The notes under the pieces: generated by a model | What the model saw: only the letters and a program-made list of their open reading frames with translations | What the model was told of the DNA's origin: nothing | Databases searched by the model: none | Position numbers and translations under genes: made by a program | Assembly (NCBI GenBank): GCA_903901055.1 | Contig: CAIUPO010000008.1 | Coordinates: forward strand, 4,799 to 68,798 | Length of the DNA stretch: 64,000 bases | Source of the DNA: an uncultured Bacteroidota bacterium | GTDB lineage: Bacteria > Bacteroidota > Bacteroidia > JABEUT01 | Direction of reading: 5' to 3' | Shown: positions 1 through 64,000 of the stretch, piece after piece | Position numbering within the stretch: the stretch's first letter is position 1 | Layout of the letters: each line of letters opens with the position of its first letter

Positions 1-56
1 TAACTTTGCATGGTGAAGTTGAATAAATACACTTTGCCAAATATTCAAGACTTGCT

Positions 57-821
57 ATGAATGATAATTTGAAAAAGGCCCTTTTTGATTACCTCCTTTG
101 GATGGGCGACACAACTTTGGTGCTTGGTCACCGTATTTCGGAATGGTGCGGACATGGCCCCATTCTTGAAGAAGATATTGCATTAACTAATATTGCGCTT
201 GATTTACTTGGTGAGGCAAGGTTATACCTTACTTATGCCGGAGAAATAGAAGGCAAAGGCCGTTCAGAAGATGATTTGGCCTATTTGCGTGATGTTATGG
301 ATTACCATAATTCGCTTATTGCAGAACAACCCAATGGAGATTTTGCTTTTACCGTGATGAGGCAGTTTTTATTTACAGTATTCAATTACCATTTACAGGA
401 AGCCTTATTAACCAGTTCTGACGAGAGGATCCGCTCAATAGCTGAAAAGGCAATAAAGGAAGTTACCTACCATTTACGTCATTCTAAAGACTGGGTATTG
501 CGTTTGGGTGACGGTACGGAAGAAAGCCATAATAAGATTCAGGATGCGTTAAATAACATCTGGATGTATGTTGATGACATGTTCCTTACCCTTCCCGGTG
601 ATAAGGTTCTGGTTGATGAGAAGATTGTTCCTGAAATGGCAACTATAAAGAGCAAATGGCTTGAAACGGTAAAGAATATATTGGATGAAGCAACCTTAAA
701 ACTTCCTGCCGATGGATTTATGATGAAAGGTGGCAGGCAAGGTAAGCATGGCGAACATTTAGGTTTTATACTTGCTGAATTGCAGTATTTGCCCAGGGCA
801 TATCCGGGTACGAAGTGGTAA
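57..821 (+). CDS. paaC: 1,2-phenylacetyl-CoA epoxidase subunit C (PaaC)
   Basis: The 254-aa ORF aligns along its full length with E. coli PaaC. Shared motifs include LGDxxLVLxxRxxEWCGHxPxLEEDIALxNIxLDLLG, EQPNGDFA and the C-terminal GKHGEHLGxxLAELQYL. Confidence 0.9.
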   Translation: MNDNLKKALFDYLLWMGDTTLVLGHRISEWCGHGPILEEDIALTNIALDLLGEARLYLTYAGEIEGKGRSEDDLAYLRDVMDYHNSLIAEQPNGDFAFTVMRQFLFTVFNYHLQEALLTSSDERIRSIAEKAIKEVTYHLRHSKDWVLRLGDGTEESHNKIQDALNNIWMYVDDMFLTLPGDKVLVDEKIVPEMATIKSKWLETVKNILDEATLKLPADGFMMKGGRQGKHGEHLGFILAELQYLPRAYPGTKW

Positions 822-876
822 GTAAATAGAAAGTGTAAAGTGAAAGAGGCATCGTTATTGCAATAACGGAAAGTTA

Positions 877-1362
877 ATGAATAGCAAAGAAGAGATATTA
901 GGCTTTTTAGAAGAGGTTCCTGACCCGGAAATTCCGGTTGTGAATGTTCTCGATTTGGGGATTGTAAGGAGTGTTGAAGTTAATGCTGATGGCACGTTAG
1001 TAACCATAACCCCAACTTATACCGGATGCCCTGCTACACATATTATTGAAGACGATATTCGGAGCAAACTAACCGAAAAAGGGGTTGTTAATTTTAATAT
1101 TAAAACGATTTTGTCTCCAGCCTGGACAACTGACTGGATTAGCGAAGAGGGTAGGAGGAAGCTGAAAGAGTACGGCATAGCCCCTCCGGAAGAATCTACT
1201 TCCGATAAAAGCCGGTTAAGTGAAAACCCCAAGGTGGTTCATTGCCCAAGGTGTAAATCTACAAATACGGAAATGGTTAGCTTTTTTGGCTCTACACCTT
1301 GCAAAGCCCTTTACACTTGCAGTGATTGCAAAGAGCCTTTTGATTATTTTAAGTGCCTATAG
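877..1362 (+). CDS. paaD: 1,2-phenylacetyl-CoA epoxidase subunit D (PaaD), DUF59 plus C-terminal zinc ribbon
   Basis: IPDPEIPVxxxxDLGxVR and TPTYxGCPAT match PaaD. The C-terminal CPRCxS...STxCKALYxCxxCxEPFDYFKC matches the PaaD zinc ribbon. The gene lies 55 nt downstream of paaC. Confidence 0.9.
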   Translation: MNSKEEILGFLEEVPDPEIPVVNVLDLGIVRSVEVNADGTLVTITPTYTGCPATHIIEDDIRSKLTEKGVVNFNIKTILSPAWTTDWISEEGRRKLKEYGIAPPEESTSDKSRLSENPKVVHCPRCKSTNTEMVSFFGSTPCKALYTCSDCKEPFDYFKCL

Positions 1363-1471
1363 GGGTTTTAAAAGTACTCTCTTTGGCTTCTAATTCAATT
1401 GTAAATTTCGTTCCGTTATTCACTTCGCTGGTTAAGTTAATTGTTCCTCCAAGCGATTCAACTTGTAGTTT
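1349..1471 (-). other. Displaced C-terminal HATPase_c segment of the upstream histidine kinase (+1 frame), indicating a frameshift
   Basis: ORF 1349..1612 encodes ...KLQVESLGGTINLTSEVNNGTKFTIELEAK. This is colinear with the intact C-terminus KTQVEAMGGKITAKSNINKGTTVTIEFES of the paralog. The frames switch at GTTTAAA (about 1469-1475), which is consistent with one extra T. Confidence 0.7.
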
Positions 1472-3293
1472 AAACCATATACAGCCCAACACCTTTGCCA
1501 TTGATATGCGGATGAAAACGCTTATACAGGCCGAATAATTCTTCGCTTCTTCTGGGGATATCCATACCAAGCCCATTATCCTGAAAGGTAATTTGTATTT
1601 TGCCATCAACAAGTTTACTTTTAATATTAATGTGGGGAGTTAATGTGGCACGGCGGTATTTAATGCTGTTAAGCACCAGATTGTAAAAGATACTTGAAAT
1701 ATAACTTTTTACGGTAAACAATTCATTAATTTCAGAAAAATCGGATTCTATTAAAGCGTTTTCCTTTCTGATAATAGACCCTAAATTTATCTGGGTATCA
1801 AACAAAATACCAGACAATTCTAACATTTGCTTATGTTCATTGTCTTTAGTTCTAACGTCCAATATTTTATTCAAATCCATTACCACATCATCCAGTTTTC
1901 GTGCAGAAATGTGAATTGCCGACATTGCATCCTTCTTCTCTTCACCCTGAAAATTATTCAGGGTAAGGTTATCAACTAACCCGATAATATTAGCAATTGG
2001 CAAACGAAGGTTATGGGATATAATATAAGAAAATTGTTCTAAATCTTTATTACGTTCTAATAAATCGGTGGTTATTTTTTCCTTTTCAATTTCAACTATT
2101 TTTCTTTTCGTTATGTCGCTTAAGTATACAATCATGTGGTTTATTTTACCTGCATTCACTTTAACCGGCAGTAATTGCATTTCATACCACAATACCTTGC
2201 CATCTTTGAGGGTGTAATAGTCTTCCAGTTTAAATTTCTCGCCTTCAAAAACCCGTTTATACATATCAAGGGTTCTCTGTTTTTTATGCTCATCAATAAT
2301 ACCAATCATTTCCTTGCCAATTTCAAGGGTTTGACCTAATTCCTTGCTTAGTCCGTCAAGAGCACCTTTATTAAATGAAACAATCTTTAAATCGCTGTCT
2401 ACAAGAATAAATACGGTGGTGGTGTTATCAAAAACAGTTCGTAAATTAGCTTCCGATTCTCTTAATGCTTCCTCTTCAATTGCACGGTCAGTAATATCCT
2501 GAATAGTACCGATCATTTTTAACGGATTACCCAGCTTATCCTTAATAACCTCTCCACGTTCATGCACTATTCTTTCAATGCCATCAGGCCGTATTATCCT
2601 GTGGTCGAAATTATATAGTCTTTTATACAGAATGGCATCATTAAATTTTTTAATCAATAAATCACGGTCGTCAGGGTGAATAGTTTGTAATAAGTTAGTT
2701 CCATTCGGCTCAACTAATTCAGGGTCTAACCCTAAAATCCTGTATTTTTCCAACGACCAAAATTCATGTTTCCCCAGAAAGGAATCATTACCTGACAACA
2801 GGACTTCCCAACAACCAATGTGAGCGATTTGCTGCGAGGCAAGCAAACGGGCCTCACTTTGTTTCAGCTTCTCTTCTGTAAGTTTTCTGGATGTTACATC
2901 AAAATTAAATCCCATGGCATGAAGTGGCTCTCCATTATCATCTTTGTCAATTACCAATTCAGTTTCAAGATACCGGACCTGCTTTGTTGCATGATTAATA
3001 ATCCTGTGGTTAATCTTTTGGCTCGAAAGATTGTTGGTTCTAACTTCTTCTACAGCTTTCTTTACATATTCTAGATCATCCGGATGAACTTGTTTCAGCA
3101 TACTTTCAAATAAAGGAGGAACCTCACCCGGATTATAACCAATCATCCTGAAAGTTTCATCAGACCATTTCCCTTCTCCTGTTTTTAAATCCATTTGCCA
3201 GCTTCCTATATGGGCAAGCCTTTCCGTTACTTTTAACATAGCCTCATCGGGTGTAAGGTCTTTATTGTGAAAGATTTTCAGAGATTCTTCCAT
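1470..3293 (-). CDS. PAS/PAC-domain sensor histidine kinase with a frameshifted C-terminus. The reading frame continues in ORF 1349..1612.
   Basis: It has several PAS/PAC repeats, a HisKA motif (FSYIISHNLRLP) and a HATPase_c domain (N box and G boxes, GKGVGLYMV). It is about 70% similar to the downstream kinase across the PAS3-HisKA region. The ORF stops inside the ATPase domain. Confidence 0.8.
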   Translation of the reverse strand: MEESLKIFHNKDLTPDEAMLKVTERLAHIGSWQMDLKTGEGKWSDETFRMIGYNPGEVPPLFESMLKQVHPDDLEYVKKAVEEVRTNNLSSQKINHRIINHATKQVRYLETELVIDKDDNGEPLHAMGFNFDVTSRKLTEEKLKQSEARLLASQQIAHIGCWEVLLSGNDSFLGKHEFWSLEKYRILGLDPELVEPNGTNLLQTIHPDDRDLLIKKFNDAILYKRLYNFDHRIIRPDGIERIVHERGEVIKDKLGNPLKMIGTIQDITDRAIEEEALRESEANLRTVFDNTTTVFILVDSDLKIVSFNKGALDGLSKELGQTLEIGKEMIGIIDEHKKQRTLDMYKRVFEGEKFKLEDYYTLKDGKVLWYEMQLLPVKVNAGKINHMIVYLSDITKRKIVEIEKEKITTDLLERNKDLEQFSYIISHNLRLPIANIIGLVDNLTLNNFQGEEKKDAMSAIHISARKLDDVVMDLNKILDVRTKDNEHKQMLELSGILFDTQINLGSIIRKENALIESDFSEINELFTVKSYISSIFYNLVLNSIKYRRATLTPHINIKSKLVDGKIQITFQDNGLGMDIPRRSEELFGLYKRFHPHINGKGVGLYMV

Positions 3294-3460
3294 TATTATT
3301 TTATTAAAGTATTATTATTATTTACCTATATAAGTTTATGTAAAATACCTTATTATTAAATCATATTGTGTTATATAATTCTTAAAAATTACTGCATAAT
3401 TCACACATTTTGATTTCGGAAATTTGCAGCAAATTAATAAGGCTCAGCCAATAAACATAC

Positions 3461-3517
3461 GGGAGAAAGCCCCTTTCTTATATGGGAGTTTTACGGTACA
3501 AGAAAGGGTTTTCTCCC
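3461..3517 (-). terminator. Inverted repeat (GGGAGAAAGCCCCTTTCTT ... AAGAAAGGGTTTTCTCCC) downstream of the hybrid kinase gene. Putative terminator.
   Basis: The arms are 18-19 nt with a loop of about 20 nt, in the intergenic region 3' of the minus-strand gene that ends at 3572. The flanking sequence is U-rich on the minus-strand RNA. Confidence 0.35.
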
Positions 3518-3571
3518 CTTAAATTTAAGTAATGTGGTGGACAAAAGGATATTTAGTATAGTGCAAATATC

Positions 3572-5848
3572 TTATGATTCAAATTCAATGGTAACTGTTG
3601 TACCCTTGTTAATGTTGCTTTTAGCTGTTATCTTGCCACCCATGGCTTCAACCTGGGTTTTTACAATAAACAAACCTGCACCTTTACCATTAGTTTTAGG
3701 ATGGAAACGTTTGTATAACCCGAATAAATCTTTGCCATTTTTGTCCAGATCAATACCAAGTCCGTTATCACTAAATGATAGTTGAGATTTATTTCCAATC
3801 TTTTTACTTTCGATTATGATATGAGGTGTTAAAGAAGGCTGACGGAATTTTATGCTATTTGAAATAAGGTTGTAAAAAATACTCGACATAAAACTTTTAA
3901 CCGCGAACAATTCATCAATTTCAGAAAAATCAGCATCAATTATTGCATTGTCTTTTTTTATTGCAAAACCCAGCTTTACCTTCGAATCGAAAAGAATATC
4001 CCATAATTTAACTTGCTGTTTACTTTCCATTTCCTTCGTTCTTAAGTCGAGGATTTTATTCAGGTCAATAACTACATCATCTAAGGCCCGCACAGAAACG
4101 TACAAAGCAGAAATTACATCACCAAGTTCCTCTTTCGGAAGCTGGGCAATGTTGAAATTCTCGATTAACCCCATAATGTTGGCAACAGGCAAACGCAGGT
4201 TGTGAGAAACAATATAAGAGAACTGTTCCAGGTCTTTATTACGCTGAATAAGGTCGGCTGTTATTTTTTCTCGTTCAATTTCTGCCAACTTCCTTTCTGT
4301 TATATCCCTTAAATAAAATAGCATATTTAATACTTGGTTATTCTCGCCATAAACAGGCAGAAGCTGCATATAATACCAGTAAATTGAACCATTTTTTAAT
4401 AGTATGCTATCCTCCAGCTTAAATTGCTCCCCCTCAAAAACCCTTTTATACATGCCTATTGCCCTGGATTTCCTATCTTCCATAATGTAGTCAAGAATAT
4501 TGCTGCCCATTAGCAAGTTTTTACCTGCAAGTTTTTCAAAACTATCAACTGCAGCCTTATTAAATAAAGCCACTTCTAATTCTTTATTTACAAGTATAAA
4601 ACTGGTAGTTGTATTATCAAAAATAGTGCGCAAATTGGCCTCCGATTTTCGAAAAACTTCCTCTTCCTCCTTTCTTGCTGTAATATCTTGTGTAGTACCA
4701 ATTATTTTTAAAACCTTGTTGGTTTTTTTGTCCGTAATAAGTTCTCCACGGGTGTGTACAATTTTTTTTGTTTTATTGGGAAGTATAACCCTGTAATCCA
4801 AATTGAACAATTTTACTTTTTCAATGGACTCCATAAATCTTTCCATTAGCAGTTGCCGGTCTTGCGGATGAACCAATTCCATAAATTCGGGCCATTGTAG
4901 GGGTTTAGTTATTGAATCTAATCCGAAAATCTTGTAAAGTTCATCCGACCAATAGGTGGGATTTCCAGCCTCATTCATGCCATCGGTAAAATCAATTTCC
5001 CAACTACCAATGCCTGCAAGTTTTTGAGAGGCGAGAAGGTGCCTTTTTTTTAGTATAATTTTCTCTTGTGCTAGTTTTTCAGCTGTAATATCATGATGGA
5101 AACCTGATACTTTAATTGGGTTCCCATTTTCATTATGCTCATACATCACCACAGTTTGCATGTACTTTATCTCGTGTGTTTTATCGTCAATTATCCGGGC
5201 TTCAAATTTTCTTGAATGGGGTTCAAATTGTTTAGCATCCTGAATGTTTTTTTTAACCCTTTCAAGGTCATCCGGGTGAACGCACTTTAAAAAGTTTTGT
5301 AATCCGGGTTCAATTTCGCCCGGTGTATAACCAAGCATACGGAAAGTTTCATTTGACCAGTTGGCTTTGCCTTTTATAAAATCAAATTGCCAGCCACCCA
5401 CATGGGCAAATGTTTCTGTTTGTTGTAAAAGCTGCTCCCTTTTCTTATGCGTTAATTTATTGCGGTCACTCCGTGACCGATAAAGCGCATTTGTCAATAA
5501 TATAGGCAAGTGCTGCAGGTGGTCTTTTAGCAGGTAATCATAACCACCTTCCTTTATCACCTCTAATGCTAAATCTTCCGACTTATTATTGGTTAGGATG
5601 ATAAAGGGTCGTTTTGTAGCATGGGCTTTTACGATAGCTAATGCTTCCTTAGCATCGAGGGAGGGCAGACAGTATTCTGAAATTATAATATCAGGCTTGA
5701 AATTAATAAGGTTCAATTTGAAATCCTCCTTATTAGAAACTACTTTTAAATTGAATTTTATTGTACTTTTTTGTAATTCATTCTCTATTAATTGGATATC
5801 TAATGGATTATCTTCGAGCAATAGAATTTTAGTTGTTTGATTTTGCAT
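3572..5848 (-). CDS. Hybrid response-regulator / PAS sensor histidine kinase (N-terminal REC, PAS/PAC repeats, HisKA, HATPase_c)
   Basis: The N-terminus is a REC domain (ILLLEDNPLD...D-box, K). Then come PAS/PAC repeats, HisKA (FSYIVSHNLRLPVAN) and a complete HATPase_c ending TVTIEFES. It is a paralog of the adjacent kinase. Confidence 0.85.
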   Translation of the reverse strand: MQNQTTKILLLEDNPLDIQLIENELQKSTIKFNLKVVSNKEDFKLNLINFKPDIIISEYCLPSLDAKEALAIVKAHATKRPFIILTNNKSEDLALEVIKEGGYDYLLKDHLQHLPILLTNALYRSRSDRNKLTHKKREQLLQQTETFAHVGGWQFDFIKGKANWSNETFRMLGYTPGEIEPGLQNFLKCVHPDDLERVKKNIQDAKQFEPHSRKFEARIIDDKTHEIKYMQTVVMYEHNENGNPIKVSGFHHDITAEKLAQEKIILKKRHLLASQKLAGIGSWEIDFTDGMNEAGNPTYWSDELYKIFGLDSITKPLQWPEFMELVHPQDRQLLMERFMESIEKVKLFNLDYRVILPNKTKKIVHTRGELITDKKTNKVLKIIGTTQDITARKEEEEVFRKSEANLRTIFDNTTTSFILVNKELEVALFNKAAVDSFEKLAGKNLLMGSNILDYIMEDRKSRAIGMYKRVFEGEQFKLEDSILLKNGSIYWYYMQLLPVYGENNQVLNMLFYLRDITERKLAEIEREKITADLIQRNKDLEQFSYIVSHNLRLPVANIMGLIENFNIAQLPKEELGDVISALYVSVRALDDVVIDLNKILDLRTKEMESKQQVKLWDILFDSKVKLGFAIKKDNAIIDADFSEIDELFAVKSFMSSIFYNLISNSIKFRQPSLTPHIIIESKKIGNKSQLSFSDNGLGIDLDKNGKDLFGLYKRFHPKTNGKGAGLFIVKTQVEAMGGKITAKSNINKGTTVTIEFES

Positions 5849-6170
5849 TTTGCGATTGATAGATGTTCATTTTATACATATAGTATTATGTTTGTTAGAG
5901 TTAATTATCTTATTTAATCTTTAAATTACACAGTGCAAAGGGAATACGATTAAAGCTGCATTTCCATGATTCACATCAACTTAATATGTGAGTATTGTCA
6001 TGTTTTTCAGCACAGGTTCTTGAATCCCTTTATTAGATTCGTTTATAAGGAATTATATTAAATAAATAATACTATTTAGATATTCATTTTTTATTTAAAA
6101 ATCTACTGAAAAAATGATCTGGATCAGCATTTTAATAGTATTTAATTTTAAACCTTTATCTTTGAGAATT

Positions 6171-6944
6171 ATGAGTAACATACTTTTTTCAATAAATAAC
6201 GGTGTAGGCAAAATTGTGCTTAACCGCCCTGATGTACTGAATAGTTTCAATCTGGCTATGGCTAAAGAAATGCAGGCAGCCCTTGATGATTGTGCTGCAA
6301 GCCCTAATGTGCGAAGCGTATTGATAACAGGGGAGGGGAGGGCCTTTTCGGCTGGGCAAGATTTGGCAGCAGCTAATGAACCGGGAGTTGAAATACTTGA
6401 GATTGTTAAAGAGCAATACAATCCAATTATTCTAAAACTAAGACAACTGGAAAAGCCTGTTGTTTGTGCAGTTAACGGCGTTGCTGCCGGCGCTGGCGCC
6501 AATATTGCATTTGCCTGTGATATTGTTTTGGCGGCTTCATCGGCCAGTTTTATACAAGCATTCAGTAAAATAGGATTGATACCGGATAGCGGAGGAACAT
6601 TCTTTTTACCTCGATTGATTGGCCTGCAACGCGCAACTGCATTAATGATGCTGGGTGATAGAGTTACAGCCCAGCAAGCTATGGAGTATGGAATGATTTA
6701 TAAAGTGCATCCGGATGAAAGCCTGATGGCAGAAGCTGAGAAAATGGCTTTGCAACTGGCATCTATGCCTACGAAAGGCTTAGGTTATACTAAAAGATTA
6801 CTGAATGCATCGCTATCGCATAATTTGAATGAACAACTGCTAATGGAAGGTGAAATGCAGGCGGCAGCTGCTAAAACTTATGACCACAAAGAAGGTGTGA
6901 ACGCCTTTCTGGAAAAAAGAAAACCTGTTTTTAAAGGTGAGTAA
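6171..6944 (+). CDS. paaG: Enoyl-CoA hydratase/isomerase of the PaaG type (1,2-epoxyphenylacetyl-CoA isomerase)
   Basis: This is a crotonase fold with close colinearity to E. coli PaaG (NRPxxLNSFN, FSAGQDL, KPVxCAVNGVAAGAGA, KEGVxAFLxKRxPxF). The ORF opens at 6114, but the start was set at the internal ATG at 6171 (MSNILFS). Confidence 0.8.
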   Translation: MSNILFSINNGVGKIVLNRPDVLNSFNLAMAKEMQAALDDCAASPNVRSVLITGEGRAFSAGQDLAAANEPGVEILEIVKEQYNPIILKLRQLEKPVVCAVNGVAAGAGANIAFACDIVLAASSASFIQAFSKIGLIPDSGGTFFLPRLIGLQRATALMMLGDRVTAQQAMEYGMIYKVHPDESLMAEAEKMALQLASMPTKGLGYTKRLLNASLSHNLNEQLLMEGEMQAAAAKTYDHKEGVNAFLEKRKPVFKGE

Positions 6945-6972
6945 ACAAGGTAGAACTAAGATAAAGTAAACT

Positions 6973-7368
6973 ATGAAGTGCAGAATAGTAGTTATTATCT
7001 TAATATTTTTTGCTTCTGATTTTTTTGTCTCCTGCGGAGGCGTAATTATGCCCGACGTAGATGAAAGCCGCCAGTATGTGCAAGCTCATCCCGATTGTAT
7101 TTTGGGTTTGTATAGTAATTATTATACAGATGGAATTGTAAATACTCTTCAATTAAATTCCGACAGTACGTACGTGCATAAGTATAAAAAGGGCGATAAT
7201 TGGGTTTTAAGCAAAGGTGAATGGGGCATCACCGGATATGATCACAGTGGATTTGTTAAGATTGAATTGAGAGATTGGGGAAGTTCTGTTAGTGAGGGAG
7301 GTGAAGAGGGAATAGGTGCTTTTGGAACAATAATATTGGACTGTAATGAGATTGATATAAATGACTAG
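6973..7368 (+). CDS. Hypothetical small lipoprotein
   Basis: It has a signal peptide with a lipobox-like FVSC. I found no recognisable domain. Confidence 0.4.
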   Translation: MKCRIVVIILIFFASDFFVSCGGVIMPDVDESRQYVQAHPDCILGLYSNYYTDGIVNTLQLNSDSTYVHKYKKGDNWVLSKGEWGITGYDHSGFVKIELRDWGSSVSEGGEEGIGAFGTIILDCNEIDIND

Positions 7369-7521
7369 GAACGAAAGAAAAATTTCTTCAAAAGTAAACC
7401 GGGCGAATTTTAATATTGCGGGAGAACCTTGTTTTATGTGATATTAAAAAGAGAAGGTAAACAAGAATTATAACTACAAGTCAAATGTAATATCTTTGCC
7501 GCATTAAAGATAAAAGATAAC

Positions 7522-9399
7522 GTGTGCGGAATTTGTGGAATTATAGGGTTAAAGGATAAAGAGATTGCTGAAAAAAGCATCTCCCTTATGAATGCTGCCA
7601 TTGCACACAGGGGGCCGGATGATGAAGGCTCATTTATTGATAATGGAATTGGTCTTGGGCATCGTCGGCTCTCTATTATTGACCTTTCGGCTAATGGCCA
7701 TGAGCCTATGTTTTCCAATGATGGAAGGTTTGCTTTAGTTTATAACGGCGAACTCTATAATTTTAAAACGCTCCGCCTTGAACTTCAGCGGTCGAAGGTG
7801 GGCGATACTGAACCTGCTTATTCTTTCCGCACACAAAGCGATGCGGAGGTTATCATTGCGGCGTATCAGCGCTGGGGGGCTGAATGCCTGAAGTATTTTA
7901 ACGGCATGTATGCTTTCGCTATTTGGGATAAGCAAGAAGAAGAATTATTTATTGCTAGGGACAGATTAGGTATTAAGCCACTCTATTACTGGCAAGGCGA
8001 CGATAAAATTGTTTTTGCATCGGAAATAAGGGCATTACTTAAAAGTAACCTTGTACCACGAAAGCTTGATAAAAGCGCGCTTTGCGATTATATTACTTTC
8101 CAAACAGTGCATGCGCCTGCAACAATAGTTGAGGATGTTGAAATGCTGTTACCGGGCCATTATCTGCTAATTAAAAGGAGTGAAGCAAATGTTCCGGTCA
8201 AACAACAAAAATATTGGGCTTTGCAGGATATTGCTTTGCAATCGCCTGTTAAGCCATACGAGCAAATTTGTAAAGATGTAAAAGAGTTGTTTTTTGCATC
8301 GGTAGAGCGCAGGCTGGTTTCAGATGTTCCTTTCGGAGCATTTTTGTCCGGTGGAATAGATTCAAGTTTGGTTGTGGCCGCTATGTCGCAACTAATGCGG
8401 GAAAAGGTTAGGACTTTTTCGGTAAGCTTTGAAGAGTCGGAATTCAGTGAAGCTCCTTATGCAGCGCAAGTAGCCAAGCAATACAATGCAGAACATCATG
8501 AAATAAAATTGTCGCTGAAGTTGTTTCTTGAAAAACTACCCGAAGCCATGAGCGCGCTGGACCATCCAAGCGGCGACGGAATGAACAGTTACATAGTTTC
8601 GGAAGCAACTAAAAATGCCGGAATTACTATGGCTTTATCGGGGCTTGGCAGTGATGAATTATTTGCAGGATATCCATTATTCAAGCGATTATATAAGTTA
8701 GAGAAATGGAAATGGGTATCGGGATTTCCCTTTATCTCATTACCATTTTATGCAATGAATTTAGTGAAGCATTCCGCAACTTCGGCCAAGTTATTGGAAA
8801 TGGCAAAACTGCCCAATTGGGAACTGAAGAATACGTATCCGTTAACCCGTAGGAATATGATGGTTAATGAAGCAATGCAGTTGTTAACGCCGGGTGCATC
8901 ATTTGATAAAGTTTTAAATATCAATCCTAAACACGGCATTTTATCTAAAATAACTGTTGCTGAACTTAGTAATTACCTACCTGATATTTTATTGAGAGAT
9001 ACAGACCAAATGAGTATGGCCCATGCTTTGGAGGTGAGGGTGCCATTTTTAGATTACACCCTGGTAGAATATATCATTGGCTTACCCGATAATGTTAAAT
9101 ATCCGCATACAACAAAGAAATTGCTTACTGATTCAATGAAAGGGTTGTTGCCCGAGAACATTATCAACCGCAAAAAAATGGGATTCACATTTCCATGGAG
9201 TGTATGGATGAGGAATGATTTGAAGCCCTTTTGTGAAAGCAATATATATAGTCTTTCGGAACGTGAATATTTCAATAAAAATAATTTGCAATCTTTGTGG
9301 CAACGTTTTTTACAAGGAAATCCCCGAACTCCGTGGTATAAGTTATGGCATTTGGTGGCGCTTGAGAATTGGATAAAAGAGAATAAGATAGATGCCTAA
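7522..9399 (+). CDS. asnB: Asparagine synthetase B-type glutamine amidotransferase
   Basis: The N-terminal MCGICG marks a class II glutamine amidotransferase Cys. SGGIDSS is the PP-loop of the synthetase domain. The gene is 625 aa. Confidence 0.85.
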   Translation: MCGICGIIGLKDKEIAEKSISLMNAAIAHRGPDDEGSFIDNGIGLGHRRLSIIDLSANGHEPMFSNDGRFALVYNGELYNFKTLRLELQRSKVGDTEPAYSFRTQSDAEVIIAAYQRWGAECLKYFNGMYAFAIWDKQEEELFIARDRLGIKPLYYWQGDDKIVFASEIRALLKSNLVPRKLDKSALCDYITFQTVHAPATIVEDVEMLLPGHYLLIKRSEANVPVKQQKYWALQDIALQSPVKPYEQICKDVKELFFASVERRLVSDVPFGAFLSGGIDSSLVVAAMSQLMREKVRTFSVSFEESEFSEAPYAAQVAKQYNAEHHEIKLSLKLFLEKLPEAMSALDHPSGDGMNSYIVSEATKNAGITMALSGLGSDELFAGYPLFKRLYKLEKWKWVSGFPFISLPFYAMNLVKHSATSAKLLEMAKLPNWELKNTYPLTRRNMMVNEAMQLLTPGASFDKVLNINPKHGILSKITVAELSNYLPDILLRDTDQMSMAHALEVRVPFLDYTLVEYIIGLPDNVKYPHTTKKLLTDSMKGLLPENIINRKKMGFTFPWSVWMRNDLKPFCESNIYSLSEREYFNKNNLQSLWQRFLQGNPRTPWYKLWHLVALENWIKENKIDA

Positions 9400-10531
9400 G
9401 AAAAAAATACTTCTATTTAGTGATTGGTTTTACCCCGGGTTTATGGCCGGTGGGCCTATTCAGTCGTCATATAACCTGATTAACCACCTGAAAGATTATT
9501 ATGATTTTTCGGTTATTACAAGAGATACCGATTATACAGACAGTGTTCCATACAGGGATGTGAAAAGCGATAGCTGGAACATTTTACCTAATGGAATGAG
9601 GGTGTATTATTTTTCTGAGAAAAATCTGAGTTATCCCAATATGAGCAAGCTTATCAATAGCGAAGAGTTTGATATTGCATATCTGAACAGTATGTATTCG
9701 CCAAGGTTTACCATAATGCCGTTATTTATGCTTCATAAATTGGGTAAGCAGGTTATTCTTGCCCCTCGCGGGATGCTTGCCCCAACCGCAATAGCAATTA
9801 AAAGCTGGAAAAAAAAGCCCTTTTTATTGTGGATTAAGAATAGCAAGATGATTAAAAATATGAAGTTTCATGCAGCATCGGAGCATGAAGCGGAGCATAT
9901 AAGGGCTGTGTTTGGAAAAAAAGTGGAAATACGTCTTGCGCCTAATCTTCCCGGTAAAATGGAGTTGCCTGTTTCCGTTGAAAAAAGAAAAGAAATTGGT
10001 TCCGTTAACCTGATAAATGTAGCACGTGTTTCACCTGAAAAAAACCTGGATTATGCATTGGAGTCGCTACTTAATGTGAAAGGTAAAGTGAAATTTGATA
10101 TTTATGGCCCCGTTTACGATTATCCATATTGGGAAAAGTGTAAAGAAATATTGGCGAAACTCCCGGCAAACATAGAATGTGAATATTTTGGGCCAATAAG
10201 CAAGGAAAGTATCCCACAGGCAATGAAGGACGTACATTTTCTTTTTATGCCTACACAAGGTGAGAACTTTGGGCATACAATATTGGAAGCAATGATTTGT
10301 GGCTGTCCTCCCATAATAAGCGACATGACTCCCTGGATAGGGCTGGAGGCACTGAAAGCCGGATTTGATGTGCCATTAACAGAACAAAAAAGGTTTGAAG
10401 AAGTTTTGAATAAAGTAATTGGAATGGATGCGGATGAATTTAAAACCTGGTCAGAAGGAACAAGGGCTTTTGCATCAGGCTTTATCAACAATCCGGAATT
10501 GATGAAGCAAAGTATTCATATTTTTGCGTAA
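9392..10531 (+). CDS. Glycosyltransferase family 4 (GT-B fold)
   Basis: The C-terminal GT1/GT4 signature is present (FLFMPTQGENFGHTILEAMICGCPPIISD). The gene overlaps asnB by 8 nt. Confidence 0.75.
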   Translation: MPKKKILLFSDWFYPGFMAGGPIQSSYNLINHLKDYYDFSVITRDTDYTDSVPYRDVKSDSWNILPNGMRVYYFSEKNLSYPNMSKLINSEEFDIAYLNSMYSPRFTIMPLFMLHKLGKQVILAPRGMLAPTAIAIKSWKKKPFLLWIKNSKMIKNMKFHAASEHEAEHIRAVFGKKVEIRLAPNLPGKMELPVSVEKRKEIGSVNLINVARVSPEKNLDYALESLLNVKGKVKFDIYGPVYDYPYWEKCKEILAKLPANIECEYFGPISKESIPQAMKDVHFLFMPTQGENFGHTILEAMICGCPPIISDMTPWIGLEALKAGFDVPLTEQKRFEEVLNKVIGMDADEFKTWSEGTRAFASGFINNPELMKQSIHIFA

Positions 10532-10542
10532 AAAAATCACTT

Positions 10543-11295
10543 TTGTTAAAAGTAAGTATAATAACGGTTTGCCTCAATAACATCAATACGCTGGAAAGCA
10601 CGTTGCAGTCTGTGCAATCGCAAACCTATCCGAATATTGAATATATCATAATTGATGGCGCATCAACCGATGGAACACTGGGTATTATAGAGAAATACAA
10701 AAACACGGTTTCAAAACTTATCTCTGAAAAAGATGAAGGTATTTATTTCGCCATAAATAAAGGTATAAAAATGGCTACAGGTGATATAATTGCACTCCTT
10801 CATGGGGATGACTTTTATATTGATAAGGATGTAATTGCTAAAGTTGCCGAAGCCTTTGAAAAGTCGGGAGCTGATTGTGTGTATGGAGATTTGCAATATG
10901 TAGATAGAATTAATCCGGAACGTTTAATTCGTAACTGGCAGGCCGGGGAATATAAAACTGGCCTCTTTCTTAAAGGGTGGATGCCTCCGCACCCTGCATT
11001 CTTTATTAAAAAGGAAAGCATTGAAAAATATGGATATTATAACACTTCCCTTTTTCTTGCATCCGATTATGAATTTATGCTACGTATGATTCATAAACAT
11101 GCTATTAAAGTACAATACTTGCCGGAAGTGCTTGTAAAAATGAGAACTGGGGGAGTTAGTAATAAATCATTGCTTAACAGAATAAAGACAAATTTGGAAG
11201 ACAGAAAAGCATGGAGAATTAATAAAATTTCTCCTACTCTTTTAACTTTGTATATCAAGCCACTTAGCAAAATAGGGCAGTATTTCAATAAATAA
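10543..11295 (+). CDS. Glycosyltransferase family 2
   Basis: The N-terminus SIITVCLNNINTLESTLQSVQSQTYPNIEYIIIDGASTDGT is a GT2 signature, and a DxD-containing region follows. Confidence 0.8.
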   Translation: MLKVSIITVCLNNINTLESTLQSVQSQTYPNIEYIIIDGASTDGTLGIIEKYKNTVSKLISEKDEGIYFAINKGIKMATGDIIALLHGDDFYIDKDVIAKVAEAFEKSGADCVYGDLQYVDRINPERLIRNWQAGEYKTGLFLKGWMPPHPAFFIKKESIEKYGYYNTSLFLASDYEFMLRMIHKHAIKVQYLPEVLVKMRTGGVSNKSLLNRIKTNLEDRKAWRINKISPTLLTLYIKPLSKIGQYFNK

Positions 11296-11352
11296 ACAAT
11301 TAGCTTATTCCATTACATTTGTCCTGCCCAAAAACAATTTGAAGAGCAGGAA

Positions 11353-12735
11353 ATGTTAAAAATAGTTCAGTGTATTACTTTAAAAAAACTGGTGATTTTA
11401 AGCTTAATACTTAAGGTTACAATGTTTTGCTTTATTGGGTCCTGGAACAATGGGGGCATTGCAGATGACCGTTCAATGTCTTACGAACATTATGCGCAAA
11501 ATATTTTAAAGCACCATTCTTTTATTCCGGTTCAACCTATTTCAATAAATAATCTAAAACCGGATGACAGATGGAAATATATCTCCTTTCAGTATGATAC
11601 CTACAGAATGCCGGGGTATCCCATATTTCTTGCTATAGTTTATCTCTTTGGTGGAATAAACCCGTGGGCTGCTATTGCAGTTCAGATTTTAATAAGCTTA
11701 ATTTCAGTAATACTAGTCTACAAAATTGCAATTCAGTTAACCTTAAATGAGAGCATTGCTAAAATTGCAACATTGTTATTTTGTATTGATATCCACTCCA
11801 TATTTATTGCTAATCTTCTTTATAGTGATACTTTATTTGTTTTACTTTTCCTGACATCCTTATACTACTTTTTTGATGGTTATAAACGAAAAAAGGTGAT
11901 GCAAATTGCAATCAGTTCATTATTCATGGTGTTTGCTTCATTTACTCGGCCTGTATCATTAATGTTTCCTGTAATCCTTATAGCGATTTTGTTTTTTTTC
12001 AATAAGGGTGCAATAAAGTGGGGTATTAAGGCATCTGCAATTTTCGGTGTGTTATATTTAACCTTAATAGGGGGCTGGGTTTTGCGTAATCACAATGTAT
12101 ATGACCGATGGAAAATCAGTTCTACGGGTGGCTTCAACCTGTTAATGTATTACGCCATGTCAACTGAGTCGCAAATTACCGGCAAAGCTCCGGAGGCTAT
12201 AAAAATTGCATTTCAAAAACAGGCGGATTCATTAGGTTTTATGAAAATGAACAATGTTTTCGACCAATCTGATTTATACACTAAAATAGGTTGGGATTAT
12301 ATAAAGGTTCATAAAATGCAATACCTTAAAACGAACGTTGAAGGCTGGATTCACATGATGCTTTCATTGGGTAACCCTGACCTTGTGAGAATGATGGGCT
12401 GGGAAGATTGCAAAGGCAGTGAAATTGTGAGTTTAAAGTTATCGAATATTGCCAATAACTTTTCAACCAAAACCAAGGCGGCCACAGGCATTTTTATCGC
12501 ATTTGTTTTACTATTGCAATATTTGGGGGCAGTGTGCGGGTTATGCTTTTTATTGGTCAGGAAAAACTACCTGGTTTTGTTTTTCGTTTTAGCAACTATT
12601 GCTTATTATCTTGTTATCACCGGTCCTATTGGAACCTACCGTTATAAATTGCCGATTGTTTTTATAATCTGTATTGTATCAGGCTACGGTTATTATAATT
12701 TGCTTAATAAAAGGCTGGAATCTCAGGCTAAATAG
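11353..12735 (+). CDS. Polytopic membrane protein, putative GT-C fold glycosyltransferase (ArnT/PMT-like)
   Basis: It has 10 or more predicted TM helices. The N-terminal loop carries YRMPGYP, as in ArnT/PMT-family glycosyltransferases. It is the last gene of the GT cluster. Confidence 0.45.
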   Translation: MLKIVQCITLKKLVILSLILKVTMFCFIGSWNNGGIADDRSMSYEHYAQNILKHHSFIPVQPISINNLKPDDRWKYISFQYDTYRMPGYPIFLAIVYLFGGINPWAAIAVQILISLISVILVYKIAIQLTLNESIAKIATLLFCIDIHSIFIANLLYSDTLFVLLFLTSLYYFFDGYKRKKVMQIAISSLFMVFASFTRPVSLMFPVILIAILFFFNKGAIKWGIKASAIFGVLYLTLIGGWVLRNHNVYDRWKISSTGGFNLLMYYAMSTESQITGKAPEAIKIAFQKQADSLGFMKMNNVFDQSDLYTKIGWDYIKVHKMQYLKTNVEGWIHMMLSLGNPDLVRMMGWEDCKGSEIVSLKLSNIANNFSTKTKAATGIFIAFVLLLQYLGAVCGLCFLLVRKNYLVLFFVLATIAYYLVITGPIGTYRYKLPIVFIICIVSGYGYYNLLNKRLESQAK

Positions 12736-12935
12736 TGCTCTTGACGTTTTGTTATTTTTCATTCCAGAACATATTTCATCCCGTCCCTAAGCATTTTTAT
12801 CTGGCATTCAAAAGGGAAATAAACAACCTCAAAATCAAGGGGTACAAAAATCTATTCTAAAAAACAATTTTATTGTCGGCTTTTGAGTTAAATAATAATA
12901 TATTTGTCTGTTCAAATTATTGTAAGAAGACTTCT

Positions 12936-15299
12936 ATGAAACAAAAATATCCCCTTTCTGTTTGTGCCTTATCGTTATTGTTACTTACAAATGGAAGCAC
13001 GCTGTTTGCTCAGGATGCGAATCCACTGGTTCACTCAGTCCAATATACCACCCCGGAGCCTGATAAAGCAAAGGATCTATTGAAGGATGCAACGGAAGAT
13101 GTTTCTAAAAGAACAGAATTCAGTTCTACCTGGACAACCAAAACAGGAAAAACTATTTCTCATTACAGTAAAATGCCCTTAAATTTTCCGGATGCAAACG
13201 GGAAATTACAACCTATTGACCTTACTTTGCACAGCGACGCCAAAGGCTGGGCCGCAGATAAACAACCTAATCCATGTTATCTGCATTCTGACCGAAGTAC
13301 TTCGATTGATTTAGGAGGAAATTTACAAATTACTTTTAACAAGAACTGTACGGTTAATGGGATGCCACTTGACCAGCATATTACCTATTTACAGAACAGT
13401 GAAGTGAAAATGGACCTTTCTGAAGGAGTGCATAAAAATCTGACTTTTTTAACGGGGGGTATTAAAACCGACTACATTTTTGACAAAGCATTGGACGGTG
13501 GGGCAACTGTTGGAGAAGAAATTGATTTACCAGCCGGTAGTACTTTACAAAAAGATGAATCGAGTGGTATTAACCAACCAGGCGGATGGAGTGGCGACTA
13601 CCAATTAGTATCTGCCGAAGGCAAAATACTAGCTATCTTTATGGCTCCGGAATGTTACGATTCCAAAAAACATTGGTGTTTTGCAAATTACACTGTTGAA
13701 AATAAAGATGGTAAAAGTATACTTGTTACATCAATCCCGAATGAATGGTTGAAGACTGCAGTTTACCCTGTTACCCTCGACCCGAAAGTTGTAAGCGCTA
13801 CAAGTTACTGGTTGGGCGGAAGCACCGTTTCATGTTTATACCCCAGTTTTCATAAAGACAGCATTTTGATTACCATTCCCTCAAGGATGACTATTTATTG
13901 GTTTACAATCGACTATGCATATGTTACCAATGTAAATGGACAAGGAATTCCAATACATGATGGTTTATTTTACCTGAGTACCCCTTGTGCGAGGACAGAC
14001 ACCCTCCGTTGCAAACCCGGAGACACGGCTGGCATTTGTTATCTTTTACCATTTGAAGACTTTCATAGAGACATGACATGTTGTTATAGCCCTTCTTGCT
14101 CATCACAGTCTTTTTGGCTTGCTTCTCACTTATCAAGATTTCAGGGAGGTTCAGGCTGCGATAGCAATTTTGTATGGTATTCTGCCGGAAAATACACAGG
14201 GTTTCAGTATTACTTTTCAGCATGGTTATATGGATATACTGATTCGGTTATTAACTTATCATACAATCCGGGTAGCCAATGTTCAAACTCATGTACTTTG
14301 AACATGAATGCTGTTATCGGATTTGGCGTACCTCCTTATACTGTTAGCCATCCTTGGGCTGCACGAGATACTATTGTAGGAAAATATGCGTCCTGCGCTT
14401 CACTAGGCACACTGAATATGAAACTCACTATTCCGGGTGTGAATTGCCCTTTTGTTTGTTTAAGCCCCGATACAACAATCATGGTTCCTCCACCTCTTGT
14501 GGTTGATGCTTGTGGAGATACTGTTAAAAATTTGAAATCTCAGGCGGTAACCTTGAAACCTATTCCGGTTTTGACTGTAAGCCCCGATACGAACAAAGTT
14601 TGTAGTGGTTTGCCAGTTACACTTAATGTTACTTCTTGTGTGCCGGGAACTGTTTTTACCTGGAAAGGTAGCGACAGCGCATCGGGTACAGGTAGCTCTA
14701 TTATTGATAATACCACAGACACAAGTTTTAAAAATCCAATGGTAGTTAAGTATATCATCACAGGTTCTGCTAATGGTTGTAATTCAAATCCGGATACTGC
14801 CTACGGTATTATTAACCCATTTCCAATTGTAACAATAAAAGGGGTGGATACCTTAAGTGCAGGCCATTCAGAAACGTTAACAGCAACTGGTGGCGGCACC
14901 TATTTCTGGAGCCCTCCGACAGGATTAAGCTGTACCAATTGCCCTAATCCTACAGCTTCACCAACAATCACCACAACCTATACCCTTGATGTAATAGATT
15001 CGGAAGGATGTGAAGTTGTGAAATCATTTACCATACTTATACTGGATAATGAAATTATTATTCCGAACATTATTACCCCAAACAGCGATAACATAAATGA
15101 TATGTTCGTTATTCACGGATTGCAATTTTACCCTAATTCGCAATTAGAAATATACGATCGCTGGGGTAAAAAAATATATACCTCCTCGAATTACCAGAAC
15201 AACTGGGACGGAGGCGGACAAAGTGATGGCGTATATTATTACGTATTCACCTTGCCTACAGGAAAGAAATATGACGGCTATGTTCAACTCATTAAATAA
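12936..15299 (+). CDS. Large secreted Cys-rich protein with an Ig-like module and a T9SS type B (gliding-motility CHU_C) C-terminal sorting domain
   Basis: The signal peptide starts at the internal Met (MKQKYPLSVCALSLLLL). It carries the Ig-like TGLSCTNCPNPTASPTITTTYTL module. The C-terminus IITPNSDNINDMFVIHG...EIYDRWGKKIYTSSNYQNNWDGG...GVYYYV is a type B sorting domain. Confidence 0.8.
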   Translation: MKQKYPLSVCALSLLLLTNGSTLFAQDANPLVHSVQYTTPEPDKAKDLLKDATEDVSKRTEFSSTWTTKTGKTISHYSKMPLNFPDANGKLQPIDLTLHSDAKGWAADKQPNPCYLHSDRSTSIDLGGNLQITFNKNCTVNGMPLDQHITYLQNSEVKMDLSEGVHKNLTFLTGGIKTDYIFDKALDGGATVGEEIDLPAGSTLQKDESSGINQPGGWSGDYQLVSAEGKILAIFMAPECYDSKKHWCFANYTVENKDGKSILVTSIPNEWLKTAVYPVTLDPKVVSATSYWLGGSTVSCLYPSFHKDSILITIPSRMTIYWFTIDYAYVTNVNGQGIPIHDGLFYLSTPCARTDTLRCKPGDTAGICYLLPFEDFHRDMTCCYSPSCSSQSFWLASHLSRFQGGSGCDSNFVWYSAGKYTGFQYYFSAWLYGYTDSVINLSYNPGSQCSNSCTLNMNAVIGFGVPPYTVSHPWAARDTIVGKYASCASLGTLNMKLTIPGVNCPFVCLSPDTTIMVPPPLVVDACGDTVKNLKSQAVTLKPIPVLTVSPDTNKVCSGLPVTLNVTSCVPGTVFTWKGSDSASGTGSSIIDNTTDTSFKNPMVVKYIITGSANGCNSNPDTAYGIINPFPIVTIKGVDTLSAGHSETLTATGGGTYFWSPPTGLSCTNCPNPTASPTITTTYTLDVIDSEGCEVVKSFTILILDNEIIIPNIITPNSDNINDMFVIHGLQFYPNSQLEIYDRWGKKIYTSSNYQNNWDGGGQSDGVYYYVFTLPTGKKYDGYVQLIK

Positions 15300-15312
15300 A
15301 AAATAACCCACC

Positions 15313-18300
15313 ATGAAGATAAAATACTTACCACTCATTATTACAGCCTTGTTTTTTGCTGTAAAAGCTAATTGCCAGCATCAGCTCTATTTTGAGAATT
15401 TTGAAGGCTCAACTCCAACATTTAATATGAATGACAATACCTATGGTAAAAACATGGGTAATAATAAGTGGATAATTAATAATGTGTATACAGGAGCAAT
15501 TGGTCACCCAAGCACAAAAAGTGAGGATAGCACTTATGGGGGAAGTATTTCGTATGCACCTTTTGGGCATTATATGCATATTTATGACAGTGCATCAGCT
15601 TTTAAAAATGATAATTACAATCCGGGGGATTCTTCTTACCGCTTTGCTTATATGAATGTAGGTATTTGTACAAAAGCCCTTACAAATATTAATTTCAACT
15701 TTTTCTACTTGTGCCAGGGTTCAAATACTGCATTCGGAAGAGTAGTTTATAGTATTGACGGAGGCCCTTGGACACCAACAAGCTGGACGCTGAACGGAGA
15801 TACCGTTAACAACCGATATAAATGGCAATACGCTACCATTACCAATGCCGCTTTTTCGAATGTTGAAGACGTAAGATTCGGATTCCTATGGAAGAATAAC
15901 AAAGCTGCCGGAACTGATACTACTGCTTTTGGAATAGATGATGTTTCAATATATGGAACCTATGATAGCATTAATCACCCGATAAATTGCAAGTTTAGTA
16001 CCGTATTTTCCGATAGTTGTCTGGGGGGGAATGCCTATATTTATGTAAGTGCAGCATTCAGCGACAGCACTTGCGATGCAAGTTGGGACTTTGACGTATC
16101 AAACAAGAGTGGAGGTTTTTCTCCACCAATTGTGGCATATACTTATTATATAGGCCCTTCTTATGGAAATGACTTAAATGCATATTTATTTGCTTCCATT
16201 CCGACTGCTTATGTAATCCCGGGGCAATGTTATAAGGTTAGGGTTAACCGTTTATCATACCCTTATTTATCATTTACCGATTCAGTTTGTTTTCCCCTGG
16301 ATACCTGCCCGGGTACAATTCAAACATTACAACCACCTGCGACTTTAGATACCAATGCAGTTTGCGCTGGTAGTGTTATAGATGTTCCCTTCTTTTCGAA
16401 TGGTATTTACAGTATTTACAACATCTATTATTGCCAGTTAATTGATTCCATTGGAAATACTGCTGTGATTGATACGATAGGCCAATTAGCCAGCAATGTT
16501 GCATATCCTTATCCTCCGGGAGATGTTGTGAGCACGATTCCTTTTAAAGTTCCGGCCGGATGTCATTACTATGTGCGCGTTGTTTGTAACACAGGTAACC
16601 GCCCTTCTACCATGTGGGGGCCATTCTGTATACAACATTGCGATATTGTAACTGACTCTAATACCAGCCAGGATTTACATGCTTGCCTTGCATCTTGTTC
16701 AAAACAGCCAAATGGGTGGACTGATTCTATAATTTATGACATACATAAATATGATTCACTGGCATATTATAATCCGGGAAATAAATTTAAAGTTCAGTTA
16801 ATTCAATTTGTTAATTATCCACCTAGTTTCGCAGTAATAAACACTGGCTTACTTGGTGTTAAAGTTGACACCACCAGTGGTAAGATGTATATTCATGTTC
16901 CATGTCCAACTACTTTGTTCGCAAATGGAATTAACCCCGGTGTATACTATATAAGGGTTGTTGCAGATAGTTCAAACTTTACCGATAGTGCATTTGGTAC
17001 TTTGGTACATCTAACAATAGGTGAACCTGCAGATAACTTAACGCTCACATTAGGTACAGCGGGACCATATTGTACAGGAACAACAATTACAGTTTATACA
17101 AATCCTGATCAGGAATATTCTCCCTATTACTCAACCTATCAATGGTGGGTAACCGACAGGAAGGGTACATATCCGTTTAATAACTACCCTTATGGAACAC
17201 TTAACTTTTACAATACAACAGGAGACACACTGATTGTAACTTGCCAGGAAACTAATAATGGCTGTAAAGGAAATGTTGCTAAACTGGCTGATACTATCGT
17301 AATTTTAGGATTACCGAGTGTATATCCAAAAGGACCTCAATATTTGTGTGTTGGGGATACAGGCTTGTACTACGTTCCGTTCGCCAATAACACAAGTTAT
17401 ATCTGGACATTGCCAGCCAAGGTACATGCTGATACAGCCAACAATGAATTAAAAATCAGGTTTGATTCTGTCGGAACATTTAAGTTTACTGTGTTGGCCA
17501 CCAATGCATGTTATTCCAATACCTATACTTGGACGGTACATGTAATAGCCCAGCCAACACCTGCAATAACAGCGGTGCCAAGTGGTGCTTTCTGTGCCGG
17601 AACATCCGTAGTATTATCCGTTACAGGAGCAACAACCTATAAATGGAGTACCGGGTCCACAAAAACAACAATTAATGTAGCACCAACCAAGGACAGTTCA
17701 TTTTGGGTTGGGGCATCTAATAAGGGTTGTACAATAAAGGATACCATCAAGTTAGTAGTTTATCCGTCACCTTTAGTTGCCGCAACACCTTCTGTTACCA
17801 CAATATGTATTGGTGATACTGCCAAGCTTACAGCAACAGGTGGAAAAACATACAACTGGATGCCTGATGGTGGTTTGAACAGCAATACGGATTCTGTTAT
17901 CCATACGATTGTAACTACAACGGAAACGTATACAGTAATGGGGTATTCCGTTCATGGTTGTAAAGATAGTGCAACTGTTATGGTGTCTCCTTTACCTGTT
18001 TCAGGAACATTAATAAGCACCAATACTTCCATTAATGAAGGAACAAGTGTTACCCTTTCGGCAACAGGTGGCGGAACCTATTTGTGGATTCCTTCTACCG
18101 GGTTGAGTTGCGATAATTGCCCTGATCCGGTTGCATCACCTTCAGTAACCACAACATATACCCTTGTTATTACCGATTCCAACAAGTGTTCTGTAAGAGA
18201 GAGCCTTACAATTGATGTAATAGAAGCATGCGGAATCATATTTGTACCTGAAGCTTTCTCTCCAAATGCGGATGGTCATAACGACAGGTTGTATGTTAGA

Positions 18301-18504
18301 GCGAACTGCGTTTCATCATGTGACTTTATTGTGTACGACCGTTGGGGTAATAAAGTGTGGGAAACTACCGACATTAACCTCGGATGGAATGGCACTTACA
18401 AAGGCCAACCTATGAATACCGGAACCTACGTTTACTATGCCAAAATAGTGAATAATTTAGGCAAAACAATAACTGCAAAAGGAAACGTTGCACTGGTAAG
18501 ATAA
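15313..18504 (+). CDS. Giant secreted adhesin-like protein with an N-terminal beta-sandwich (MAM/galactose-binding-like), Ig-like repeats and a T9SS type B C-terminal domain
   Basis: It has a signal peptide and repeated YxWSTGxT.../TGLSCDNCPDPVASPSVTTTYTL modules. The C-terminus FSPNADGHNDRLYV...IVYDRWGNKVWETTDINLGWNG...GTYVYY is a type B sorting domain. Confidence 0.8.
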   Translation: MKIKYLPLIITALFFAVKANCQHQLYFENFEGSTPTFNMNDNTYGKNMGNNKWIINNVYTGAIGHPSTKSEDSTYGGSISYAPFGHYMHIYDSASAFKNDNYNPGDSSYRFAYMNVGICTKALTNINFNFFYLCQGSNTAFGRVVYSIDGGPWTPTSWTLNGDTVNNRYKWQYATITNAAFSNVEDVRFGFLWKNNKAAGTDTTAFGIDDVSIYGTYDSINHPINCKFSTVFSDSCLGGNAYIYVSAAFSDSTCDASWDFDVSNKSGGFSPPIVAYTYYIGPSYGNDLNAYLFASIPTAYVIPGQCYKVRVNRLSYPYLSFTDSVCFPLDTCPGTIQTLQPPATLDTNAVCAGSVIDVPFFSNGIYSIYNIYYCQLIDSIGNTAVIDTIGQLASNVAYPYPPGDVVSTIPFKVPAGCHYYVRVVCNTGNRPSTMWGPFCIQHCDIVTDSNTSQDLHACLASCSKQPNGWTDSIIYDIHKYDSLAYYNPGNKFKVQLIQFVNYPPSFAVINTGLLGVKVDTTSGKMYIHVPCPTTLFANGINPGVYYIRVVADSSNFTDSAFGTLVHLTIGEPADNLTLTLGTAGPYCTGTTITVYTNPDQEYSPYYSTYQWWVTDRKGTYPFNNYPYGTLNFYNTTGDTLIVTCQETNNGCKGNVAKLADTIVILGLPSVYPKGPQYLCVGDTGLYYVPFANNTSYIWTLPAKVHADTANNELKIRFDSVGTFKFTVLATNACYSNTYTWTVHVIAQPTPAITAVPSGAFCAGTSVVLSVTGATTYKWSTGSTKTTINVAPTKDSSFWVGASNKGCTIKDTIKLVVYPSPLVAATPSVTTICIGDTAKLTATGGKTYNWMPDGGLNSNTDSVIHTIVTTTETYTVMGYSVHGCKDSATVMVSPLPVSGTLISTNTSINEGTSVTLSATGGGTYLWIPSTGLSCDNCPDPVASPSVTTTYTLVITDSNKCSVRESLTIDVIEACGIIFVPEAFSPNADGHNDRLYVRANCVSSCDFIVYDRWGNKVWETTDINLGWNGTYKGQPMNTGTYVYYAKIVNNLGKTITAKGNVALVR

Positions 18505-18507
18505 TGA

Positions 18508-18558
18508 AATCGGCTAACGTCTGAGAGCAATAGCTATTAGCCGTTAGCCGATTTTTTG
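18508..18558 (+). terminator. Rho-independent terminator hairpin (AAATCGGCTAACG ... CGTTAGCCGATTTTTT)
   Basis: A perfect 12-13 bp inverted repeat followed by a T-run sits immediately 3' of the 15313..18504 gene. Confidence 0.6.
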
Positions 18559-18609
18559 CTAATTTTGCAAAGATTAATAATCTAATAACCCTAAACTGAT
18601 AAGAATTTT

Positions 18610-19491
18610 ATGAATTCATCTGTAAATCAAATTTTGATTCCAATTGATTTTTCTGATCAGGCATTAATAGCGCTTGACCAATCGTATAACCTGGCCCGGT
18701 TTTATAATGCTGAACTTACCTTGCTTTATGTAATTGATGAAGGAAGCACCATGAACAGGATGTTTCACAAGCCAATTGATGAAGAGGCAATGAAAAAGGA
18801 AATTGATGCAAAGTTAAATGAACTTGCTACAGATGTGAATAAAAAGCATAATGTTAAAGTTAATACAGTAATTGCTAAAGGCCATATCTACGACAAAATA
18901 CTGGAAGTAGGGGATATGATAAATGCTAAAATGATTATCATGGGAACCCATGGTTCAGTAGGTTTGAAGAAAAGATTCATTGGCTCGAATGCACTTAGGG
19001 TTGTAAAAGAAGCTAAATGCCCTGTTGTTACTATTAAAGGCCAGCATCCGCGTGAGGGTTGTAAGAATATTGTATTGCCAATTGATTTGACAAAGGAGTC
19101 GCGTGAAAAGGTTAATTATGCAATTGAATTAGGAAAGCTATATGGAGCTACAATACGTGTAGTTTCAGTATTGTTCACATTGGATGAGTTTGTGGTAAAC
19201 CGCCTTACAAGGCAAATGGACCAGGTTAAAACATTCATCAAAAAGGCGGATGTTAAGTGCACAGCGGAAATGGTAAAAGCCATTAAGGGGCATGAATCAC
19301 TTTCTCATGCCATTGTTGACTATGCAAGCAAAGTAGATGGAGATTTAATAATGATTATGACCCAGCAGGAAGGAGAAATCACGCCGCTGTTTATTGGCTC
19401 TACAGCCCAGGGTATTATCAATAATTCAGATATTCCTGTTATGAGTATAGTACCTGTTGTTAAACGCGATATTGAGTTTACACCATATTGA
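18610..19491 (+). CDS. Universal stress protein, tandem UspA domains
   Basis: There are two Usp modules. Each has the characteristic ILxPIDxS start and G-x2-G-x9-G(S/T) ATP-binding region (MIIMGTHGSVGLKKRFIGSNA and LIMIMTQQEGEITPLFIGSTA). Confidence 0.75.
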   Translation: MNSSVNQILIPIDFSDQALIALDQSYNLARFYNAELTLLYVIDEGSTMNRMFHKPIDEEAMKKEIDAKLNELATDVNKKHNVKVNTVIAKGHIYDKILEVGDMINAKMIIMGTHGSVGLKKRFIGSNALRVVKEAKCPVVTIKGQHPREGCKNIVLPIDLTKESREKVNYAIELGKLYGATIRVVSVLFTLDEFVVNRLTRQMDQVKTFIKKADVKCTAEMVKAIKGHESLSHAIVDYASKVDGDLIMIMTQQEGEITPLFIGSTAQGIINNSDIPVMSIVPVVKRDIEFTPY

Positions 19492-19586
19492 TATTCATTA
19501 GTCATATAAGTTACCATTCCTTTGGGCATGGTAATTGCAGTTAATAAAGGATATACTTGTTCATCTAACATACCAAACCAAACCAA

Positions 19587-21473
19587 ATGAAACCAAGCCT
19601 TATTCTATCGATTTTAAGTGTGTGTACCCCAATAGTCCTATTGGGACAAAGCTTAAAACCGGAAGCCAATTCTTCAACTTATATTCATTGCACAAAATTC
19701 TACGAAACAAAACCTTTGCGTGAATTGTCGAAGCTTTATCCTGCCAAAACGAACACACAAAATGCTGAATCTTCCGACAGGAACAGAAAAAATGCACGAC
19801 CAAAATTCAGTACATTTCATCCTACTAATGATTACTCCGATCCTGTTCGTCAAACAACTCCGGGATCCGTTCTTGGTTCGATAGCCCCTATTGTTAATTT
19901 TCAAGGAATGACATCTACTTCCGATCCGGGAGACCCAAACGGTGCTGTTGGTGACAGTGATTATGTTGAAGTTATTAATGTGAATTATGCAATTTATTCT
20001 AAAACGGGTGCAACCATTCTGCCTTCCTCCAACTTAGGTGGTTTATGGCCCGGTAATCCTCAGGATGGCGACCCTGTAGCATTGTTTGATAAGTTTGCTG
20101 ACAGATGGTTCATATCGGAATTCCAGATTACCAATACACCTTACCAATTTGATGTGGCAGTTTCTAAAACGAGTGATCCTACAGGGGCGTATTACGTTTG
20201 GGAATTCAGCATGGGAAATACAGACCCCGATTATCCTAAATATTCTATCTGGAGTGATGGCTATTATATAACCTTTCAGGGGTTCGGTGGATTTAATCCT
20301 AACGTGCCCCAACAAATAGCGGTGCTTGAAAGAAACCGAATGCTAAAAGGTGATCCTAATGCCGGAATGGTAATTGGTAATCTACCATCCAATCCTAACT
20401 TTACTGGCGGAAACAACAGTTTATTTGCATCGCCAAAAGCGTTGGATTGTGATGCCAGTGCGCTCCCACCATTCGGAACTCCTGAATACATTGTTTATTT
20501 TGAAAATATTGCTTCTGGAGGATTTGATGACAAAATAGTGATGGATAAAGTTGCATTTGATACAACTGCAAAAACATTAACAATTACCCGTGCTGATTCC
20601 TTTGCTGTGGCAACTTTTAATGCCTACTTCAGCGGTGGAAACATGACTGATATTTCCCAACCGGGCCTCTTGCATAATGTTGATGCACTCGATGGAACAT
20701 TTAATTACCGTACACCTTATTCTGTTTTTACCGGTTATAATTCAGTTGTGCTTAGTAATACCGTAAATTTAGGTAGTTTGGTTGCAGGTATCAGATGGTA
20801 TGAACTGAGACAGGATAATACGACCAAAGTGTGGACTTTGCATCAGACAGGAACATACGGGCCAAATGATGGTGTTAGCCGCTGGAATGGCGCTATCTGC
20901 CAGGATTATAATGGAGATATAGCTCTTGCCTATTGCGTAGCAGACAGTGTTAACCTGTATCCCGGTATCCGCTACACAGGCAGGCTTTCTTCAGATCCTG
21001 TAGGCCAAATGACATTTGCCGAACAAACCGCAATTGCAGGAACATCTACATTATCCGGTACGTTCGGGCGTTGGGGTGATTATTCCCAACTTGACATTGA
21101 CCCTGCTGACGGCTATACATTCTGGTGTACCAACCAATATGGTGGTGGTTCTAGTTCGAGTCAAGACAACAGGATTTTCTCATTTAAGCTTGCCGGAAGT
21201 TTAGGAATTAATGAAGTGCAAAATAAAACTGAACTGAAAGTTTATCAGTCGGGTAATTTCCTGAATGTAAAAGCTTCAGGCTTACCGGGCAATGATGAGT
21301 TGCTTGTTGATTTATTCGATATGTCAGGCAGGCAATTATCTACTCAAGCTGTGAAGCCTTCATCGAATATGCTTGAGACCCAAATCAACGTTAGCGCAAT
21401 TGCGAAGGGAGTTTACTTTGTAAGGATAGGAAAAGCAAACTTCCAAAGGGTTGTAAAAACTACTGTTAATTAG
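19587..21473 (+). CDS. Secreted hypothetical protein with a T9SS type A (Por_Secre_tail) C-terminal sorting domain
   Basis: It has a signal peptide. The C-terminal roughly 80 aa (KVYQSGNFLNVKASGL...GVYFVRIGKANFQRVVKTTVN) fit the type A CTD. The N-terminal roughly 520 aa are unassigned. Confidence 0.65.
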   Translation: MKPSLILSILSVCTPIVLLGQSLKPEANSSTYIHCTKFYETKPLRELSKLYPAKTNTQNAESSDRNRKNARPKFSTFHPTNDYSDPVRQTTPGSVLGSIAPIVNFQGMTSTSDPGDPNGAVGDSDYVEVINVNYAIYSKTGATILPSSNLGGLWPGNPQDGDPVALFDKFADRWFISEFQITNTPYQFDVAVSKTSDPTGAYYVWEFSMGNTDPDYPKYSIWSDGYYITFQGFGGFNPNVPQQIAVLERNRMLKGDPNAGMVIGNLPSNPNFTGGNNSLFASPKALDCDASALPPFGTPEYIVYFENIASGGFDDKIVMDKVAFDTTAKTLTITRADSFAVATFNAYFSGGNMTDISQPGLLHNVDALDGTFNYRTPYSVFTGYNSVVLSNTVNLGSLVAGIRWYELRQDNTTKVWTLHQTGTYGPNDGVSRWNGAICQDYNGDIALAYCVADSVNLYPGIRYTGRLSSDPVGQMTFAEQTAIAGTSTLSGTFGRWGDYSQLDIDPADGYTFWCTNQYGGGSSSSQDNRIFSFKLAGSLGINEVQNKTELKVYQSGNFLNVKASGLPGNDELLVDLFDMSGRQLSTQAVKPSSNMLETQINVSAIAKGVYFVRIGKANFQRVVKTTVN

Positions 21474-21492
21474 CATTAAGTATACCACAAAT

Positions 21493-21526
21493 AAAAAATC
21501 CCGATGATTACTCACCGGGATTTTTT
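21493..21526. terminator. Bidirectional rho-independent terminator (AAAAAATCCCG-loop-CGGGATTTTTT)
   Basis: A perfect 11-bp inverted repeat is flanked by A-run and T-run between the convergent genes at 19587..21473(+) and 21551..21865(-). Confidence 0.7.
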
Positions 21527-21550
21527 GTTTTATATAATTATTGGAAAAAA

Positions 21551-21865
21551 TTATTCAGCCGCCTTCTCTTCAGTTGCAGATTCAGCTTCTCCTTCCGCTT
21601 TTTTCTTAGGTTTTGCAGGTGCTTTTTTCTCTCCTTCAACTTTTGGTTTTTTAGGAGCTGCTGCTTTTTTAGGTTTTGCAGCCTTTACTTCAGCACCTTC
21701 TGCTACAGGCAGTTCAAATAATGTTTCTTCAACAGGTGCTGTTACTACCTTTTTAGGTTTTGCTTTAGGCACAAATGCAGGAATACCACTCTTTTGAGGG
21801 CGCGCCTTTCCAAATGAACCTCTCCATATCTTTCCTTTACGTGACCTTTTGTCTCCTTTTCCCAT
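21551..21865 (-). CDS. 30S ribosomal protein bTHX homolog with a long Lys/Ala/Pro-rich histone H1-like C-terminal extension
   Basis: The N-terminus MGKGDKRSRKGKIWRGSFGKARPQK closely matches Thermus Thx ([24 protein letters not shown]). The remaining roughly 75 aa are AKPKK/AAPKK repeats. Confidence 0.6.
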   Translation of the reverse strand: MGKGDKRSRKGKIWRGSFGKARPQKSGIPAFVPKAKPKKVVTAPVEETLFELPVAEGAEVKAAKPKKAAAPKKPKVEGEKKAPAKPKKKAEGEAESATEEKAAE

Positions 21866-21965
21866 GATTTTTTATTTTTAAGAGTGCCAAAGGTAATAAG
21901 AATTATGAATAGTGGGTTATGAATTGTAATTACAATGTAATATATCCTTAGATATGAATATTCGT

Positions 21966-22631
21966 TTATAGTTTACTTATAAAATCCTTTTCAAGCAACT
22001 CAACTTTCGGGATGGTATTCCTAAGCCATTGCAGGCGCAGGTCTTCCTTGTCTGAATCACTAAGTTGCCAGGATATGTTCTCTTTTCTTAACCTTGATGA
22101 AAGGGCGTACATACTTAAAGCAGCAGCAACTGAAATATTAAAACTTTCAGTAAAACCCAGCATTGGTATTTTAACGAACATATCTGCTTTCGCCTCTAGT
22201 TCTGCTGTTGCGCCTCGCATTTCCGTTCCGAAGAACAAGGCGAGCTTATTGGTTAATGGTACGTTTTCGATATTGTAACTATCCTTATGAAGTGAAGTTA
22301 CCGCAATTGTGTAGCCGCTTGCCTTTAATGCGCTGACACAGTTATTAAGACTTTCTTTCCCATCATTGTATCTATTTAATGTCAGCCATTTTTCTGAACC
22401 TAGCGAGACATCCGGATTATAGGTGTATTTATTGGTGTTTTCAATAATATGCACATCTTGTATTCCGAAACAATCACAGGAACGCAGCACTGCACTTGCA
22501 TTATGAGGCTGGTAAATATTTTCAAGACCAATTGCAATATGCCGGGTGCGGTTAACAAGCACTTCCTCGAAACGCTTCAAACGGGCTTCGGTTACAAAGC
22601 CTGAAAGGTATTTAACAAGTTCAGTATTCAT
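21966..22631 (-). CDS. SpoU/TrmH-family RNA 2'-O-methyltransferase
   Basis: This is a SPOUT-class fold (HIAIGLENIYQPHNASAVLRSCDCFGIQDVHII...LFFGTEMRGA...IPMLGFTESFNISVAAAL). Confidence 0.75.
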   Translation of the reverse strand: MNTELVKYLSGFVTEARLKRFEEVLVNRTRHIAIGLENIYQPHNASAVLRSCDCFGIQDVHIIENTNKYTYNPDVSLGSEKWLTLNRYNDGKESLNNCVSALKASGYTIAVTSLHKDSYNIENVPLTNKLALFFGTEMRGATAELEAKADMFVKIPMLGFTESFNISVAAALSMYALSSRLRKENISWQLSDSDKEDLRLQWLRNTIPKVELLEKDFISKL

Positions 22632-22637
22632 TAAAAA

Positions 22638-23606
22638 TTACGCAAACCTCGGCGCAGACCTCAATAATTCCTCTGGCGATAAGGCTTTGAAATAATCATA
22701 GGTAATCTTCAACCCTTCGGCCCGTGATATTTTTGGTTCCCATCCTAATAGTTTTCTGGCAAGTGTAATATCGGGCTGGCGTTGCTTAGGGTCGTCTTTT
22801 GGCAAGGCGGTGTGAATTATCTTTTGATCGCTTCCTGTCAGCTTTAATATTTCCTCAGCAAATTCATTAATGGTTATTTCGGCAGGATTGCCAATATTGA
22901 CAGGTGAGGAGTAGTCACTCAATAATAGGCGATAAATTCCTTCCACTAAATCGGATACATAACAGAATGACCTAGTCTGGCTACCATCACCAAAAGCGGT
23001 GAGAGGTTCGCCACGTAATGCCTGACCAATAAAGGTTGGCAGTACCCGTCCGTCGTTCAGGCGCATTCTTGGGCCATAAGTATTAAAGATACGGACAATT
23101 CTTGTTTCAACTTTATGAAAAGTATGGTATGCCATGGTAATTGCTTCCTGAAAGCGCTTGGCCTCATCGTACACACCACGAGGGCCTACTGGGTTCACGT
23201 TGCCCCAATATTCTTCGGTTTGAGGGTGTACTAAAGGGTCACCGTAAACTTCGGAAGTTGAGGCAACAAGAATCCTTGCATTTTTAGCCTTTGCAAGTCC
23301 TAATAAGTTGTGGGTTCCAAGCGAGCCAACTTTAAGGGTTTGAATGGGTATTTTCAAGTAATCAATCGGGCTGGCCGGAGAGGCAAAGTGAAGTATGTAA
23401 TCCAATTCACCGGGTACATGCACAAATTTGGAAACATCATGGTGGTAGAACTCAAAATGTTCAAGGGAAAAGAGGTGTTGAATATTGCGCAAATCACCTG
23501 TAATTAGGTTATCCATGCCAATAACATGGTAACCTTCTTTAATAAATCTATCACAAAGATGTGAGCCTAAGAACCCCGCTGCGCCTGTAATTAATACTCT
23601 TTTCAT
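22638..23606 (-). CDS. UDP-glucuronate decarboxylase (UDP-xylose synthase), short-chain dehydrogenase/reductase fold
   Basis: The N-terminus is the Rossmann fold [15 protein letters not shown]. The catalytic YDEAKR is present. The gene is about 320 aa with overall colinearity to UXS enzymes. Confidence 0.75.
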
Positions 23607-23614
23607 TTGTTTTG

Positions 23615-24925
23615 TTATTGGATTAAATCCTTTCTGCCAATGCTAAAGTAGGAAAATCCCTCTTGCTGCATTTGTTCAATAGAATATAAGTTCCTACCGT
23701 CAAAAACAACGGGTTTATTTAAGTGTTTTTTCATAATAGCAAAATCCGGTGTACGGAATTCGCTCCACTCAGTGGCTATTACAAGGGCATCCGCACCCTG
23801 CAATGCCTCATATTCATTGGAAGCAAAATAAACTTTGCTGCCATAAATTCGGTTTACGTTTTCCATTGCAGCAGGGTCGTAAGCGCTTACAGTTGCTCCT
23901 TGTTTTAACAATTCATCAATAATAACTAATGCCGGAGCTTCACGAATATCATCGGTATCGGGCTTAAATGCCAATCCCCATAAGGCTATTTTTAATCCTT
24001 TCAAGTCTTTGAAATGGCCCTTTAATTTTGAGATAAGAGAATGTTTCTGGGTTTCATTAACCTGCATAACTGACTTCAGAATACTAAAATCGTAGTTGTA
24101 TTCGCCTGAAGATTGCACCAATGCTTTTACATCTTTTGGAAAACAGCTACCTCCGTATCCGATACCCGGAAATAAAAATCGTTTGCCAATACGTTGGTCG
24201 GCGCCAATACCAATACGAACCATATCAACATCGGCACCCATCTTTTCGCAAATGTTGGCTATCTCATTCATAAATGAAATTTTTGTGGCAAGGAATGAGT
24301 TAGCTGCGTATTTGGTAAGCTCGGCAGAGCGTTCGTCCATAATATAAACGGGATTGCCTTGTCTTACGAAAGGTTTGTAAAGATCTTCCATTACTTTTTT
24401 AGCACGGGCAGATGAAGTTCCAATAACGACTCTGTCCGGTTTCATGAAATCATCTACCGCAAATCCTTCCCTCAGGAATTCCGGATTTGATACCACATCA
24501 AAATCAACTTTGCAGTTTGCTGCAATTGCTGCCTTCACCTTTTCTGAAGTGCCAATAGGAACTGTACTTTTATCAACAATAACCTTATAAGATGTAAGGA
24601 TTTTTCCAAGTTCAGTTGCCACGCTCAACACGTAAGATAAGTCGGCTGAGCCATCTTCATTCGGTGGAGTGGGGAGGGCAAGAAAAATAATATCTGTCTT
24701 TTCAACTGCATCTGCCAGATTGGTGGTAAAGCTAAGCCTCTTAGCCCTAAGATTGCGCTCAAAAAGCGTATCAAGGTCGGGTTCATAAATTGGCATTATA
24801 CCATTTTGCATAGCCTCTACTTTGGCTTTATCAATATCTACACAAATTACATGGTTGCCGGTTTCTGCAAAGCAGGTTCCTGTTACCAGACCAACGTATC
24901 CCGTTCCTACAATACTTATATTCAT
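23615..24925 (-). CDS. ugd: UDP-glucose 6-dehydrogenase
   Basis: The N-terminus is [16 protein letters not shown]. The catalytic Cys context is GGSCFPKDV. The gene is 436 aa and sits 8 nt upstream of the UXS gene. Confidence 0.9.
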
Positions 24926-25178
24926 ACTTTTACTTATAGCATATAGCTGATGGCTAATGGCTGTTTGGGCGGCAAAGATAGAAAGTTAACTAGAAACTAT
25001 GTAGGATGAGTTCTTCAGATATGCTATTTCTTTTGTTAGTTGCATTCTTGAGGCGAATAAGCAAGGAAAATTGATTGCAATAACTTCAATATTCAACTGT
25101 TAATAAAATGTACTTTAAGAATAGTGGGTTGCTTATTTATTGCATTAATTTTGTACAAAACACCGGAAACCAAAAAAG

Positions 25179-27890
25179 ATGAATAGAATCGTTACTATTT
25201 TAATCGGGATTATACTTTTTTCTGCATCTTCAGTTAAAGTAAAGGCCCAGTCCGGTTGCAGTTGCTGGCAACAAAGAGACACCAGTTTTCATTACGTGCC
25301 CTTTGCATGGGATAGTGATGGCAGTTATATTCCGAATCCTCCTTATTACCGTTGTGACGATGGAGCTACATTAGCCATACATCTGCCGTTTAATTTTTGT
25401 TTTTGGGGCACTGCGATGGATTCAGTTTTCATAAATACAAATGGCAATATCTCTTTTTACCAGCACATTTATGCATTTAGTCCAGATACGTTTCCTGTTT
25501 CGGATTACCGCATGATAGCCCCTTTTTGGGGAGATGTTGATTTACGGAGGTCTCCTTCAGCTGGAACTGATGTGGTTTTATATAAAATTACTTCACATTA
25601 CATGATAGTGCAATGGGATAGCGTTCGCTTTTTTGATGCTACTGTAGAGCCTTTTGGAAAATACAATTCTTTTCAATTAATAATAAGCGACGGCACTGAT
25701 CCAATTTTACCGAAGGGGAACAATGTAGAGTTTTGTTATCATACCATGCAATGGACAACAGGAGATGCTTCAGGCGGAAGTAAGGGGTTTGGTGGAGACC
25801 CTGCTACAGTTGGAGCTAACTATGGAGACGGCACTAAATTTATTCAAATGGGTTTGTTTGATACTGCTGGTAATAAGTACTTGGGCCAGTTTCCACCGGG
25901 ACCTTCGTATGATGGCGTAAGCTGGCTTAATAACAGGTCATTCCTGTTTAATCTCTGCTCCGGTTCAATTGCTCCGTTAACTTCCGGAATTTCGCCCTGC
26001 GATACCTTTAAAATTTGTGTAGGTGATTCAATGTTGATTCCACTTTACTTCTTTTCACCGGTTCAAAATGACTCGGTCTGGTCTAATTTATCGCCTCCTG
26101 TTCCACCCGGGGTAAGTGTCTATTCAAGCAAACCCGGACATACCGATAGTTTGACTATTAAAGTAGTTGGTAATTCATTCAATTTAGGATACCATACCAT
26201 CAATGTTTATGCGTATGATAATGAACACCCTCCTGATACCACATATACCTCATTTGTAATTGAAATTGATTCGTTGCCTAAAGTGAAAGTTAAGGCTGTA
26301 ATGGATACCATTTGTGCAGGGGATACTTCAGTACTTACTGCTTCTGGTTCGCAACTATATTTATGGAGTACAGGGGCCACAACTTCAATAATAAAAGTTA
26401 GCCCTCCATCCACCCAAACTTACACTGTAGGAGCATCGAATGGAGGATGCAATCATGATACTACAATTCAGGTTGTAGTATTGCCTAATCCGGCTCCAAC
26501 TATTATTGCAAAACCAGATACCATTTGCCCTAAGGATAGTGTATTACTAATTGCAGGAGGTGGCGGAACTTACAAATGGAGTACAGGACAGACGAAAGAT
26601 AGTATTTGGGTGAATCCTTTAACAACAAAGGTTTATTACCTGACTGCGACAAATGGAAAATGTTCTGACTCAGCGAAAATTTCAATTTTCGTCACAACTC
26701 CGGGCGCGTCAACTATTGCGTTGAATAAAGACAGTATTTGTCCTTATGACACAGTAATATTAACAGCAAGCGGCGGGGTAAAATATAAATGGAGTAATGG
26801 CGCAACAACAAGTTCAATAACTGTTACTCCGGGAAGTACCACAACTTACACCGTTTATTCGAATGTTACCTGTGCCATTGATACATTAAAGCAAAAGGTG
26901 ATCGTAATACCTCTTCCCGTGGCAACAATTACCGGGCGAACTGCCGTATGTAAAGGTCAGGGGGATACCATAACTGTTTCAGGCGGAATATCTTACCAAT
27001 GGAGTAACGGGAGTACAAAAAGCCAATATATTTTAAAAAATATTGGTGCTGATTCCACCATAAGTGTAAGGTTATTTAATGGCAAGTGTTATGTGGATAC
27101 AACCATAAAAATTACGATTGCCTCTCCGCCGATTATTAGTGTTATTGCGCCCGCAGTTGCTTGTTCAGGAACAATGGTTGTAATTAAGTCAAGTGTTTCG
27201 GGCAGCGGCCCTTTTAAGTATTTATGGAAACCGGGCAATCAAACAACAGATAGTATAGTTGTTGATGATACATCAAAAGTAACATACACGCTTGAAGTTT
27301 CAAATGGTTGTATTTCTACAACTAAAACCACCATAACACCGGATAACCCGCCTCTTAAAGCATGTTGCGACAAGGTAATTATATTAGGAGATGATACAGT
27401 CATAACAGCAAGCGGTAGTACGATTATTAAATATCAATGGATAGACTCCAATTTGGTAATATGCCAAAACCCACCGCTTTGCAGTGAAGTAAAAGTAACA
27501 CCTACTGTTACTACAACGTATACTGTTATTGGAACGGATACCTTAGGTTGTCAAAAAGAAATGGTAATAACTATAATAGTTGAGGTGCCCTGTTTCAATA
27601 TTACCGTGCCCAATGTAATTACACCAAACTTTGGCGCAGGCCATGTTGGGGTTAATGGAGGAACAAACAATGTGTTCTATATCCAAACCCAAAATATGGA
27701 TGGATGGTCAGTTCTAATTTATGACCGTTGGGGCAAGGAAATGTTCAAAACAACCAACCCGAATACTTACTGGAATTGCACTACGGAAGGCGGTGCCGAA
27801 GCACCCGATGGTGTTTATTATTACATCATTACAGGGTCATGCCAGGGGAAAACTTACAACCAACACGGATTTGTTCAAGTAATCAGATAA
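25179..27890 (+). CDS. Secreted protein with an N-terminal NIDO (nidogen-like) domain, Ig-like repeats and a T9SS type B C-terminal domain
   Basis: It has a signal peptide. The NIDO pattern (...LPFNFCFWGTAMDSVFINTNGNISF...IAPFWGDVDLR...VVLYK) is present, followed by repeated YKWSTGxT modules. The C-terminus is LIYDRWGKEMFKTTN...GVYYYI. Confidence 0.75.
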   Translation: MNRIVTILIGIILFSASSVKVKAQSGCSCWQQRDTSFHYVPFAWDSDGSYIPNPPYYRCDDGATLAIHLPFNFCFWGTAMDSVFINTNGNISFYQHIYAFSPDTFPVSDYRMIAPFWGDVDLRRSPSAGTDVVLYKITSHYMIVQWDSVRFFDATVEPFGKYNSFQLIISDGTDPILPKGNNVEFCYHTMQWTTGDASGGSKGFGGDPATVGANYGDGTKFIQMGLFDTAGNKYLGQFPPGPSYDGVSWLNNRSFLFNLCSGSIAPLTSGISPCDTFKICVGDSMLIPLYFFSPVQNDSVWSNLSPPVPPGVSVYSSKPGHTDSLTIKVVGNSFNLGYHTINVYAYDNEHPPDTTYTSFVIEIDSLPKVKVKAVMDTICAGDTSVLTASGSQLYLWSTGATTSIIKVSPPSTQTYTVGASNGGCNHDTTIQVVVLPNPAPTIIAKPDTICPKDSVLLIAGGGGTYKWSTGQTKDSIWVNPLTTKVYYLTATNGKCSDSAKISIFVTTPGASTIALNKDSICPYDTVILTASGGVKYKWSNGATTSSITVTPGSTTTYTVYSNVTCAIDTLKQKVIVIPLPVATITGRTAVCKGQGDTITVSGGISYQWSNGSTKSQYILKNIGADSTISVRLFNGKCYVDTTIKITIASPPIISVIAPAVACSGTMVVIKSSVSGSGPFKYLWKPGNQTTDSIVVDDTSKVTYTLEVSNGCISTTKTTITPDNPPLKACCDKVIILGDDTVITASGSTIIKYQWIDSNLVICQNPPLCSEVKVTPTVTTTYTVIGTDTLGCQKEMVITIIVEVPCFNITVPNVITPNFGAGHVGVNGGTNNVFYIQTQNMDGWSVLIYDRWGKEMFKTTNPNTYWNCTTEGGAEAPDGVYYYIITGSCQGKTYNQHGFVQVIR

Positions 27891-27994
27891 TATTTCTACC
27901 ATTCCGTCGTTAGTAATTATGTGCATTAATTAATTGATAGGTGCTATAATTAATTAAATTTGTACGTTATTCATAACATACCTTTTCTTTACCG

Positions 27995-30900
27995 ATGAAA
28001 AAAATTACAAGGCTTTCATTATTTCTTCTCAGTTTATTGCCTTTTCGGGGCTTTTCACAGTTGCCCAATATGGGTACAAACCCTAAGGGTGGCGGAAGCT
28101 GGATAGCTACTAAACCATTTCAACGGGATGTTTTTATTGAAAACAATGGCCAATTTTCTGCGGCAGAGAAAAAATTTGTCGGCAGTAAAATAAACTATTT
28201 TACCCATAAGGGAAGTGTGTATTTATACTTTACTCCAAACGGATTAGCGCTTCGTAAAGATACTGTCTATAAAGTGAAAGGGGAAGATAAGATAGGCATT
28301 GAACAGGAAGACGGGATGCGTGATTTGAGGATAAAACACATGCTCACTAAAATGCAGTTTGTAGGCGCAAACCCGAATGCAAAAATTGTAGTCGAAAATG
28401 AAACCCCTGATTACTTTACTTATCCTAATCATCAGGATAAGAGTGGAAAGTCAAGTGTATTAGCCCATGCATGGACTAAGCTTATCTACAAAAATATTTA
28501 TAAAGGAATCGATATTGAATTCTATTATCCTGAAGATAAAGGAGGGATTGAATACAATATCATTGTTCATCCGGGTGGAGATCCATCCGTTGTTAAGTTT
28601 TCATATTCCGGTTCAAACTGTTCCTTAAATGGAAATAACCTTGAAGTTGCTACAGGATGGGATAAAATTATTGACCATGCTCCAACGGCAAAGGATGCAA
28701 ATGGGCATACCGTTAGTGCTGCATTTGGCGTGAATGGAAACACTGTTTCTTTCCATGTTGGAAATTATGACAAATCCCAAACATTGGTAATTGATCCCTG
28801 GATGACCCTGACTACGTTGGGTGGCTCAAACCTTGGGTACGACATTGGTTATGATTACCTCGGAAACGTTTATGTTTATGGTGGCGGGGTTAGCGGCTAT
28901 TATGAATTACAGAAATATAACAGTGGCGGCGGATTGGTTTGGACATACACCAATAATGCCTTCACCTACTTGTATGTTACCGGTTATTTCTACGGTGGAA
29001 TGGTAACAGACCATAAAACAGGAACATCCTATATGTGTGAAGGATTTGATCCGTCACCTGGTTGTATGGTTGTAAAGGTTAATTACAACGGTACTCAGGC
29101 TGCATTATTTAACGGTAACAGTGGTACCGATGAAATGTGGCACATGGAATATGATTATTGTAACGATCAGTTATTGATTGTTACCGGTGGTTCACCTACT
29201 GGCCAACAATGTTGCCACATGGATACAAACTGCACCACCGAATCGCAGGTGAATATGTTATCGCTGGTTGGAGTATATTCTGACCAAACCCTTATTGGTA
29301 CAGATAATGCCGGACAATGTTATGTGGCTACATCGCAGATGGTGTTCCCTTCAGGCTATAGTAACTTGCTTTGCAAAATGCCTTTACCATCTATGACACC
29401 TACGGCGTATAATGTTTACGATAAACACAACTTTATTGAAATAACGAATATTAGCTACTATCCCGTTTTAAGTGGGTATGTAGTCGGTAATGGGTTTAAC
29501 GGACTTGTAGCAACCCCAACATTTGTGGTTACGTATGATGGTGGAAAAATGAGGCAGTGGAAGGCATCCAATGGTGCGCTTTTTGATTCAGCCACTGTTA
29601 GTGGTACATCGTATGCCTGGGGCGGACTGGATATAGATTGTCAGGGACATATTTATTGCGGGAACAACAATGCTATTAGTATTTACGATTCGAATATGAA
29701 CCCTGTTGGGAATATCCCGTTAAGCAACACGGTGTATGACCTTTTGGTGGCACCTAACGGCAATATTTATGCATGTGGAAATGGCTATGTTCAATGCGTT
29801 TCAGGTGCACCCAAACTAGTTACTGCAACTTACACTCCTGCAGGTTGTGCCTGCACTGGTTCAGCTACAGCGCATCCATGCGGTCCCGGCCCTTTCAGCT
29901 ATTTATGGAGTAATGGTGCAACCACCTCATCAATTACGAATATGTGTAGCGGAACCTATACTGTTACAGTATGGGAAGGCACATGCCCAAAACCTTTTGA
30001 TACTGCTATTGTAAATTTAGGCGCTGGAGGCGGTTTTGCTGCAACAGTGACAACCGTCAATGCAAGTTGCTCTTTGAATGGTTCTGCAACCGCAGTTCCA
30101 ACTGGAGGACACCCACCATACACCTACAAATGGAGCGATAATACTACCAATGTAAAAGATACCGGGTTAATTGCTGGCAATTATTATGTTTTAATATGGG
30201 ATAGTACTGGTTGTAAAGATTCAATTGCATTTACTATAACAAGTTCCGGAGCTCCAACAATTAAGGTTACACCTACAAATGACTCAATTTGTAATGGTGG
30301 AAGTGATTCACTGGTGGCTAGCGGTGGTCAAACCTATTCCTGGTTGCCAACTACAGGGCTTTCCTGCACCACATGCGCTAATCCAATTGCCTCACCCACA
30401 ATAACCACGATTTATACCGTTACCGGTGATTCAAATGGTTGTAAGGCGACGGCAACTGCCACTGTAACTGTATTGCCTCCTCCAACAATAAAAGTGTCTG
30501 CTTCTCCGGATACTGTTTGTAGTGGAAATCCAACAACAGTAACAGCTTCAGGAGGTGTTACCTACAAATGGAGTGATGGTTCTACAACAAGTTCAATAAC
30601 GGTTAAACCAATCGTAATGACAACCTATACTGTTATCGGGTTTGATGCCCATGGATGTTCAAACGCGGCTACTGTTACAATTTATGTTGCTTCGGCACCT
30701 AATCTGACCGTATCGGTAAATAAGAGTATATGCCCTGGCCAAAGTGTAACATTATCGGCATCGGGTGTAGGTTCAGGATATAACTGGCAACCCGGAAACA
30801 ATACAAGCCAAACCATTACGGTGTCTCCAACATCAACAACAACCTACACAGTTACGTTAAGCGATGGATGCGGAATTGCAACGGGAAATGTTACAGTAAA

Positions 30901-31708
30901 CGTAAACCCTATGCCGAATACCAAAATCACCGCAGATGTTATGGCAGGTTGTGCTCCTTTATGTATTCAATTCAGAAATACAACAACTATATCTTCAGGA
31001 ACTATTACCCAGTATAACTGGGCTTTTGGAAACGGGGATACTTTGAATGAAAAGAATCCCGTTTATTGTTATCCGAATCCGGGAAGTTATAATATCACTA
31101 TGACTGCTGTTTCCGATAGCGGTTGCAGTGCTACCTTGAAGGTGCTTAACATGATAAATGTTTACAGTCATCCGAATGCGAACTTTACAGTAAACCCGCA
31201 GCCAACAACTATTATGCAGCCAACTATTGAATTTGGAGATAAGTCAACTGATGCCTACGGAATAACCTACTGGAACTGGACGTTTGGCGATGCATTGGAT
31301 TCCGTTCAATATACCCAGAATGCAAGCCACACTTATGGGGATACAGGTACATATTGTGCTACATTGACAATTGTAAACCAACACGGCTGCGCTGATACAA
31401 TGACCAATTGCCTGATAATTTCACCTATTTATTGCTTATATATACCAGATGCATTTTCTCCCAATGGGGATGGTAAAAATGAATTTTTTACCGCGAAAGG
31501 AAATGATGTTATTTCATTTGAAATGTACATTTTCGACCGATGGGGAATGCAGTTATTCCATAGTACGGACATAAATGATGGCTGGAATGGTAGGGTAAGA
31601 GGCGGCAGTGTAATTTGCCAGGAAGATACTTATGTGTATTTAATTAATGTTTACGACAGTAAGAAAGCTAAGCATTCGTACACAGGAACTGTTAATCTTT
31701 TAAAATAA
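27995..31708 (+). CDS. Giant secreted adhesin with SprB repeats, PKD domains, Ig-like modules and a T9SS type B C-terminal domain
   Basis: It has a signal peptide. SprB-repeat signatures (e.g. GGHPPYTYKWSDNTT...GNYYVLIWDSTGCKDS) and PKD motifs (YNWAFGNGDT...PGSYNITMTAVSDSGC) are present. The C-terminus is FSPNGDGKNEFF...YIFDRWGMQLFHSTDINDGWNG. Confidence 0.85.
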   Translation: MKKITRLSLFLLSLLPFRGFSQLPNMGTNPKGGGSWIATKPFQRDVFIENNGQFSAAEKKFVGSKINYFTHKGSVYLYFTPNGLALRKDTVYKVKGEDKIGIEQEDGMRDLRIKHMLTKMQFVGANPNAKIVVENETPDYFTYPNHQDKSGKSSVLAHAWTKLIYKNIYKGIDIEFYYPEDKGGIEYNIIVHPGGDPSVVKFSYSGSNCSLNGNNLEVATGWDKIIDHAPTAKDANGHTVSAAFGVNGNTVSFHVGNYDKSQTLVIDPWMTLTTLGGSNLGYDIGYDYLGNVYVYGGGVSGYYELQKYNSGGGLVWTYTNNAFTYLYVTGYFYGGMVTDHKTGTSYMCEGFDPSPGCMVVKVNYNGTQAALFNGNSGTDEMWHMEYDYCNDQLLIVTGGSPTGQQCCHMDTNCTTESQVNMLSLVGVYSDQTLIGTDNAGQCYVATSQMVFPSGYSNLLCKMPLPSMTPTAYNVYDKHNFIEITNISYYPVLSGYVVGNGFNGLVATPTFVVTYDGGKMRQWKASNGALFDSATVSGTSYAWGGLDIDCQGHIYCGNNNAISIYDSNMNPVGNIPLSNTVYDLLVAPNGNIYACGNGYVQCVSGAPKLVTATYTPAGCACTGSATAHPCGPGPFSYLWSNGATTSSITNMCSGTYTVTVWEGTCPKPFDTAIVNLGAGGGFAATVTTVNASCSLNGSATAVPTGGHPPYTYKWSDNTTNVKDTGLIAGNYYVLIWDSTGCKDSIAFTITSSGAPTIKVTPTNDSICNGGSDSLVASGGQTYSWLPTTGLSCTTCANPIASPTITTIYTVTGDSNGCKATATATVTVLPPPTIKVSASPDTVCSGNPTTVTASGGVTYKWSDGSTTSSITVKPIVMTTYTVIGFDAHGCSNAATVTIYVASAPNLTVSVNKSICPGQSVTLSASGVGSGYNWQPGNNTSQTITVSPTSTTTYTVTLSDGCGIATGNVTVNVNPMPNTKITADVMAGCAPLCIQFRNTTTISSGTITQYNWAFGNGDTLNEKNPVYCYPNPGSYNITMTAVSDSGCSATLKVLNMINVYSHPNANFTVNPQPTTIMQPTIEFGDKSTDAYGITYWNWTFGDALDSVQYTQNASHTYGDTGTYCATLTIVNQHGCADTMTNCLIISPIYCLYIPDAFSPNGDGKNEFFTAKGNDVISFEMYIFDRWGMQLFHSTDINDGWNGRVRGGSVICQEDTYVYLINVYDSKKAKHSYTGTVNLLK

Positions 31709-31830
31709 ATTTCTATCGGAAGGCATCTGATGATAGGGTGGTAAGGGTGGAGGAAGTAACCAAAATGGAGCAAAATGCGTTTAAAGTATTACAAAATAGT
31801 GTAACTTTGTTCCGGAAATACAATAGGCTA

Positions 31831-33900
31831 ATGAATAAAAAGATTATAATATCTTTTTTATCGCTTTTAAATTTACTAGCATTTACTTTTAATGTCCGGG
31901 CTGAAAAGCATAGCAAAACTTGTTCCAATAATCCTTTATATTCTGCTACAATAGTCCCTGTTGCAAACTTCACTGCAAACAGAACTATAGTTTGTGTAGG
32001 AGATACTATTGCATTCACGGATTTATCTGCTAATGGCCCTACCGCCTGGAAGTGGACATTTAACGGTGGAACACCACCAACCTCAATCACGCAAAACGAA
32101 AAGGTTGTTTACAACATTGCTGGTACATATACTGTAAAACTGGTTGTTAGCAATATTGCAGGCTCTGATAGTATGACGAAGGTTAATTACATTGTTGTAA
32201 ATCCGTTACCTAATGTTAAAGTGAATCCTTCGGCTCCATTTATTTGCAAAGGAGATAGTGTTATGCTAACGGCATCCGGCGCGGCAACTTATACCTGGCA
32301 TCCAACGACAGGATTAAGTTGTACAACTTGCCCAAATCCTTATTCAAAAGTAAATGCAAACATAACTTATACCGTTGTTGGGAAAAATGCCTCGGGGTGT
32401 ATCGATTCTACCAGTGTAACCGTAACTGTAGGGAGTATTGTTGTTTCCATAAGTGCATCAGATACTAATATTTGCCAGGGTAATTCAGATACACTGACCG
32501 CAATGGGTGCCAATTCATATTTGTGGAGTAATGGTGCCACAACAAGTCAAATAATAGTTTCACCATCCTCTTCAACTACATATACTGTAATTGGTACAAG
32601 CCTTACTTGTATTGATACTGCTACTTTTAAAGTGAATGTATTTCCTGCACCTAATATTGTAATTTTAGGTACGGATAGTGTTTGTATTGGTGGCTCAACA
32701 ATACTTACTGCTACAGGTGCTGTGAATTATTTCTGGGCACCTTCTTCAGGACTTAGCTGTACATCGTGCCCAAGCCCCATGGTTAGCCCTACAATCACAA
32801 CTACTTATACAGTTATAGGAACCGATAATAACGGATGCAGCAATGCTACTACAGTTACTGTTTATGTCGAACAATTGCCTACGGTTGTTGCCCACACCGG
32901 CTTACCTGCAATATGCTCCGGTTCAGGAATGGCAACAAGTTTATCTGCCAATGGCAACCCGTCAGGTGGAACTTATGTATGGCAGCCTTGTAATAAGACT
33001 GGGCAAGCAGTAATCGATACACCAACTGTCACTACTGTCTACACGGTTTACTATACCAACTCCTGCGGAACAGCAACAGATACGGTAAGGGTGAATGTGT
33101 ACCCTCAGCCCAAGGTTGTGTTTTTTGCAAGTTCGAAATCCGGGTGTGCCCAATTTTGTGTTCAATTTACAGGGATAAACCTTACACCCGGAGTTAAAAT
33201 ACTTACATGGACCTGGGACTTTGGAGATGGCGGCACTTCTAATTTACAAAGCCCTCCTTATTGTTATAAAACTCCCGGAACATATACCGTTACTTTATCA
33301 GCTTATACAGCTAACTGTAGTACGCAGACGCAAATTGCAGATTATATCACTGTTCATGCATTGCCAAAGGCTGATTTCTCATATTCTCCCGACCCTGCAA
33401 CTATACTCGATCCTGTAGTAGCATTTGAGGATAAAACTACCGGGACTGCTCCAATTACAAGTTGGGCCTGGAATTTTGGTGATACAAACTATTTTTCAAA
33501 CTATAACCGTTATCCTACCCATACTTATCTTGATACCGGGTACTATTGTGTTCAACTTGCTGTTAGCGATAAGAATGGATGTGTTGATACCAATAAACAA
33601 TGTTTTGATATTAATTCCCAATATAGCTTTTATGTTCCCAGTTCATTCTCTCCAAACGGTGATAACATAAATGATATTTTTATACCAAAGGGAACGTATA
33701 TAAGCAATTTCGAAATGTACATTTATGACCGTTGGGGTATGCAATTATACCACACTACGGATATAACGGATGGATGGAATGGCAAAGTAAAAAACACCGG
33801 TAAAATTTGCCAGGAAGATGTGTATGTTTACGTGATAAGCGTAAATGATAAGAAAGGGTTGCCACACCATTATACAGGCTCGATTTATCTGCTGAAGTAG
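31831..33900 (+). CDS. Secreted adhesin-like protein with PKD and Ig-like domains and a T9SS type B C-terminal domain
   Basis: The start was set at MNKKIIISFLSLLNLLAFTFNVRA (signal peptide). The ORF opens earlier, at 31738, and overlaps the upstream gene. TGLSCTTCPNP/TGLSCTSCPSP modules and PKD motifs are present. The C-terminus is FSPNGDNINDIFIPKG...YIYDRWGMQLYHTTDITDGWNG. Confidence 0.8.
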   Translation: MNKKIIISFLSLLNLLAFTFNVRAEKHSKTCSNNPLYSATIVPVANFTANRTIVCVGDTIAFTDLSANGPTAWKWTFNGGTPPTSITQNEKVVYNIAGTYTVKLVVSNIAGSDSMTKVNYIVVNPLPNVKVNPSAPFICKGDSVMLTASGAATYTWHPTTGLSCTTCPNPYSKVNANITYTVVGKNASGCIDSTSVTVTVGSIVVSISASDTNICQGNSDTLTAMGANSYLWSNGATTSQIIVSPSSSTTYTVIGTSLTCIDTATFKVNVFPAPNIVILGTDSVCIGGSTILTATGAVNYFWAPSSGLSCTSCPSPMVSPTITTTYTVIGTDNNGCSNATTVTVYVEQLPTVVAHTGLPAICSGSGMATSLSANGNPSGGTYVWQPCNKTGQAVIDTPTVTTVYTVYYTNSCGTATDTVRVNVYPQPKVVFFASSKSGCAQFCVQFTGINLTPGVKILTWTWDFGDGGTSNLQSPPYCYKTPGTYTVTLSAYTANCSTQTQIADYITVHALPKADFSYSPDPATILDPVVAFEDKTTGTAPITSWAWNFGDTNYFSNYNRYPTHTYLDTGYYCVQLAVSDKNGCVDTNKQCFDINSQYSFYVPSSFSPNGDNINDIFIPKGTYISNFEMYIYDRWGMQLYHTTDITDGWNGKVKNTGKICQEDVYVYVISVNDKKGLPHHYTGSIYLLK

Positions 33901-33902
33901 AT

Positions 33903-34490
33903 TTACTTCACGCCCATTTTTCCATAGTAAAATACAAGTATCCAGGCAATGAGGATGTATATAATGTAACTAACTGTTGGCAGGAATGGCGCCATTATGA
34001 TAGCTGCAAGATAAGAACCATTTACAAAAATATAAATGGGGAATTGCTTACGGAAGTCCTTTAATAGAAAAGGTTCTGTTAGAAGTTCGGGATGATAGCA
34101 TGTGTACCATGTCATTAGGAACGCAACAAGGTTTGCTGCCATCAGGTTTATGCCATAAATCATTAGCGGAACCGGCTCTGTAGGATATTTACCTAATAAC
34201 GAAGCAGGGAAAGGCATAAAGCTTACAAACAAAAGCAATAACATATTCAGCCATAAAAGCACCCCGTTCACTTTGTGAATATGATGAAAGGAAGTATGAT
34301 GCGCAATCCAATAGAGGCCGATTAATATAAAGCTGGTTACATAGGCAAGTATATCCGGAAATAATGCCTTCAAGGCCTCTCCCAAGTGTTGGGTGCTTGT
34401 ATTTTCGGGAAGGTGGATGTTTAGAATAAGAATGGTGATTACAATGGCAAAAACACCATCAGAGAACATTTCAAGCCTGTGTTTTGTCAT
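33903..34490 (-). CDS. DUF1211 / TMEM175-like membrane protein (putative K+ channel family)
   Basis: The N-terminus RLEMFSDGVFAIVITILIL is the DUF1211 hallmark. Six predicted TM helices follow. Confidence 0.7.
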   Translation of the reverse strand: MTKHRLEMFSDGVFAIVITILILNIHLPENTSTQHLGEALKALFPDILAYVTSFILIGLYWIAHHTSFHHIHKVNGVLLWLNMLLLLFVSFMPFPASLLGKYPTEPVPLMIYGINLMAANLVAFLMTWYTCYHPELLTEPFLLKDFRKQFPIYIFVNGSYLAAIIMAPFLPTVSYIIYILIAWILVFYYGKMGVK

Positions 34491-36106
34491 GCAACTTGTT
34501 TTTTATGAAAATAACGAATTATCTTAAATATAATCAGAAACCCTATTAACAGGATACTTAAGTAAGAAGCAAATAAACCCGGGTAATCTCCATAGCGGGC
34601 GTAAAATGTTACTACATCCGATGGTTGCATTCTGGCTTTAATTACTGCGGGTTCCCACCATTTCGTTTGTTGGGAAATAGAGCCAAATTCATTAATTATT
34701 CCTGAGAAGCCTGTGTTCGCGCATTGCACAACTTGCTTCCGAGTTTCTGCTGCCAGCATTGCTCCGTAGCATAGGTGCTGCCTGTAACCGGGGGTATCTT
34801 TCCACCAGCCGTCGTTTGTTATTACGAATATAAGCTGAGCACCTTTTTTTATGTATTCACCAATATATTCCCCATAAATGGATTCGTAACAAATAGCCGG
34901 TGCAATGGTGGTTTTGGAGTATGAGGAATAGAATACGGTAGGCTCAATTTGAGTTCCTAATGTTCCGCTTGTTCCACCAAGGTCAAAAGCCAGTTTACCC
35001 AATGGTGCTAACAGTTTGTTGAAAGGCATAAATTCCACACCAGGGACAAGCTTACTTTTGTGGTAAACCTGAATGCTTTTTGATGTGTCTAATTGGAAAG
35101 CAGTGTTAAAGGAACTATCAATTTCATCAACTTTTTCGCCACTGAAATAGGCCTTAGATGACTCAGCCCCTGTAACCAATCTAAGGTTAGGGTGTTTGTG
35201 GAGGTACCTCCAAACCATTCGGATACTTGAATCTTTCTTAAAGTTATTTTCCCATAAATTGGGGTCGGCGATGGCGGTTTCTGGGAATACCAGATAGGCT
35301 GTGTTGCTATCTACCTTTTTGTCGGCAAGGTCGAACATCTTATTTAACTGATCTTGGAAGTTGCCGTTGAACTTCTCATTGTAGGGGTCTATGTTGGGTT
35401 GGACAACTACAACACTTACCGTTATTGGTTTGCAGGGAGAAGGGTAAGTGATGAAGGTTATTAATGATATAAGAATAGGCACGATGATTATGGCAAGTGC
35501 AGGGCCGAGTATCTTAAAGGAAAGCTTGTGTGTGTTGTCAATCCAGCGCTTTTTAATGATGTTGTAGACTGCCAGATTGCACAGCAGTATCCAAAGGGTG
35601 CCACCCAATGGGCCTGTGTATTCATACCATTGAAGAAGGGATACATAATTGGAAAACCCAAAGCCCAAGGTAAGCCAAGGCCAACTTAGTTGCCAGTTAA
35701 GGTGTATGTATTCGAAGGATAGCCACAGGACAATAAGAGCGCCATATCCAAAAACATTGCCATGCTTGCGCTTTATGCTATGAAATAAGGTTAGCACTAA
35801 TGCCATGAACAGCGAGTTGCAGAGAATGGCGATAGCACCACCAACATAAGTAGAGTTACATACCCACCATGTGGTTAGCCCGTTCCAGAGGAGCATTGCA
35901 AGGTAGGCATGACCAAAAAAGGTACGCGATTTACGTTTCTTGCCTGATGGGGGAGTGGTGCCGGATAGTTGATGCTCAACAATAAGCAAAGGACAGAAAG
36001 CTACCAATAGCAACAATGGAAAGCCGTATGCGGGCCAGCCTGCCCAAAGCAATACGCCAGTTAGGCATGATAGTAAAAGTAATTGTTTGCGGGTAAGGGC
36101 TTTCAC
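34487..36106 (-). CDS. lnt: Apolipoprotein N-acyltransferase
   Basis: A polytopic N-terminal membrane domain is followed by a C-terminal CN-hydrolase domain (LVFPETA...CYESIYG...ITNDGWW). The gene overlaps the downstream DUF1211 gene by 4 nt. Confidence 0.85.
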   Translation of the reverse strand: MKALTRKQLLLLSCLTGVLLWAGWPAYGFPLLLLVAFCPLLIVEHQLSGTTPPSGKKRKSRTFFGHAYLAMLLWNGLTTWWVCNSTYVGGAIAILCNSLFMALVLTLFHSIKRKHGNVFGYGALIVLWLSFEYIHLNWQLSWPWLTLGFGFSNYVSLLQWYEYTGPLGGTLWILLCNLAVYNIIKKRWIDNTHKLSFKILGPALAIIIVPILISLITFITYPSPCKPITVSVVVVQPNIDPYNEKFNGNFQDQLNKMFDLADKKVDSNTAYLVFPETAIADPNLWENNFKKDSSIRMVWRYLHKHPNLRLVTGAESSKAYFSGEKVDEIDSSFNTAFQLDTSKSIQVYHKSKLVPGVEFMPFNKLLAPLGKLAFDLGGTSGTLGTQIEPTVFYSSYSKTTIAPAICYESIYGEYIGEYIKKGAQLIFVITNDGWWKDTPGYRQHLCYGAMLAAETRKQVVQCANTGFSGIINEFGSISQQTKWWEPAVIKARMQPSDVVTFYARYGDYPGLFASYLSILLIGFLIIFKIIRYFHKKQVA

Positions 36107-36125
36107 GATTGCAAAGTAATTAAAT

Positions 36126-36166
36126 ATGAGATATAAGATATGAGATATAAGAGATAAGATATGAGC
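36126..36166. repeat. Imperfect tandem repeat with a 14-bp unit (ATGAGATATAAGAT)
   Basis: About three units lie directly upstream of the lnt start codon. Confidence 0.5.
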
Positions 36167-36619
36167 GTTGCGAGTTAATTTCTACAAAAAGTGTAGTAAA
36201 AAGGGGGATTAAAAAGTACAATTATTGACTTGAAATGGATAGGGCTTTTATGCAACGTTATGCAACACTTTTGAAAATTCACGTTTAGCTAAAGTAATAA
36301 AAAATCTTTAAGAATAAGCATATAAACAAGCACTTAACTGAAAAAGACATATTTGAAATAAATTATAAGAAGATTGTACTAATATATATTATAAAATTAA
36401 CAATATAATATATTTTTGTAGCCTAATCTTAAAAATACGGGAGAAATCCCGTATTGCGCCCCGGGAAAACTCCCGTATACGATTTTCATAAAATCCCATT
36501 GACAAACCCTTTTTCAGGTTGTAAGTTTACCACGGCTTAAAATTCCTTTTTCCCATGCTCCGCTCATTTTTTATATCGTTAATTTTTTTAATATTGTGGT
36601 AGAATTAAAACTACCAGCT

Positions 36620-37984
36620 ATGAACAACCTGAAACAATTAATTACTGCACTGTTACTACTTATTTTGCCAATTATTTCAAAATCTCAAAATATATACACC
36701 ATTGCCGGAAACGGCAATCAAGGCTATAGTGGAGATGGGTTATCTGCAACATCTATGTACTGTGAGTTAAATACTCCATCGTGTTTATTTATTGATTCTA
36801 TTGGAAATATTTATTTTACAGATACTGACAATGACGTAGTTCGTAAAATAAATTCTTCAGGAATTATCTCCACATTTGCCGGGAGTCATATACTTGGCGC
36901 AGGATTTAGTGGTGATAACGGACAAGCTACTAATGCGCAGTTAAATATACCGTACGGTCTTACTATAGACAAAGTAGGTAATATTTATATTGCAGATTAT
37001 GGTAATAATGCCATTCGTAAAATTAATACCACAGGTGTAATTACGACTGTGGCCGGAATTGGAGTAGGTGGTTTTAGCGGGGATAATAACCTTGCAACTT
37101 TGGCCGAACTAAATCATCCAACATCTGTGTTTGTTGATATTCCTGGCAATATCTATATTGGAGATTGCGGTAATCATAGGATACGTAAAATAAATATTTC
37201 TGGTATAATTACTTCCATTGCAGGAAATGGGAAAGGTGGGTATTATGCTGATGGTGGCCTCGCTGATACTTCTGAAATTAATTCTCCCTTTGACATTTCT
37301 ATGGATAAATCAGGGAGCCTCTATTTTTGTGACCCTGCTTATGATGTTGAAAGAATACGCAAAATAAACTCTTCTGGTTTTATTTCTACAATAGCCGGAA
37401 ATGGTATACAGGGATATAGCGGGAATGGAGGACCAGCCACATCAGCAGAACTATATGCTCCTACATCTTTTTCTATTGATAATTCTGGTAATATTTATTT
37501 TACCGACCAGGGAAATCAACGAATTCGCAAAATTGACACTTTGGGCAATATTACCGCTATTGCTGGAATTGGTATTAGTGGTTTTAGCGGAGAAGGAGGA
37601 CCTGCAAGTGCCGCAGAATTTAATTTTCCAGTTGGTATAGCATTGGACAACTCTGATAATATTTATTTAGTTGACCAACTTAACCAGAGGATACGAAAGA
37701 TATCCAATTTGACAGGAATAAAAGATACTCAAGCAAATACAAACATAGCAATTTACCCAAACCCAACAAATCAATTATTAACTATAAACTTTTATGGGCA
37801 ATTTGTGGGGCCTGCCACCCTTTCAATTATTGATATAAGAGGAAGGGAAGTTTTTAATTCTCAATTGAAAATTGAAAATTCTCAATTGCTAGTAAATGTT
37901 GCATGTCTTTCTGCTGGCATGTATTTTATGGAAATAGTAAGTTATGATAAAAAAAGTGTCATTAAAAAGTTCATTAAACAATAG
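36620..37984 (+). CDS. NHL-repeat beta-propeller protein with a T9SS type A C-terminal sorting domain
   Basis: The signal peptide starts at the internal Met (MNNLKQLITALLLLILP). Six NHL-like repeats are present (YIADYGNNAIRKIN, YIGDCGNHRIRKIN, YFTDQGNQRIRKID...). The C-terminal Por_Secre_tail is IAIYPNPTNQLLTINF...GMYFMEIV. Confidence 0.8.
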   Translation: MNNLKQLITALLLLILPIISKSQNIYTIAGNGNQGYSGDGLSATSMYCELNTPSCLFIDSIGNIYFTDTDNDVVRKINSSGIISTFAGSHILGAGFSGDNGQATNAQLNIPYGLTIDKVGNIYIADYGNNAIRKINTTGVITTVAGIGVGGFSGDNNLATLAELNHPTSVFVDIPGNIYIGDCGNHRIRKINISGIITSIAGNGKGGYYADGGLADTSEINSPFDISMDKSGSLYFCDPAYDVERIRKINSSGFISTIAGNGIQGYSGNGGPATSAELYAPTSFSIDNSGNIYFTDQGNQRIRKIDTLGNITAIAGIGISGFSGEGGPASAAEFNFPVGIALDNSDNIYLVDQLNQRIRKISNLTGIKDTQANTNIAIYPNPTNQLLTINFYGQFVGPATLSIIDIRGREVFNSQLKIENSQLLVNVACLSAGMYFMEIVSYDKKSVIKKFIKQ

Positions 37985-38009
37985 ATTTAACAATTAAACC
38001 AATAACATT

Positions 38010-38162
38010 ATGAAAACTATAATTTTTAATAAGCCGCTCACACTAACTTTTCTTATAATATTAGTTAATGCTTTTTTTACTTTAGGTCAAATATCAACCC
38101 CCACAAATACAATAACATCATCTGGAAATTATGTTGGAACAGACGCGTCCTCTATTACATAG
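38010..38162 (+). other. Signal-peptide segment (MKTIIFNKPLTLTFLIILVNAFFTLGQ...) in frame with the following ORF but separated from it by a TAG codon at 38160-38162
   Basis: ATG at 38010 opens 50 codons, then a TAG at 38160. The 832-aa ORF continues in the same frame from 38169 (TTG). Confidence 0.6.
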
Positions 38163-38168
38163 CCCGAC

Positions 38169-40667
38169 TTGTCATTCCAAACTTTAGGGAAGCAATATAT
38201 GGATTTAACAACAGCGGGGTATTTGGGTATATGGGATAACACCACTTACGGTGCTTACACGCCCACTCATTTAATAGATGTTTGGAATGGGGATATAAAT
38301 GTTACTTCAACTTCTGGAACAAATGGATTTATGATTAGTGGAAATCCAGTACTAAATAATGGAGGAGATGTTACATGTATATTTGTTGGGCAACAAGCCA
38401 GTGCGACCTCTTATTCATTCAATCATCTTACTTGCGTCGGTAGTGGCGCAGGAACCGACTTAACCGCAGGCATTTATGATTCATACCTGGGATTTTCAGC
38501 AGGAGGATTAGATGCAGATGGCTCATTTAATACTTTTATAGGTGCCTTTGCAGGGGCATCTACAAATGGGGGTGGATGGCCCGCTGGAAGTTATAATACT
38601 TTTACAGGATACGAGTGTGGCTTAGAAAATATTAGTGGGAAATCAAATTGCTTTTATGGAAAAGCGGCAGGATATTATAATGATGGCGCTTATAATTGCA
38701 TGTATGGCGGGCATTCTGGAAACGGAACAGTTTTATATGGTGCTGATAGTAATTGTTTTTATGGAGAATATAGTGCCAATAAAATACACTATGGCAATGA
38801 TAATATAGTAATGGGATTTGGGTCAGGGGAAAATACTGGCGAGTTAGCCCCAAGTGATTGGAATGTATTCATAGGAGGGAATGGCAGAGTTTTAGGGCAG
38901 TCAAATCCTTCAGGAATTTATAATGTTACCCTAGGTTTTGGTGCTGATGCCTATACAAGTTCATCTGCAACACCAGGAACAATTAATAACTCCGTTGCAA
39001 TCGGTGCGGATGCAATTGTAAGCCATGATAATCAATTTATACTTGGCAATAATTCGCAATTTTTAGGTATCGGCATGGTTGGAGACTCTTATGGGCTTGG
39101 GCCAATGGCTAATCTTGAAATTATGACAGACCAAAATACGGTTCCACCTTATGGTAGTTTTGGGTTTATTGGAAATGGATATTATAATTCTCTAAATTTT
39201 TATGCAGGTACAAGCGCAAGTCCCGGAACTGGCTTTAGTGGGTTAAAGTTTCGTGATTTAACATCTAATTCTAACCCTGTCGACCCCACCAGCGCAAATT
39301 TTAATCCATCCGAAGGAAACCCTTATCCGGCAGGTGTTTTAAGCATCGATGGATTCGGAAATGTGATCTATATTCCTGCTCCGGCTGCTTCATTAGGTAC
39401 GTGTGGAAGTCCGACATTGTTACCAGCCGGAGGAACTGGGGCAATAGATTTGAATGGGGGCAATTTTTATTTCTCAGGAAATGGTACAGGTGCTGCCGGG
39501 GTTGATAATGTTGCAATAGGACTGAATTGTTCCGTAACTCCAAACGCAAAATTAGAAGTGATTCAAGCTTCGGGCGATAATAATACGATTGGAACATACA
39601 TAACCAATTCAGATGGCAACACCGGTGCATTTGGCACCCCAACCCCAACTATAGGAATGGTAGCCTTTATGCCACAACCTTCAAATACTACCAATACTTT
39701 TTACAATGTTGCAGGCTGGTTTCAAGCCGATGGCGGCCCCAACATTGATATTTCAAGTTCTCTTATGCAGTATGCTATTTTTGTTCCAAGTACAATAAAT
39801 CCTGTTGACGGAACTACCCTTCCGGGCGGAACTGTTGATATTGGCTATCAATTCGCCCTGGATGTTCCCGACTACCTGTTAGACGTGAACGATTATGCTA
39901 GAATTGACGGCACTGTAGTTCCCTCCGATTCAAACTTAAAAAAGAGTATCACTCCGTTCAAATATGGCTTGAAAGCTATACGCAACCTGAGTCCTATTAA
40001 CTACAAATATAATGGCATAGGCGGTTTCGATTCCACCAAAAGCTTCATTGGTCTTATAGCTCAAAACCTTCAACGAAACGTGCCAAGCGGTGTGAAGAAA
40101 TCTCATATAATAAAAGACACTATTAACCGTGATACAGCAACTATTCTCAATATATACGAAGAGGCTGTAATGTATACGGCAGTTAATGCCATCAAAGAAT
40201 TGGATTCTACTGTTACAAGTAAAAATAAAACAATAGATAGTTTACGTACCACACTTGACAGTTTGCGCAGTGCATTCAAAGGCTTTCAGGATTGCCTGAA
40301 CAGGCTTTGTAATACGCATGGGCATATAGGAGGTGGCAATTCAGGAAATGATAATAACAATGAGAATACTTCTAATATTCAAGATGTAGCTTTATCTAAT
40401 GCAAATGCTCCTTTGCTTTATCAAAACATTCCGAACCCATTTAGCAGTAATACCAAAATAAATTATTACTTGCCTGTGGGTACTATTGGGGCTACTATCG
40501 TGTTTTATGATAGCTATGGCAATCAAATGAAGGAAGTTCAATTGAGCCAAACAGGCAATGGCACATTAAACATCAACCCTGAAAATTTAAGTAATGGTAT
40601 TTACTCATACAGCCTTGTTGTAAACGGCAAGGTTGTTGATACCAAAAGAATGATTTTGCAGAAATAG
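38169..40667 (+). CDS. Tail-fibre-like Gly-rich protein with a Peptidase_S74 intramolecular-chaperone domain and a T9SS type A C-terminal sorting domain. The N-terminal signal peptide is detached by an in-frame stop.
   Basis: NxFxGxxAG-type Gly-rich repeats fill the N-terminal body. SDSNLKKSITPFKYGLKAIRNLSPINYKYN matches the S74 chaperone motif (SDxRLKxNI...PVxYxYK). A coiled-coil-like stretch follows. The C-terminal Por_Secre_tail is LYQNIPNPFSSNTKINYYL...GIYSYSLVVNGKVVDTKRMILQK. Confidence 0.7.
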   Translation: MSFQTLGKQYMDLTTAGYLGIWDNTTYGAYTPTHLIDVWNGDINVTSTSGTNGFMISGNPVLNNGGDVTCIFVGQQASATSYSFNHLTCVGSGAGTDLTAGIYDSYLGFSAGGLDADGSFNTFIGAFAGASTNGGGWPAGSYNTFTGYECGLENISGKSNCFYGKAAGYYNDGAYNCMYGGHSGNGTVLYGADSNCFYGEYSANKIHYGNDNIVMGFGSGENTGELAPSDWNVFIGGNGRVLGQSNPSGIYNVTLGFGADAYTSSSATPGTINNSVAIGADAIVSHDNQFILGNNSQFLGIGMVGDSYGLGPMANLEIMTDQNTVPPYGSFGFIGNGYYNSLNFYAGTSASPGTGFSGLKFRDLTSNSNPVDPTSANFNPSEGNPYPAGVLSIDGFGNVIYIPAPAASLGTCGSPTLLPAGGTGAIDLNGGNFYFSGNGTGAAGVDNVAIGLNCSVTPNAKLEVIQASGDNNTIGTYITNSDGNTGAFGTPTPTIGMVAFMPQPSNTTNTFYNVAGWFQADGGPNIDISSSLMQYAIFVPSTINPVDGTTLPGGTVDIGYQFALDVPDYLLDVNDYARIDGTVVPSDSNLKKSITPFKYGLKAIRNLSPINYKYNGIGGFDSTKSFIGLIAQNLQRNVPSGVKKSHIIKDTINRDTATILNIYEEAVMYTAVNAIKELDSTVTSKNKTIDSLRTTLDSLRSAFKGFQDCLNRLCNTHGHIGGGNSGNDNNNENTSNIQDVALSNANAPLLYQNIPNPFSSNTKINYYLPVGTIGATIVFYDSYGNQMKEVQLSQTGNGTLNINPENLSNGIYSYSLVVNGKVVDTKRMILQK

Positions 40668-41029
40668 CCGAAAACCTGCTACTGATTCCACATGGAAGCA
40701 TGAGGGATTGAAGTGGAAAGCCCACAGCCCCTAAAGCAAGCAAAGTGTGCTTTAGGGGCGAGGACTTGCAACGTAAAGCCCGACCCCTTGCAAAGCTTGG
40801 GGACATGCCCAACCCACGAAGTGAAACATCGATAGTACAAAAGACGAACCCCTAACGCTAAAGGTAGGACAAGCCAAATTGTTAATAACTCGTTAATAAA
40901 TCTATGTGTCTAAAAGCCTAAACGGGTCATTAATGGGGTTTAAATGCATTAATAACCAATAGGATGTATAAAAATCTTGCTTATTTGAAAAAAAAGCTAA
41001 CTTTGCACACTTACTAACCCACAAAACCT

Positions 41030-41443
41030 ATGGCAAAGACAATTCAGGAAGATGCCCACGTTGTAAACCAGATTAAGTCGGGCACGCATATTGAAGGTAT
41101 AATTAAGGCATCGGGAGATATCCGTATCGACGGTACGTTGAAGGGTACTTTACAAACTGAGGGAAAGCTGGTAATTGGCACATCGGGACAGATTGACGGT
41201 GAGATTACTTGCCAGAACGCCGAAGTGCATGGTACGGTGAACGGTAAAATTACTGTAAACGAACTGTTGTCGCTGAAATCGAGCTGTAAATTATTGGGAG
41301 ATATAGTAGTAGGAAGGTTATCAATTGAACCGGGTGCCCAATTCAGCGGTTCCTGTGTAATGGGAAATGCTGTAAAAGGCTTATATAATGGACAGGAATC
41401 AACCAAAGAAAGAAGCGAAAGAAAGCCGCAGACAGTCTCTTAA
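41030..41443 (+). CDS. Bactofilin (polymer-forming cytoskeletal protein, DUF583)
   Basis: The bactofilin beta-helix pattern is present (GxIxGxLxTEGKLVIGTSGQIDGEITCQNAEVHGTVNG...GDIVVGRLSIEPGAQFSGSC). Confidence 0.8.
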   Translation: MAKTIQEDAHVVNQIKSGTHIEGIIKASGDIRIDGTLKGTLQTEGKLVIGTSGQIDGEITCQNAEVHGTVNGKITVNELLSLKSSCKLLGDIVVGRLSIEPGAQFSGSCVMGNAVKGLYNGQESTKERSERKPQTVS

Positions 41444-41630
41444 CGCCCTTGCCCGTTATTCGGGAATGGGGTTTCAGATAGCAGCCTCTATTATTATTTG
41501 TTTGTTACTGGGTAAGTGGCTGGATGCTAAGTTCCCCATGAAGTTTCCGGTATTTACAACAGCACTTACAATTCTGGGAGTTTTTCTGGGGGTATTTTTT
41601 GTAATCAGAGATTTATTAAAAAAGAAATGA
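41388..41630 (+). CDS. AtpZ/AtpI-family small membrane protein
   Basis: ARYSGMGFQIAASIIICLLLGKWLD is followed by a second TM helix, the typical AtpZ (PF09527) architecture. It overlaps the bactofilin ORF by 56 nt. Confidence 0.6.
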   Translation: MDRNQPKKEAKESRRQSLNALARYSGMGFQIAASIIICLLLGKWLDAKFPMKFPVFTTALTILGVFLGVFFVIRDLLKKK

Positions 41631-42001
41631 AAGCATTGCACCGCAAGTTTATTTTGCAATTATTAGTTATTTCGGTGGTTTTATACGGAATCCTGTACTT
41701 TGTTTTTACGAAGTATAAGCCGGCCTCCTTGCCTTTAATAGTAATGATAGCACTGCTATTTGCTGTTAACTCGCTTGCGTTTATTATGATTTCAAATACG
41801 AAGGAAAAGAAGCCAAGAAGTTTTGTCTATTCTTTCATGACCATAAGTTTCGGAAGGTTAATTGTTTGCAGCATATTTGTGTTTTCGTATGCACTAACTC
41901 ATCGTCCCGATGCACGCACATTTGCGCTCACCTTTTTCGTGCTGTACTTTATTTATGCAGCAGTAGAAGTGAAGGCGATGTATTCGTTTTTCAAAAACTA
42001 A
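41627..42001 (+). CDS. Hypothetical 4-TM membrane protein
   Basis: Four hydrophobic helices are predicted. The gene overlaps the AtpZ-like gene by 4 nt (co-operonic). Confidence 0.5.
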   Translation: MKALHRKFILQLLVISVVLYGILYFVFTKYKPASLPLIVMIALLFAVNSLAFIMISNTKEKKPRSFVYSFMTISFGRLIVCSIFVFSYALTHRPDARTFALTFFVLYFIYAAVEVKAMYSFFKN

Positions 42002-42007
42002 GCAGAT

Positions 42008-42412
42008 TTATACCACTTTAAGAAAGTGGAGCAGGAGGTAAGCCAGGTATCCAAGCAGGATAAGAAGTGTAAACAGAATTAGCATTAATGAAACCCTGTT
42101 GACTTTAAAGAAATGAAACCCCCACCTTTTTATCCTTTTATATTTCCTATAACCTACTTTTGCAGCGCGGCTTCCGTCTACATCCATTTCAATAAACTCT
42201 TCAGTGGTAACAGGAATATGTATTAACCGTTCCTTTTTCATTTTTTCAATTATATGTTTCATTCTGTGCTGAACTTCAATACTGTGGCTTGGATTGACAA
42301 CATAGGAGTAAGGTAAACGGCCACCTTCCTTTATAATTTCATTTAAAACCTGGTTGATGATTTCGTTTTCATCAACCCAGTTGGGGTAAATACCTTTTGA
42401 TTTAGAATCCAT
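42008..42412 (-). CDS. Hypothetical tail-anchored membrane protein
   Basis: The start was set at the internal Met (MDSKSKG). The ORF opens earlier, at 42511. A soluble domain is followed by a single C-terminal TM helix. Confidence 0.45.
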   Translation of the reverse strand: MDSKSKGIYPNWVDENEIINQVLNEIIKEGGRLPYSYVVNPSHSIEVQHRMKHIIEKMKKERLIHIPVTTEEFIEMDVDGSRAAKVGYRKYKRIKRWGFHFFKVNRVSLMLILFTLLILLGYLAYLLLHFLKVV

Positions 42413-42521
42413 AGGCGAAATGGTTAAACAAAAATATACAGATACTGTATTCAGATTGTTAACTACGTATGAATAAAAAAGGTTTAAACAGGAATGCCAA
42501 ATTGATGGCAATTTTTATTGA

Positions 42522-42995
42522 CTATATCATAAACCAGACGGCTGCAATGAGAATAAGCAGAATGGCTAAAATGGATCTCAAAGGAACCGTTTGTTCAACT
42601 ACCTCACCTTGTTCTTTTTTTCTGCCGGAAATCTTATAACCACCTTCACACAGAACATTTTTGCCGCGTTGCCTAAGGTAAACACGCGCATTTCCCTGGT
42701 TTAATTGGGGCAGGGCAGTGTTTTGCAAATTATTTAATACATTAATTCCGTCATCCTCATAGCGGTCGCGCAAAAGAATAAGATTTTCTTTTTGCATCAG
42801 ATCAAGAATCGCTTTCATTTTTTTTTGTTGGCGTTCGGGCTGGAATTCATTTACAAAATTGGTGTAGAAAGAAGTTTCATTGTAAAATTCTTTACCGAAT
42901 AGCAGGGAAAGGATACTATTAACAATCTCTTGCTTAGTTCCCTTAAAGTTATAAAATCGGTAATTATTATCCACCTTTAAATTGTATTGTACCAA
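42522..42995 (-). CDS. Hypothetical tail-anchored membrane protein
   Basis: A soluble N-terminal domain is followed by one C-terminal TM helix (ILAILLILIAAVWFMI). It lies adjacent to the previous gene and has the same architecture. Confidence 0.45.
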   Translation of the reverse strand: MVQYNLKVDNNYRFYNFKGTKQEIVNSILSLLFGKEFYNETSFYTNFVNEFQPERQQKKMKAILDLMQKENLILLRDRYEDDGINVLNNLQNTALPQLNQGNARVYLRQRGKNVLCEGGYKISGRKKEQGEVVEQTVPLRSILAILLILIAAVWFMI

Positions 42996-43197
42996 ATATA
43001 AAATAATAGTGATGCGAAGAACTTGATTTGAATCATCAAAATGGCTTGGGTTACATTTTAGGTTGATTATCAGGCTATAAATTGCGATTAAATATGGACC
43101 GACATATTAAAGAGTTCAAAAGGGTTATTTTTTGATAAGCGAACTAATAAGCTGCAAGTAATAGGATTGCTATTATCTTTGTCCCGAATGAAGTAAC

Positions 43198-44844
43198 ATG
43201 GATAAACTGCCTGAAAATACAACAACCAGTTCGAAAAAGAAGTGGTTTTACGCGGTTTTTATTGTTATAAACCTACTGCTTTCCTGCTATTATGTAGATG
43301 TATGGATAACCCCAAACACTGCATGCAGAGCCATTCCTGTATTAACCTTGTTCGAGGATAAAACAATAGTGGTAGACAAATACAAAGACTTTGCGGGCGA
43401 TGTGAGCAGAATTGTAAAAAACAAAGACACCAATTACTATTCCAACAAGGCGCCGCTTTCTACTTTCCTGGTTTATCCTTTCTATTCAGCATATAAGTCT
43501 ATGGGTTTACCCGAGCTAAAAGATACTACCCTTAAAAAGTATCCGATTTATGATTATGATGCCTTTAAAACCCCTGACGGTACTGCTCCAACCCCTGATG
43601 CAAGGGCATTTTTACTACCAAAATCTGCTACCGTTTTTATGTTTGGCGATATTTTGTGCGGGGCTATTCCTTTTGTAATTACACTTCTGTTGTCATTATT
43701 AGCAATAAAAAGAACCGCCACCAAAATATCACCGGTTGTAATTGTAATGCTTTCTTTCTATGCGTCCTACATTTTTGGATACGCCGGGGTATATATGGGA
43801 CATATATTAAGCGGTTTTTTCGCACTGCTCGGATATATTTTCCTGAAAAAGAAAAGTTATATTTTGTCAGGGCTACTGCTGGGATTGGGTATGGCAACAG
43901 AGTTTACTGTGGGGATACTTGTGCCTGTTTGGGCTGTACTTATATATATGAATGAAAACCCAAAAGATTCTTTATGGAATAAATTCGTAAAGCTCTTATT
44001 TTTTGGCGGGGGATTAATTCCGGGAATGGTTATTGTTTTAGCCTATAACTATCATCTTACGGGCTCCGTTTTTAAAACCCCTTACAATTATGAGATTCAT
44101 CAAAGCAAAGAGAATGCTAATGAGTTGGGTTTTAATTTTCCAACATTGTCAGCCTTTTGGGGTTTGGTCTTCTCAACCTACAGGGGGGTATTATATTATA
44201 CTCCTGTTCTCATTTTTATGCTTTGGTATGTAGCTAAAAATGGATATCAGAACATATTAATAAATGTAAAAAGTAAACTGGGGTTGGTTGTTGCCGGAAT
44301 GAAAAATTATTTACTCCTAACTGTTGTTGCATTCCTGCTTTTAATATCCGCATATTACCAATGGCCCGGAGGTTGGGCATTAGGGCCGCGTTATTTAATA
44401 CCGATAGTAATGATTGTGCTTTATGAAGGAGTTATTTACCTTTCCTCAAAACCTGTTTCTGCCTATGTTTTTTATTCACTTACAGGTATTGGTATGGTAT
44501 TCATCTGGATGGATAAATCCACCAAAATATTCATGTTTCCCGATTATCCCCAAAATTATGAAACCTTTCATTTAAATGCTGCACAAATGGAGATAATTCA
44601 CTCCTACCAGAATCCTATATGGAATATTGTTGTTCCTGATTTTATGAAACACCACTTTAATACTAATTTATTACCTGTTTTCCTGTTTGATATGAGCCCA
44701 ATGGCAGCTATATATTTGTGGCCTGTATTGTTTATTGCTGCATTGATATTCCTTACACAATGGTATTCAAAATTATTTCCTGTTGCAGTGCAAATTCCCG
44801 TTGTGAAAGTTAAACCGGTAGCAAAAAAAATGAAACGCAAATGA
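43198..44844 (+). CDS. Polytopic membrane protein, putative GT-C-fold glycosyltransferase
   Basis: It has 12 or more predicted TM helices and a large early periplasmic loop. It overlaps the downstream TMTC-like gene by 4 nt (ATGA). Confidence 0.4.
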   Translation: MDKLPENTTTSSKKKWFYAVFIVINLLLSCYYVDVWITPNTACRAIPVLTLFEDKTIVVDKYKDFAGDVSRIVKNKDTNYYSNKAPLSTFLVYPFYSAYKSMGLPELKDTTLKKYPIYDYDAFKTPDGTAPTPDARAFLLPKSATVFMFGDILCGAIPFVITLLLSLLAIKRTATKISPVVIVMLSFYASYIFGYAGVYMGHILSGFFALLGYIFLKKKSYILSGLLLGLGMATEFTVGILVPVWAVLIYMNENPKDSLWNKFVKLLFFGGGLIPGMVIVLAYNYHLTGSVFKTPYNYEIHQSKENANELGFNFPTLSAFWGLVFSTYRGVLYYTPVLIFMLWYVAKNGYQNILINVKSKLGLVVAGMKNYLLLTVVAFLLLISAYYQWPGGWALGPRYLIPIVMIVLYEGVIYLSSKPVSAYVFYSLTGIGMVFIWMDKSTKIFMFPDYPQNYETFHLNAAQMEIIHSYQNPIWNIVVPDFMKHHFNTNLLPVFLFDMSPMAAIYLWPVLFIAALIFLTQWYSKLFPVAVQIPVVKVKPVAKKMKRK

Positions 44845-46748
44845 AACCTGTTCCACCGAAAAAGCCCCCGGTAAAGCCTGTTCAGAAGAAGCAGGCAGGT
44901 AATACTCCGCAAATGAAAATGCCGGCAAAACTTGAATTGCCGCTTGCACGTAAATGGATGATAATAATGGGGCTTATCCTGTTTACGTTTGTTATTTATG
45001 GAAATAGTATTTGGAATAGTTATTCGGGAGACGATGCCATTATTACCACGCAAAACCATTTTGTTCAGGAAGGAGCTAAAGGGATAGGACAAATATTTGC
45101 GAAAGGGTTTTTGTATGGCTTTAACCAGCGTAACGACCAGTCATATCGCCCCATCACCCTTACATTTATGGCTGTTGAAAAGCAAATGTTCGGCGAATCT
45201 CCGCTTGTGCATCATTTTTTTAATGTGTTCTGGTATGCTATTACTGCTGTTTTTCTTTTTTTAACATTGCTGAAAGTTTTTCGAAAGTATAATTATATTG
45301 TACCCTTATTAATAACGGTTCTTTTTATAGCCCATCCTATTCATACCGAAGTGGTTGCAAACATTAAAAGCAGAGATGAAATACTAAGCTTTTTGTTTTG
45401 CATCATTGCTGTGTACTGCTCAATGAAATATTATATTTATGACGAAGCTCCAACGTATGTTGTTTTGAGCTGGGTGTTTTTCTTCCTTTCAATTTTAAGT
45501 AAGGAAACAGTACTTACTTATGCATTTGTAATTCCAATGGTATATTATTATTTCACCGATTTCAAACCTTGGAAATTAATTGTAATTGGTATGCCATTTG
45601 TGGGAGTGGTGTTGCTTTATATGATAATTCGATTGAAAGTACTTACCTTTTTTACGTTTGACGAACAGATGATTGTAATAAACAATTCGCTGATGGCTGC
45701 CCACAACTGGCCTGACAGACTTGCAACAACTATTTTTATTTTAGGTAAATATATTTATCTGTTGTTTGTTCCTTATTCATTAACATGGGATTATTCGTAC
45801 AATCAAATTCCCGTTGTTTCGCTTTTAAGCCCTCAAGCATTGATATCCATTGCAGTTTATGCAGGTTTAATTGTATACGCAATTATGGGCTTGAAGAAAA
45901 AAGACCCTATATCATTCGGGATATTTTATTTCATAATAACCATGTCGGTTGTATCAAATCTTTTTATAAAAATAGGTTCAACAATGGGTGAGCGGTTTTT
46001 ATATACTTCTTCGCTTGGTTTTTGCATTGCAATTGCATTTATAATTGTGCGCCTGCTAAAGATTCAAACGGATGCGCCAAGGCCAAAAGTTACAAGTTTG
46101 TATATAGTTGCAGGTGTCATTCTTGTTCCATATAGTATTCGTACAATTACCAGGAATCCGGATTGGAAAAACAACTTCGCACTATTTTCGTCGGCTGCCA
46201 ATATTTCAACCAACAGTGCCCGGGCCCACCAGGCAATTGCGTTTACCTATACAGACTCTGCACTTAAGGTAACCAACGCCAATGACAGGACTGCCTTGTT
46301 TAATAAAGCCATCCCTGAATACTATGCTGCTTTAAAAATTCTGCCCGACTACTCCGAAGCACTATATAATCTGGGTTGGAACTATTATTCGATGGGCGAT
46401 TTAACAAAGAATAATGCTTCACCTTATTTTGATTCGGCAAAAGTGAGTTTTGAGAAATGTATAAAAGCCGATCCTGTATATATTAATGCATACAATAATT
46501 TGGGGGTAATTTATTTCAATCGTAAAGATTATGGGAATGCCATTTTCACTTTTGAAAAGGGCCTTCAGGCAAACCCTAACAATGCCGGAATGTATGAAAA
46601 CCTAGGAGCTGCGTTTTATAATCTGAACCGTTTTGATTCCTGTATTTATTATTACCAGAAAGCCCTGCTTATTGACCCTGGATTAAACGCTGCACGTGAA
46701 AACATGTCAAAAGCCCAGAATGCTTTACTTGCCGGACAGAAACATTAA
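44841..46748 (+). CDS. TMTC-like protein: polytopic DUF1736-type membrane domain plus C-terminal TPR repeats (putative protein O-mannosyltransferase family)
   Basis: The N-terminus is Pro/Lys-rich. A TM domain follows with YRPITLTFMAVE...LVHHFFNV, as in TMTC/DUF1736 proteins. There are at least four C-terminal TPR units (YNLGWNYYSMGD..., YNNLGVIYFNRKDY..., YENLGAAFYNLNRF...). Confidence 0.6.
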   Translation: MKPVPPKKPPVKPVQKKQAGNTPQMKMPAKLELPLARKWMIIMGLILFTFVIYGNSIWNSYSGDDAIITTQNHFVQEGAKGIGQIFAKGFLYGFNQRNDQSYRPITLTFMAVEKQMFGESPLVHHFFNVFWYAITAVFLFLTLLKVFRKYNYIVPLLITVLFIAHPIHTEVVANIKSRDEILSFLFCIIAVYCSMKYYIYDEAPTYVVLSWVFFFLSILSKETVLTYAFVIPMVYYYFTDFKPWKLIVIGMPFVGVVLLYMIIRLKVLTFFTFDEQMIVINNSLMAAHNWPDRLATTIFILGKYIYLLFVPYSLTWDYSYNQIPVVSLLSPQALISIAVYAGLIVYAIMGLKKKDPISFGIFYFIITMSVVSNLFIKIGSTMGERFLYTSSLGFCIAIAFIIVRLLKIQTDAPRPKVTSLYIVAGVILVPYSIRTITRNPDWKNNFALFSSAANISTNSARAHQAIAFTYTDSALKVTNANDRTALFNKAIPEYYAALKILPDYSEALYNLGWNYYSMGDLTKNNASPYFDSAKVSFEKCIKADPVYINAYNNLGVIYFNRKDYGNAIFTFEKGLQANPNNAGMYENLGAAFYNLNRFDSCIYYYQKALLIDPGLNAARENMSKAQNALLAGQKH

Positions 46749-46819
46749 GATTGTTTTAGGTTTTGCAAGTAGACACGTTTAGCTTAAAATTCGTAACTTT
46801 GTTTATTAATTGAATAATT

Positions 46820-47287
46820 ATGAAATTTTTTTCAACCCTGCTTTTGTTTTGTTCAATAGCAATTACAACTGTTTCTGCGCAAAATAATTCAACTAAAAAA
46901 GCACCTCCATTTACTGTAGATAAGGTAAGCCCTCCCAATCATCAAACGGGAAGGACCAATTATGTGCTTTCTAATTCTGAAAAGGATTTAAAGAACAGGG
47001 ATTTTATTTTCTGCACCGATTCAAATTCTACAGTGGCCTATTTAACAATTAATGGGTTTACGATACGATTAGCAGGCGGCCCTAATCCCGAGAATATCCT
47101 GGCATATAACGGATCGGGCTATGCTGTTACATTCAGCATAACCAAAACAAGTTCAAATACAACAATAAACGATAAGGATGATTATACGGGAGTAAAAGTG
47201 GACGGAATACTTTCCATATATAATAGTAAGGGGCAAGTGATAGGTAAAAAAGTTACCGGTGTAGAAATTAATGCGGTAAAAAATTAG
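46820..47287 (+). CDS. Hypothetical secreted protein
   Basis: It has a signal peptide. I found no recognisable domain. Confidence 0.4.
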   Translation: MKFFSTLLLFCSIAITTVSAQNNSTKKAPPFTVDKVSPPNHQTGRTNYVLSNSEKDLKNRDFIFCTDSNSTVAYLTINGFTIRLAGGPNPENILAYNGSGYAVTFSITKTSSNTTINDKDDYTGVKVDGILSIYNSKGQVIGKKVTGVEINAVKN

Positions 47288-47349
47288 TTAACGGTAGCAG
47301 GTAGTTTTTAATAGAGTTGTATGTTTCGGAATTATTTTAAATATATTGG

Positions 47350-47943
47350 ATGAAGCATAATTATACACTGTTAATTTTATTTTGTTTTTTTATCAGTCAA
47401 TGTGCTGTTAAAGCCCAGTCGAAGCAAAAGCATTCAGCTCATAAATCTTCAATGCCTCAACAATTCTTTACGGCTTTTGGCAGCAAAGTGAAATTCGCTG
47501 TATACAATACAGATACTGCTCATGTAGATAGTGTAGGCACTTATGTTACCCATACAGCCGAATATATATGGGACACAATTAATTCAGGATATATTTTCGC
47601 TATTAAAGAACAACGGTTGTTCTGCGATAGCATTAAACCCGAAATTTTAAAAAGAGATTTGCAGAATATAATAAGTGTAATACCACAAAATGGTTTTAGG
47701 TTGCTTGATAAAAGCGGTGGAGAGTTTTCAATTAATATAGAAGAAGCACTATATGATGGGGGAGAGGATTCGGTTTTTGTTTCTGTTGATATAAGTGGCT
47801 TTATTGGCGGCAGTGCTGAATTTGAAGAAACAGGAGTGGTGGGACTAAAGTATTCTGAACTAAAACAATATAACGACAGTATATATAAGCGGCCCGATCA
47901 TTACCCTATGAACAGGTTTGGCAAACAGCTTCAGCTTAGATAG
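47350..47943 (+). CDS. Hypothetical secreted protein
   Basis: It has a signal peptide. I found no recognisable domain. Confidence 0.4.
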   Translation: MKHNYTLLILFCFFISQCAVKAQSKQKHSAHKSSMPQQFFTAFGSKVKFAVYNTDTAHVDSVGTYVTHTAEYIWDTINSGYIFAIKEQRLFCDSIKPEILKRDLQNIISVIPQNGFRLLDKSGGEFSINIEEALYDGGEDSVFVSVDISGFIGGSAEFEETGVVGLKYSELKQYNDSIYKRPDHYPMNRFGKQLQLR

Positions 47944-47948
47944 GGTGA

Positions 47949-48578
47949 TTAGGCAGAGGGATTATCCTTGGGGAGTTTCCGGAAGAATTTAATCATCCCT
48001 GTACTATCAATGGTAAATTCTAAAAGTTTATAGTGTAATTGAATATTTTTCTTAATATCAGATTTCTTCTTGTCGCGTTCAAAAGTTTGATTGGAGTCGA
48101 TTAGAATAATATGGAGGTCTTTTGTGATTTTTGCAATAGATAAACCCGTACAAGCTTCATTTTCGCCACAACAATTACCTATCAGTAATTTCTGGGTTGA
48201 AATTGGTTCTCCATTCTTATTAAAGGTGCGCAATACGGGAAGCTGAACATCCCCAGTAAGGGAATAAAGGATGGCAATATATTTATCTGTCTCATTCACT
48301 TTACCAATTACACGTCCATATTTTTTAAACTTAGAAAGGGTATCCGGGATACTTACTGCTTGTGTTGCCACCGTATCATAACATGTATCGATAAAAGGAA
48401 GGGACACAGAACGCATAGAAGATGTATAGGTCTTCATTGGGCTTTCAATAGAACTTGCTATGGTGTTGCTTTTTTCAGGATTGGTATGACATCCGACTAT
48501 CGAAATGAAGATTCCGGAGAGAAGTAAAACGTTAAATTTGTAAAGCGTACCCAACCTATAATTCAAAAAATTCATCAT
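47949..48578 (-). CDS. Hypothetical lipoprotein
   Basis: It has a signal peptide with the lipobox IVGC. Confidence 0.4.
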   Translation of the reverse strand: MMNFLNYRLGTLYKFNVLLLSGIFISIVGCHTNPEKSNTIASSIESPMKTYTSSMRSVSLPFIDTCYDTVATQAVSIPDTLSKFKKYGRVIGKVNETDKYIAILYSLTGDVQLPVLRTFNKNGEPISTQKLLIGNCCGENEACTGLSIAKITKDLHIILIDSNQTFERDKKKSDIKKNIQLHYKLLEFTIDSTGMIKFFRKLPKDNPSA

Positions 48579-48785
48579 ACCATGTAATATTACTGCAAAG
48601 GTAGCGTTAATGATGTAAGTAATGGTTCAATTTTAAAGAAGTGTAACAAAGGATAAAAAACATTCGTTAAGAACCATAGTTGTTAATAAAAAGTGAATAA
48701 GTTGATTCAATCATGTTGTAGTTATAATTTTTTTTACTATATTTGCCTTGTAATGCCCCAAAAAGAGATTTAAATAAATAGAAAT

Positions 48786-50108
48786 ATGAATAAATTTTTA
48801 CCCTTAGTAGGCTTGTTGGTAGCGCCTTTAGTTGGTTTTTCACAAGCCAGAATTGTAATAAACGGAACCTCGCTTGTTACTATTGTTGAGAATGGTGGCA
48901 TTAAAGCAAAACCTATTTATATAGATGTTAATAATTCTGCGACCAACGCAATTACTACTGTTGGAACAAAAGGATGGATTGTTTCTGAAAGTGAATTTAA
49001 TATGGTAAAGTGGGACATTAGTACCACTACCGGTGCTTATACAGTGCCATTCGGATATAGCAGCCTTTATTCAATTCCATTAACGCTAACACTTGGTGCA
49101 GGTGCAAGTGCAGGTGGTAGTATTTTATTTTCTACCTACCATACACCAAACCTGAATTCAGCGTCTCAACCTTCGGATGTTAATAATATGGGACCAATTA
49201 TTCCTGCTAACAGCCAACCTACACCTATAGATGACTCTTACCAGGTAGTTGACCGTTTTTGGATTATGGATGCATCGAGCTATGGAACAAAACCAGCCAT
49301 TACACAAACTGTATTTACATTTTTAAGCACTGCCAGTACTGCCAGTGAAGTTGGCGGATTGAATGTTGCAGGTATTGAACCTTTATTATTAGCACAACGT
49401 TATAATACAACCATTCCTACTAAAGGTAGCTGGGGAGATTGGTTAGGTTTAGCCGGACAGGCTGGCCCAACCGGTGTAACTAACACTGACAAGAGCGGAC
49501 CTCTTACTGCTGCTAACTTTTATAGATCATGGACATTATCCAGTTCAAATTCTCCATTGCCAATTGAAATAAGTTCTTTCACCGATATTTGTAATAATGG
49601 TGCAGCACTTGTTCAATGGACATCACAATCTGAACTTAACAATGACTATTACACATTGAAAAAGACAACCGATAATGTTCATTTTGAAACTGTAGGAACT
49701 TTGAAGGGAGCAGGTACTACAAGTATGCCAACCAATTATTCAATTACTGATAATAATCCATTCCCTGGTGTGTCTTACTACTTATTGTATCAAACTGATA
49801 TTGACCAAACCACTACCCTTGTAAAAACTATTCCATTCCAAGGATGCGGTGGTCCTGCAGCTACAACTATTACTGCATTCAATACTTCAAATTATATAGA
49901 AGTTCAAATCAATTCAATTGCTGCTGATGAGTATGACATGACTTTGACCAATATGCTTGGCCAAACATTATTAAATGAACATCACTCAGTTGTAGTTGGA
50001 AGTAACGAAATTCAGTTGAGCAATACTCTTAGCCCAGGTATATATATCCTTAACCTGAAAGGCAATATGGGTTCCCTTACCAAAAAGCTTGCAATAGGAG
50101 TAAAGTAA
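48786..50108 (+). CDS. Secreted hypothetical protein with a T9SS type A C-terminal sorting domain
   Basis: It has a signal peptide. The C-terminus is a Por_Secre_tail (LTNMLGQTLLNEHHSVVVGSNEIQLSNTLSPGIYILNLKGNMGSLTKKLAIGVK). Confidence 0.65.
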   Translation: MNKFLPLVGLLVAPLVGFSQARIVINGTSLVTIVENGGIKAKPIYIDVNNSATNAITTVGTKGWIVSESEFNMVKWDISTTTGAYTVPFGYSSLYSIPLTLTLGAGASAGGSILFSTYHTPNLNSASQPSDVNNMGPIIPANSQPTPIDDSYQVVDRFWIMDASSYGTKPAITQTVFTFLSTASTASEVGGLNVAGIEPLLLAQRYNTTIPTKGSWGDWLGLAGQAGPTGVTNTDKSGPLTAANFYRSWTLSSSNSPLPIEISSFTDICNNGAALVQWTSQSELNNDYYTLKKTTDNVHFETVGTLKGAGTTSMPTNYSITDNNPFPGVSYYLLYQTDIDQTTTLVKTIPFQGCGGPAATTITAFNTSNYIEVQINSIAADEYDMTLTNMLGQTLLNEHHSVVVGSNEIQLSNTLSPGIYILNLKGNMGSLTKKLAIGVK

Positions 50109-50236
50109 AACCTTTACCCTTTATACGCTGCTCATAAATATCATTGATTGATAATAGTCACATTCAATATGTTTATGTGCGATGTTTTGCATTTTAATGC
50201 TTGCATTAGCGTATATTTGTACCCTTTGTAAAATTA

Positions 50237-51352
50237 ATGCCGATGAGAAACAAAAATTACATGCGAATAATAGGATTACTTAGTGTATGTCTTCTGACTT
50301 CCTTTCAAATTACTACAGCTCAAAATTCCGTACTTGTTTTAAAAGGAAATGTATTAACCCCAGTTCCTGCTTCAAAAGCCACCTCACAAACGCCGGTTAA
50401 AAAAAATCCACATGCAGATTCGATAGCTGCGGCAAAAAAGGCTGCATCAAAACAAGCGCCGGTTGTAAAGGCACCTGCACCTAAGCCAGCTCCTGTTGTT
50501 AAAGCTCCGGCACCAAAGCCAGCTCCTGTAGTTGTTAAGGCACCAGCCCCGAAACCCGCTCCAGTAGTAAAAGCACCTGCTCCAAAACCAGCTCCGGTTG
50601 TTGTGAAAGCACCAGCCCCGAAACCTGCTCCAGTTGTAAAAGCTCCGGCTCCAAAGCCAGCTCCGGTTGTTGTAAAAACACCGACAAAAGTTGTGCCTGT
50701 AAAAACTCCTGTTTTAGCTCAGGTAGATTATATTAAAAGAGTTCAATTCGTTCATAACCTAGTGTCAAGAAAGATACCACAAACTGTTATTGATTCAATT
50801 GGAGAAATAAACCACGACCTCCTGGATTCAATACGCAGGGAAATTACCAAGCATAAAGACAAGGACAGTATTAACTTCCTGAAAGCTGCCTTGGCAAATG
50901 GAGTGAATGACAGTATTACCCTTTTTAATATTGATAACCTTGTGAACTCTACGGCTGTGAATACTCCGGCAGACGGTACAGGATCATTAAATACATCATG
51001 TATTGATATTTCAACCCAGGCTCCGATTGATTCTGTAAAGGTGGAAATATTCAGCCATGATTCTTTAATTTTAACTACGTTTACTGATAACCAAGGGTCT
51101 TCGAAAATACCGAACATGAAACCAGGTGAGTATAATCTGAATTTTTCAAAGAATAATTATACCCCGTTTTCTGAAAGGTGGATAAAAGTAACAGCAGGTA
51201 ATCCTACCTACGTTCAAATGCCACTAACAGAAATACCAAGGTTTTATCTGCCTAAATTCTCTGCACAGATTTGGGCAATGATTGCAGTTGGCTTAATTTC
51301 AGTATTCGTGCTGATTTATTCCATCATCCGCAGATTGGGCAGGGTTGCCTGA
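50237..51352 (+). CDS. Cell-surface protein with proline-rich APAPKPAPVV(V)K tandem repeats, a CarboxypepD_reg-like beta-sandwich and a C-terminal TM anchor
   Basis: It has a signal peptide. There are 3.3 copies of a 23-aa repeat. The beta-sandwich region is VKVEIFSHDSLILTTFTDNQGSSKIPNMKPGEYNLNF. The C-terminal helix is IWAMIAVGLISVFVLIYSII. Confidence 0.6.
   Translation: MPMRNKNYMRIIGLLSVCLLTSFQITTAQNSVLVLKGNVLTPVPASKATSQTPVKKNPHADSIAAAKKAASKQAPVVKAPAPKPAPVVKAPAPKPAPVVVKAPAPKPAPVVKAPAPKPAPVVVKAPAPKPAPVVKAPAPKPAPVVVKTPTKVVPVKTPVLAQVDYIKRVQFVHNLVSRKIPQTVIDSIGEINHDLLDSIRREITKHKDKDSINFLKAALANGVNDSITLFNIDNLVNSTAVNTPADGTGSLNTSCIDISTQAPIDSVKVEIFSHDSLILTTFTDNQGSSKIPNMKPGEYNLNFSKNNYTPFSERWIKVTAGNPTYVQMPLTEIPRFYLPKFSAQIWAMIAVGLISVFVLIYSIIRRLGRVA
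50456..50678 (+). repeat. In-frame 69-bp tandem repeat (about 3.3 copies) encoding (APAPKPAPVVK)(APAPKPAPVVVK)
   Basis: The direct DNA repeats are visible at 50461-50690. Confidence 0.8.
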
Positions 51353-51473
51353 TTTGAATCATTCCGATTATTCCCAAAAAGCAAGTCTGCGTTAAAAATT
51401 AATGTAGAAATCCTGAAAACTATTTTTCGTTGGAAAAATTCGGTTAAATTTGTGCCACACTGAATATTACTTT

Positions 51474-52790
51474 ATGAAAAAAATAGCTGTTTCACTTATC
51501 GGAGTTACATTATGCCTGCAAGGCTTTGCCCAAAGCGGTAAAATTTCAAGCGCTGCAACTCATCTTGATTATTACCGGAGTCACCGCGATGACACCACAG
51601 AACTGGCTTCCGGCAGAGCTGCAATTGATGAAGCCGCCATAAATGAAAAGACAAAAGATGAACCTAAAATGCATCTTTACAGAGGGGAGATATATCTGGA
51701 ATGGTTTAACATGCATTTGAATAAATTAGAATCGAAATTATTACCGGCAGGGGCTACAGATAACAAGTCAAAAAATAAAGCTTATGCGGATGCATTCACC
51801 CAAATGGATACAAGTTCAATTTGTATTGCAACCAACTCATTCATTAAGGTAATACAATTAGTACCTAAAGATTATTATGCCAAGGAAGCCTTAAGCAATG
51901 AAAACCTTCCAAAGTGCTTGTTAATTCTTGAAAACAAAGCTTTGGTTGAGTTTAACAACAAACATTATCCTTCTGCACTGGCATTATATAAAAAGGCCAT
52001 TTCAGTTTGCCCTGTTTTAAATATTACTGACACCGCAAAGACATACAAAGAAAATATTGAAATGGCTGCCTTTTCAGCTGACAGAGCCGGAAATAATGCT
52101 GAGGCAATTATCTATTACCAAAAAACAATGGATTTGAAATATGACAAATCAACTCCATACCGTTTATTATCTGCTTTGTACCTTAAGCAGAATGACAGCA
52201 CAAAAGCCTGGGGTGTTATAGAAAAAGGCCGTACTGATTATCCGGATGATGAACAGATTATAATTCTGGAAACAAACTATTTTATAAACAGGCACGACTT
52301 TGCAAAAGCAGAAAGCAACCTTAAACTAACTATAAGCAAAGTAGAAGCAAGCCCAAATAAAGATTCAAAAGTTTTAACAAGTTTGTACACCAACCTGGGT
52401 AATATATACGACAGAAGGGCAAATCCTAAGGGCGTTACAGGGGATGATACAACTAAGCCTGCAGACTATGAAACCTTATTTGGAAATGCTGAGACCTACT
52501 ACAAAAAGGCGCTTGAACTTGACCCGGCTAATTTTGATGTATTGTTTGTAACAGGTGCTTTATATTACAACAGAGCTGTAAGTATTGCTAAAGATGCAGA
52601 TAAACTCCCTTTGAATGCTACCGAAAAGTACAATAAATTAATTGCAGATTCTAAAGGATATTTTGCAAAAGCACAACCTTATTTTGAAAGCGCCCATAAA
52701 GTGAAACCGGATGATGTTTCAAACACCAATGCGTTGAAGCAGGTTTATTCCAGCACAGGGCAAAATGATAAGGCGGAAGGTTTAAAGTAA
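51474..52790 (+). CDS. TPR-repeat protein, secreted
   Basis: The signal peptide starts at the internal Met (MKKIAVSLIGVTLCLQGFAQ). TPR-like helical repeats run throughout. Confidence 0.55.
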   Translation: MKKIAVSLIGVTLCLQGFAQSGKISSAATHLDYYRSHRDDTTELASGRAAIDEAAINEKTKDEPKMHLYRGEIYLEWFNMHLNKLESKLLPAGATDNKSKNKAYADAFTQMDTSSICIATNSFIKVIQLVPKDYYAKEALSNENLPKCLLILENKALVEFNNKHYPSALALYKKAISVCPVLNITDTAKTYKENIEMAAFSADRAGNNAEAIIYYQKTMDLKYDKSTPYRLLSALYLKQNDSTKAWGVIEKGRTDYPDDEQIIILETNYFINRHDFAKAESNLKLTISKVEASPNKDSKVLTSLYTNLGNIYDRRANPKGVTGDDTTKPADYETLFGNAETYYKKALELDPANFDVLFVTGALYYNRAVSIAKDADKLPLNATEKYNKLIADSKGYFAKAQPYFESAHKVKPDDVSNTNALKQVYSSTGQNDKAEGLK

Positions 52791-52794
52791 AAAA

Positions 52795-53337
52795 TTAGCG
52801 CTGTCCCATCTCGGCTTTAGCCAATCTTAATGTTTTAAGTAAAGCAGGGATATCGGCTTGTGCAAAATCGGTTTCAGTAGAAGGGTTTTGGCTGTCGGTG
52901 CGGAAAAAGAGTGTCCAGCCATTGTTGGGTTGCCAGAAACATCCAATTTCAATATTATACTTGCTGGTAAAGGATATTTCTGTATTCGGGTCAACGGGAG
53001 GATGCGTAATTACATTGGAGGAAATATATTTCATGAAACTGATAAGTTCATTCACCTCATTTGAATCGAGCAGGGCAGAGGGGCCGCTTGCATTATTAGG
53101 CATTTGAATATCGAAGCGGATGCATTGAAGCTTGTCGTTTACTGTAAGATCGGTAATATATTCTACCTGAATATTCATGTTACCAACTTTACCCACTTCA
53201 TCAAAGCGTTTTTCAATTATAGTTGACTTACGGGCGGCAAATTTTTCGGCAGGGCTTGTTTCTGCTGAAGCAGTTCCCTGTGCAAAACCTGCAATTGATG
53301 ATGCAAGTAAAGTCAATGTGAAAACGGTTTTTTTCAT
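52795..53337 (-). CDS. Hypothetical secreted protein
   Basis: The signal peptide starts at the internal Met (MKKTVFTLTLLASSIAGFAQG). Confidence 0.45.
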   Translation of the reverse strand: MKKTVFTLTLLASSIAGFAQGTASAETSPAEKFAARKSTIIEKRFDEVGKVGNMNIQVEYITDLTVNDKLQCIRFDIQMPNNASGPSALLDSNEVNELISFMKYISSNVITHPPVDPNTEISFTSKYNIEIGCFWQPNNGWTLFFRTDSQNPSTETDFAQADIPALLKTLRLAKAEMGQR

Positions 53338-53456
53338 ATTGTTTGTATTGTTGGTATATAGCTGAAAGCAAAGATATAAAATAAAACATGATTGTTTTTC
53401 CGGAAGCACACTGTTTTGTAAATCATTTATTTATATACTTGTACTTTGCCAATTGT

Positions 53457-54401
53457 ATGAAAAACTTTTTTTTCTGCAAAAAACATTTTCTAAAAGCAGG
53501 TTCTTTTTATCTGGCGAGTTTAATGCTGTTCTCTTCCTGCAACTCCGGCAACAAAGTTGTTTCCTCGTTTGGTAAAAGGAAATATACAAAGGGTTTTTTC
53601 TTTAATGTTCCATCTATAGCTAAAAAACAAACCAGCGCGAAGCCCGAAGAACTTGTAAATATTGCAAAAACGGGTAATGCAAAGACCCTGATAAAAGCAA
53701 AAAACGATGGGAGGGAAGCTACCTCTTTAATAGTTGGACTAACCGCAAAAGCGCAGAACACTAATGGAAGCAGGGAATTGACTAAATCAAATGGGCAAAA
53801 AGCAATAAAGGTTGAAAAGTTCATAATTGAAAGGGGGGTAGAGAGCTTTAGTCAAAAATATGCCCCTGCAATTGATACCGCTAAAGTATCGACCCAACAG
53901 GCGTTGAATCCTCAAAAGCATCATTGGGTTGCTAAAATTATTTTGTCTGTAATTGGGCTGTCGGCCTTAATTTTTGGGATAATTACCGGGCAGGGGTATG
54001 TGATAAATGGGTATACAATTGACGAACCGACACCCATATTTATTTCTTTGCTTGGCTTATTGGTTATAGTTATTGCATTCACCTTAATAGGGAAGGGTGG
54101 TTCACCCAATAATCAAAATCAGTATTCACAGGCTCGATATACGGATGTTCCTTTTCATCCGAATGCCGATATGGGCAGGAGCTATGATGCTCCAGCACAT
54201 AATTACGAATCGGGTGGAAACCCAACCCAAAATCATACGAACGGATTGAAAACAGCCGGAGGTGTTATTTTGGTTATACTGGGAATCTTAGGGTTAATAT
54301 TCTTCGGTTCGGCTGCCATAGCATTTCCTAGTTTATGGCCCTTTGCGGTACTTGCACTTGGCGTCCTAATAGGTGGAATATTAATGTCATCTTACCATTA
54401 G
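53457..54401 (+). CDS. Member of the paralog family (lipoprotein signal, conserved SSFGKRKYTKGFFF motif, low-complexity linker, C-terminal TM helices). This is the long variant with four TM helices.
   Basis: The N-terminus is MKNFFFCKKHFLKAGSFYLASLMLFSSCNSGNKVVSSFGKRKYTKGFFFNVP. The conserved box CTTGTACTTTGCC lies upstream. Confidence 0.6.
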   Translation: MKNFFFCKKHFLKAGSFYLASLMLFSSCNSGNKVVSSFGKRKYTKGFFFNVPSIAKKQTSAKPEELVNIAKTGNAKTLIKAKNDGREATSLIVGLTAKAQNTNGSRELTKSNGQKAIKVEKFIIERGVESFSQKYAPAIDTAKVSTQQALNPQKHHWVAKIILSVIGLSALIFGIITGQGYVINGYTIDEPTPIFISLLGLLVIVIAFTLIGKGGSPNNQNQYSQARYTDVPFHPNADMGRSYDAPAHNYESGGNPTQNHTNGLKTAGGVILVILGILGLIFFGSAAIAFPSLWPFAVLALGVLIGGILMSSYH

Positions 54402-54402
54402 G

Positions 54403-56040
54403 TTATTTCCCCGACTTTTTAAGCGCTAATTGAACTGCTTTATACGCATTAATAGTGCCACCGCTTATACATAAATCAGTGTAAGAAACCAAAACAGGTG
54501 TTTTGGTGCCACGAGGTGCAGGTTTGGGAACCAAAGCGGTAATCTTAGTAACCGATTCCATTAATATTTCTCTCACTTGTTTTGCCGAAAGTTTCGGGAA
54601 ATACTCACGGATAAGGGCAGCTACACCGGCCACGCATGGAGAGGCCATACTTGTTCCGTTGAAATAGGCATATCCGCTATCAGGAATTGAGCTATAAATT
54701 TTAACACCCGGCGCAAAAAGGTCAACAGAGTTTTTACCATAATTACTGAAAGAACCCGGTTTACCGTTTACATCTGATGCACCAACTTCAATCCAGTTTT
54801 TGGCTTGTTTATGCGAATTTTCATATCGACGGGTCGGGAAATTGTCCACAGAATCATTGTTTTGGTTGTCGTTTCCGGCAGCATGAACTAAAAGTACGTC
54901 ATGTTTCTCGGCATACTTTACAGCTTCATCAACGGCTTTCTTGTTATAAGACCATCCTTTACCGAAACTCATATTGATAACCTTAGCGCCATTATCAACA
55001 GCATAACGGATTCCATTGGCAACATCCTTATCGCGCTCATCACCATCAGGTACAACCCTTACACCCATAATTTTAACATTATCGGCAATACCTTCCTGGG
55101 TACTGGCAACGCCTGTGCGGTTTCCGCTTATAATTCCACTAACGTGGGTTCCATGCCCGGCGGTTTTGCCATTCAAATCATTATTACCATAATACTTTTG
55201 AGTTATATCAGCATAATTGTCGCCAACGGTTGGGCGAGGGTCAAAATTTACATTGTATTGATAAAGCAAAAAGGTATTTAAATAATCCAATCCACCCTTA
55301 ATCTGTTTCTTTATGCTATCGGCCGTAACTCCCTTCATAAAAGATGATAACATTCCGAAATTACGTCCTAAACGTTCCTTGGTTTTAATCATTACACTGT
55401 CGGTTGGTTTGTATGCATCCATGTCTTCCTGGTTGAAGTCGTTTTTACCTATAACCACTTTAATCTTATCAATATTGTCCATGAAATCTTTCAGTCCGTC
55501 ATATTGCTTTTGATAGGCACCTTGTTTGGATTCGAACGCCTTTTTAACCTTTTGGTATTTGGCGTATTCCAACTTGTCTTTTTTAGAAAGCTTGTCAGCA
55601 TTGCTAGTCGTAGCATATTTTTTACCCAATTCCCTGTAAAGACGGGTTAATTCAATGTTATCCTTATCAACAGAACTGTCTTTTCCGCCAATAAAATCCC
55701 AGCCATTAACATCGTCAATGTAACCATTGTGGTCATCGTCAGCCTTGTTACCGGCAATTTCTTTCGGGTTTACCCAAATATGATTCTTTAACGCAGGATG
55801 GTTTACACATACACCATTATCAATTACCGCCACAATTACCGTAGTAGATTGTACACCTTTAGATTTTAAGAGTTCTATGGCCTTGTCCGAGCCGGTTCCA
55901 TAAACGCTGTCTTGTTCAATGCTTTTGTTTTGCCAGTTTTTAGCCGGGTTTTGTGCATTGGCATTGATTGAGAGGATTCCTAATGCTAAAAGGGCGCTTA
56001 ATTGACGTAGATGTTTGATCATACAATATATTTTTTGCAA
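54403..56040 (-). CDS. S8-family subtilisin-like serine peptidase, secreted
   Basis: It has a signal peptide and the Asp/His/Ser catalytic triad motifs (VAVIDNGV, HGTHVSGIISG, GTSMASPCVAGVAALI). Confidence 0.85.
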   Translation of the reverse strand: MQKIYCMIKHLRQLSALLALGILSINANAQNPAKNWQNKSIEQDSVYGTGSDKAIELLKSKGVQSTTVIVAVIDNGVCVNHPALKNHIWVNPKEIAGNKADDDHNGYIDDVNGWDFIGGKDSSVDKDNIELTRLYRELGKKYATTSNADKLSKKDKLEYAKYQKVKKAFESKQGAYQKQYDGLKDFMDNIDKIKVVIGKNDFNQEDMDAYKPTDSVMIKTKERLGRNFGMLSSFMKGVTADSIKKQIKGGLDYLNTFLLYQYNVNFDPRPTVGDNYADITQKYYGNNDLNGKTAGHGTHVSGIISGNRTGVASTQEGIADNVKIMGVRVVPDGDERDKDVANGIRYAVDNGAKVINMSFGKGWSYNKKAVDEAVKYAEKHDVLLVHAAGNDNQNNDSVDNFPTRRYENSHKQAKNWIEVGASDVNGKPGSFSNYGKNSVDLFAPGVKIYSSIPDSGYAYFNGTSMASPCVAGVAALIREYFPKLSAKQVREILMESVTKITALVPKPAPRGTKTPVLVSYTDLCISGGTINAYKAVQLALKKSGK

Positions 56041-56114
56041 ACTTAGGAATAACTTTTAGTGGGAGATGTTAATGAAATGCTAAATGCCTATACTTGTAAA
56101 TAAAATTAAATAGT

Positions 56115-56330
56115 ATGCCATGTAAATTCAAACCCGGAGATACAGTTTGTAAAACTACTGCAAGGGATATCAAGATGATTGTTGAGAAATGTACAATAGT
56201 AGATGGGGAATTGAATACTACCTGGCGTATTACCTGCAAGAGATACGATGCCGTTAGCGAGGGATGGCTGCAGGCAGGAGTTTACAGGCAAGATGAACTG
56301 GAATTAATACCAAACCCGAATCTGGGTTAG
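56115..56330 (+). CDS. Small hypothetical protein (DUF2158/YodC-like?)
   Basis: It is 71 aa. KFKPGDTVCKTT...MIVEKC resembles small DUF2158 proteins. The match is weak. Confidence 0.3.
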   Translation: MPCKFKPGDTVCKTTARDIKMIVEKCTIVDGELNTTWRITCKRYDAVSEGWLQAGVYRQDELELIPNPNLG

Positions 56331-56443
56331 CTTCATTTTACACTTTCAAATGTTTATTCTGCTTGAATCTGCGCTATGCGCTATAAATAACCCTGTTTCA
56401 AATTTATATTTGACACTTTTTTACACTTTTACAGGATGTAAGT

Positions 56444-56466
56444 GTAGGGTATACAGTATACCCTAC
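56444..56466. terminator. Perfect 10-bp palindrome GTAGGGTATA-cag-TATACCCTAC between convergent small ORFs
   Basis: A T-run (GGCTTTTCT) lies 3' on the plus strand. Confidence 0.3.
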
Positions 56467-56702
56467 AGCGGCTTTTCTATAAGTTCCCTAAGCTTGTTGT
56501 TTATGGCAATGCTGGTTTCGTCTTCCTTGAGATTAGCAACCGTTTTGGTGGTCAAACGGATATTGATTGCCAAAGCTTCGTGAGGCATTTTATAGGTTTC
56601 CTCGGTAAAAGCATATAGTTTCTTTAAGCGTTCTTTCATTTCGGGTAACGCCATTATGGCATCTTTTAATTTCTTGTCCATGGTTTGATTATTGGATTGC
56701 AA
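56463..56702 (-). CDS. Small hypothetical protein
   Basis: It is a 79-aa ORF with no recognisable domain. Confidence 0.3.
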   Translation of the reverse strand: MQSNNQTMDKKLKDAIMALPEMKERLKKLYAFTEETYKMPHEALAINIRLTTKTVANLKEDETSIAINNKLRELIEKPL

Positions 56703-57053
56703 ACTTAAGCCTTTTATGAACAGTTTAGTTTCTTTCGTTTCATCGGCTTAGTTACGAACTTAATATATCGCCTGGCAATACGGAGGGTTTTCTTATAATC
56801 TTTGCAACTAACTCTATGAGCCAATTTAAGGCAATCAAGCCGGATTTGGATTTCTTTAAGCATGGCGATTGATTTACAAGGTGCCTGTAAAGATACAAAT
56901 TTATTCAATCCAATAGTCTTATAATAAACATTATGTTAAATAGATTAATAAAATGGTATTCAATTACTTAGTATGTGTATTATAAGTAGATTGATTTATA
57001 ACTCAATTATTTTTGGTATACTTAATATTGCAACAATATTTTAAGGTAACCCC

Positions 57054-57437
57054 CTACCTGCCGGCATGTTTATCCCAATAAAGAAAATAACCGGAATCTT
57101 TTTCGAGTAACTTAATATCCCATTCAAAGTTTCCGCTTTCAACCATCTCCACTCCGGTTCCACAATACGTGTGTCTGGCGGAATCCCTAAATTTCTTTTT
57201 GTTCTTAATTATTCCGCCGGGTTGGATTATAAACGGAAACTCATCCTGCATTTCAATTCCCTGAATGCTTAAAACTAACTTTGAACTGTCTTTTGGAATC
57301 TTTCCAATGTAATTCTTACTAATAGTAACAGAGTCGAGATCAAAGCCCGTTTTATTATACACCCTTATTTTAAGGCTTTGAGCATTTCCTTTAAGTGAAA
57401 CCAATGCAATTAAACATATTATTAAAAGCCCCTTCAT
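57054..57437 (-). CDS. Small secreted hypothetical protein, paralog of 57434..57835
   Basis: The signal peptide is MKGLLIICLIALVSLKGNAQ. It shares the LKIRVYNKTGFDLDS and CGTG...G.FEWDIKLLE motifs with the upstream paralog. Confidence 0.5.
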   Translation of the reverse strand: MKGLLIICLIALVSLKGNAQSLKIRVYNKTGFDLDSVTISKNYIGKIPKDSSKLVLSIQGIEMQDEFPFIIQPGGIIKNKKKFRDSARHTYCGTGVEMVESGNFEWDIKLLEKDSGYFLYWDKHAGR

Positions 57438-57835
57438 TTCCCATGCATCTCCCAAGCCAGTTTTAACCCCTCCGGCCGTTCGATTATTTTAATGTCAAAT
57501 TCATAAGCTCCTGAGGTAATCTCGGTAGTTCCTGTATTGCAAACAGGGCTGTACACTCCCCCTTTCAGCCAATGGTAACCTTTCTTAGCCCAATTGTTCA
57601 TCCGGATACTACCCCAGGGCGCTAACATAGATGGAAATCCATTTAATAACTGGACTGACTTCAAATTGGAGATTGTATAAGTGCTATCATTCTGCAGTTT
57701 CCCCACATATATATCTCCTAAATACAAGGAATCTAAAAGATAGCCCGTTTTATTATACACCTTAATCCGAAGGAATTGAGCAGAACAATTCATGAAGAGG
57801 ATAACAAATAAAGAGAGTATCAGTTTTTTTTTCAT
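57434..57835 (-). CDS. Small secreted hypothetical protein, paralog of 57054..57437
   Basis: The signal peptide is MKKKLILSLFVILFMNCSAQ. It carries the LRIKVYNKTGYLLDS motif. A 4-nt overlap with the next gene suggests an operon. Confidence 0.5.
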   Translation of the reverse strand: MKKKLILSLFVILFMNCSAQFLRIKVYNKTGYLLDSLYLGDIYVGKLQNDSTYTISNLKSVQLLNGFPSMLAPWGSIRMNNWAKKGYHWLKGGVYSPVCNTGTTEITSGAYEFDIKIIERPEGLKLAWEMHGK

Positions 57836-57848
57836 GTAAGTCCCCTAT

Positions 57849-58514
57849 TCAAGAAGCTAATGCGTTTAACCAAAGCACCAGATAAACGATAAACATAATT
57901 AAGAAAACGAAACTTAATACAGCAAAAATGCAACCAAATTCCCCTTGGGTGGTGGTGGCTGTGGCCCAGTCAGTCGTTCCAAATAATGCGCCGCAAATGA
58001 AAAATAAGCCAAGCAAAACAATCCACAGCGTTAAGTATTTCCCTTTTTTAGAATCGTCGTGCTTGTAAATATGGTCATTATGACCTGCATAAGGGTCGTT
58101 TAAGGAGTTCTCTTTTTGAGAAATAGTTGTAGTTGTAAATGTATTTGTGCTTTTTGCAATGGCTGTTGCCTGTTGTACTCCTTTTTTATCAGTGGTTTCA
58201 TTCGCCCCCGCAGTTGATGTCATTTCTTTAAAAAGGGCTTTACCCAACCTTGCTGTTCGCTTAATAAATGAAAGGGTTTCTCCCGTCTCCTTTGCCATGT
58301 TGGATTCAGTATTTACAGTAATATCAGGGCCTCCGCTAGTATAGGCTGTATTCACTTTGGGAACAGGTTCAAAAAAATGGCCCTTGGTATATTTCCTTTT
58401 TCCAAATGAAGTGACAGTATTATAGGTTGTGCAATATGAAAACAACACAACTGTTAATAATAAGCAAAGGAGTTTAAAATAAGTCCCCGGCTTAATAAAG
58501 TGGTTGGAATCCAT
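57849..58514 (-). CDS. Paralog family member (signal/lipobox, TSFGKRKYTKGHFF, low-complexity linker, C-terminal TM hairpin)
   Basis: LLCLLLTVVLFSYCTTYNTVTSFGKRKYTKGHFFEPVPKVNTAY. NDPYAGHNDHIYKHDDSKKG precedes two C-terminal TM helices ending ...ILWL. The upstream box is TTGTACTAAAA. Confidence 0.6.
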   Translation of the reverse strand: MDSNHFIKPGTYFKLLCLLLTVVLFSYCTTYNTVTSFGKRKYTKGHFFEPVPKVNTAYTSGGPDITVNTESNMAKETGETLSFIKRTARLGKALFKEMTSTAGANETTDKKGVQQATAIAKSTNTFTTTTISQKENSLNDPYAGHNDHIYKHDDSKKGKYLTLWIVLLGLFFICGALFGTTDWATATTTQGEFGCIFAVLSFVFLIMFIVYLVLWLNALAS

Positions 58515-58565
58515 TGTTTAATGAAATTTTAGTACAACGAACTAATAATGGTTTCTTACCCTTTC

Positions 58566-59240
58566 CTAGGAGGATAATGACACCACCCAAAGTATAAAGA
58601 ATACTATTGTACCAATAAGCGAAAGCAGCAGTAAAAGCCCGAAAATACAACCTGTACCGGCGGTAGAGTTGTTATTTACATTGGCTGTATCGGCCCAGTT
58701 TACAAACAAAAGAACCAACAGAAGCGAAAGGGCAAGGCAAATAAGCCATCCGGCTAAAAAAGTTCCCTGCTTTGAATCGTCGTGCTTATAAACATGGTTA
58801 TTCTGCCCTACATAAGGGTCGTTGGAGGAGCTCTCTTTCTTCGAAACGTTTTCTGTTGCAACAGGGCTAGTACTTTTTGCAATGGTTGCGGCCTCCTCTA
58901 TTGCTTTTTTATGGGTACTTTCCTTTACAGTAGCAGTAGTTGCCGGAGCGGTAAAAATGGCTTTCACCGCATTTGTGGTGTTCGTAATCAGGCTTTTATT
59001 AAAGCTAACTTCATTCTGAGGGTTGGCTTCCGATTTTACGGTTGTATTCTGGCTGCCTGCATTGTATGCAGTATTAATTTTAGGTACCGATTCGAAAAAA
59101 TGGCCTTTGGTGTATTTCCTCTTTCCAAAGGAAGAAGCCACATTATTATAGGTTGTACAATATGAAAACAGTACAACTGTAAGGGATAAACAAAGGAATT
59201 TTGCAAAATTCCCGGCCTTGAAAAAATGGTTTGAACTCAT
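58566..59240 (-). CDS. Paralog family member
   Basis: FLCLSLTVVLFSYCTTYNNVASSFGKRKYTKGHFFESVPKINTAY. NDPYVGQNNHVYKHDDSKQG is followed by a TM hairpin. The upstream box is TTGTACTTTAGCC. Confidence 0.6.
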   Translation of the reverse strand: MSSNHFFKAGNFAKFLCLSLTVVLFSYCTTYNNVASSFGKRKYTKGHFFESVPKINTAYNAGSQNTTVKSEANPQNEVSFNKSLITNTTNAVKAIFTAPATTATVKESTHKKAIEEAATIAKSTSPVATENVSKKESSSNDPYVGQNNHVYKHDDSKQGTFLAGWLICLALSLLLVLLFVNWADTANVNNNSTAGTGCIFGLLLLLSLIGTIVFFILWVVSLSS

Positions 59241-59399
59241 TAATTAGTAGTGTTTAAGTGGCTAAAGTACAAAACTTATTTAATCTGCAATAAATTTTTA
59301 TTTGAATAGCAAGCCAATCTTAATTCCCTTAGCCTCAAATAAAAAAGGGCTTTGAGTTTTTATACCCAAAGCCCCTTTTAATAGTGCTATTATGAATCC

Positions 59400-60107
59400 T
59401 TACTTGGAAATATCAACCAACCAAAGGATGAAGAACACAATAGATACAATAAAGCATATCCATCCGATTAGGCCAAAAAGTACCGCTAATCCGAAACTGC
59501 CCGCACTACCGGTAGTAGCAGTTCCAACTGCAAAAACAATTTCCAGCAAAATACATATCAGCCAAATAGCAAGGAAAAGCAAACACATTTTTAAATAGTG
59601 GTTCATGCCAGAATCACTACTGCTGCTGCCATGCTCATTATATCCTGCTTGCGAATTAGTGGAGTTTTCTTTCAAGGAAACATTGTTACTGCTTAGTGAA
59701 AGTGTAGTTGAACCGGATGAGATTGAAAGCCCGCTTGATTTAGACAAGTTAATATTCAACAAACCATGCTTTGCTTTGGTAACTGAATTGGTTGCAGCCA
59801 CTGGAGCGGTTGCTTTGTTATCAGAAGTTGCAACGGTTGTGGTATTAGAATTAAATTTTTGAACAGCAGGGGTGTTTTTAGTATCCACACCTTTAGGTTG
59901 TGCAATTGCTAAAGCAGGGCCGGCAGGTTTATAATTGGTTTTAACTTTCGCAACCGGGTCAGAGAAATGCCCATGGGTATATTTCCTCTTTCCAAAGGAA
60001 GAGGCTACTTTATTGGAGGATGTGCAGGATGCTAAAAACCCTACAGTTACAAAGACAAGCGCTGCAGGGACAAGGTTTCTCAACTTCGAAGAGATGGATG
60101 TTTTCAT
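59400..60107 (-). CDS. Paralog family member
   Basis: LASCTSSNKVASSFGKRKYTHGHFSDPVAKVKTNY. The linker is Ser/Thr/Ala-rich. The C-terminal TM hairpin ends ...FFILWLVDISK. The upstream box is TTGTACTTTAGCC. Confidence 0.6.
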   Translation of the reverse strand: MKTSISSKLRNLVPAALVFVTVGFLASCTSSNKVASSFGKRKYTHGHFSDPVAKVKTNYKPAGPALAIAQPKGVDTKNTPAVQKFNSNTTTVATSDNKATAPVAATNSVTKAKHGLLNINLSKSSGLSISSGSTTLSLSSNNVSLKENSTNSQAGYNEHGSSSSDSGMNHYLKMCLLFLAIWLICILLEIVFAVGTATTGSAGSFGLAVLFGLIGWICFIVSIVFFILWLVDISK

Positions 60108-60189
60108 TCTGGGTGTTTTAATATTTTATTGGGAGGCTAAAGTACAATTTTTTTGAAATGGAATACAAATGGCAACGGTTACTGTTTTA

Positions 60190-60858
60190 TTAAATTGAAA
60201 CAAGCCACAAAATAAGGTATATCACTCCTACTACGCCAAATAGGATTGCTCCCCATAACATAAGGCAGCCCAAGCAACCGCTGCCACCTAAATTTGCCAA
60301 GAGCAGCAGCAGGTAAAACGTCATGGCTAAAAGTAAGCAAGAAAGCGCATAAATAAAGCGAGTACCGGATCTTGCTGATTTCCCTTCATCATAGCTTGAA
60401 CCGCTAATTTCATTTGAATTATCTTGTTTGGCATTAATTGTTTCAGTAAAGGAACTCCTTGCTTTATCCAGAAATGGAGGTTTGCTTAAAAATAAAGCTC
60501 CTGAAGATATGGCTGCAATAATTGGTGTGATCTTATGTGTAAAGGCAACTTTGTTTTCTGTTGGCATTTTTAACAGGGTATAGTTTGAATCAAAAGTGGA
60601 ACCAACTCTTCTATCAGTTGCAATCTTGATGGCCTCCCCCCCTTTTGTTTCATTGGAAATAGAAATGGGTGTACTTCCAGGATTAAATTTCGTCCTGACT
60701 TTTCCGATAGGGTCGGAAAAATGGCCCTTGGTATACTTTCTCTTTCCAAAAGAAGCTGTTTTTATTGAAGAGGTACAAAAGGATAACAGGTTAACCACAC
60801 AAAACAACAAGAGTAGGTAAAATACTTTTTTACTGTTGTCCAAATAGTGAGATTTCAT
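60190..60858 (-). CDS. Paralog family member
   Basis: LLSFCTSSIKTASFGKRKYTKGHFSDPIGKVRTKF. The C-terminal TM hairpin ends ...IYLILWLVSI. The upstream box is TTGTACATTG. Confidence 0.6.
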   Translation of the reverse strand: MKSHYLDNSKKVFYLLLLFCVVNLLSFCTSSIKTASFGKRKYTKGHFSDPIGKVRTKFNPGSTPISISNETKGGEAIKIATDRRVGSTFDSNYTLLKMPTENKVAFTHKITPIIAAISSGALFLSKPPFLDKARSSFTETINAKQDNSNEISGSSYDEGKSARSGTRFIYALSCLLLAMTFYLLLLLANLGGSGCLGCLMLWGAILFGVVGVIYLILWLVSI

Positions 60859-61136
60859 AAAGGGTATTATTTATCAAAATTAAGATGACAATGTACAATT
60901 ATTATTAAATGACCAATTGAACCGATAAAAAGAATGTTTCAACAGCACATTCCCTCTGTTCATCTATTTTTCTTTTGAATGCGTTGATTCAGTTGGTAAT
61001 TTAAGGTTAGTAAAAACCTATTCTATACCAATATGTGAATAATGGAAAATTACCATGAGATTATATAAGAGCCATGGTTTTAAGGGAAGCTAACTTGCAA
61101 ACTAAAATCAAATAAATCACTTTAACACCTACCATT

Positions 61137-61766
61137 ATGAAACCTTCACACCGTACTTTCGCACTTTACACGGCATTTATGCTTTGTATTACCCCTGCGG
61201 TCTTTAGTCAGAGTGGTTCCGATGAGACCATATTTGGTAAAGGCTCAAATGTAATAAGCCTTGGCGTTGGAATTGGTGGAGCCTATACCTATTATGGCGA
61301 TGGCTATACTTCTACCCCTAATTTTGTAATCTCTTATGATAATGGCACATTTGGCAATGTTGGGCCTGGCACAATTAGCCTAGGTGCACTATTCGCATAC
61401 AAGGGAATAGCCTATAGCTATACCGATTTTTATTCCCGTTATAATTACGACCAAAAATGGAACTACTATATCCTCGGTGTTCGTAGCGCTTATCATTTAA
61501 GTATTCCAAGTGTACCAAGGTTCGATCCATACATTGGCATTATGCTGGCTTATTATGATATAAGCTATAAAGAGACTAGCACCGACCCGTTTTTTAATGT
61601 ACCCGGAAGTCCCTATTATTATTACTATTCCAATAGCTACGCAAGTTACATGGCTTTCAGTCTTTATATAGGTGCCAGGTATTTTGTAAGCGACCATATA
61701 GGCTTCTGGCTCGAGCTTGGATATGGCTATTCAAATGCAGCACTCGGCATAAGTTTCAAGCTATAA
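61137..61766 (+). CDS. Outer-membrane beta-barrel domain protein (Tyr/Gly-rich)
   Basis: It has a signal peptide. Amphipathic Y/G-rich strands alternate, and the C-terminus ends with an aromatic or hydrophobic residue (LGISFKL). Confidence 0.55.
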   Translation: MKPSHRTFALYTAFMLCITPAVFSQSGSDETIFGKGSNVISLGVGIGGAYTYYGDGYTSTPNFVISYDNGTFGNVGPGTISLGALFAYKGIAYSYTDFYSRYNYDQKWNYYILGVRSAYHLSIPSVPRFDPYIGIMLAYYDISYKETSTDPFFNVPGSPYYYYYSNSYASYMAFSLYIGARYFVSDHIGFWLELGYGYSNAALGISFKL

Positions 61767-61778
61767 TCAGAAGGTTTT

Positions 61779-62429
61779 ATGAAATCATTCAGGTTTTTTC
61801 TGGTTTTAGTAACAGCGCTTTTAAGCGGAAACAAAGGGATAGCACAAACAGAGATTAATGATGATTATTATAAACCGGCAAAGAGTCGACCTGTTTATTC
61901 AGAAAGCTCAAACCTGATTTATGCCGGAATTGGAGAGGGCGGATATTACCCCTATTCCGGATTAAGATATACCCAGAAACCCAATATCACTTTAATTTAC
62001 GAACGTGTTATATTCAAACACTTAGGCCCTGGAACATTAAATGCAGGGCCCTTACTTTCATTTAAAAATATTGCAAGCCAGTATTTAGATTATAATACAG
62101 GATTTAAATATGAACAGCGTTGGAATTATTATCACATAGGGGCCCGACTGGCCTACAATTTACATATTTTTCCGGGTAATTCAATTGTGCCTTATGCAGG
62201 TGCTATGATAGGCTACTATATCACCGATTTTAAATTTAGCAGTAATGACCCTAATTATTCCGATCCAACTGACCCCGCTTACTATCTGACAACGAATAGA
62301 TACCCCGATTTTTTTGCCATGAGTATTTTAGCCGGCATTCGCTCTACAATGGGTTACCATACAAGTGTTTGGCTGGAACTTGCTTATGGTTATTCTTCAG
62401 TTTCATTTGGTGTTTGTTATAGCCTGTAA
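61779..62429 (+). CDS. Outer-membrane beta-barrel domain protein, paralog of the upstream gene
   Basis: It has a signal peptide and the same strand pattern (WLELAYGYSSVSFGVCYSL). It lies 12 nt downstream of its paralog. Confidence 0.55.
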   Translation: MKSFRFFLVLVTALLSGNKGIAQTEINDDYYKPAKSRPVYSESSNLIYAGIGEGGYYPYSGLRYTQKPNITLIYERVIFKHLGPGTLNAGPLLSFKNIASQYLDYNTGFKYEQRWNYYHIGARLAYNLHIFPGNSIVPYAGAMIGYYITDFKFSSNDPNYSDPTDPAYYLTTNRYPDFFAMSILAGIRSTMGYHTSVWLELAYGYSSVSFGVCYSL

Positions 62430-62540
62430 ACGGCCTTTCTAAAAATATTTTCTGTTGTTAATAAAATCTAACAACTTTGAACCTTGAAATGTGGTGCAAA
62501 ATTTATAAATTTGCGCACAAATCCAAAACCCACCCAAGCC

Positions 62541-64000
62541 ATGAGTTCAATTCGCTTTAAAGCCTTGCAGGAAGCCATTTCCAGGCAACCAATCAATGTT
62601 GACCTTCCATCGAATAAAGTATCCGATTTTTTCGGTGAGAATGTATTCAGTCACCAGGTAATGCAAAAATACCTCTCCGAAGGGGTTTTAAAGACTTTAA
62701 AAGTAGCGATAGATACCAATACCTCCATTGACCGTGCAACCGCTGACGAAGTGGCCATTGCCATGAAGACATGGGCGTTGGAAAATGGTGTTACACACTA
62801 TACCCACTGGTTTCAGCCACTTACAGGTGCTACAGCCGAAAAACATGATGTGTTTCTGGATGTATCCCCGGAGGGTAAAGCCATGGAAAAATTCGGAGGC
62901 GGACAATTGGTTCAACAGGAACCTGATGCTTCCAGTTTTCCAAGCGGTGGAATAAGGAGTACTTTTGAAGCAAGAGGATACACAGGTTGGGATCCATCTT
63001 CCCCAGCTTTTATTTTTGGAAAAACACTTTGTATACCCACAATTTACATTTCATATACCGGTGAGGCTCTGGATTATAAGACCCCGTTACTTAAAGCAGT
63101 GAATGCACTCAATAATGCAGCCATTCCGGTATGTAATTACTTCGATAAAAATGTAAAAAAAGTAGTGGCCACCCTGGGTTGGGAACAGGAATATTTCCTG
63201 GTAGATGAAGCCCTTTTTAATGCCCGCCCCGACCTTGTTCATGCAGGCAGAGCATTATTTGGAGCTAACCCGGCAAAAGGCCAGCAATTGGAAGACCATT
63301 ATTTTGGTTCGATTCCGGAAAGGGTAAATGAATATATGCGCGATTTTGAAACCGAATCCTATAAATTAGGTATCCCGTTAAAAACAAGGCATAACGAGGT
63401 TGCCCCAAACCAATACGAGGTTGCCCCTATTTTCGAAGAAGTAAATATTGCTGTTGACCACAATCAGCTCCTCATGGACCTGATGGAAAAGGTAGCCCGC
63501 AGGCATAAACTAAGGTGCTTGTTTTATGAAAAACCTTTTGCCGGAGTAAACGGTTCTGGTAAGCATAATAACTGGAGTATGGCCACTGACACAGGTGTTA
63601 ACCTGCTCAGCCCCGGCAAAACCCCGGATTCAAACCTGCAGTTCCTTACCTTCTTTGTTAACACTATAAAGGCAGTTCATGATTATTCTGATATTTTAAG
63701 AGCAAGCATAGCCTCGGCAGGAAATGAACACAGACTTGGCGCAAATGAAGCCCCACCTGCTATTATTTCTGTATTTATCGGACAACAGCTTACCAAAGTG
63801 CTCGACAATTTTGAAAAGAAAGTTAAAGTAGAAAAATCATCCGGAAAGAAGTCACTTAAGCTTGATATTGGCCACATTCCGGAATTAATGCTTGATAATA
63901 CCGACCGTAACCGTACTTCTCCATTTGCTTTCACAGGTAATAAATTTGAATTCCGTGCAGTAGGTTCTTCAGCTAACTGTGCCCAATCAATGTTAGTGCT
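62541..64000 (+). CDS. glnN: Glutamine synthetase type III (GlnN), 5' partial. The gene continues beyond the window.
   Basis: The open frame runs from ATG at 62541 to the window end. It is not in the ORF track because no stop codon falls within the window. The N-terminal region (RFKALQE...NVFSHQVMQKYL...DRATADEVAIAMKTWALENGVTHYTHWFQPLTG) is typical of GSIII. Antisense ORFs 62697..62915 and 63683..63934 lie inside it. Confidence 0.75.
   Translation, partial: MSSIRFKALQEAISRQPINVDLPSNKVSDFFGENVFSHQVMQKYLSEGVLKTLKVAIDTNTSIDRATADEVAIAMKTWALENGVTHYTHWFQPLTGATAEKHDVFLDVSPEGKAMEKFGGGQLVQQEPDASSFPSGGIRSTFEARGYTGWDPSSPAFIFGKTLCIPTIYISYTGEALDYKTPLLKAVNALNNAAIPVCNYFDKNVKKVVATLGWEQEYFLVDEALFNARPDLVHAGRALFGANPAKGQQLEDHYFGSIPERVNEYMRDFETESYKLGIPLKTRHNEVAPNQYEVAPIFEEVNIAVDHNQLLMDLMEKVARRHKLRCLFYEKPFAGVNGSGKHNNWSMATDTGVNLLSPGKTPDSNLQFLTFFVNTIKAVHDYSDILRASIASAGNEHRLGANEAPPAIISVFIGQQLTKVLDNFEKKVKVEKSSGKKSLKLDIGHIPELMLDNTDRNRTSPFAFTGNKFEFRAVGSSANCAQSMLV

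What the first reader, a model, noticed from the sequence alone, without database searches (positions are those of the whole stretch)
57..6944. Phenylacetate catabolic cluster split by a tandemly duplicated pair of PAS sensor kinases on the opposite strand
paaC and paaD (57-1362) and paaG (6171-6944) are co-oriented, but no paaE follows paaD. Instead, two paralogous PAS-PAS-PAS-HisKA-HATPase kinases, about 70% identical over the C-terminal half, sit between them on the minus strand. One has an N-terminal REC domain (a hybrid kinase). The other is frameshifted. No cognate DNA-binding response regulator lies nearby. These may be orphan kinases inserted into, or regulating, the paa pathway and possibly sensing aromatic compounds. 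The duplication followed by decay of one copy looks evolutionarily recent.
Basis: partly seen in the sequence, partly recalled or inferred. Interest (0 to 1): 0.5.

Follow-up and report, generated by a model that had tools for sequence, protein, structure and literature searches.

The report
PAS kinase array inside orphan paaCD-paaG remnant
Two old paralogous sensor-kinase genes, one newly broken by a single extra base, sit inside a three-gene leftover (paaC, paaD, paaG) of the phenylacetate pathway in an uncultured Bacteroidia lineage; this is an ordinary gene-order variant, and its oddest feature is that paaC and paaD have no paaA or paaB beside them.

Summary
paaC (57-821), paaD (877-1362) and a paaG-like isomerase gene (6171-6944) flank two paralogous minus-strand PAS histidine kinases. 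KinA (3572-5848) has an N-terminal receiver. KinB (1349-3293) carries a frameshift. No other receiver domain lies within 74 kb.

Several details and much of the interpretation need correcting:
- This is not a paa cluster. Only paaC, paaD and paaG are present in the window, the 10 kb upstream and eleven related loci. Flavobacteriales relatives carry paaK-E-A-B-C-D-G-H-I-J-Y-Z.
- The missing paaE after paaD is normal for Bacteroidota, where paaE lies upstream of paaA. The unusual part is the missing paaA and paaB.
- The three paa genes are under strong purifying selection (dN/dS about 0.05).
- The kinases were inserted at an ancestral paaD-paaG junction, which is 6-9 nt wide in kinase-less relatives. 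Copy number then varied from 0 to 3.
- The duplication is old. KinA and KinB are 51% identical overall and 58% in the C-terminal half, and KinB groups with paaD-side kinases of other genomes.
- Only the frameshift is recent. It is one extra T, identical in three assemblies, and the sister species has an intact gene.
- KinA is not a hybrid kinase. Its receiver has Glu in place of the phospho-acceptor Asp.
- Nothing here links the kinases to phenylacetate.

Interest is low to moderate.

The parts
57..821 (+). paaC, the non-catalytic structural subunit of phenylacetyl-CoA epoxidase. There is no paaA or paaB upstream.
   Evidence: TIGR02158 at 292 bits (cutoff 133) and PF05138 at 318 bits. 45% identical to E. 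coli PaaC. It lacks the PaaA EAGH iron motif, like other PaaC proteins. dN/dS against the sister species is 0.052. The upstream neighbour is a Dph6-like gene.
877..1362 (+). paaD, made of an Fe-S-assembly-like domain and a PaaD zinc ribbon.
   Evidence: TIGR02159 at 204 bits (cutoff 108), plus PF01883 and PF23451. dN/dS 0.045.
1349..3293 (-). KinB, a cytoplasmic PAS_3-PAS_3-PAS-DHp-HATPase histidine kinase gene disrupted by a +1 frameshift. The first frame (1470-3293) gives 607 aa. The remaining 40 codons continue in another frame to 1349 and overlap the paaD 3' end by 14 nt.
   Evidence: ORFs, domains, repaired 647-aa product. 84% identical to the intact 646-aa sister orthologue P0009. Phospho-acceptor His427 lies in SHNLRLP, and the N, G1, F and G2 boxes are present.
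1470..1476 (-). Frameshift site. The minus strand reads GG TTT AAA, where the sister species reads GG TT AAA. The extra T creates the TAA stop at 1470-1472, directly after the G2 box.
   Evidence: Alignment of the window, L001, L055, L057, L058 and L003. The same base is present in assemblies from samples ERZ27313604 and ERZ27313605, with 0 mismatches over 5-10 kb. The 607-aa product occurs on at least 8 contigs.
3452..3527 (-). Strong hairpin about 45 nt after the KinA stop codon, followed by GUAUGUUUAUU. It is a likely terminator that separates the KinA and KinB transcription units.
   Evidence: Inverted repeat I1. RNA fold of -31.7 kcal/mol, z-score -3.3.
3572..5848 (-). KinA, an intact 758-aa cytoplasmic kinase: REC (aa 8-109), PAS_3, PAS_3, PAS (405-516), DHp (His549 in SHNLRLP) and HATPase (653-756).
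   Evidence: No hydrophobic segment. 68% identical to sister orthologue P0002.
5675..5677 (-). Codon for Glu58 of KinA, at the position of the receiver phospho-acceptor Asp (CheY D57).
   Evidence: Alignment with CheY and 25 homologous N-terminal receivers. Only KinA and its orthologue P0002 have Glu, while 23 of 25 have Asp. The DD, T and K positions are retained.
5849..6170 (.). AT-rich divergent intergenic region between KinA and paaG. It holds a candidate Bacteroidota -7 box, TATCTTTG, at 6157-6164.
   Evidence: TAnnTTTG sits 14 nt before the paaG ATG in the window, L003/L057, L004, L005 and L056. It is absent in kinase-less L006 and L008, where paaG abuts paaD. Its role as a promoter is inferred.
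6171..6944 (+). paaG-like crotonase-family isomerase gene. The true start is the ATG at 6171, not the one at 6114.
   Evidence: TIGR02280 at 314 bits (cutoff 345) and PF00378 at 225 bits. Orthologues start at the same Met. dN/dS 0.055.

Best explanation
The locus is a three-gene relic, or a relocated block (paaC-paaD-paaG), of the twelve-gene Flavobacteriales-type phenylacetate cluster. It is kept under purifying selection in a clade of uncultured Bacteroidia.

In one sub-lineage, a gene for a soluble PAS sensor histidine kinase was inserted on the opposite strand between paaD and paaG. The kinase belongs to a Bacteroidota subfamily whose H-box reads SHNLRxP. The gene then duplicated in tandem early on and has since gone through repeated gain and loss:
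- Copy number ranges from 0 to 3.
- KinA gained a receiver domain.
- Relatives replaced N-terminal PAS domains with coiled-coil repeats.
- The L005 paaD-side kinase changes tree position between domains, which suggests gene conversion with its neighbour.

In this strain KinA is intact. By inference, it autophosphorylates on His549 in response to whatever its three PAS domains sense, then passes the phosphoryl group to an unlinked response regulator. Its N-terminal receiver has Glu58 in place of the phospho-acceptor Asp. It therefore cannot be phosphorylated and probably acts as a fixed-state or protein-interaction module (inferred).

KinB was recently inactivated by one extra T. This removes the last 40 residues of the ATP-binding domain.

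The insertion separated paaG from paaCD. paaG now appears to have its own promoter at the edge of the insertion (inferred).

The kinases are most likely neighbours of the paa genes by descent, not their dedicated regulators.
For: paa relic:
- tblastn with all 14 E. coli Paa proteins finds only paaC, paaD and paaG in the window, L001 and nine clade loci. Outgroups L022 and L034 carry the full set. L058 and L066 show the same neighbours in their called-gene tables.
- All 46 outgroup loci have paaB directly upstream of paaC, and 45 of them also have paaA there.
- dN/dS is 0.045-0.055 for paaC, paaD and paaG at dS of about 1.

Insertion:
- paaD and paaG are 6-9 nt apart in L006 and L008.
- Kinase-less L007 and L008 are basal in the PaaC+D+G tree, with L006 next.
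- All locus kinases are monophyletic at 100% bootstrap.
- Seven sets of close homologues sit at the same paaD/paaG locus.

Old duplication:
- 51% identity and dS of 2.45.
- A paaD-side clade has 86-90% support in PAS3.

Copy number of 0 to 3.

Recent frameshift. dN/dS of KinB codons 304-647 is 0.108, so the gene was constrained for most of its history.

Glu58. Glu is the commonest replacement at this position in pseudo-receivers and can mimic phosphorylation (PMC12632262).

SHNLRxP is the family norm: 77 of 91 motif matches among 120 homologues.

No other receiver within 74 kb.

Candidate paaG promoter. Terminator-like hairpin between the kinases.
Against: - No complete genome was available, so it is unknown whether paaA, B, E and K exist elsewhere. 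I searched for them without result.
- The position of kinase-less L006 relative to L059 is unresolved. L006 may have lost the kinases rather than never having had them.
- Orthology of KinA with the paaG-side kinases of L004, L005, L056 and L059 has weak support (6-42%).
- The kinase array persists beside paaCD/paaG in every kinase-bearing lineage. This is also what a functional link would produce.
- All relatives are MAGs or metagenome contigs. L003 shows a collapsed or rearranged KinB compared with L057 from the same species.
- Kinase activity, signal and partner are all inferred.
Confidence: 0.7

Rival explanations
1. The kinases are dedicated regulators of the paaCD/paaG module. Their PAS domains sense an aromatic or CoA-thioester signal, and they control the divergent KinA-paaG promoter region through an unlinked response regulator.
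For: - The array is retained between paaD and paaG in at least seven diverged lineages, even though synonymous sites are saturated.
- The paaG-proximal kinase and paaG share a divergent intergenic region. It contains a conserved TGAYC-N-rich-TCA element about 45-55 nt upstream of paaG in five lineages.
- One metagenome contig (L076) has a LuxR-type response regulator converging on an orphan paaE-paaA pair.
Against: - No response regulator lies within 74 kb.
- Kinase-less relatives L006, L007 and L008 keep the same Dph6-paaC-paaD-paaG arrangement (and asnB except in L006), so the module does not need the kinases.
- The unrelated flanking genes (Dph6-like, asnB, GT1) are just as syntenic in most of these loci, so descent explains the linkage.
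- P0007, 66.5% identical to KinB, sits between transketolase and ychF with no paa gene nearby.
- L076 cannot be tied to this clade, and the response-regulator neighbour is not seen in L071 or L078.
- To my knowledge, the described paa regulators are PaaX and TetR-type repressors, which are the regulators tallied in PMC2653477.
Confidence: 0.18
2. The KinB frameshift does not inactivate the gene. Either it is an assembly or sequencing artefact, or it is bypassed by +1 ribosomal slippage at GUU UAA A (P-site tRNA shifting onto UUU next to a stop codon, as at the prfB CUU UGA C site), so that full-length KinB is still made.
For: - The 40 codons after the shift are fully open and still resemble the sister tail.
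- The site is a U-run immediately before a stop codon.
- KinB codons 304-647 show purifying selection (dN/dS 0.108).
Against: - The same extra T is present in three separately assembled samples and on at least 8 contigs, within a run of only 3 T.
- No intact allele exists in a collection of about 15 billion protein sequences.
- The sister species encodes the protein in a single frame, so recoding is not ancestral.
- A valine tRNA re-pairing from GUU to UUU would have a first-position mismatch, and no stimulatory element is apparent (inference).
- The open tail and the low dN/dS are both expected if the mutation is simply young.
Confidence: 0.08
3. paaC, paaD and paaG are dead relics of a lost pathway, and the whole region is drifting.
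For: All other paa genes are missing from the neighbourhood. The PaaG score falls slightly below its equivalog cutoff.
Against: - All three reading frames are intact in the clade loci examined, with dN/dS of 0.045-0.055 at dS of about 1 or more.
- The PaaC and PaaD scores are far above their cutoffs.
Confidence: 0.04

Closest known systems
Phenylacetyl-CoA epoxidase operon paaABCDE and the Flavobacteriales-type cluster paaK-E-A-B-C-D-G-H-I-J-Y-Z
   Same: PaaC and PaaD are clear equivalogs. The paaC-paaD-paaG order is the one seen in Flavobacteriales relatives.
   Different: paaA, paaB, paaE and all downstream pathway genes are missing from the neighbourhood. In a survey of 25 clusters, paaC was always in an operon with paaA, paaB and paaD (PMC2653477). 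Here, kinase genes on the opposite strand also break the paaD-paaG junction.
Bacteroidota 'PAS domain S-box' sensor histidine kinases with an SHNLRxP H-box, many with an N-terminal receiver (REC-PAS-HK)
   Same: The domain order, the H-box with Asn after the phospho-acceptor His, a soluble cytoplasmic build and an optional N-terminal receiver all match.
   Different: KinA and KinB belong to a small, tight clade (at least 51% identical) that is 100% supported against outside homologues, most of which are no more than about 45% identical over comparable stretches. In seven of eight contexts examined, members of this clade sit at the paaD/paaG locus. KinA's receiver has lost the phospho-acceptor Asp.
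Pseudo-receiver / aspartate-less receiver (ALR) domains
   Same: The KinA receiver has Glu at the D position but keeps the acidic pair, the Thr and the Lys. Glu is the most frequent substitution in such domains (PMC12632262; PMC4395418).
   Different: Here the pseudo-receiver is the N-terminal input module of a histidine kinase, not part of a response regulator. The change is very young: it is shared only with one sister species, while 23 of 25 homologous receivers keep Asp.
Classical hybrid histidine kinases (for example ArcB, TorS, EvgS) and FixL
   Same: They share PAS, DHp and HATPase modules. There is weak partial similarity to the FixL, ArcB and LvrA models.
   Different: All scores are far below the family cutoffs (for example FixL 123 bits against 850). 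There is no C-terminal receiver, no HPt domain and no phosphorylatable Asp, so neither kinase is a hybrid kinase or a member of these families.

Membership tests
paaABCDE phenylacetyl-CoA epoxidase operon | PaaC equivalog present | tested here: met
   TIGR02158 at 292 bits, cutoff 133.
paaABCDE phenylacetyl-CoA epoxidase operon | PaaD equivalog present | tested here: met
   TIGR02159 at 204 bits, cutoff 108.
paaABCDE phenylacetyl-CoA epoxidase operon | paaA and paaB in the same operon as paaC and paaD (25 of 25 clusters in PMC2653477) | tested here: not met
   tblastn with E. coli PaaA and PaaB finds nothing in the 64-kb window or the 10 kb upstream. The upstream gene is Dph6-like. The same holds in the related clade loci.
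paaABCDE phenylacetyl-CoA epoxidase operon | Reductase gene paaE in the cluster | tested here: not met
   No PaaE hit in the window, L001 or the clade loci. In the outgroups it lies upstream of paaA.
paaABCDE phenylacetyl-CoA epoxidase operon | paaA, paaB and paaE present anywhere in the same genome | not testable with these tools
   No whole genome was available. Homologue and metagenome searches could not be tied to this organism.
PaaG (1,2-epoxyphenylacetyl-CoA isomerase) | Score at or above the TIGR02280 equivalog cutoff | tested here: not met
   314.3 bits against a cutoff of 345.15. It is still the best-scoring family.
PaaG (1,2-epoxyphenylacetyl-CoA isomerase) | Positional orthology: the gene directly after paaD in related paa clusters | tested here: met
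   55-60% identical to the gene that follows paaD in at least 16 Flavobacteriales loci. It is adjacent to paaD in L006, L007 and L008.
HisKA-type sensor histidine kinase | Phospho-acceptor His in a DHp H-box | tested here: met
   His549 in KinA and His427 in KinB, both within FSYI(V/I)SHNLRLP.
HisKA-type sensor histidine kinase | Pfam HisKA gathering score, and an acidic residue after the His | tested here: not met
   KinB scores 22.5 bits against a cutoff of 26.9, and KinA has no hit. The residue after His is Asn, as in 77 of 91 motif matches among the homologues. This is therefore a divergent DHp subfamily.
HisKA-type sensor histidine kinase | Complete HATPase_c domain with N, G1, F and G2 boxes | tested here: met
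   Met for KinA: 56 bits over profile positions 5-107 of 111, with all boxes present. For KinB the domain is cut at profile position 80 of 111, directly after the G2 box.
Hybrid histidine kinase | Receiver domain downstream of the kinase core, with a phosphorylatable Asp | tested here: not met
   The REC is N-terminal (aa 8-109) and has Glu58 at the acceptor position.
Pseudo-receiver / ALR domain | Receiver fold that lacks the phospho-acceptor Asp | tested here: met
   PF00072 at 41 bits. D57 is replaced by E, while the E/D pair, T and K are retained.
Mobile element or genomic island insertion | Flanking direct or inverted repeats, or integrase/transposase or tRNA genes at the borders | tested here: not met
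   There are no repeats at the borders. The only long direct repeats are the two kinase genes themselves, 2189 nt apart and 73-74% identical. No mobility gene was found among the ORFs scanned.

The most novel reading that the evidence does not exclude
This Bacteroidia clade runs a split phenylacetyl-CoA epoxidase. In this reading, paaC-paaD-paaG is an autonomous, selected module kept apart from paaE-paaA(-paaB), which breaks the otherwise invariant paaABCD operon. The fast-evolving PAS kinase array embedded in the module would then provide two-component control of it, possibly through a response regulator encoded beside the orphan paaE-paaA half, as in contig L076. To my knowledge that mode of paa regulation has not been described. 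A variant reading is that PaaC, PaaD and PaaG have taken on a role that does not need PaaA at all.
Probability: 0.08. Interest if true: 0.55.

Novelty: new variant of a known kind. Interest (0 to 1): 0.27.

Why it matters
If the reading above is right, the locus is a small, well-documented example of three things:
- A histidine-kinase gene can land inside a catabolic operon, duplicate, swap its N-terminal sensor modules and then lose copies again, all within one clade.
- A receiver domain can lose its phospho-acceptor Asp to Glu very recently, with a dated outgroup to compare against.
- The paaABCD unit, reported as invariant in 25 of 25 clusters, can be broken. PaaC and PaaD remain under strong selection without adjacent PaaA and PaaB.

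None of this changes how the phenylacetate pathway or two-component signalling is understood. The practical value is for annotation. PaaC and PaaD hits alone should not be read as a phenylacetate degradation cluster in these genomes. KinB should be annotated as a pseudogene, and KinA should not be called a hybrid kinase.

Tried and rejected
Search for paaA in the same organism:
- A homologue search with the nearest outgroup PaaA returned 8000 hits. The top 120 could not be assigned to this organism, and none shared its contig lengths of 112,092, 86,419 or 280,093 bp.
- Five candidate PaaA contexts (P0180, P0230, P0212, P0179, P0176) all turned out to be other organisms with ordinary paaABC(D) clusters.
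- A metagenome scan with PaaA gave 80 loci. It revealed orphan paaE-paaA pairs (L076, L071, L078) and a paaE-TetR-paaA-paaB locus with no paaC (L100). None could be tied to this clade.

Other checks that led nowhere:
- A DNA search of E. coli genomes with paaC found no match.
- Rfam over 1-8000 returned only a chance mir-184 hit far below threshold.
- The sigma-70 promoter and terminator scan was barely above shuffled expectation (37 promoter-like sites against 27 expected, 4 terminator-like against 5.5). It is not suited to Bacteroidota promoters, so I did not use it.
- No mobile-element signature appears at the borders of the insertion.
- Candidate response regulators among the roughly 200-235-aa ORFs at 57849-62429 and elsewhere had no REC domain.
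- PaaC has not regained a PaaA-like di-iron site: there is no EXXH at the EAGH position.
- The truncated KinB in MAG L003 looked at first like an independent second decay event. Contig L057 from the same species carries an intact 646-aa KinB plus a third, 892-aa kinase. L003 is therefore probably a collapsed or rearranged assembly, and I did not count it as evidence.
Full report
**What is in the sequence.**
- The plus strand of 1-7000 encodes PaaC at 57-821 (TIGR02158, 292 bits, cutoff 133). It also encodes PaaD at 877-1362 (TIGR02159, 204 bits, cutoff 108).
- A crotonase-family protein at 6171-6944 hits PaaG best (TIGR02280, 314 bits), just under the cutoff of 345.
- Two long ORFs lie between them on the minus strand.
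- KinA (3572-5848, 758 aa) reads REC, PAS_3, PAS_3, PAS, DHp, HATPase.
- KinB (1470-3293, 607 aa) has the same order without the REC and stops inside the ATPase domain. The missing C-terminus continues in another frame down to 1349.
- Neither kinase has a hydrophobic segment, so both are cytoplasmic.
- Downstream of paaG come a small lipoprotein-like ORF, asnB and glycosyltransferase genes. No further paa genes follow.

**The frameshift.** On the minus strand the window reads ATGGTTTAAAC, where the sister species reads ATGG-TTAAAT. That is one extra T at 1472-1474, and it creates a TAA stop directly after the G2 box.
- Removing one T gives a 647-aa protein. It is 84% identical to the intact 646-aa sister orthologue P0009.
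- The extra T is present in contigs assembled from two other samples, which are otherwise identical to the window over 5-10 kb.
- The truncated product is on record from at least 8 contigs.
- The mutation is therefore real and fixed in the sampled population, and it arose after the split from the sister species.
- dN/dS for KinB codons 304-647 is 0.108, so the gene was under constraint for most of that time.

**The paa context is not a cluster.** An ENA contig identical to the window extends 10 kb upstream. The gene before paaC is a Dph6-like ATP-pyrophosphatase gene, not paaB.
- tblastn with all 14 E. coli Paa proteins finds only paaC, paaD and paaG. This holds for the 64-kb window, the upstream 10 kb and nine loci from related genomes. 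Two further related loci, L058 and L066, show the same neighbours in their called-gene tables.
- Flavobacteriales relatives carry paaK-E-A-B-C-D-G-H-I-J-Y-Z.
- Among the 46 outgroup Bacteroidota loci recovered with PaaC, all have paaB directly upstream of paaC and 45 also have paaA. In 33 of them paaE lies upstream of paaA, and in none does paaE follow paaD.
The unusual feature is the missing paaA and paaB.
- A published survey found paaC in an operon with paaA, paaB and paaD in 25 of 25 clusters (PMC2653477).
- The three remaining genes are not decaying. dN/dS against the sister species is 0.052 for paaC, 0.045 for paaD and 0.055 for paaG, at dS of about 1 or more.
- PaaC is an ordinary non-catalytic PaaC without the PaaA EXXH iron motif.
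- I infer that its partners are encoded elsewhere in the genome, but I could not show it.

**The kinases were inserted, and the array is old.**
- Clade members L006, L007 and L008 have no kinase. In L006 and L008, paaD and paaG are 6-9 nt apart.
- Other members have one kinase (L004), two (window, L005, L056, L059, L066) or three (L057). The kinases always lie between paaD and paaG and always on the opposite strand.
- In a PaaC+PaaD+PaaG tree, the kinase-less L007 and L008 are basal and L006 branches next. The position of L006 relative to L059 is unresolved.
- All locus kinases form one group with 100% bootstrap support against the nearest outside homologues. Apart from short partial matches, outside homologues drop to about 45% identity or less. 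This points to one insertion followed by diversification in place.
- KinA and KinB are 51% identical overall: PAS1 43%, PAS2 42%, PAS3 54%, DHp 64%, CA 57%, and 58% over the C-terminal half. dS between them is saturated at 2.45.
- KinB groups with the paaD-side kinases of L005, L056 and L059 rather than with KinA (86-89% bootstrap in PAS3, 82% with L005 in PAS1-2). The duplication therefore predates lineages whose PaaC is only about 78% identical. It is not recent.
- N-terminal modules have been exchanged freely. KinA and its sister orthologue carry a REC. The paaG-side kinases of L004, L005, L056 and L059 do not. Several paaD-side kinases replace PAS1 and PAS2 with tandem 21-residue coiled-coil repeats.
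- One KinB-type homologue (P0007, 66.5% identical) lies at an unrelated locus.

**Features of the kinases.**
- Both have the H-box FSYI(V/I)SHNLRLP, with His549 in KinA and His427 in KinB.
- Asn after the His is the norm in this Bacteroidota subfamily: 77 of 91 motif matches among 120 homologues. This explains the weak or absent Pfam HisKA score.
- The KinA REC aligns with CheY so that D57 corresponds to Glu58. The acidic pair, the Thr and the Lys are kept.
- Of 25 homologous N-terminal receivers, 23 have Asp. Only KinA and its sister orthologue have Glu.
- This makes the domain a pseudo-receiver. Glu is the commonest substitution in such domains and can mimic the phosphorylated state (PMC12632262).
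- KinA is not a hybrid kinase. There is no C-terminal receiver and no phosphorylatable Asp.

**Transcription units (inferred).**
- A strong hairpin follows the KinA stop codon (-31.7 kcal/mol, z-score -3.3). It probably terminates KinA before KinB.
- The restored KinB reading frame overlaps the paaD 3' end by 14 nt, as it does in the sister species.
- In five kinase-bearing lineages a TAnnTTTG motif sits 14 nt before the paaG ATG. This is the Bacteroidota -7 box consensus as I know it. It is absent where paaG abuts paaD. paaG seems to have gained its own promoter when the insertion cut it off from paaCD.

**Regulatory link to phenylacetate.**
- A receiver HMM built from 27 sequences finds only the KinA REC in the window plus 10 kb upstream. 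Pfam scans of the other ORFs found no response regulator.
- Kinase-less relatives keep the same Dph6-paaC-paaD-paaG arrangement.
- The unrelated flanking genes are just as syntenic in most of these loci. Persistent linkage is therefore explained by descent.
- I rate a dedicated regulatory role at about 0.18.

**Unresolved.** I could not determine whether the genome holds paaA, paaB and paaE elsewhere.
- The searches did show that orphan paaE-paaA pairs without paaB, C, D or G exist in other Bacteroidota-like contigs (L076, L071, L078). One of them lies next to a LuxR-type response regulator.
- Split epoxidase gene sets are therefore plausible. None of these contigs can be tied to this clade.

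**Verdict.**
- Supported: the kinases were inserted, they are a tandem pair, and one copy is broken.
- Not supported: an intact paa cluster, a recent duplication and a hybrid kinase.
- Untested: any phenylacetate-related function of the kinases.
- The locus is a lineage-specific gene-order variant built from known parts. It has two mildly unusual features: selected paaC and paaD without paaA and paaB, and a very young Asp-to-Glu pseudo-receiver.
- Interest: 0.27.

Noticed in passing
window 57849-60858 (-) and 61137-62429 (+): Four tandem paralogous putative lipoprotein genes (221-235 aa, 25-49% identical, shared SFGKRKYTKGHF motif) are followed by two tandem paralogous secreted-protein genes (209 and 216 aa, 38% identical). 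None has a significant Pfam match; one has only a sub-threshold DUF2207_C hit.
   Followed up: partly
window 6973-7368 (+): A 131-aa lipoprotein-like ORF lies between paaG and asnB and has no family hit. It is absent from the same position in relatives L003-L008.
   Followed up: partly
L057 7134-9812; proteins P0018, P0020, P0021: The paaD-side kinases of relatives carry about 6-12 tandem copies of a 21-residue repeat (AAELIIANKELAFQNxEKEKR) in place of the first two PAS domains. The sister species has a third, 892-aa kinase of this type at the locus.
   Followed up: partly
window 57-821 (PaaC, column aligned to E. coli PaaA D126): An Asp is conserved at this position in E. coli PaaA, E. coli PaaC and the outgroup PaaC proteins. 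It is Thr in the six clade PaaC sequences aligned, all from loci that lack adjacent paaA and paaB.
   Followed up: no
L076 6869-9595; L071 1562-3642; L078 6052-8906; L100 1089-5096: Metagenome contigs carry paaE-paaA but no paaB, C, D or G in the 2.6-8 kb downstream. In L076 a LuxR-type response regulator (REC plus GerE) converges on paaA. L100 has paaE-TetR-paaA-paaB followed by a VanY gene and no paaC. These are possible counterparts of orphan paaCD loci.
   Followed up: partly
L003 11346-12841 versus L057 7134-11941: MAG L003 and contig L057 are from the same species, with identical PaaC. They differ at the kinase array. L003 joins the N-terminus of the 892-aa middle kinase to the C-terminal half of KinB, which is either an assembly collapse or a real deletion.
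   Followed up: partly
L001 1795-8437 (upstream of the window): Three paralogous genes encoding PTL_trimer/Gly_rich_2 proteins (447-795 aa) lie upstream of the Dph6-like gene. Similar arrays occur in relatives L057 and L059.
   Followed up: no
window 12873-50108: The region is dense in type IX secretion cargo genes (CHU_C or Por_Secre_tail C-terminal domains) next to an asnB and glycosyltransferase polysaccharide cluster. This fits a Bacteroidota origin.
   Followed up: no

Follow-up and report, generated by a model that had tools for sequence, protein, structure and literature searches.

A NIDO-headed protein with a type-B T9SS C-terminal domain, probably a surface adhesin, from an uncultured Bacteroidota bacterium

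The 64-kb stretch of DNA analysed here (the window) contains a complete gene for a 903-residue protein whose N-terminal NIDO module is, as judged by profile comparison, homologous to the animal NIDO domain. Sequence and models together establish the predicted domain order: putative signal peptide, compact NIDO, putative cadherin-like domain, then six repeats of Ig/PKD-like type and the C-terminal domain (CTD) of type-B T9SS cargo. We consider it probable that this protein is a T9SS type-B adhesin on the cell surface of an uncultured Bacteroidota bacterium from freshwater or soil. A role in surface adhesion or matrix binding had been put forward in a sequence-only reading of the same DNA, and it was reasonably drawn from the architecture.

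The gene spans positions 25179..27890 of the forward strand, on which all features given below also lie. In the ORF list it runs from ATG to stop, with 903 codons followed by the stop codon at 27888-27890. The identical 903-aa protein was found on 11 public metagenome contigs, for which the NIDO and CHU_C domains had been precomputed, and none of the ORF, NIDO, CHU_C and repeat features is a chance pattern. By-eye inspection revealed a putative Sec-type signal peptide at aa 1-23 (25179..25247; MNRIVTILIGIILFSASSVKVKAQ, followed by S), with a basic N-terminus, a hydrophobic core and the AxA-like cleavage site VKAQ; in the AF2 model this segment is of low confidence (pLDDT ~50) and contains a helix at aa 4-12. 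This signal-peptide-like N-terminus and the C-terminal T9SS export domain point to an extracellular location of NIDO. We also considered a lipoprotein reading of the CxC motif after the signal peptide and rejected it, since CxC lies tens of residues past the signal peptide in most relatives.

The NIDO domain proposed for the N-terminus was confirmed by the suggested HMM comparison. The whole protein scored 68.7 bits with PF06119 (gathering cut-off 25; E 8.6e-19), and the N-terminal 300 aa alone gave a single PF06119 match at aa 81-223 (25419..25847), corresponding to profile positions 1-156 of 186 (E 5.4e-20). The sequence-only reading had allowed for another beta-sandwich family explaining the region better; no other Pfam family matched aa 1-300 even at E<=10, and this alternative was rejected. 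The AF2 model of aa 1-320 (pLDDT 84.6, pTM 0.83) and the alignment of relatives, whose matches cover 85-100 % of the first 300 aa, delimit a NIDO-like module of aa 24-260 (25248..25958), predicted to fold as a single compact, beta-rich unit at the N-terminus of the mature protein. Most 10-residue blocks within aa 31-260 have a pLDDT >=86, with two dips to 70-75.

We compared the profile of the bacterial NIDO module (A2) with an alignment of source-named alpha-tectorin/SNED1 proteins (A6) by hhalign, which returned a probability of 99.95 % and an E-value of 5e-38 over 154 columns at 38 % identity. The core aligned in this way (aa 57-224; 25347..25850) contains the motifs NDD, LPFxFxFYG, INNNGxISF, APFWxDVDxR, NTFQ and MQWTTGDASGG..GFGGxPATVGxNxGDG. 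Those quoted in the sequence-only reading are indeed present in the window protein, as LPFNFCFWG (aa 69-77), INTNGNISF (aa 85-93) and IAPFWGDVDLR (aa 113-123); the Pfam model starts only after LPFxFxFxG, which is nevertheless part of the region aligned to animal NIDO in the profile-profile comparison. TGDASGG could be taken for a serine-protease-like motif, a reading that we rejected because the motif is common to non-enzymatic animal NIDO proteins and the AF2 model is a beta-sandwich.

Animal NIDO domains (PF06119 / SMART SM00539) occur in alpha-tectorin, SNED1, nidogen-1/2 (G1 region) and mucin-4. They have in common with the bacterial module NDD, LPFxFxFYG, NNNGxISF, FP, APFWxDVDxR, VYY, NTFQ, WTTGxASGG and GxGGxPAxxGxNxGD, and both are extracellular and mostly near the N-terminus. 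However, the bacterial module lacks the ~24-residue segment that animal NIDO proteins have past the VYY strand, has a short DPxxPxGNN insertion of its own, and bears N-terminal (CxCW..RD..F.VPF) and C-terminal (aa 225-260) extensions outside the animal-profile alignment. The partner domains also differ, being cadherin-like, Ig/PKD and T9SS CTD domains in bacteria and EGF, vWD, AMOP or G2F in animals. In nidogen, NIDO lies within the G1 region, while G2 is a GFP-like barrel; the comparison with "nidogen G2/NIDO" that had been suggested therefore conflates two domains. We detected no NIDO structure in the PDB by sequence profile or fold, and the NIDO fold weakly resembles sugar-binding supersandwich domains.

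The description of NIDO as rare in bacteria proved wrong. The module matched 4,310 representatives of 50 %-identity clusters at E<=1e-3 (555 at <=1e-30), species-representative bacterial genomes hold at least 519 NIDO-module loci, and several genomes have two or more NIDO paralogues. Among the 58 nearest representatives, 39 combine NIDO with CHU_C (type-B CTD) and 11 combine NIDO with SprB repeats, and relatives already bear the NCBI name "nidogen-like domain-containing protein". The Bacteroidota proteins so named by PGAP (about 480-510 aa) come from the same phylum and habitats as the window protein and share its NIDO and cadherin-like head at 40-60 % identity over aa 1-300. In contrast to the window protein with its six Ig-like repeats and CHU_C/type-B CTD, they lack the Ig stalk, end directly in a type-A T9SS CTD (Por_Secre_tail, PF18962) and would use the PorV shuttle. 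The window's own species is absent from the GTDB representatives for this gene, the best of which reaches 62-63 % identity. Orthologues of other species in public metagenomes combine NIDO and CHU_C in the same domain order, with downstream cargo genes that differ from those of the window: P0125 (902 aa) and an 897-aa ORF of L004 are full-length orthologues at 58 % and 55 % identity, respectively, and P0121 (746 aa) is 68 % identical over the NIDO module. The NIDO head of the window protein was thus correctly annotated but is ordinary, with thousands of such proteins in Bacteroidota that databases already label. Our literature searches on bacterial NIDO found nothing relevant.

Next to NIDO, at aa 261-366 (25959..26276), lies a putative cadherin-like/Ig-like domain. 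The family profile A1 matched protocadherin EC domains in the PDB over the equivalent of aa ~262-365 (E 2.5e-5). In almost all relatives this domain comes after NIDO, and no other part is as well conserved between orthologues (68-73 % identity). These features, together with the NIDO paralogues of several genomes, would suit a protein for cell-cell cohesion, in which the cadherin-like domain and/or NIDO binds, on adjacent cells, either further copies of this protein or a different surface component, leading to aggregation or biofilm rather than attachment to an external substrate. The cadherin-like call is weak, however, as the window copy scanned alone had no Pfam match, and we regard cohesion as distinctly unlikely.

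Six tandem Ig/PKD-like repeats occupy aa 367-804 (26277..27590), as delineated by the DNA period of 210-213 nt, alignment A4, AF2 and Foldseek. They are ~71-82 aa each (aa 367-437, 438-508, 509-579, 580-649, 650-722 and 723-804) and carry a conserved Cys pair and a G..Y.W..G motif in alignment A4. The Ig-like YKWSTGxT repeats of the sequence-only reading held up in the predicted structure but not as a Pfam family. The AF2 model of repeat 2 (pLDDT 94.1, six strands) is an Ig/PKD-type beta-sandwich, with Foldseek TM scores of 0.70-0.74 to Ig and PKD domains and a best E-value of only 6e-3; PF19081 (Ig_7) gave 20.8, 22.6, 17.3 and 14.0 bits for repeats 1-4 scanned singly, below the gathering score of 27.3, and no match for repeats 5-6 scanned in the same way. 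Ig_7 scores above threshold in 10 of the 58 nearest representatives. Between orthologues, conservation is lowest in repeats 4-6 (43-51 %). We infer that the six-repeat region is a stalk.

The CHU_C-type T9SS domain recognized from the sequence was borne out by PF13585, which matched at aa 809-901 (27603-27881, within a CTD at 27591..27887) with 56.4 bits against a gathering score of 27 (E 3.3e-15, profile positions 2-86 of 86). TIGR04131 gave 25.5 bits, under its cut-off of 35, because this CTD is a variant form: aligned with the window's four other CHU_C domains, its PNxFTPNxDGxND motif is interrupted by 8 inserted aa, and WNC stands in place of WNG. The insertion and the low score might suggest a decaying or chimeric ORF that is functionless by itself, as might the surroundings of the gene, since the interval between the UDP-glucose 6-dehydrogenase (UGDH) gene and Lnt varies in cargo-gene content among relatives. 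Yet the 903-codon frame is intact, every family-invariant residue is present, the full-length orthologues at 55-58 % identity share the domain order, and a comparable variant of the CTD motif recurs in P0121 and P0125 as well as in the L004 orthologue. This conservation already largely refutes decay, which we consider highly improbable. The position beside UGDH is syntenic in L004 and L005. Two further genes for type-B cargo follow downstream, and beyond them TMEM175 and Lnt lie on the opposite strand; the DUF7948 gene of this cargo set is missing in L004.

About ten genes of the window have T9SS CTD matches, two of them under the Pfam threshold, and a T9SS is therefore implied to exist in the organism, while no T9SS core genes were found in the 64 kb. 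A cognate porP/sprF-like gene directly downstream, an arrangement that is common and non-universal, is absent here, and none of the 41 scanned window ORFs of at least 150 aa encodes a PorP/SprF shuttle (ORF 44604-45092 and shorter ORFs lay outside the scan). This absence is compatible with the "orphan" class of type-B cargo, to which Fjoh_1123, Fjoh_1720 as well as Fjoh_4934 of Flavobacterium johnsoniae belong, likewise with no adjacent porP/sprF gene (PMC12618676). The F. johnsoniae type-B adhesins (SprB, Fjoh_3952, Fjoh_1123/1720/4934) also combine a signal peptide and an Ig-like, repetitive body with a CTD of the CHU_C/TIGR04131 type. By their descriptions they are set apart by the lack of a reported NIDO head, and the window CTD is a divergent subtype relative to theirs, under the TIGR04131 cut-off.

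Fjoh_1123, an orphan substrate like the window protein, the SprB repeats of the immediate downstream gene and the 11 of 58 relatives with NIDO and SprB repeats all favour a mobile adhesin for gliding, akin to SprB/RemA, that its CTD would load onto the gliding track and whose NIDO head would give traction on the substratum instead of static attachment. We nevertheless think this unlikely. The window protein is, at 903 aa, far shorter than SprB, no gliding genes were found in the 64-kb window, and other type-B CTDs, such as that of Fjoh_3952, hold their cargo statically (PMC12618676); the sequence does not assign this CTD to the gliding or the static class.

For the adhesin that we favour, the export steps can be modelled on the established F. 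johnsoniae type-B cargo (PMC12618676). The protein would pass the inner membrane by Sec and fold in the periplasm, where its conserved cysteines probably form disulfides. The CTD would then serve as recognition handle for the T9SS, and a PorP/SprF-type shuttle would pick up the protein at the translocon and retain it on the outer surface. There, the Ig-like repeats may form a stalk of ~20-25 nm that displays the NIDO and cadherin-like pair as a distal ligand-binding head. Because animal NIDO proteins act in a matrix context and the fold bears a weak likeness to sugar-binding supersandwich domains, our guess for the ligand is a glycan or an extracellular-matrix polymer. Alternatively, the NIDO module might be an enzyme (e.g. 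glycan-active) or a released soluble binding protein, shed into the medium following T9SS export, which appears quite improbable to us.

To our knowledge, NIDO has no agreed function in animals, be it in nidogen, alpha-tectorin, SNED1 or MUC4. Animal NIDO proteins are linked to disease, TECTA to deafness and MUC4 and SNED1 to cancer invasion (in part after bioRxiv 10.1101/2020.07.27.223107). Since the 64 kb contain about ten T9SS cargo genes and the domains of this one are publicly precomputed, the gene carries little weight for the window, and thousands of compact Bacteroidota versions of NIDO at the tips of surface proteins give it modest broader value. The structure or ligand of one bacterial NIDO would inform both freshwater/soil bacterial adhesion and animal matrix proteins. 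It is conceivable, though doubtful, that the compact bacterial NIDO and cadherin-like head is a module for ligand binding, perhaps dependent on glycans or Ca2+, that is widespread in environmental Bacteroidota and has escaped study; if so, this abundant and easily expressed head, free of the ~24-residue animal segment, could yield the first NIDO structure and ligand. With thousands of bacterial clusters, it is likewise conceivable but doubtful that animal NIDO was acquired from bacteria.

Promoter and terminator scans were uninformative, with sigma-70 sites at chance level. TAnnTTTG, the -7 promoter consensus of Bacteroidota, shows no enrichment across the window (84 occurrences versus 93 expected); a candidate -7 element that fits it, TAATTTTG at 25146..25153, 26 nt 5' of the ATG, is weak and statistically unsupported. 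The source bacterium belongs to a Bacteroidota MAG lineage related to AM_bin-3948.

The gene at 25179-27890 (+) is an uninterrupted ORF, from ATG to stop, encoding 903 residues. A Pfam scan of the product recovered NIDO (PF06119; E 8.6e-19, 68.7 bits, gathering score 25), the domain that the sequence-only reading had called from a set of motifs, all of which are found in the protein. Scanned alone, the first 300 residues matched NIDO in a single unbroken stretch from aa 81 to 223 (positions 1-156 of the 186 in the profile) and no other Pfam family even at E<=10, which leaves no other beta-sandwich family in Pfam as a better description of this region. Inspection of the sequence suggests a putative Sec signal peptide at aa 1-23. 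An AF2 model of aa 1-320 (51-sequence alignment; pLDDT 84.6, pTM 0.83) shows one compact, mostly beta domain at aa 24-260, with most 10-residue blocks of aa 31-260 at 86 or above and two drops to 70-75; the ~50 residues that precede the Pfam NIDO match are therefore assigned to the same fold. A putatively cadherin-like domain found in nearly all relatives follows at aa 261-366. By itself this segment had no Pfam match, and over it the profile of the target family matches PDB entries of protocadherin EC domains (E 2.5e-5).

The bacterial module is homologous to animal NIDO. An alignment of 12 animal proteins, named in their source entries as alpha-tectorin (Xenopus), SNED1 (turtle, kiwi and shark) and SNED1-like (sea urchin), was compared by hhalign with 27 bacterial modules, likewise aligned and then trimmed; the animal proteins had been retrieved with an alpha-tectorin-like query that no real entry matches at more than 81% identity and that was used as bait only. 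The two aligned over 154 columns (probability 99.95%, E 5e-38, 38% identity), with aa 57-224 of our protein as the animal-alignable core, and the blocks in common are NDD, LPFxFxFYG, (I/V)NNNGxISF, FP, APFWxDVDxR, VYY, W..V.YYG, NTFQ and (M/I)xWTTGxASGG..GxGGxPAxxGxNxGD. The LPFxFxFxG motif noted by the sequence-only reading lies outside the Pfam model, yet within this unit conserved in bacteria and animals. Animal proteins carry a ~24-residue segment after the VYY strand that the bacterial version lacks, and extensions at both the N- and the C-terminal side are particular to bacterial NIDO. Nidogen carries NIDO in its G1 region, and its G2 is a GFP-like barrel, so the suggested comparison with nidogen G2 would have been misdirected. 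Searches of PDB sequences with the target family (phmmer and profile) found CTDs and protocadherins only, no NIDO, and Foldseek with the NIDO model gave no match at E<=1e-3; the fold is represented by no solved structure. Bacterial NIDO heads could be tractable models for a fold without a structure or a defined function in animals.

Behind the head, aa 367-804 form six tandem units of 70-82 aa (DNA period 210-213 nt), each with one cysteine pair and a G..Y.W..G motif. Four of the six gave sub-threshold scores against PF19081 (Ig_7, "Ig-like domain CHU_C associated"; 14-22.6 bits, cut-off 27.3), and a model of repeat 2, built with the window's own repeats as alignment (pLDDT 94.1), superposes on Ig and PKD domains with TM 0.70-0.74. 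The C-terminal domain (CTD, aa 805-903) is of type B for T9SS export, matching CHU_C (PF13585) at aa 809-901 in the Pfam scan (E 3.3e-15, 56.4 bits, gathering score 27). Compared with the window's four other CHU_C domains, it has an 8-residue insertion inside the PNxFTPNxDGxND motif and WNC in place of WNG, which accounts for its NCBIfam TIGR04131 score of 25.5 bits, under the cut-off of 35. Comparable forms of the motif occur in orthologues, so we regard the variant as a subtype rather than a sign of decay; that the gene itself is decaying is essentially excluded, since orthologues exist.

The domain calls thus held, and the claim that NIDO is rare in bacteria did not. A word-indexed search with aa 1-300 returned 359 relatives, nearly all of them ~480-510-aa proteins from Bacteroidia or Flavobacteriales MAGs with NIDO and a type-A CTD, several bearing the NCBI name "nidogen-like domain-containing protein". 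Exhaustive phmmer with aa 25-260, run on 1.84 billion representatives of 50%-identity clusters, gave 4,310 at E<=1e-3, 2,376 at <=1e-10 and 555 at <=1e-30, and a one-genome-per-species scan of bacteria and archaea confirmed at least 519 loci. Of these, the best 80 almost all bear the title of a Bacteroidota MAG from freshwater, groundwater or soil; the exceptions, probably mis-binned or mislabelled, are two contigs of Candidatus Saccharibacteria, a Hydrocarboniphaga record and an entry titled "uncultured bacterium". Several genomes among the loci listed carry two NIDO copies. All 58 nearest representatives have NIDO, and with CHU_C in 39 the combination is the commonest architecture among near relatives (Por_Secre_tail, 13; PKD_4, 30; SprB repeats, 11; Ig_7, 10); the ten nearest long representatives, checked singly, all have both. 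The identical protein is present on 11 public metagenome contigs, where NIDO and CHU_C are precomputed. The protein is an ordinary representative of a large class that is database-annotated and experimentally unstudied.

Among the 150 best representatives, 146 have NIDO at the N-terminus, the head pairs with either CTD type and with variable spacers, and among orthologues it is better conserved (NIDO 61-62%, cadherin-like 68-73% identity) than the membrane-proximal repeats; identities are 48-63% in repeats 1-3, 43-51% in repeats 4-6 and 57-67% in the CTD. Together these observations support an adhesin with its head on a stalk, and the proposed role in adhesion or matrix binding is plausible from that layout. 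We infer that the protein would be exported by Sec and fold in the periplasm, after which the T9SS would recognise the CTD and pass it to a PorP/SprF shuttle; on the outer surface the six Ig-like repeats would act as spacer and the NIDO and cadherin-like pair as distal binding head. The animal NIDO context and weak supersandwich similarities lead us to guess at a polysaccharide or matrix polymer as putative ligand. As judged from sequence, the protein may instead be a mobile gliding adhesin, may mediate cell-cell cohesion or may be a released enzyme or binder.

The window holds five type-B cargo genes (12873-15299, 15313-18504, 25179-27890, 27995-31708 and 31738-33900) and about five of type A (19587-21473, 36596-37984, 38169-40667, 48786-50108 and others), two of whose CTD matches are under the Pfam threshold. 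A scan of 41 ORFs of >=150 aa turned up no PorP/SprF-like gene. In Flavobacterium johnsoniae, type-B substrates require this shuttle, usually encoded directly downstream, and three "orphan" substrates use one unlinked shuttle in common (PMC12618676), a pattern that our gene matches. The tandem type-B pair at 12873-18504 (+; 808 and 1063 aa, the first with CHU_C as its only recognised domain) is also without a following porP/sprF gene, so all five are orphans.

Our gene adjoins UDP-glucose 6-dehydrogenase (UGDH), epimerase and SpoU in a divergent arrangement that recurs at loci of two other MAG species, L005 and L004. L005 shares 98% (epimerase) and 90% (UGDH) aa identity with the window, and its NIDO gene starts with N-terminal residues identical to P0125, a 902-aa metagenome protein 58% identical to ours over the full length; the L004 orthologue has 897 aa and 55% identity. 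The cargo genes downstream differ among the three. The segment from UGDH to apolipoprotein N-acyltransferase (Lnt; 24926-36106) is a variable cargo island, with three type-B genes and one TMEM175-like gene in the window; in L004 it holds the NIDO orthologue and a CHU_C protein of 378 aa. The flanking enzymes are 62-98% identical, the NIDO proteins 55-58%. The next gene downstream, 27995-31708 (+; 1237 aa), encodes an N-terminal DUF7948 (E 4e-43) followed by SprB repeats, three Ig_7-like units with the YxWSxG pattern seen in our protein, PKD domains and CHU_C. Stalk repeats therefore appear to be common to adjacent genes with different heads.

Elsewhere, 57849-60858 (-) holds four tandem paralogous ORFs (221-235 aa, mutual identity 26-49%), none with a Pfam match, whose lipoprotein-like N-termini have a conserved SFGKRKYTKGHF motif directly after the cysteine. 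A paralogous pair at 61137-62429 (+; 209 and 216 aa, 38% identity) has signal-peptide-like N-termini and no Pfam match. At 43198-46748 (+), a 548-aa ORF with no Pfam match has a 4-nt overlap with the start of the next gene, for a TPR protein of 635 aa with a weak TMTC/O-mannosyltransferase-like segment, and the two may form one operon. The 832-aa product of 38169-40667 (+) unusually combines Peptidase_S74, the domain that serves endosialidases and phage tail fibres as an intramolecular chaperone, with a C-terminal type-A sorting domain (sub-threshold, 20.7 bits vs 27). Beside NIDO, a second "animal-named" domain on T9SS cargo occurs at 36596-37984 (+; 462 aa), where a teneurin-type NHL beta-propeller (PF25021, E 4e-40) precedes a type-A CTD.

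Follow-up and report, generated by a model that had tools for sequence, protein, structure and literature searches.

An in-frame amber codon parts the signal peptide from a fibre-like T9SS cargo protein in an uncultured Bacteroidota bacterium: a probable recent nonsense allele

How is a gene to be understood in which a single in-frame stop codon lies between the predicted export signal and the cargo to be exported, while everything downstream of it is undamaged? This question is raised by a locus in the genome of an uncultured Bacteroidota bacterium, in the 64-kb (64,000 nucleotides) stretch of contig CAIUPO010000008.1 that we analysed as a whole and refer to here as the window. The stop could be an error of sequencing or assembly, the mark of a recent mutation, a site of read-through, or the ordinary end of one gene preceding the start of another. 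To this end, we brought together the reading frame and its neighbourhood, the homologs that align across the stop, the domain architecture of the encoded protein and the records of this DNA in public assemblies.

The interrupted reading frame

All features described below are on the forward strand. The leader ORF (38010..38162) begins with ATG at 38010, comprises 50 sense codons encoding MKTIIFNKPLTLTFLIILVNAFFTLGQISTPTNTITSSGNYVGTDASSIT and is closed by an amber TAG at 38160..38162, which stands in the context ACA TAG CCC with a C at the +4 position. The same frame then continues as the gene body (38163..40667), which runs through 834 sense codons to a terminal TAG at 40665-40667 and has two candidate internal starts, namely TTG at 38169 (832 codons) and ATG at 38199 (822 codons), the latter corresponding to the 822-aa database protein P0001. 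On re-derivation, the ATG, the signal-peptide leader of 50 codons and the stop were all found where the first-pass annotation had placed them.

Based on hydropathy, the first 26 residues of the leader (38010..38087) are predicted to form a Sec signal peptide, with K2 and K8 in the n-region and LTLTFLIILVNAFFTL as the h-region. The hydropathy maximum of 2.55 is reached at residues 12-25, and cleavage is likely to occur at TLG|Q. The Gln at this predicted site (Q27, 38088-38090) is invariant in our homolog alignment (A1), which agrees with the Bacteroidetes Q-rule, according to which a Gln follows the cleavage site in signal peptidase I substrates (PMC5837995). Residues 8-27 of the leader contain the sole hydrophobic 12-mer (Kyte-Doolittle > 2) of the entire 885-codon frame; a scan of the whole body recovered no hydrophobic segment downstream of the TAG, which bears out the earlier statement that the downstream ORF has no signal peptide of its own.

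We also surveyed the 37 window ORFs that reach 200 codons or more: upstream of the stop that precedes such an ORF, the frame stays open for a median of 10 codons. Three cases with much longer upstream stretches were seen, of which two are unrelated gene pairs and the third (61116-62429) has no Pfam match. Together with the Pfam searches, this survey found no other split gene in the 64-kb window. The juxtaposition of leader and body is not a matter of chance.

Upstream of the leader is a gene for a 454-aa NHL-repeat protein (36620..37984), which bears a signal peptide of its own and in which Pfam and TIGR04183 recognise NHL repeats and a T9SS type A C-terminal domain (CTD) (TEN_NHL, 138 bits; NHL, 65.5; Por_Secre_tail, 53; TIGR04183, 43.7). 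It likewise ends in TAG, 25 nt upstream of the ATG at 38010. The same order, with an NHL gene followed by a Peptidase_S74 gene across a spacer of 30-50 nt, recurs at two loci with homologs (L081 and L082), and this conserved spacing indicates that the upstream ATG was the ancestral start. The other neighbours of the locus in the window are lnt, bactofilin and ATP-synthase genes, with no phage-tail genes around it, and no tRNA genes were found in the 64 kb.

Homologs aligning across the stop

Four intact homologs (P0002, P0003, P0005 and P0008; 794-838 aa), the three closest of which share 41-51% identity with the interrupted gene, each possess a signal peptide of their own, and the leader aligns to their N-termini. 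P0005 (E = 1e-9) and P0002 (E = 7e-7) can both be aligned across the TAG, with no gap at its position. None of the four displays a stop at this column, all of them having sense codons instead, such as TCC (Ser) at L081, TCT (Ser) at L084 and CTT (Leu) at L082. As TCG (Ser) and TTG (Leu) are each a single base change away from TAG, one of these two is most likely the ancestral codon. Taken together, the alignments indicate that leader and body were formerly one gene, with the leader as its ancestral 5' end. It had been suggested that orthologs might begin at the downstream site with a signal peptide of their own; the close homologs all start upstream instead, and their signal peptides end in ...A|Q. 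A further relative, P0006 from locus L083, was entertained as a second case of the same stop and rejected, as it shows nanopore-assembly frameshifts and lacks the N-terminus.

A scan of genome contigs with the family alignment returned no close ortholog and also missed the window's own genome; it was swamped by the generic CTD motif Q-N-x-P-N-P-F, and recovered mostly unrelated T9SS cargo from Ignavibacteria and other lineages. When a positional ortholog in a sister species was sought via lnt, none was on record, the nearest lnt relatives being 66-72% identical. One such locus (L089) retains the lnt-TMEM175-CHU_C synteny and has no NHL-S74 pair beside lnt, and another (L090) has neither. Hence, paralog-level relatives are the basis on which we judge both what the ancestral codon was and how old the mutation is. 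A sister-lineage genome does exist, as is shown by P0054, an lnt fragment with 96% identity.

Domain architecture of the ancestral product

From its sequence, the ancestral product is predicted to have been a secreted protein of ~885 aa, combining the Sec signal peptide with Gly/Asn-rich fibre-like repeats, a Peptidase_S74 domain, a coiled coil and a T9SS type A CTD. The Peptidase_S74 or intramolecular chaperone auto-processing (ICA) domain (39924..40094; PF13884) is detected with 38.4 bits against a cut-off of 22, over model positions 1-57 of 58. It displays an S-D-x-x-x-K motif with the Ser at 39924-39926 and the Lys at 39939-39941, and its S54, D55 and K59 (in the numbering of window 39765-40664) are invariant in 10/10 sequences of a second alignment (A3). 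We take the Ser and Lys of this motif to be a putative catalytic dyad, as in the endosialidase chaperone domains. The ICA domain of MyRF (7dc3) was recovered as a PDB sequence match and as a fold match at E = 5e-4. Neither the Peptidase_S74 domain nor the conserved pairing with the NHL-repeat gene upstream had been noticed in the first-pass annotation. No paper pairing T9SS with Peptidase_S74 was found in the literature that we searched.

The C-terminal sorting domain (40431..40664) scores below threshold with both profiles for it: 20.7 bits against a cut-off of 27 for PF18962 (E = 5e-4, model positions 3-74 of 75) and 17.9 bits against a cut-off of 23 for TIGR04183. In the precomputed Pfam list, PF18962 is assigned to P0001, P0003 and P0008. 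The motifs QNxPNPF and GxYxYxLxV of this domain are invariant in A3, and its AF2 model is a 7-strand beta-sandwich (pLDDT 77-85). A published study describes the T9SS type A CTD fold as a compact 7-strand Ig-like beta-sandwich (PMC11285876). Foldseek searches with the model recovered the T9SS substrate CTDs 8glk_D (TMt 0.64), 8gl8_D and 8gl6_D, with weak E-values of ~1e-2, and also PorU (6za2). Thus, the earlier description of a frame leading to a T9SS type A CTD holds fully for the frame, which is open as far as 40665-40667, whereas the CTD is below the curated cut-offs and is backed by motifs and predicted fold. In the four intact homologs, signal peptide and CTD reside on one polypeptide, as befits T9SS type A cargo; here the TAG parts the signal peptide from the body, and the interrupted gene is therefore a disrupted member of this class.

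Occurrence of the stop in public assemblies

Gene calls for precisely this 50-aa product are found in at least 10 public contig records. In two ENA assemblies it is followed by the 822-aa product: the ERZ1426622 contig measures 37.7 kb and begins 310 nt before the NHL gene, the ERZ1426601 contig is 1.77 kb long, and their ends differ both mutually and from those of the window. The 822-aa downstream product is seen on 8 contigs, which come from NCBI, ENA and Logan, and the 50-aa product and the NHL neighbour have the same distribution across the collection. All recorded copies are identical, the P0001 cluster consisting of 1 member, and among ~5.8 billion protein clusters there is no intact allele, the next-best match being 51% identical. 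For a 124-aa neighbour, DNA from other samples was recovered, but those contigs end at 41449, short of the TAG; a scan of JGI metagenomes using the junction with NNN at the stop gave no match. We conclude that the stop is genuine rather than an artefact confined to a single assembly, judging from product calls on contigs that may in part go back to one study or to shared read sets.

An error of sequencing or assembly, with the true genome having a sense codon at 38160-38162 and an intact gene, would require just one base difference and would fit the intactness of the remaining ORF. However, the 50-aa product depends on the stop and is found in those records, including the two ENA assemblies with differing boundaries; the 822-aa product recurs across three sources, with no intact version in the protein collection; and the lesion is a substitution rather than a homopolymer indel in a window with no other split gene. 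We consider such an error very improbable. The first-pass annotation had ranked a recent nonsense mutation and a sequencing error jointly first; the former gains from the homologs, which are continuous and have Ser or Leu at the column, and the latter loses from the presence of the product in assemblies with differing boundaries.

Interpretation of the interruption

The reading that we favour, with a probability of about 0.78, is a genuine single-base nonsense mutation of codon 51, i.e. a recent loss-of-function allele or young pseudogene of an ancestrally ~885-aa secreted protein; it is most likely an ordinary loss-of-function mutation rather than a new decoding mechanism. The stop lies inside a sequence that is homologous on both sides to uninterrupted relatives, as expected of a young pseudogene, and bacterial genes commonly contain in-frame stops, most of which are transient at the population level (PMC7918605). 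Ribosomes initiating at the ATG at 38010 would terminate at the UAG after 50 residues, so that a signal peptide would be made without its cargo. Products initiated at the TTG at 38169 or the ATG at 38199 would have no signal peptide and could not pass the inner membrane on the way to the T9SS. The body is undamaged, with the S-D-x-x-x-K and CTD motifs all in place, and the remaining 2.5 kb would have escaped further lesions because too little time has passed. We infer both that export has been lost and that the mutation is recent. On the other side of the ledger, the lack of a second lesion in the 834 codons is also how a still-expressed gene would look, and, among Salmonella pseudogenes, read-through is most frequent where a UAG is followed by C (PMC9122581), so that some full-length protein might be made. 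Spontaneous read-through at this weak UAG-C context could yield a small full-length fraction, by accident rather than by design.

That observation leads to the alternative of a functional, leaky or programmed read-through, in which the stop throttles expression and a small, possibly regulated fraction of the product is full-length and exportable. The intact downstream codons with all their family-invariant motifs are compatible with this, as is the UAG-C context: in the cases of pseudogene read-through in Salmonella 68.6% of the stops are UAG and C is the commonest +4 base (PMC9122581), and there are reports of bacterial in-frame stops that are subject to purifying selection (PMC7918605). Yet the stop is present in none of the homologs, the base at -1 is A rather than the enriched C, TAG serves as an ordinary terminator in the window, including at the end of the interrupted gene itself, and an intact body is equally expected of a young pseudogene. 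A recoding RNA element was considered and rejected: the region after the stop folds with an MFE of -24.2 kcal/mol, hardly below the mean of -22.8 for shuffled sequences (z = -0.43), and a search of Rfam at E <= 1 gave no match at the site. We hence regard functional read-through as unlikely, in keeping with the first-pass annotation, which had placed it behind mutation and error; that ranking is upheld by the lack of conservation of the stop, the lack of RNA structure after it and the regular use of TAG in the window. A related idea is that the UAG acts as a conditional switch, the fibre becoming exportable only when UAG decoding rises, be it through spontaneous UAG-C read-through or through a suppressor tRNA from a TAG-recoded phage. 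We retain it as a long shot, given that nothing in the body is damaged and that no other allele is on record; positive support for it was not found.

The gene callers' rendering of the locus as 50 aa plus 822 aa would alternatively suit two separate genes, one for a small secreted peptide with a 50-aa precursor and the other for a cytoplasmic tail-fibre-like protein initiated at the TTG or the internal ATG, perhaps as part of a phage-tail-like particle. S74 domains are indeed typical of phage fibres assembled in the cytoplasm, and a terminase gene adjoins the homolog at L081. Against this, each homolog is one uninterrupted gene that includes a signal peptide, the retained T9SS CTD would be useless without Sec export, the 24 post-signal residues of the leader are homologous to the mature N-terminus of the relatives rather than forming a distinct peptide family, and the surroundings of the locus in the window are free of phage-tail genes. 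These features make a two-gene arrangement highly doubtful. The least credible proposal is that TAG has been reassigned (to Gln or pyrrolysine), or that a phase-variation or cassette-switching system has the split form as one of its states. Reassignment was rejected since TAG ends 15 of the 57 window ORFs of at least 120 codons, including the interrupted gene and its NHL neighbour, and since reading it as sense brings no special gain in ORF length, the ORFs being lengthened less than when TGA is read as sense. As for switching, in other samples the assemblies are broken close to the locus (at 41449, and at ~38202 in ERZ1426601) and the junction in L088 is non-matching, which hints at strain-level structural variation; however, low coverage accounts equally well for breaks in short contigs, and inversion or cassette switching was rejected, as no inverted or direct repeats flank the TAG and the composition is unremarkable.

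Relationship to known systems and significance

As a recent nonsense allele, the interrupted gene resembles the pseudogenes of Salmonella Typhi and Paratyphi A (PMC9122581) and the in-frame stops catalogued across prokaryotes (PMC7918605) in having a single premature stop in an otherwise intact, recently functional gene. With its UAG and C at +4, it belongs to the class most often leaky in the former set (PMC9122581); its presence only in near-identical strains fits the short persistence reported for the latter (PMC7918605). Unlike those cases, its host is an uncultured Bacteroidota bacterium, and its stop sits at the boundary between export signal and cargo, for which reason re-initiation downstream cannot rescue function.

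With T9SS type A cargo such as RemA and NucA of Flavobacterium johnsoniae and RgpB of Porphyromonas gingivalis, it ancestrally shares a predicted Sec signal peptide followed by Gln and a C-terminal beta-sandwich of ~80 aa with PNPF and GxY motifs, and the model of its CTD appears to resemble the translocon-bound CTDs of NucA and RemA. It differs in that its CTD is below the HMM cut-offs, its signal peptide is no longer joined to it, and a predicted self-cleaving S74 domain is positioned upstream of the CTD. Similarly, the above-threshold Pfam match, the invariant S-D-x-x-x-K, the coiled coil after it and the fold match relate it to the chaperone domains of phage endosialidases and tail fibres and to the ICA domain of MyRF (7dc3). 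In contrast to the phage proteins, it is encoded on a bacterial chromosome, in a window with no phage tail module, and is predicted to be secreted, with a T9SS CTD following the chaperone domain.

If the favoured reading is correct, the nonsense allele is of minor importance, being one more case in which a point mutation has silenced, in a natural population, the gene for a surface or secreted protein. Were the UAG instead a conditional switch, the surface-fibre gene would be throttled or responsive to infection. With regard to annotation, the 822-aa database ORF (P0001) would best be regarded as the 3' portion of a disrupted gene instead of a cytoplasmic protein. Of mild use is the recognition of a conserved two-gene cassette in uncultured Bacteroidota, in which an NHL-repeat T9SS protein is followed by a tail-fibre-like T9SS protein with a predicted self-cleaving S74 chaperone domain; its interrupted copy may serve as a natural test case for UAG-C read-through in Bacteroidota.

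Layout and ancestry of the interrupted fibre gene

Re-reading of the sequence bore out the frame laid out in the first-pass annotation: ATG 38010 (+) opens the peptide MKTIIFNKPLTLTFLIILVNAFFTLGQISTPTNTITSSGNYVGTDASSIT, and after 50 codons a TAG at 38160-38162 (codon 51) is followed by 834 open codons in the same frame, up to the TAG at 40665-40667. The ORF listing gives a 50-aa leader ORF with an ATG start (from 38010) and an 832-aa downstream ORF with a TTG start (38169-40667); public gene callers prefer ATG 38199, which results in the 822-aa protein P0001. Leader residues 8-27 are the sole location of strongly hydrophobic 12-mers across the 885-codon frame, and a hydrophobicity search of this whole frame recovered no signal-peptide-like segment downstream of the TAG, as expected from the earlier claim that the downstream ORF has no signal peptide.

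The comparison with homologs proposed in that annotation identified four proteins that cross the TAG column of the alignment without a break, each with its own N-terminal signal peptide: P0002 (838 aa, 51% identity), P0003 (838 aa, 49%), P0005 (794 aa, 41%) and the more distant P0008. In pairwise BLASTP the fused N-terminus aligns ungapped at the stop with both P0005 (T-X-PDLSF paired with T-S-HDLPF; E = 1e-9) and P0002 (T-X-PDLSF opposite T-L-TDVVF; E = 7e-7). Q27, immediately past the hydrophobic core, is invariant in the homolog alignment, which fits the Bacteroidetes Q-rule, according to which cleavage by signal peptidase I leaves Gln at the new N-terminus (PMC5837995). The codons homologous to the TAG in the DNA of the relatives are TCC (Ser), TCT (Ser) and CTT (Leu), and a single substitution separates TAG from Ser TCG and likewise from Leu TTG. 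By these sequence comparisons, leader and body form one gene; the alternative of two independent genes is very improbable given the uninterrupted homologs with signal peptides of their own.

A conserved NHL-S74 cassette in varied neighbourhoods

Directly upstream of the interrupted gene lies a gene for an NHL-repeat protein with a strong C-terminal T9SS sorting domain (CTD; 36620-37984), a pairing that the first-pass annotation overlooked. The NHL-then-S74 order, with a spacer of 30-50 nt, also occurs beside P0003 (contig L081) and P0002 (contig L082). On comparison of these sequences, the pair is a conserved two-gene cassette (window 36620-40667; L081 4580-8517; L082 4610-8517), in which an NHL protein of ~455 aa is followed 25-50 nt later by the start of a tail-fibre-like partner combining Peptidase_S74 with a T9SS CTD. 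Since order and spacer are conserved in L081 and L082, the ancestral start is the upstream ATG.

The genomic neighbourhood of the cassette differs among the three contigs. L081 carries two tandem NHL copies, a terminase large-subunit gene directly after the P0003 homolog (8590-10011) and, 5 kb beyond it, a phage integrase gene (13804-14517); judging from the last two genes, prophage remnants may adjoin some cassette copies. L082 has a further NHL gene as well as a PTL_trimer gene on the other strand. Contig L089, which shares its metagenome of origin with P0002, has the lnt-TMEM175-CHU_C synteny of the window (lnt 67% identical); the cassette is absent next to its lnt, and no positional ortholog is therefore available for comparison with the interrupted gene. 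Adjoining TMEM175 and lnt, a series of very large genes for PKD/SprB/CHU_C cargo (T9SS type B) is syntenic between the window (25149-33900, +) and L089 (12226-20621). A direct repeat (31430-31638 vs 33622-33830, 71%) lies close to the 3' ends of two neighbouring genes in this series; its second copy falls inside the CHU_C domain of gene 31696-33900.

On the nanopore-derived contig L083 (1613-6572), the NHL gene and its S74 partner (P0006) are each split into several ORFs by frameshifts, and the fibre lacks its N-terminus. Homopolymer indel errors, or else decay of this copy, are the probable cause. We rejected this copy as a parallel, with frameshifts there against a single TAG here. Downstream of the fibre gene, the 360-nt gap between its stop and a bactofilin gene holds a sub-threshold match to Rfam Flavo-1 (RF01705; 40693-40789, +; 33 bits vs a gathering score of 42, E = 2.2e-4, full model 1-76 covered).

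Reality and meaning of the stop

The 50-aa leader product is callable only where the stop is present. This exact product occurs on at least 10 contig records, with the same distribution over the collection as the NHL neighbour. They include a 37.7-kb contig of ENA assembly ERZ1426622, starting just 310 nt before the NHL gene, and a 1.77-kb contig of ERZ1426601; unlike these, the window extends 36 kb further upstream. P0001 is on record for 8 contigs (NCBI, ENA, Logan), and further samples hold strains 99.9-100% identical to the window. The assemblies with the stop likely rest on independent read sets. None of the roughly 5.8 billion protein clusters searched supplied an intact allele (next-best match 51% identical), and the junction had no copy in JGI contigs. 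A random sequencing error is improbable: the lesion is a substitution, and a look for further split genes in the window turned up none. Three more pairs of long, adjacent ORFs share a frame there; two consist of unrelated genes, and in the third (61116-61766 and 61767-62429, +) neither ORF has a Pfam match. The members of this third pair, about 216 and 220 aa long with one TAA between them, may be paralogous neighbours or a single split gene. Three other assemblies (two from ENA and one from Logan) contain contigs 99.9-100% identical to the window that all start at 41449-41450, within a small ATPase_gene1 ORF; contig L088 instead has, upstream of 41541, 121 nt that differ from the window sequence. 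The pattern points to structural variation between strains, or to a branch in the assembly graph, just downstream of the cassette.

Selected or regulated read-through of the UAG is unlikely. The context ACA-UAG-C is the one point that might favour some read-through, by analogy with Salmonella pseudogenes, in which UAG accounts for 68.6% of in-frame-stop read-through cases and the +4 base is most often C (PMC9122581). Against it, none of the homologs carries a stop at this column, the predicted fold of the 120 nt after the stop shows no stability beyond that of shuffled sequence (z = -0.43), an Rfam search at the site gave no match and a tRNA search of the window found none. Reassignment or phase variation is the least credible reading of all: TAG terminates 15/57 long ORFs in the window, including the interrupted gene and its neighbour, and counting it as sense extends ORFs by no more than the same treatment of TGA, which excludes reassignment for the window; no repeats indicating an invertible or cassette-switching element were found.

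We therefore favour, at a probability of roughly 78%, a young loss-of-function allele. A recent point mutation would have created UAG at codon 51, such that translation from the native start would stop after the signal peptide and 24 residues. The remaining 2.5 kb would either go untranslated or yield a product that lacks an export signal, leaving the fibre unable to get to the periplasm or the T9SS. The body would not yet have been further damaged, and traces of full-length protein may come from background leak at UAG-C. The ranking in the first-pass annotation, with nonsense mutation ahead of programmed read-through, thus stands. The event is an ordinary one of a well-known kind; surveys of bacterial genes find in-frame stops to be frequent and, for the most part, short-lived events at the population level (PMC7918605).

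Domains of the body

The body has two recognisable domains. The Peptidase_S74 intramolecular-chaperone domain (38.4 bits vs a cut-off of 22), overlooked in the earlier account, has an invariant S-D-x-x-x-K motif and matches the MyRF ICA domain (7dc3) in both sequence and fold. The T9SS type A CTD, which that account had recognised, scores below the HMM threshold; the assignment draws support from two invariant motifs, QNxPNPF and GxYxYxLxV, and from a predicted 7-strand beta-sandwich (pLDDT 77-85) resembling the NucA and RemA CTDs in their T9SS translocon-bound form. The literature searched yielded no paper with both 'T9SS' and 'Peptidase_S74', and this domain combination was not encountered there. 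In the window (39924-40664), the putatively self-cleaving S74 chaperone domain sits N-terminal to the sorting domain. The predicted autocleavage would free the fibre from its CTD, raising the question of when cleavage takes place relative to T9SS transport.

Follow-up and report, generated by a model that had tools for sequence, protein, structure and literature searches.

A GT-C glycosyltransferase gene overlapping a TMTC-like gene in an uncultured Bacteroidota bacterium, and the recurrent partners of its family

Two adjacent genes, designated here A and B, in a 64,000-nucleotide stretch of DNA from an uncultured Bacteroidota bacterium (the window) encode two different polytopic proteins of the GT-C glycosyltransferase fold and share a start/stop overlap that is conserved in related loci. 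B retains conserved motifs of the animal TMTC proteins. A belongs to a large family whose genes, in several phyla and gene orders, repeatedly adjoin a second GT-C gene of the protein-O-mannosyltransferase clan, which is a new observation. With moderate confidence, we regard A and B as a unit of two genes encoding different periplasm-facing GT-C glycosyltransferases of one pathway, acting by the steps proposed below. Most likely the two enzymes would cooperate in the periplasm to glycosylate acceptors, probably proteins, with sugars donated by polyprenyl phosphates.

The overlapping gene pair

Both reading frames start with ATG, and the features discussed in this study are listed in Table 1. 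At the junction (44838–44846, AAATGAAAC), the ATG of B (44841–44843) lies over the TGA stop codon of A (44842–44844), in agreement with the earlier note, which had described proteins of 548 and 635 residues overlapping by ATGA. Each protein has many homologs and a confidently predicted fold (pLDDT 88 and pTM 0.91 for A; pLDDT 92.7 and pTM 0.89 for B), so neither is a chance reading frame. The earlier note had also proposed that conservation of the pair be checked in relatives, and the ATGA junction is indeed retained in five distinct related loci, where A is 48–71% identical to the protein of the window. The overlap is consistent with translational coupling.

The putative promoter upstream of A is proposed from its position only, because the count of TAnnTTTG motifs in the window is not above chance. 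The pattern scan found no such motif at the A/B junction, and the next copy that precedes a gene start (46794–46801) lies ahead of the gene at 46820. A scan for sigma-70 promoters and terminators, which is ill-suited to Bacteroidota, gave results at chance level, and Rfam and tRNA scans of the entire window returned no matches.

Table 1 Positions of genes and features of the A–B unit within the window.
Feature	Position	Strand	Basis
Putative promoter of the A–B unit, TATCTTTG	43174–43181	+	Bacteroidota -7 motif TAnnTTTG, 17 nt upstream of the A start codon (pattern scan)
Gene A: 548-aa, 12-TM GT-C-fold glycosyltransferase without TPR domain	43198–44844	+	Large family without Pfam model
A, first periplasmic loop: D68 (43399–43401), Y81-S-x-K84-A-P86 (43438–43455)	43399–43455	+	Conservation and model
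A, further invariant polar residues: H202 (43801–43803), E235 (43900–43902), R329, R398 (44389–44391)	43801–44391	+	Conservation and model
ATGA start/stop overlap of A and B	44841–44844	+	Sequence; shared by five distinct related loci
Gene B: 635-aa TMTC-like protein, 11-TM GT-C core (residues ~35–442) and periplasmic TPR domain	44841–46748	+	Sequence, Pfam and model
B, EL1: D64-D65 (45030–45035, M1), S101-Y102-R103-P104 (45141–45152, M2)	45030–45152	+	Conservation; PMC7801869
B, K221-E222-T-V-L-T226: M4 KE(T/Q)xxT, EL3 (metal and phosphate binding in TMTC)	45501–45518	+	Conservation; PMC7801869
B, DUF1736-like loop (residues 287–343), EL4, with D317-Y318 at the M5 (DW) position	45699–45869	+	Pfam PF08409, conservation
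B, E384-R385-F-L-Y388: M7 ERxxY, EL5 (phosphate binding)	45990–46004	+	Conservation; PMC7801869
B, TM11 (418–442), junction R438-N439-x-x-W442-K-N-N-F and TPR domain (445–634)	46092–46742	+	Module also fused to A-family cores in paralogs

TMTC-type architecture and motifs of B

Judged by its architecture and motifs, B is a bacterial TMTC-type protein. The animal TMTC1–4 proteins, which belong to CAZy family GT105, are cadherin protein O-mannosyltransferases composed of the Pfam TMTC_DUF1736 domain and TPRs; their acceptor sites are Ser/Thr residues of folded β-sandwich (cadherin EC) domains. Like them, B is predicted to have its N-terminus inside, eleven TM helices, a long EL1, a DUF1736-type EL4, and a non-cytoplasmic TPR domain at the C-terminus. 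The TPRs are recognized by Pfam (TPR_1, E 2e-17), and the model places ten helices within residues 445–634, corresponding to about five helix pairs, whereas animal TMTCs contain more TPRs. When the model of the membrane domain was compared with known structures, the high-Z matches were GT-C-fold proteins only, while a search with whole B against PDB chain sequences found TPR proteins only. The B family comprises more than 4,500 matches, and those bearing names are all from metagenome-assembled genomes, non-Bacteroidota among them.

The motif definitions M1–M7 of TMTCs were used as the reference for comparison (PMC7801869). B and TMTC1–4 share DD (M1), SYRP (within M2), KETxxT (M4), and ERxxY (M7). 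D64 and D65 of M1, Y102, R103, and P104 of M2, K221 and E222 of M4, and E384 and R385 of M7 are all invariant in 54 homologs. The full M2 motif in EL1 is SHKSYRP, while B has N-D-Q-S-Y102-R103-P104, and thus its H-K part is not kept. B also contains H124-H125-F-F-N128, with H125 and N128 invariant in the 54 homologs. The segment K176-S-R178-D179-E180 at the TM3/TM4 turn is a possible counterpart of M3 (RxD, EL2); R178 and E180 are invariant in a 10-sequence alignment and at least 90% conserved in the 54-sequence alignment. B differs from TMTC1–4 at M5 (DW), where the Asp is kept and the Trp is replaced by Tyr (D317-Y318, both invariant in the 54 homologs), and by the absence of M6 (PxxP, TM9), there being no proline in residues 360–383 upstream of ERxxY. 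M6 contacts the dolichyl tail in TMTCs, and bacteria lack dolichyl carriers.

A further difference is that the DUF1736 signal is below the Pfam threshold: PF08409 matches residues 287–343 with 23.2–24.2 bits (E ~3e-5), under the gathering cut-off of 27. All ten B-family N-terminal domains tested match the model at E ≤ 0.01 (below 27 bits where scored), and many B homologs carry a precomputed PF08409 match. Thus, of the TMTC-like assignment made in the earlier note, the YRP and HHxxN elements and the TPRs (at least four were claimed) stand, and the DUF1736 domain is found at a sub-threshold level. On the concern that B may lack the catalytic residues of TMTCs, M1, M2, M4, and M7 are kept.

Full-length prokaryotic homologs of TMTCs exist and are uncharacterised (PMC7801869). 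Our literature search found neither a bacterial TMTC-like/DUF1736 protein or A-family member with a demonstrated activity or acceptor, nor an O-mannosyltransferase of Bacteroidota. Since B is bacterial, it would use an undecaprenyl-type phosphate sugar as donor instead of the Dol-P-Man of TMTCs. B also differs from TMTCs in being coupled to a second GT-C protein; no such coupling has been described for them.

Two other groups of protein O-mannosyltransferases were compared. TMEM260 (Pfam TMEM260-like/DUF2723), which modifies the IPT domains of plexins and MET, resembles B in combining a GT-C core with a TPR domain, which in TMEM260 is luminal and recruits the acceptor peptide. This binding has been shown experimentally for the human protein (bioRxiv 10.64898/2026.03.17.711096). 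TMEM260 differs in that a Rossmann-like domain separates its core from its TPRs, and its Pfam models match neither A nor B. The PMT/POMT enzymes (GT39), including the Pmt1–Pmt2 heterodimer, carry a luminal β-trefoil MIR domain between TM7 and TM8. Pfam detected no MIR domain in A or B, and the TM7–TM8 loop of B is modeled as short helices only. PMT_2 is matched by some members of the B family only (five of the ten N-terminal domains tested).

The A family and its genomic partners

The family of A comprises approximately 23,000 cluster representatives and has no Pfam model. The protein is polytopic, and its model, like that of B, has high-Z structural matches to GT-C-fold proteins only; the possibility raised in the earlier note that both belong to unrelated transporter families is not borne out by the models. 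A, the membrane domain of B, and both family profiles gave no match when searched against all PDB chain sequences. The only curated model matching A is NCBIfam NF047440 (LA_3751/LA_3752, putative glycosyltransferases of Leptospira, a family itself uncharacterised), with 52 bits over residues 159–437. The score is far under the cut-off of 200 set for that family, to which A does not belong. NF047440 also matches a third GT-C protein of the window, encoded at 11353–12735.

D68, Y81, K84, H202, E/D235, and R398 are invariant in the A family, and all are located on the predicted periplasmic side. Specifically, D68, Y81, and K84 are unchanged in 64 sequences down to ~20% identity, and position 235 is Glu or Asp in 64 of 64. 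By analogy with the acid that GT-C enzymes carry in EL1, D68 is a candidate for the residue that catalyses transfer or binds the acceptor. The order of helices in the model puts D34 in EL1 as well, and this second residue is kept in the close clade only. E235 may correspond to the metal-binding Glu of TMTC M4, and R398-Y399 may contain the counterpart of the phosphate-binding Arg of M7.

The partners of A-family genes fall into three families. In the close clade, a TPR-less A is followed by B in all seven loci with a readable downstream region. Two loci (L010 and L011) have the reversed order, B then A, and in one from Nitrospirota (L013) a distant B-like gene precedes A. PMT_2 proteins are the partners at five further loci and TMEM260-like proteins at four. 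Within the ±6 kb flanks of A, 19 of 20 PMT-clan matches are the immediate neighbour. Altogether, approximately nine arrangements (A–B, B–A, divergent, and convergent) were observed in at least five phyla. Related genomes inflate the counts. Five distant A homologs were sampled independently, and two of them have PMT-clan or STT3 neighbours. About 75% of A-family loci lack a GT-C gene within 1.5 kb, and hence a partner is not strictly needed by A.

The partnership extends to shared modules. Some A paralogs have an extra TM helix and a TPR module fused in cis. In one of them (P0139), this module includes the RNxxWKNNF junction specific to B, and its alignment with the C-terminus of B is co-linear. 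One locus (L084) contains a same-strand array of B, B, A+TPR, A+TPR, and B. A search for a universal neighbour of the A family, whether GT2, flippase, or any other gene, revealed contexts that are lineage-specific only. In Smithella-type loci a conserved gene of ~260 aa, which by eye we take to be SurE-like, is directly upstream of A, and some Bacteroidia loci have neighbour genes of ~340 and ~1,950 aa.

These observations bear on whether the two proteins work together at all. That A and B are functionally independent and merely co-transcribed, their adjacency reflecting inherited synteny and the clustering of envelope-glycosylation genes, appears quite improbable to us. In the closest relatives the whole block bounded by the bactofilin and T9SS-type genes (41030–50108) is syntenic, and thus adjacency there is not independent evidence; together with the inflated counts, this would favour independence. 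The diversity of arrangements, partner families, and phyla argues against it, however, as do the gene fusions, the array, and the recurrence of the pattern in the independent sample.

It is also unlikely that the two proteins work obligately as a heterodimer sharing one activity, in the manner of Pmt1–Pmt2, POMT1–POMT2, or EmbA–EmbB, in which A would be a second or degenerate core using the TPR domain of B. To our knowledge, the GT-C heterodimers described so far consist of paralogs, but A and B showed no relationship in a profile–profile comparison, which also distinguishes them from the PMT/POMT pairs. Most A-family members, moreover, have no partner gene nearby. Since paralogy was not detectable (hhalign probability 0.5%), the idea that A and B are a duplicated pair was dropped. 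The F. collinsii "tandem genes" paper turned out to be unrelated.

Donor, acceptor and proposed function

GT-C enzymes draw on lipid-linked sugars as donors and not on nucleotide sugars. The genes beside A and B encode neither a synthase of polyprenyl-phosphate sugars (GT2) nor a flippase; a 250-aa GT2 protein is encoded at 10543–11295, 31 kb from the pair. The earlier note had pointed to UDP-GlcA/UDP-Xyl biosynthesis genes in the vicinity. A UDP-glucose 6-dehydrogenase is indeed present (23615–24925), while the adjoining SDR gene product (22638–23606) is not confidently a UDP-xylose synthase. A link of A/B to these genes was set aside, since they are ~18 kb away and outside the conserved synteny block and the identity of the SDR is doubtful.

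With regard to the acceptor, many GT-C enzymes, such as ArnT, Aft/Emb, and ALG, have lipids or glycans as substrates. ArnT (GT83), the undecaprenyl-phosphate-L-Ara4N:lipid A transferase, lacks TPRs and is encoded with donor-synthesis genes in the arn operon, whereas none flank A–B. ALG12, ALG9, PIG-M, and mycobacterial PimE are lipid-donor mannosyltransferases that elongate lipid-linked glycans. No sequence similarity of these enzymes to A or B was detectable, and both proteins gave fold scores against ALG12 as good as those against PMTs. A tentative alternative is that A and B modify a non-protein acceptor of the envelope, such as lipid A/LPS core, capsular or exopolysaccharide, or a glycolipid, with the TPR domain as a periplasmic scaffold. 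The resemblance would then be to ArnT, Rgt enzymes, YfhO, and Aft/Emb arabinosyltransferases. Against this, B has the set of TMTC motifs and the DUF1736 loop in place of features specific to ArnT, the genes recurring beside A belong to three families of the protein-O-mannosyltransferase type and to STT3, and in TMEM260, the one GT-C+TPR enzyme tested, the TPR domain binds the acceptor peptide. A protein acceptor for A and B is inferred solely from homology to TMTC and TMEM260. The recurrence of such pairs in several bacterial phyla makes a protein-glycosylation module plausible.

The earlier note had placed the pair among T9SS adhesins as a plausible adhesin-glycosylating system, and T9SS-type C-terminal domains are present in five reading frames (12873–18504, 19587–21473, 25179–33900, 36596–40667, and 48786–50108). 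These cargo genes are spread over the entire window, and nothing links A/B to T9SS adhesins specifically. In a search confined to the window's own neighbour genes, none of them, including the nearest T9SS-type gene (48786–50108), was found in the flanks of four loci from more distant genomes that retain an A/B pair (L008, L010, L011, and L013). The Bacteroidota O-glycosylation sequon D(S/T)(A/I/L/V/M/T) is strongly enriched in secreted proteins encoded by the window relative to what their composition predicts (23 observed vs 4.25 expected, 21 vs 4.3, 7 vs 0.83, and 6 vs 0.48) and shows no excess in cytoplasmic ones. In gene D (47350–47943), five sequons are conserved in six orthologs, and the substitutions stay within the motif. 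From the enrichment in secreted proteins, the organism probably has the general O-glycosylation of Bacteroidota, known from B. fragilis, P. gingivalis, F. johnsoniae, and others, a result that says nothing on whether A or B belongs to it.

In the mechanism we propose, whose catalytic activities, donor, order of action, and physical contact between A and B are all inferred, each protein would act on the outer face of the inner membrane and receive its sugar from a polyprenyl-phosphate carrier. The periplasmic TPR domain of B would capture the acceptor, and B would start O-glycosylation at Ser/Thr of secreted or periplasmic proteins. A would then add a further lipid-donated sugar, or modify a second site, via the TPR domain of B in trans.

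According to two 2025 reviews, the enzymes of the Bacteroidota core glycan and its transferase are still undiscovered, and one of them proposes seeking homologs of eukaryotic O-mannosylation (PMC12871550, PMC12632263). It would be a very long shot to identify B and A with this missing initiating machinery. In that case B would place the reducing-end mannose on the D(S/T)(A/I/L/V/M/T) sequons from undecaprenyl-phosphate-mannose, as in eukaryotic O-mannosylation, and A would add the next core sugar, also lipid-donated.

TMTC-like and TMEM260-like proteins abound in bacteria, and none has a known substrate. The tendency of an unnamed GT-C family to adjoin such enzymes, at times sharing their TPR module, points to a previously undescribed two-enzyme module of periplasmic glycosylation. 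If the acceptors are envelope glycans, the finding would be more ordinary, yet two large families would be annotated. If they are proteins, the module would be a bacterial counterpart of the domain-specific O-mannosylation pathways of animals, and would provide concrete candidate genes for core steps of Bacteroidota protein O-glycosylation, a process reported to be essential for viability (PMC12632263).

Layout and protein families of the A–B pair

The ORF listing places gene A (encoding a GT-C protein without TPRs) and gene B (encoding a TMTC-like protein with a membrane core and TPRs) exactly at the positions of the earlier note, and the sequence reads ATGA at 44841–44844, so that the start codon of B (ATG) overlaps the stop codon of A (TGA). 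This junction is kept in the related loci L001/L080, L003, L005, L006/L082, and L007 despite divergence of A to 48–71% identity, and A/B pairs also occur in L008, L010, and L011. TAnnTTTG is the −7 promoter element of Bacteroidota. A pattern scan located this motif 17 nt upstream of the A start and next ahead of a gene start at 46794–46801, before gene C at 46820, with none at the A/B junction; judged by these positions only, A and B are probably a bicistronic unit. Gene C keeps its place after B in synteny (35–48% identity). A conserved upstream block (41030–42995) accompanies A–B in the close clade. A stand-alone TPR protein downstream matches the profile of the B TPR domain weakly (5e-14), and the syntenic L080 has a similar gene. 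Scans of the whole 64-kb window for tRNA genes and for Rfam families at the gathering threshold found neither.

Features of the A–B region and of other loci in the window
Feature	Position	Strand	Remarks
Asparagine-synthase-type amidotransferase	7522-9399	+	Second glycosylation cluster
GT4	9392-10531	+	8-nt overlap with preceding gene
GT2	10543-11295	+	250 aa
Third GT-C-like membrane protein	11353-12735	+	Second glycosylation cluster
Sequon-rich region	15313-18504		Within 12873-18504; sequons 21 vs 4.3 expected
Sequon-rich region	25179-27890		Sequons 23 vs 4.25 expected
Bactofilin gene	41030-41443		Conserved upstream block
AtpZ/ATPase_gene1-like ORF	41388-41630		56-nt overlap with bactofilin gene
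Membrane ORF	41627-42001		124 aa; conserved upstream block
Two small divergently oriented ORFs	42008-42511, 42522-42995	−	Hydrophobic C-termini; no family match
Gene A	43198-44844	+	548 aa
Gene B	44841-46748	+	635 aa
Gene C	46820-47287	+	155-aa secreted protein, directly after B; no family match
Gene D	47350-47943	+	197-aa secreted protein, two genes downstream of B; no family match
Sequon-rich region	50237-51352		Sequons 7 vs 0.83 expected
Stand-alone TPR protein	51450-52790	+	446 aa

The TPRs of B are strong in Pfam (E 2e-17), while TMTC_DUF1736 at residues 287–343 is sub-threshold (23.2 bits against a cut-off of 27). With only the membrane domain as query, more than 4,500 homologs were found, many with precomputed DUF1736 or PMT_2 matches and with source names including “protein O-mannosyl-transferase”; among ten B-family N-terminal domains, DUF1736 is found at E ≤ 0.01 in all and PMT_2 in five. 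B was compared with the seven TMTC motifs of Eisenhaber et al. (PMC7801869). M1 (D64-D65), M2 (S-Y102-R103-P104), M4 (K221-E222-T-x-x-T226), and M7 (E384-R385-x-x-Y388) are kept and invariant in an alignment of 54 homologs, M3 is ambiguous, M5 (D317-Y318) has the Asp with Tyr in place of Trp, and M6, the PxxP that touches the dolichol tail in TMTCs (PMC7801869), is not present. The four invariant motifs indicate a bacterial TMTC-type GT-C whose active site is apparently intact.

A has no detectable sequence relationship to B. The helix order in its model and the Lys-rich termini suggest 12 TM helices with cytoplasmic N- and C-termini, and the periplasmic side would hold all invariant polar residues (R44, D68, Y81, K84, H202, E/D235, R329, and R398). 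An exhaustive profile search of the family gave 23,184 cluster representatives at E ≤ 1e-3, of which 4,062 reach E ≤ 1e-30, and the membrane core of sampled members had no Pfam match.

Recurrent partners and a common TPR module

Scanning genomes with the A family yielded 283 relatives, and 79 loci were kept. Synteny in the closest clade covers everything from the bactofilin gene through the T9SS-type gene, so adjacency there proves little by itself. Beyond this clade, several findings speak for a genuine link between A and its partners. L008 has A followed by B but lacks the window's other neighbours, L010 and L011 have B then A, and a distant TMTC-like gene with TPRs abuts A in L013 (Nitrospirota). 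PMT_2 proteins directly adjoin A-family genes in L030, L032, L034, L042, and L045, and TMEM260-like proteins do so in L038, L039, L040, and L083. Of 20 PMT-clan matches within ±6 kb, 19 directly adjoin the A-family gene, although roughly half the DNA in these flanks is more distant. Five distant A homologs (L086–L090) served as an independent sample: L086 has a cluster of GT87, A, STT3, GT2, and PMT; in L089, A and a PMT_2+TPR gene are divergent; A lacks a partner in L087 and L088; and L090 is ambiguous. Mere co-transcription of two independent enzymes appears quite improbable beside this recurrence.

Arrangements are co-directional, divergent, or convergent, in Bacteroidota, Acidobacteriota, Geobacteraceae (L018), and Oligoflexia. 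Other neighbours are YfhO/PTPS_related in L018 and DUF6311 in L072. The STT3-type oligosaccharyltransferase of L086:1-9623 (GCA_040961615.1, JBFONE010000007.1) is convergent, and the PMT/PMT_2 gene completes four GT-C genes within 10 kb. No GT-C partner-type neighbour occurs at about three in four A-family loci, so the association is frequent, not obligatory.

Some A-family members are longer (620–790 aa), with TPRs after an additional TM helix; by this topology the TPRs would lie in the periplasm. In one such paralog, P0139, the TPR module has the RNxxWKNNF junction of the B family and can be aligned co-linearly to B residues 414–629 (31% identity, E 2e-25). The JGI metagenome contig that carries it (L084:1-10293) has five consecutive GT-C+TPR genes on the same strand (B, B, A+TPR, A+TPR, B), in which both families are mixed and expanded. 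In the close clade, B follows TPR-less A in all seven cases with readable downstream sequence, whereas the TPR-fused paralogs in L004 and L085 stand alone with no B alongside; this fits a requirement of the A core for a B-type TPR module in cis or in trans. An obligate heterodimer of A and B with one activity is unlikely.

Proposed module and its acceptor

In the best supported reading, the two GT-C enzymes A and B form a cooperative module: both would act at the periplasmic face with polyprenyl-phosphate sugars as donors, the TPR domain of B would select the acceptor, and A would extend the glycan or act on a second site. ALG and PimE-type enzymes, among the fold matches of A, are precedents for an elongating enzyme, and a TPR role in acceptor selection was shown experimentally for human TMEM260 (bioRxiv 10.64898/2026.03.17.711096). 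A protein is the favoured acceptor, since the families of B and of the recurrent A partners (TMTC, TMEM260, PMT, and STT3) are all GT-C families that glycosylate proteins; modification of a non-protein envelope acceptor, set against these family memberships, is a minor though appreciable possibility. The cooperative module in full, with acceptor selection by TPRs and a protein acceptor, is given about an even chance.

According to two 2025 reviews (PMC12871550, PMC12632263), the general O-glycan of Bacteroidota has mannose at the reducing end, and neither the conserved-core enzymes nor the transferase have been discovered; one of them suggests a search for homologs of eukaryotic O-mannosylation. 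The sequon D(S/T)(A/I/L/V/M/T) is strongly enriched in the secreted proteins of the window; these are T9SS cargo and other secreted proteins, and internal repeats may inflate the counts. In cytoplasmic proteins its number does not exceed expectation. By this enrichment, the organism probably has the general O-glycosylation system. Gene D has 6 sequons against 0.48 expected (P about 1e-5), and five are positionally conserved in six orthologs with substitutions within the motif (DTA/DSA/DTT/DTV; DSI/DTI/DSV; DSI/DSA/DSL). Its product is probably heavily O-glycosylated and is a possible test substrate. That the TMTC-like family is the initiating enzyme of this general system is very doubtful, its multi-copy arrays (L084) and presence in other phyla counting against such a role.

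A second glycosylation cluster lies at 7522–12735 (+). Its GT-C-like protein falls just short of the PMT_2 cut-off (25.4 against 26.1 bits) and matches the B-core profile weakly (8e-9). GT2 with GT-C is the classical arrangement of a lipid-sugar synthase and a periplasmic transferase.

The earlier note had proposed adhesin-specific glycosylation near UDP-GlcA/UDP-Xyl genes. T9SS cargo genes are scattered over the whole window, and at distant loci its own T9SS-type neighbour does not travel with the pair. The UDP-glucose dehydrogenase is real but 18 kb away, the SDR beside it cannot confidently be called a UDP-xylose synthase, and nucleotide sugars are not used directly by GT-C enzymes. For glycosylation of adhesins in particular there is thus only an analogy: TMTCs act on cadherin domains, and the local cargo proteins have PKD/Ig-like repeats. 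The earlier observation of the pair is confirmed, and its interpretation is supported in part.

Full-length prokaryotic TMTC homologs exist and are uncharacterised (PMC7801869). B belongs to a known kind of protein, uncharacterised in bacteria, and A to a large unnamed GT-C family; new here are the recurrent pairing of A with PMT-clan proteins and the TPR module that B shares with some A-family members.
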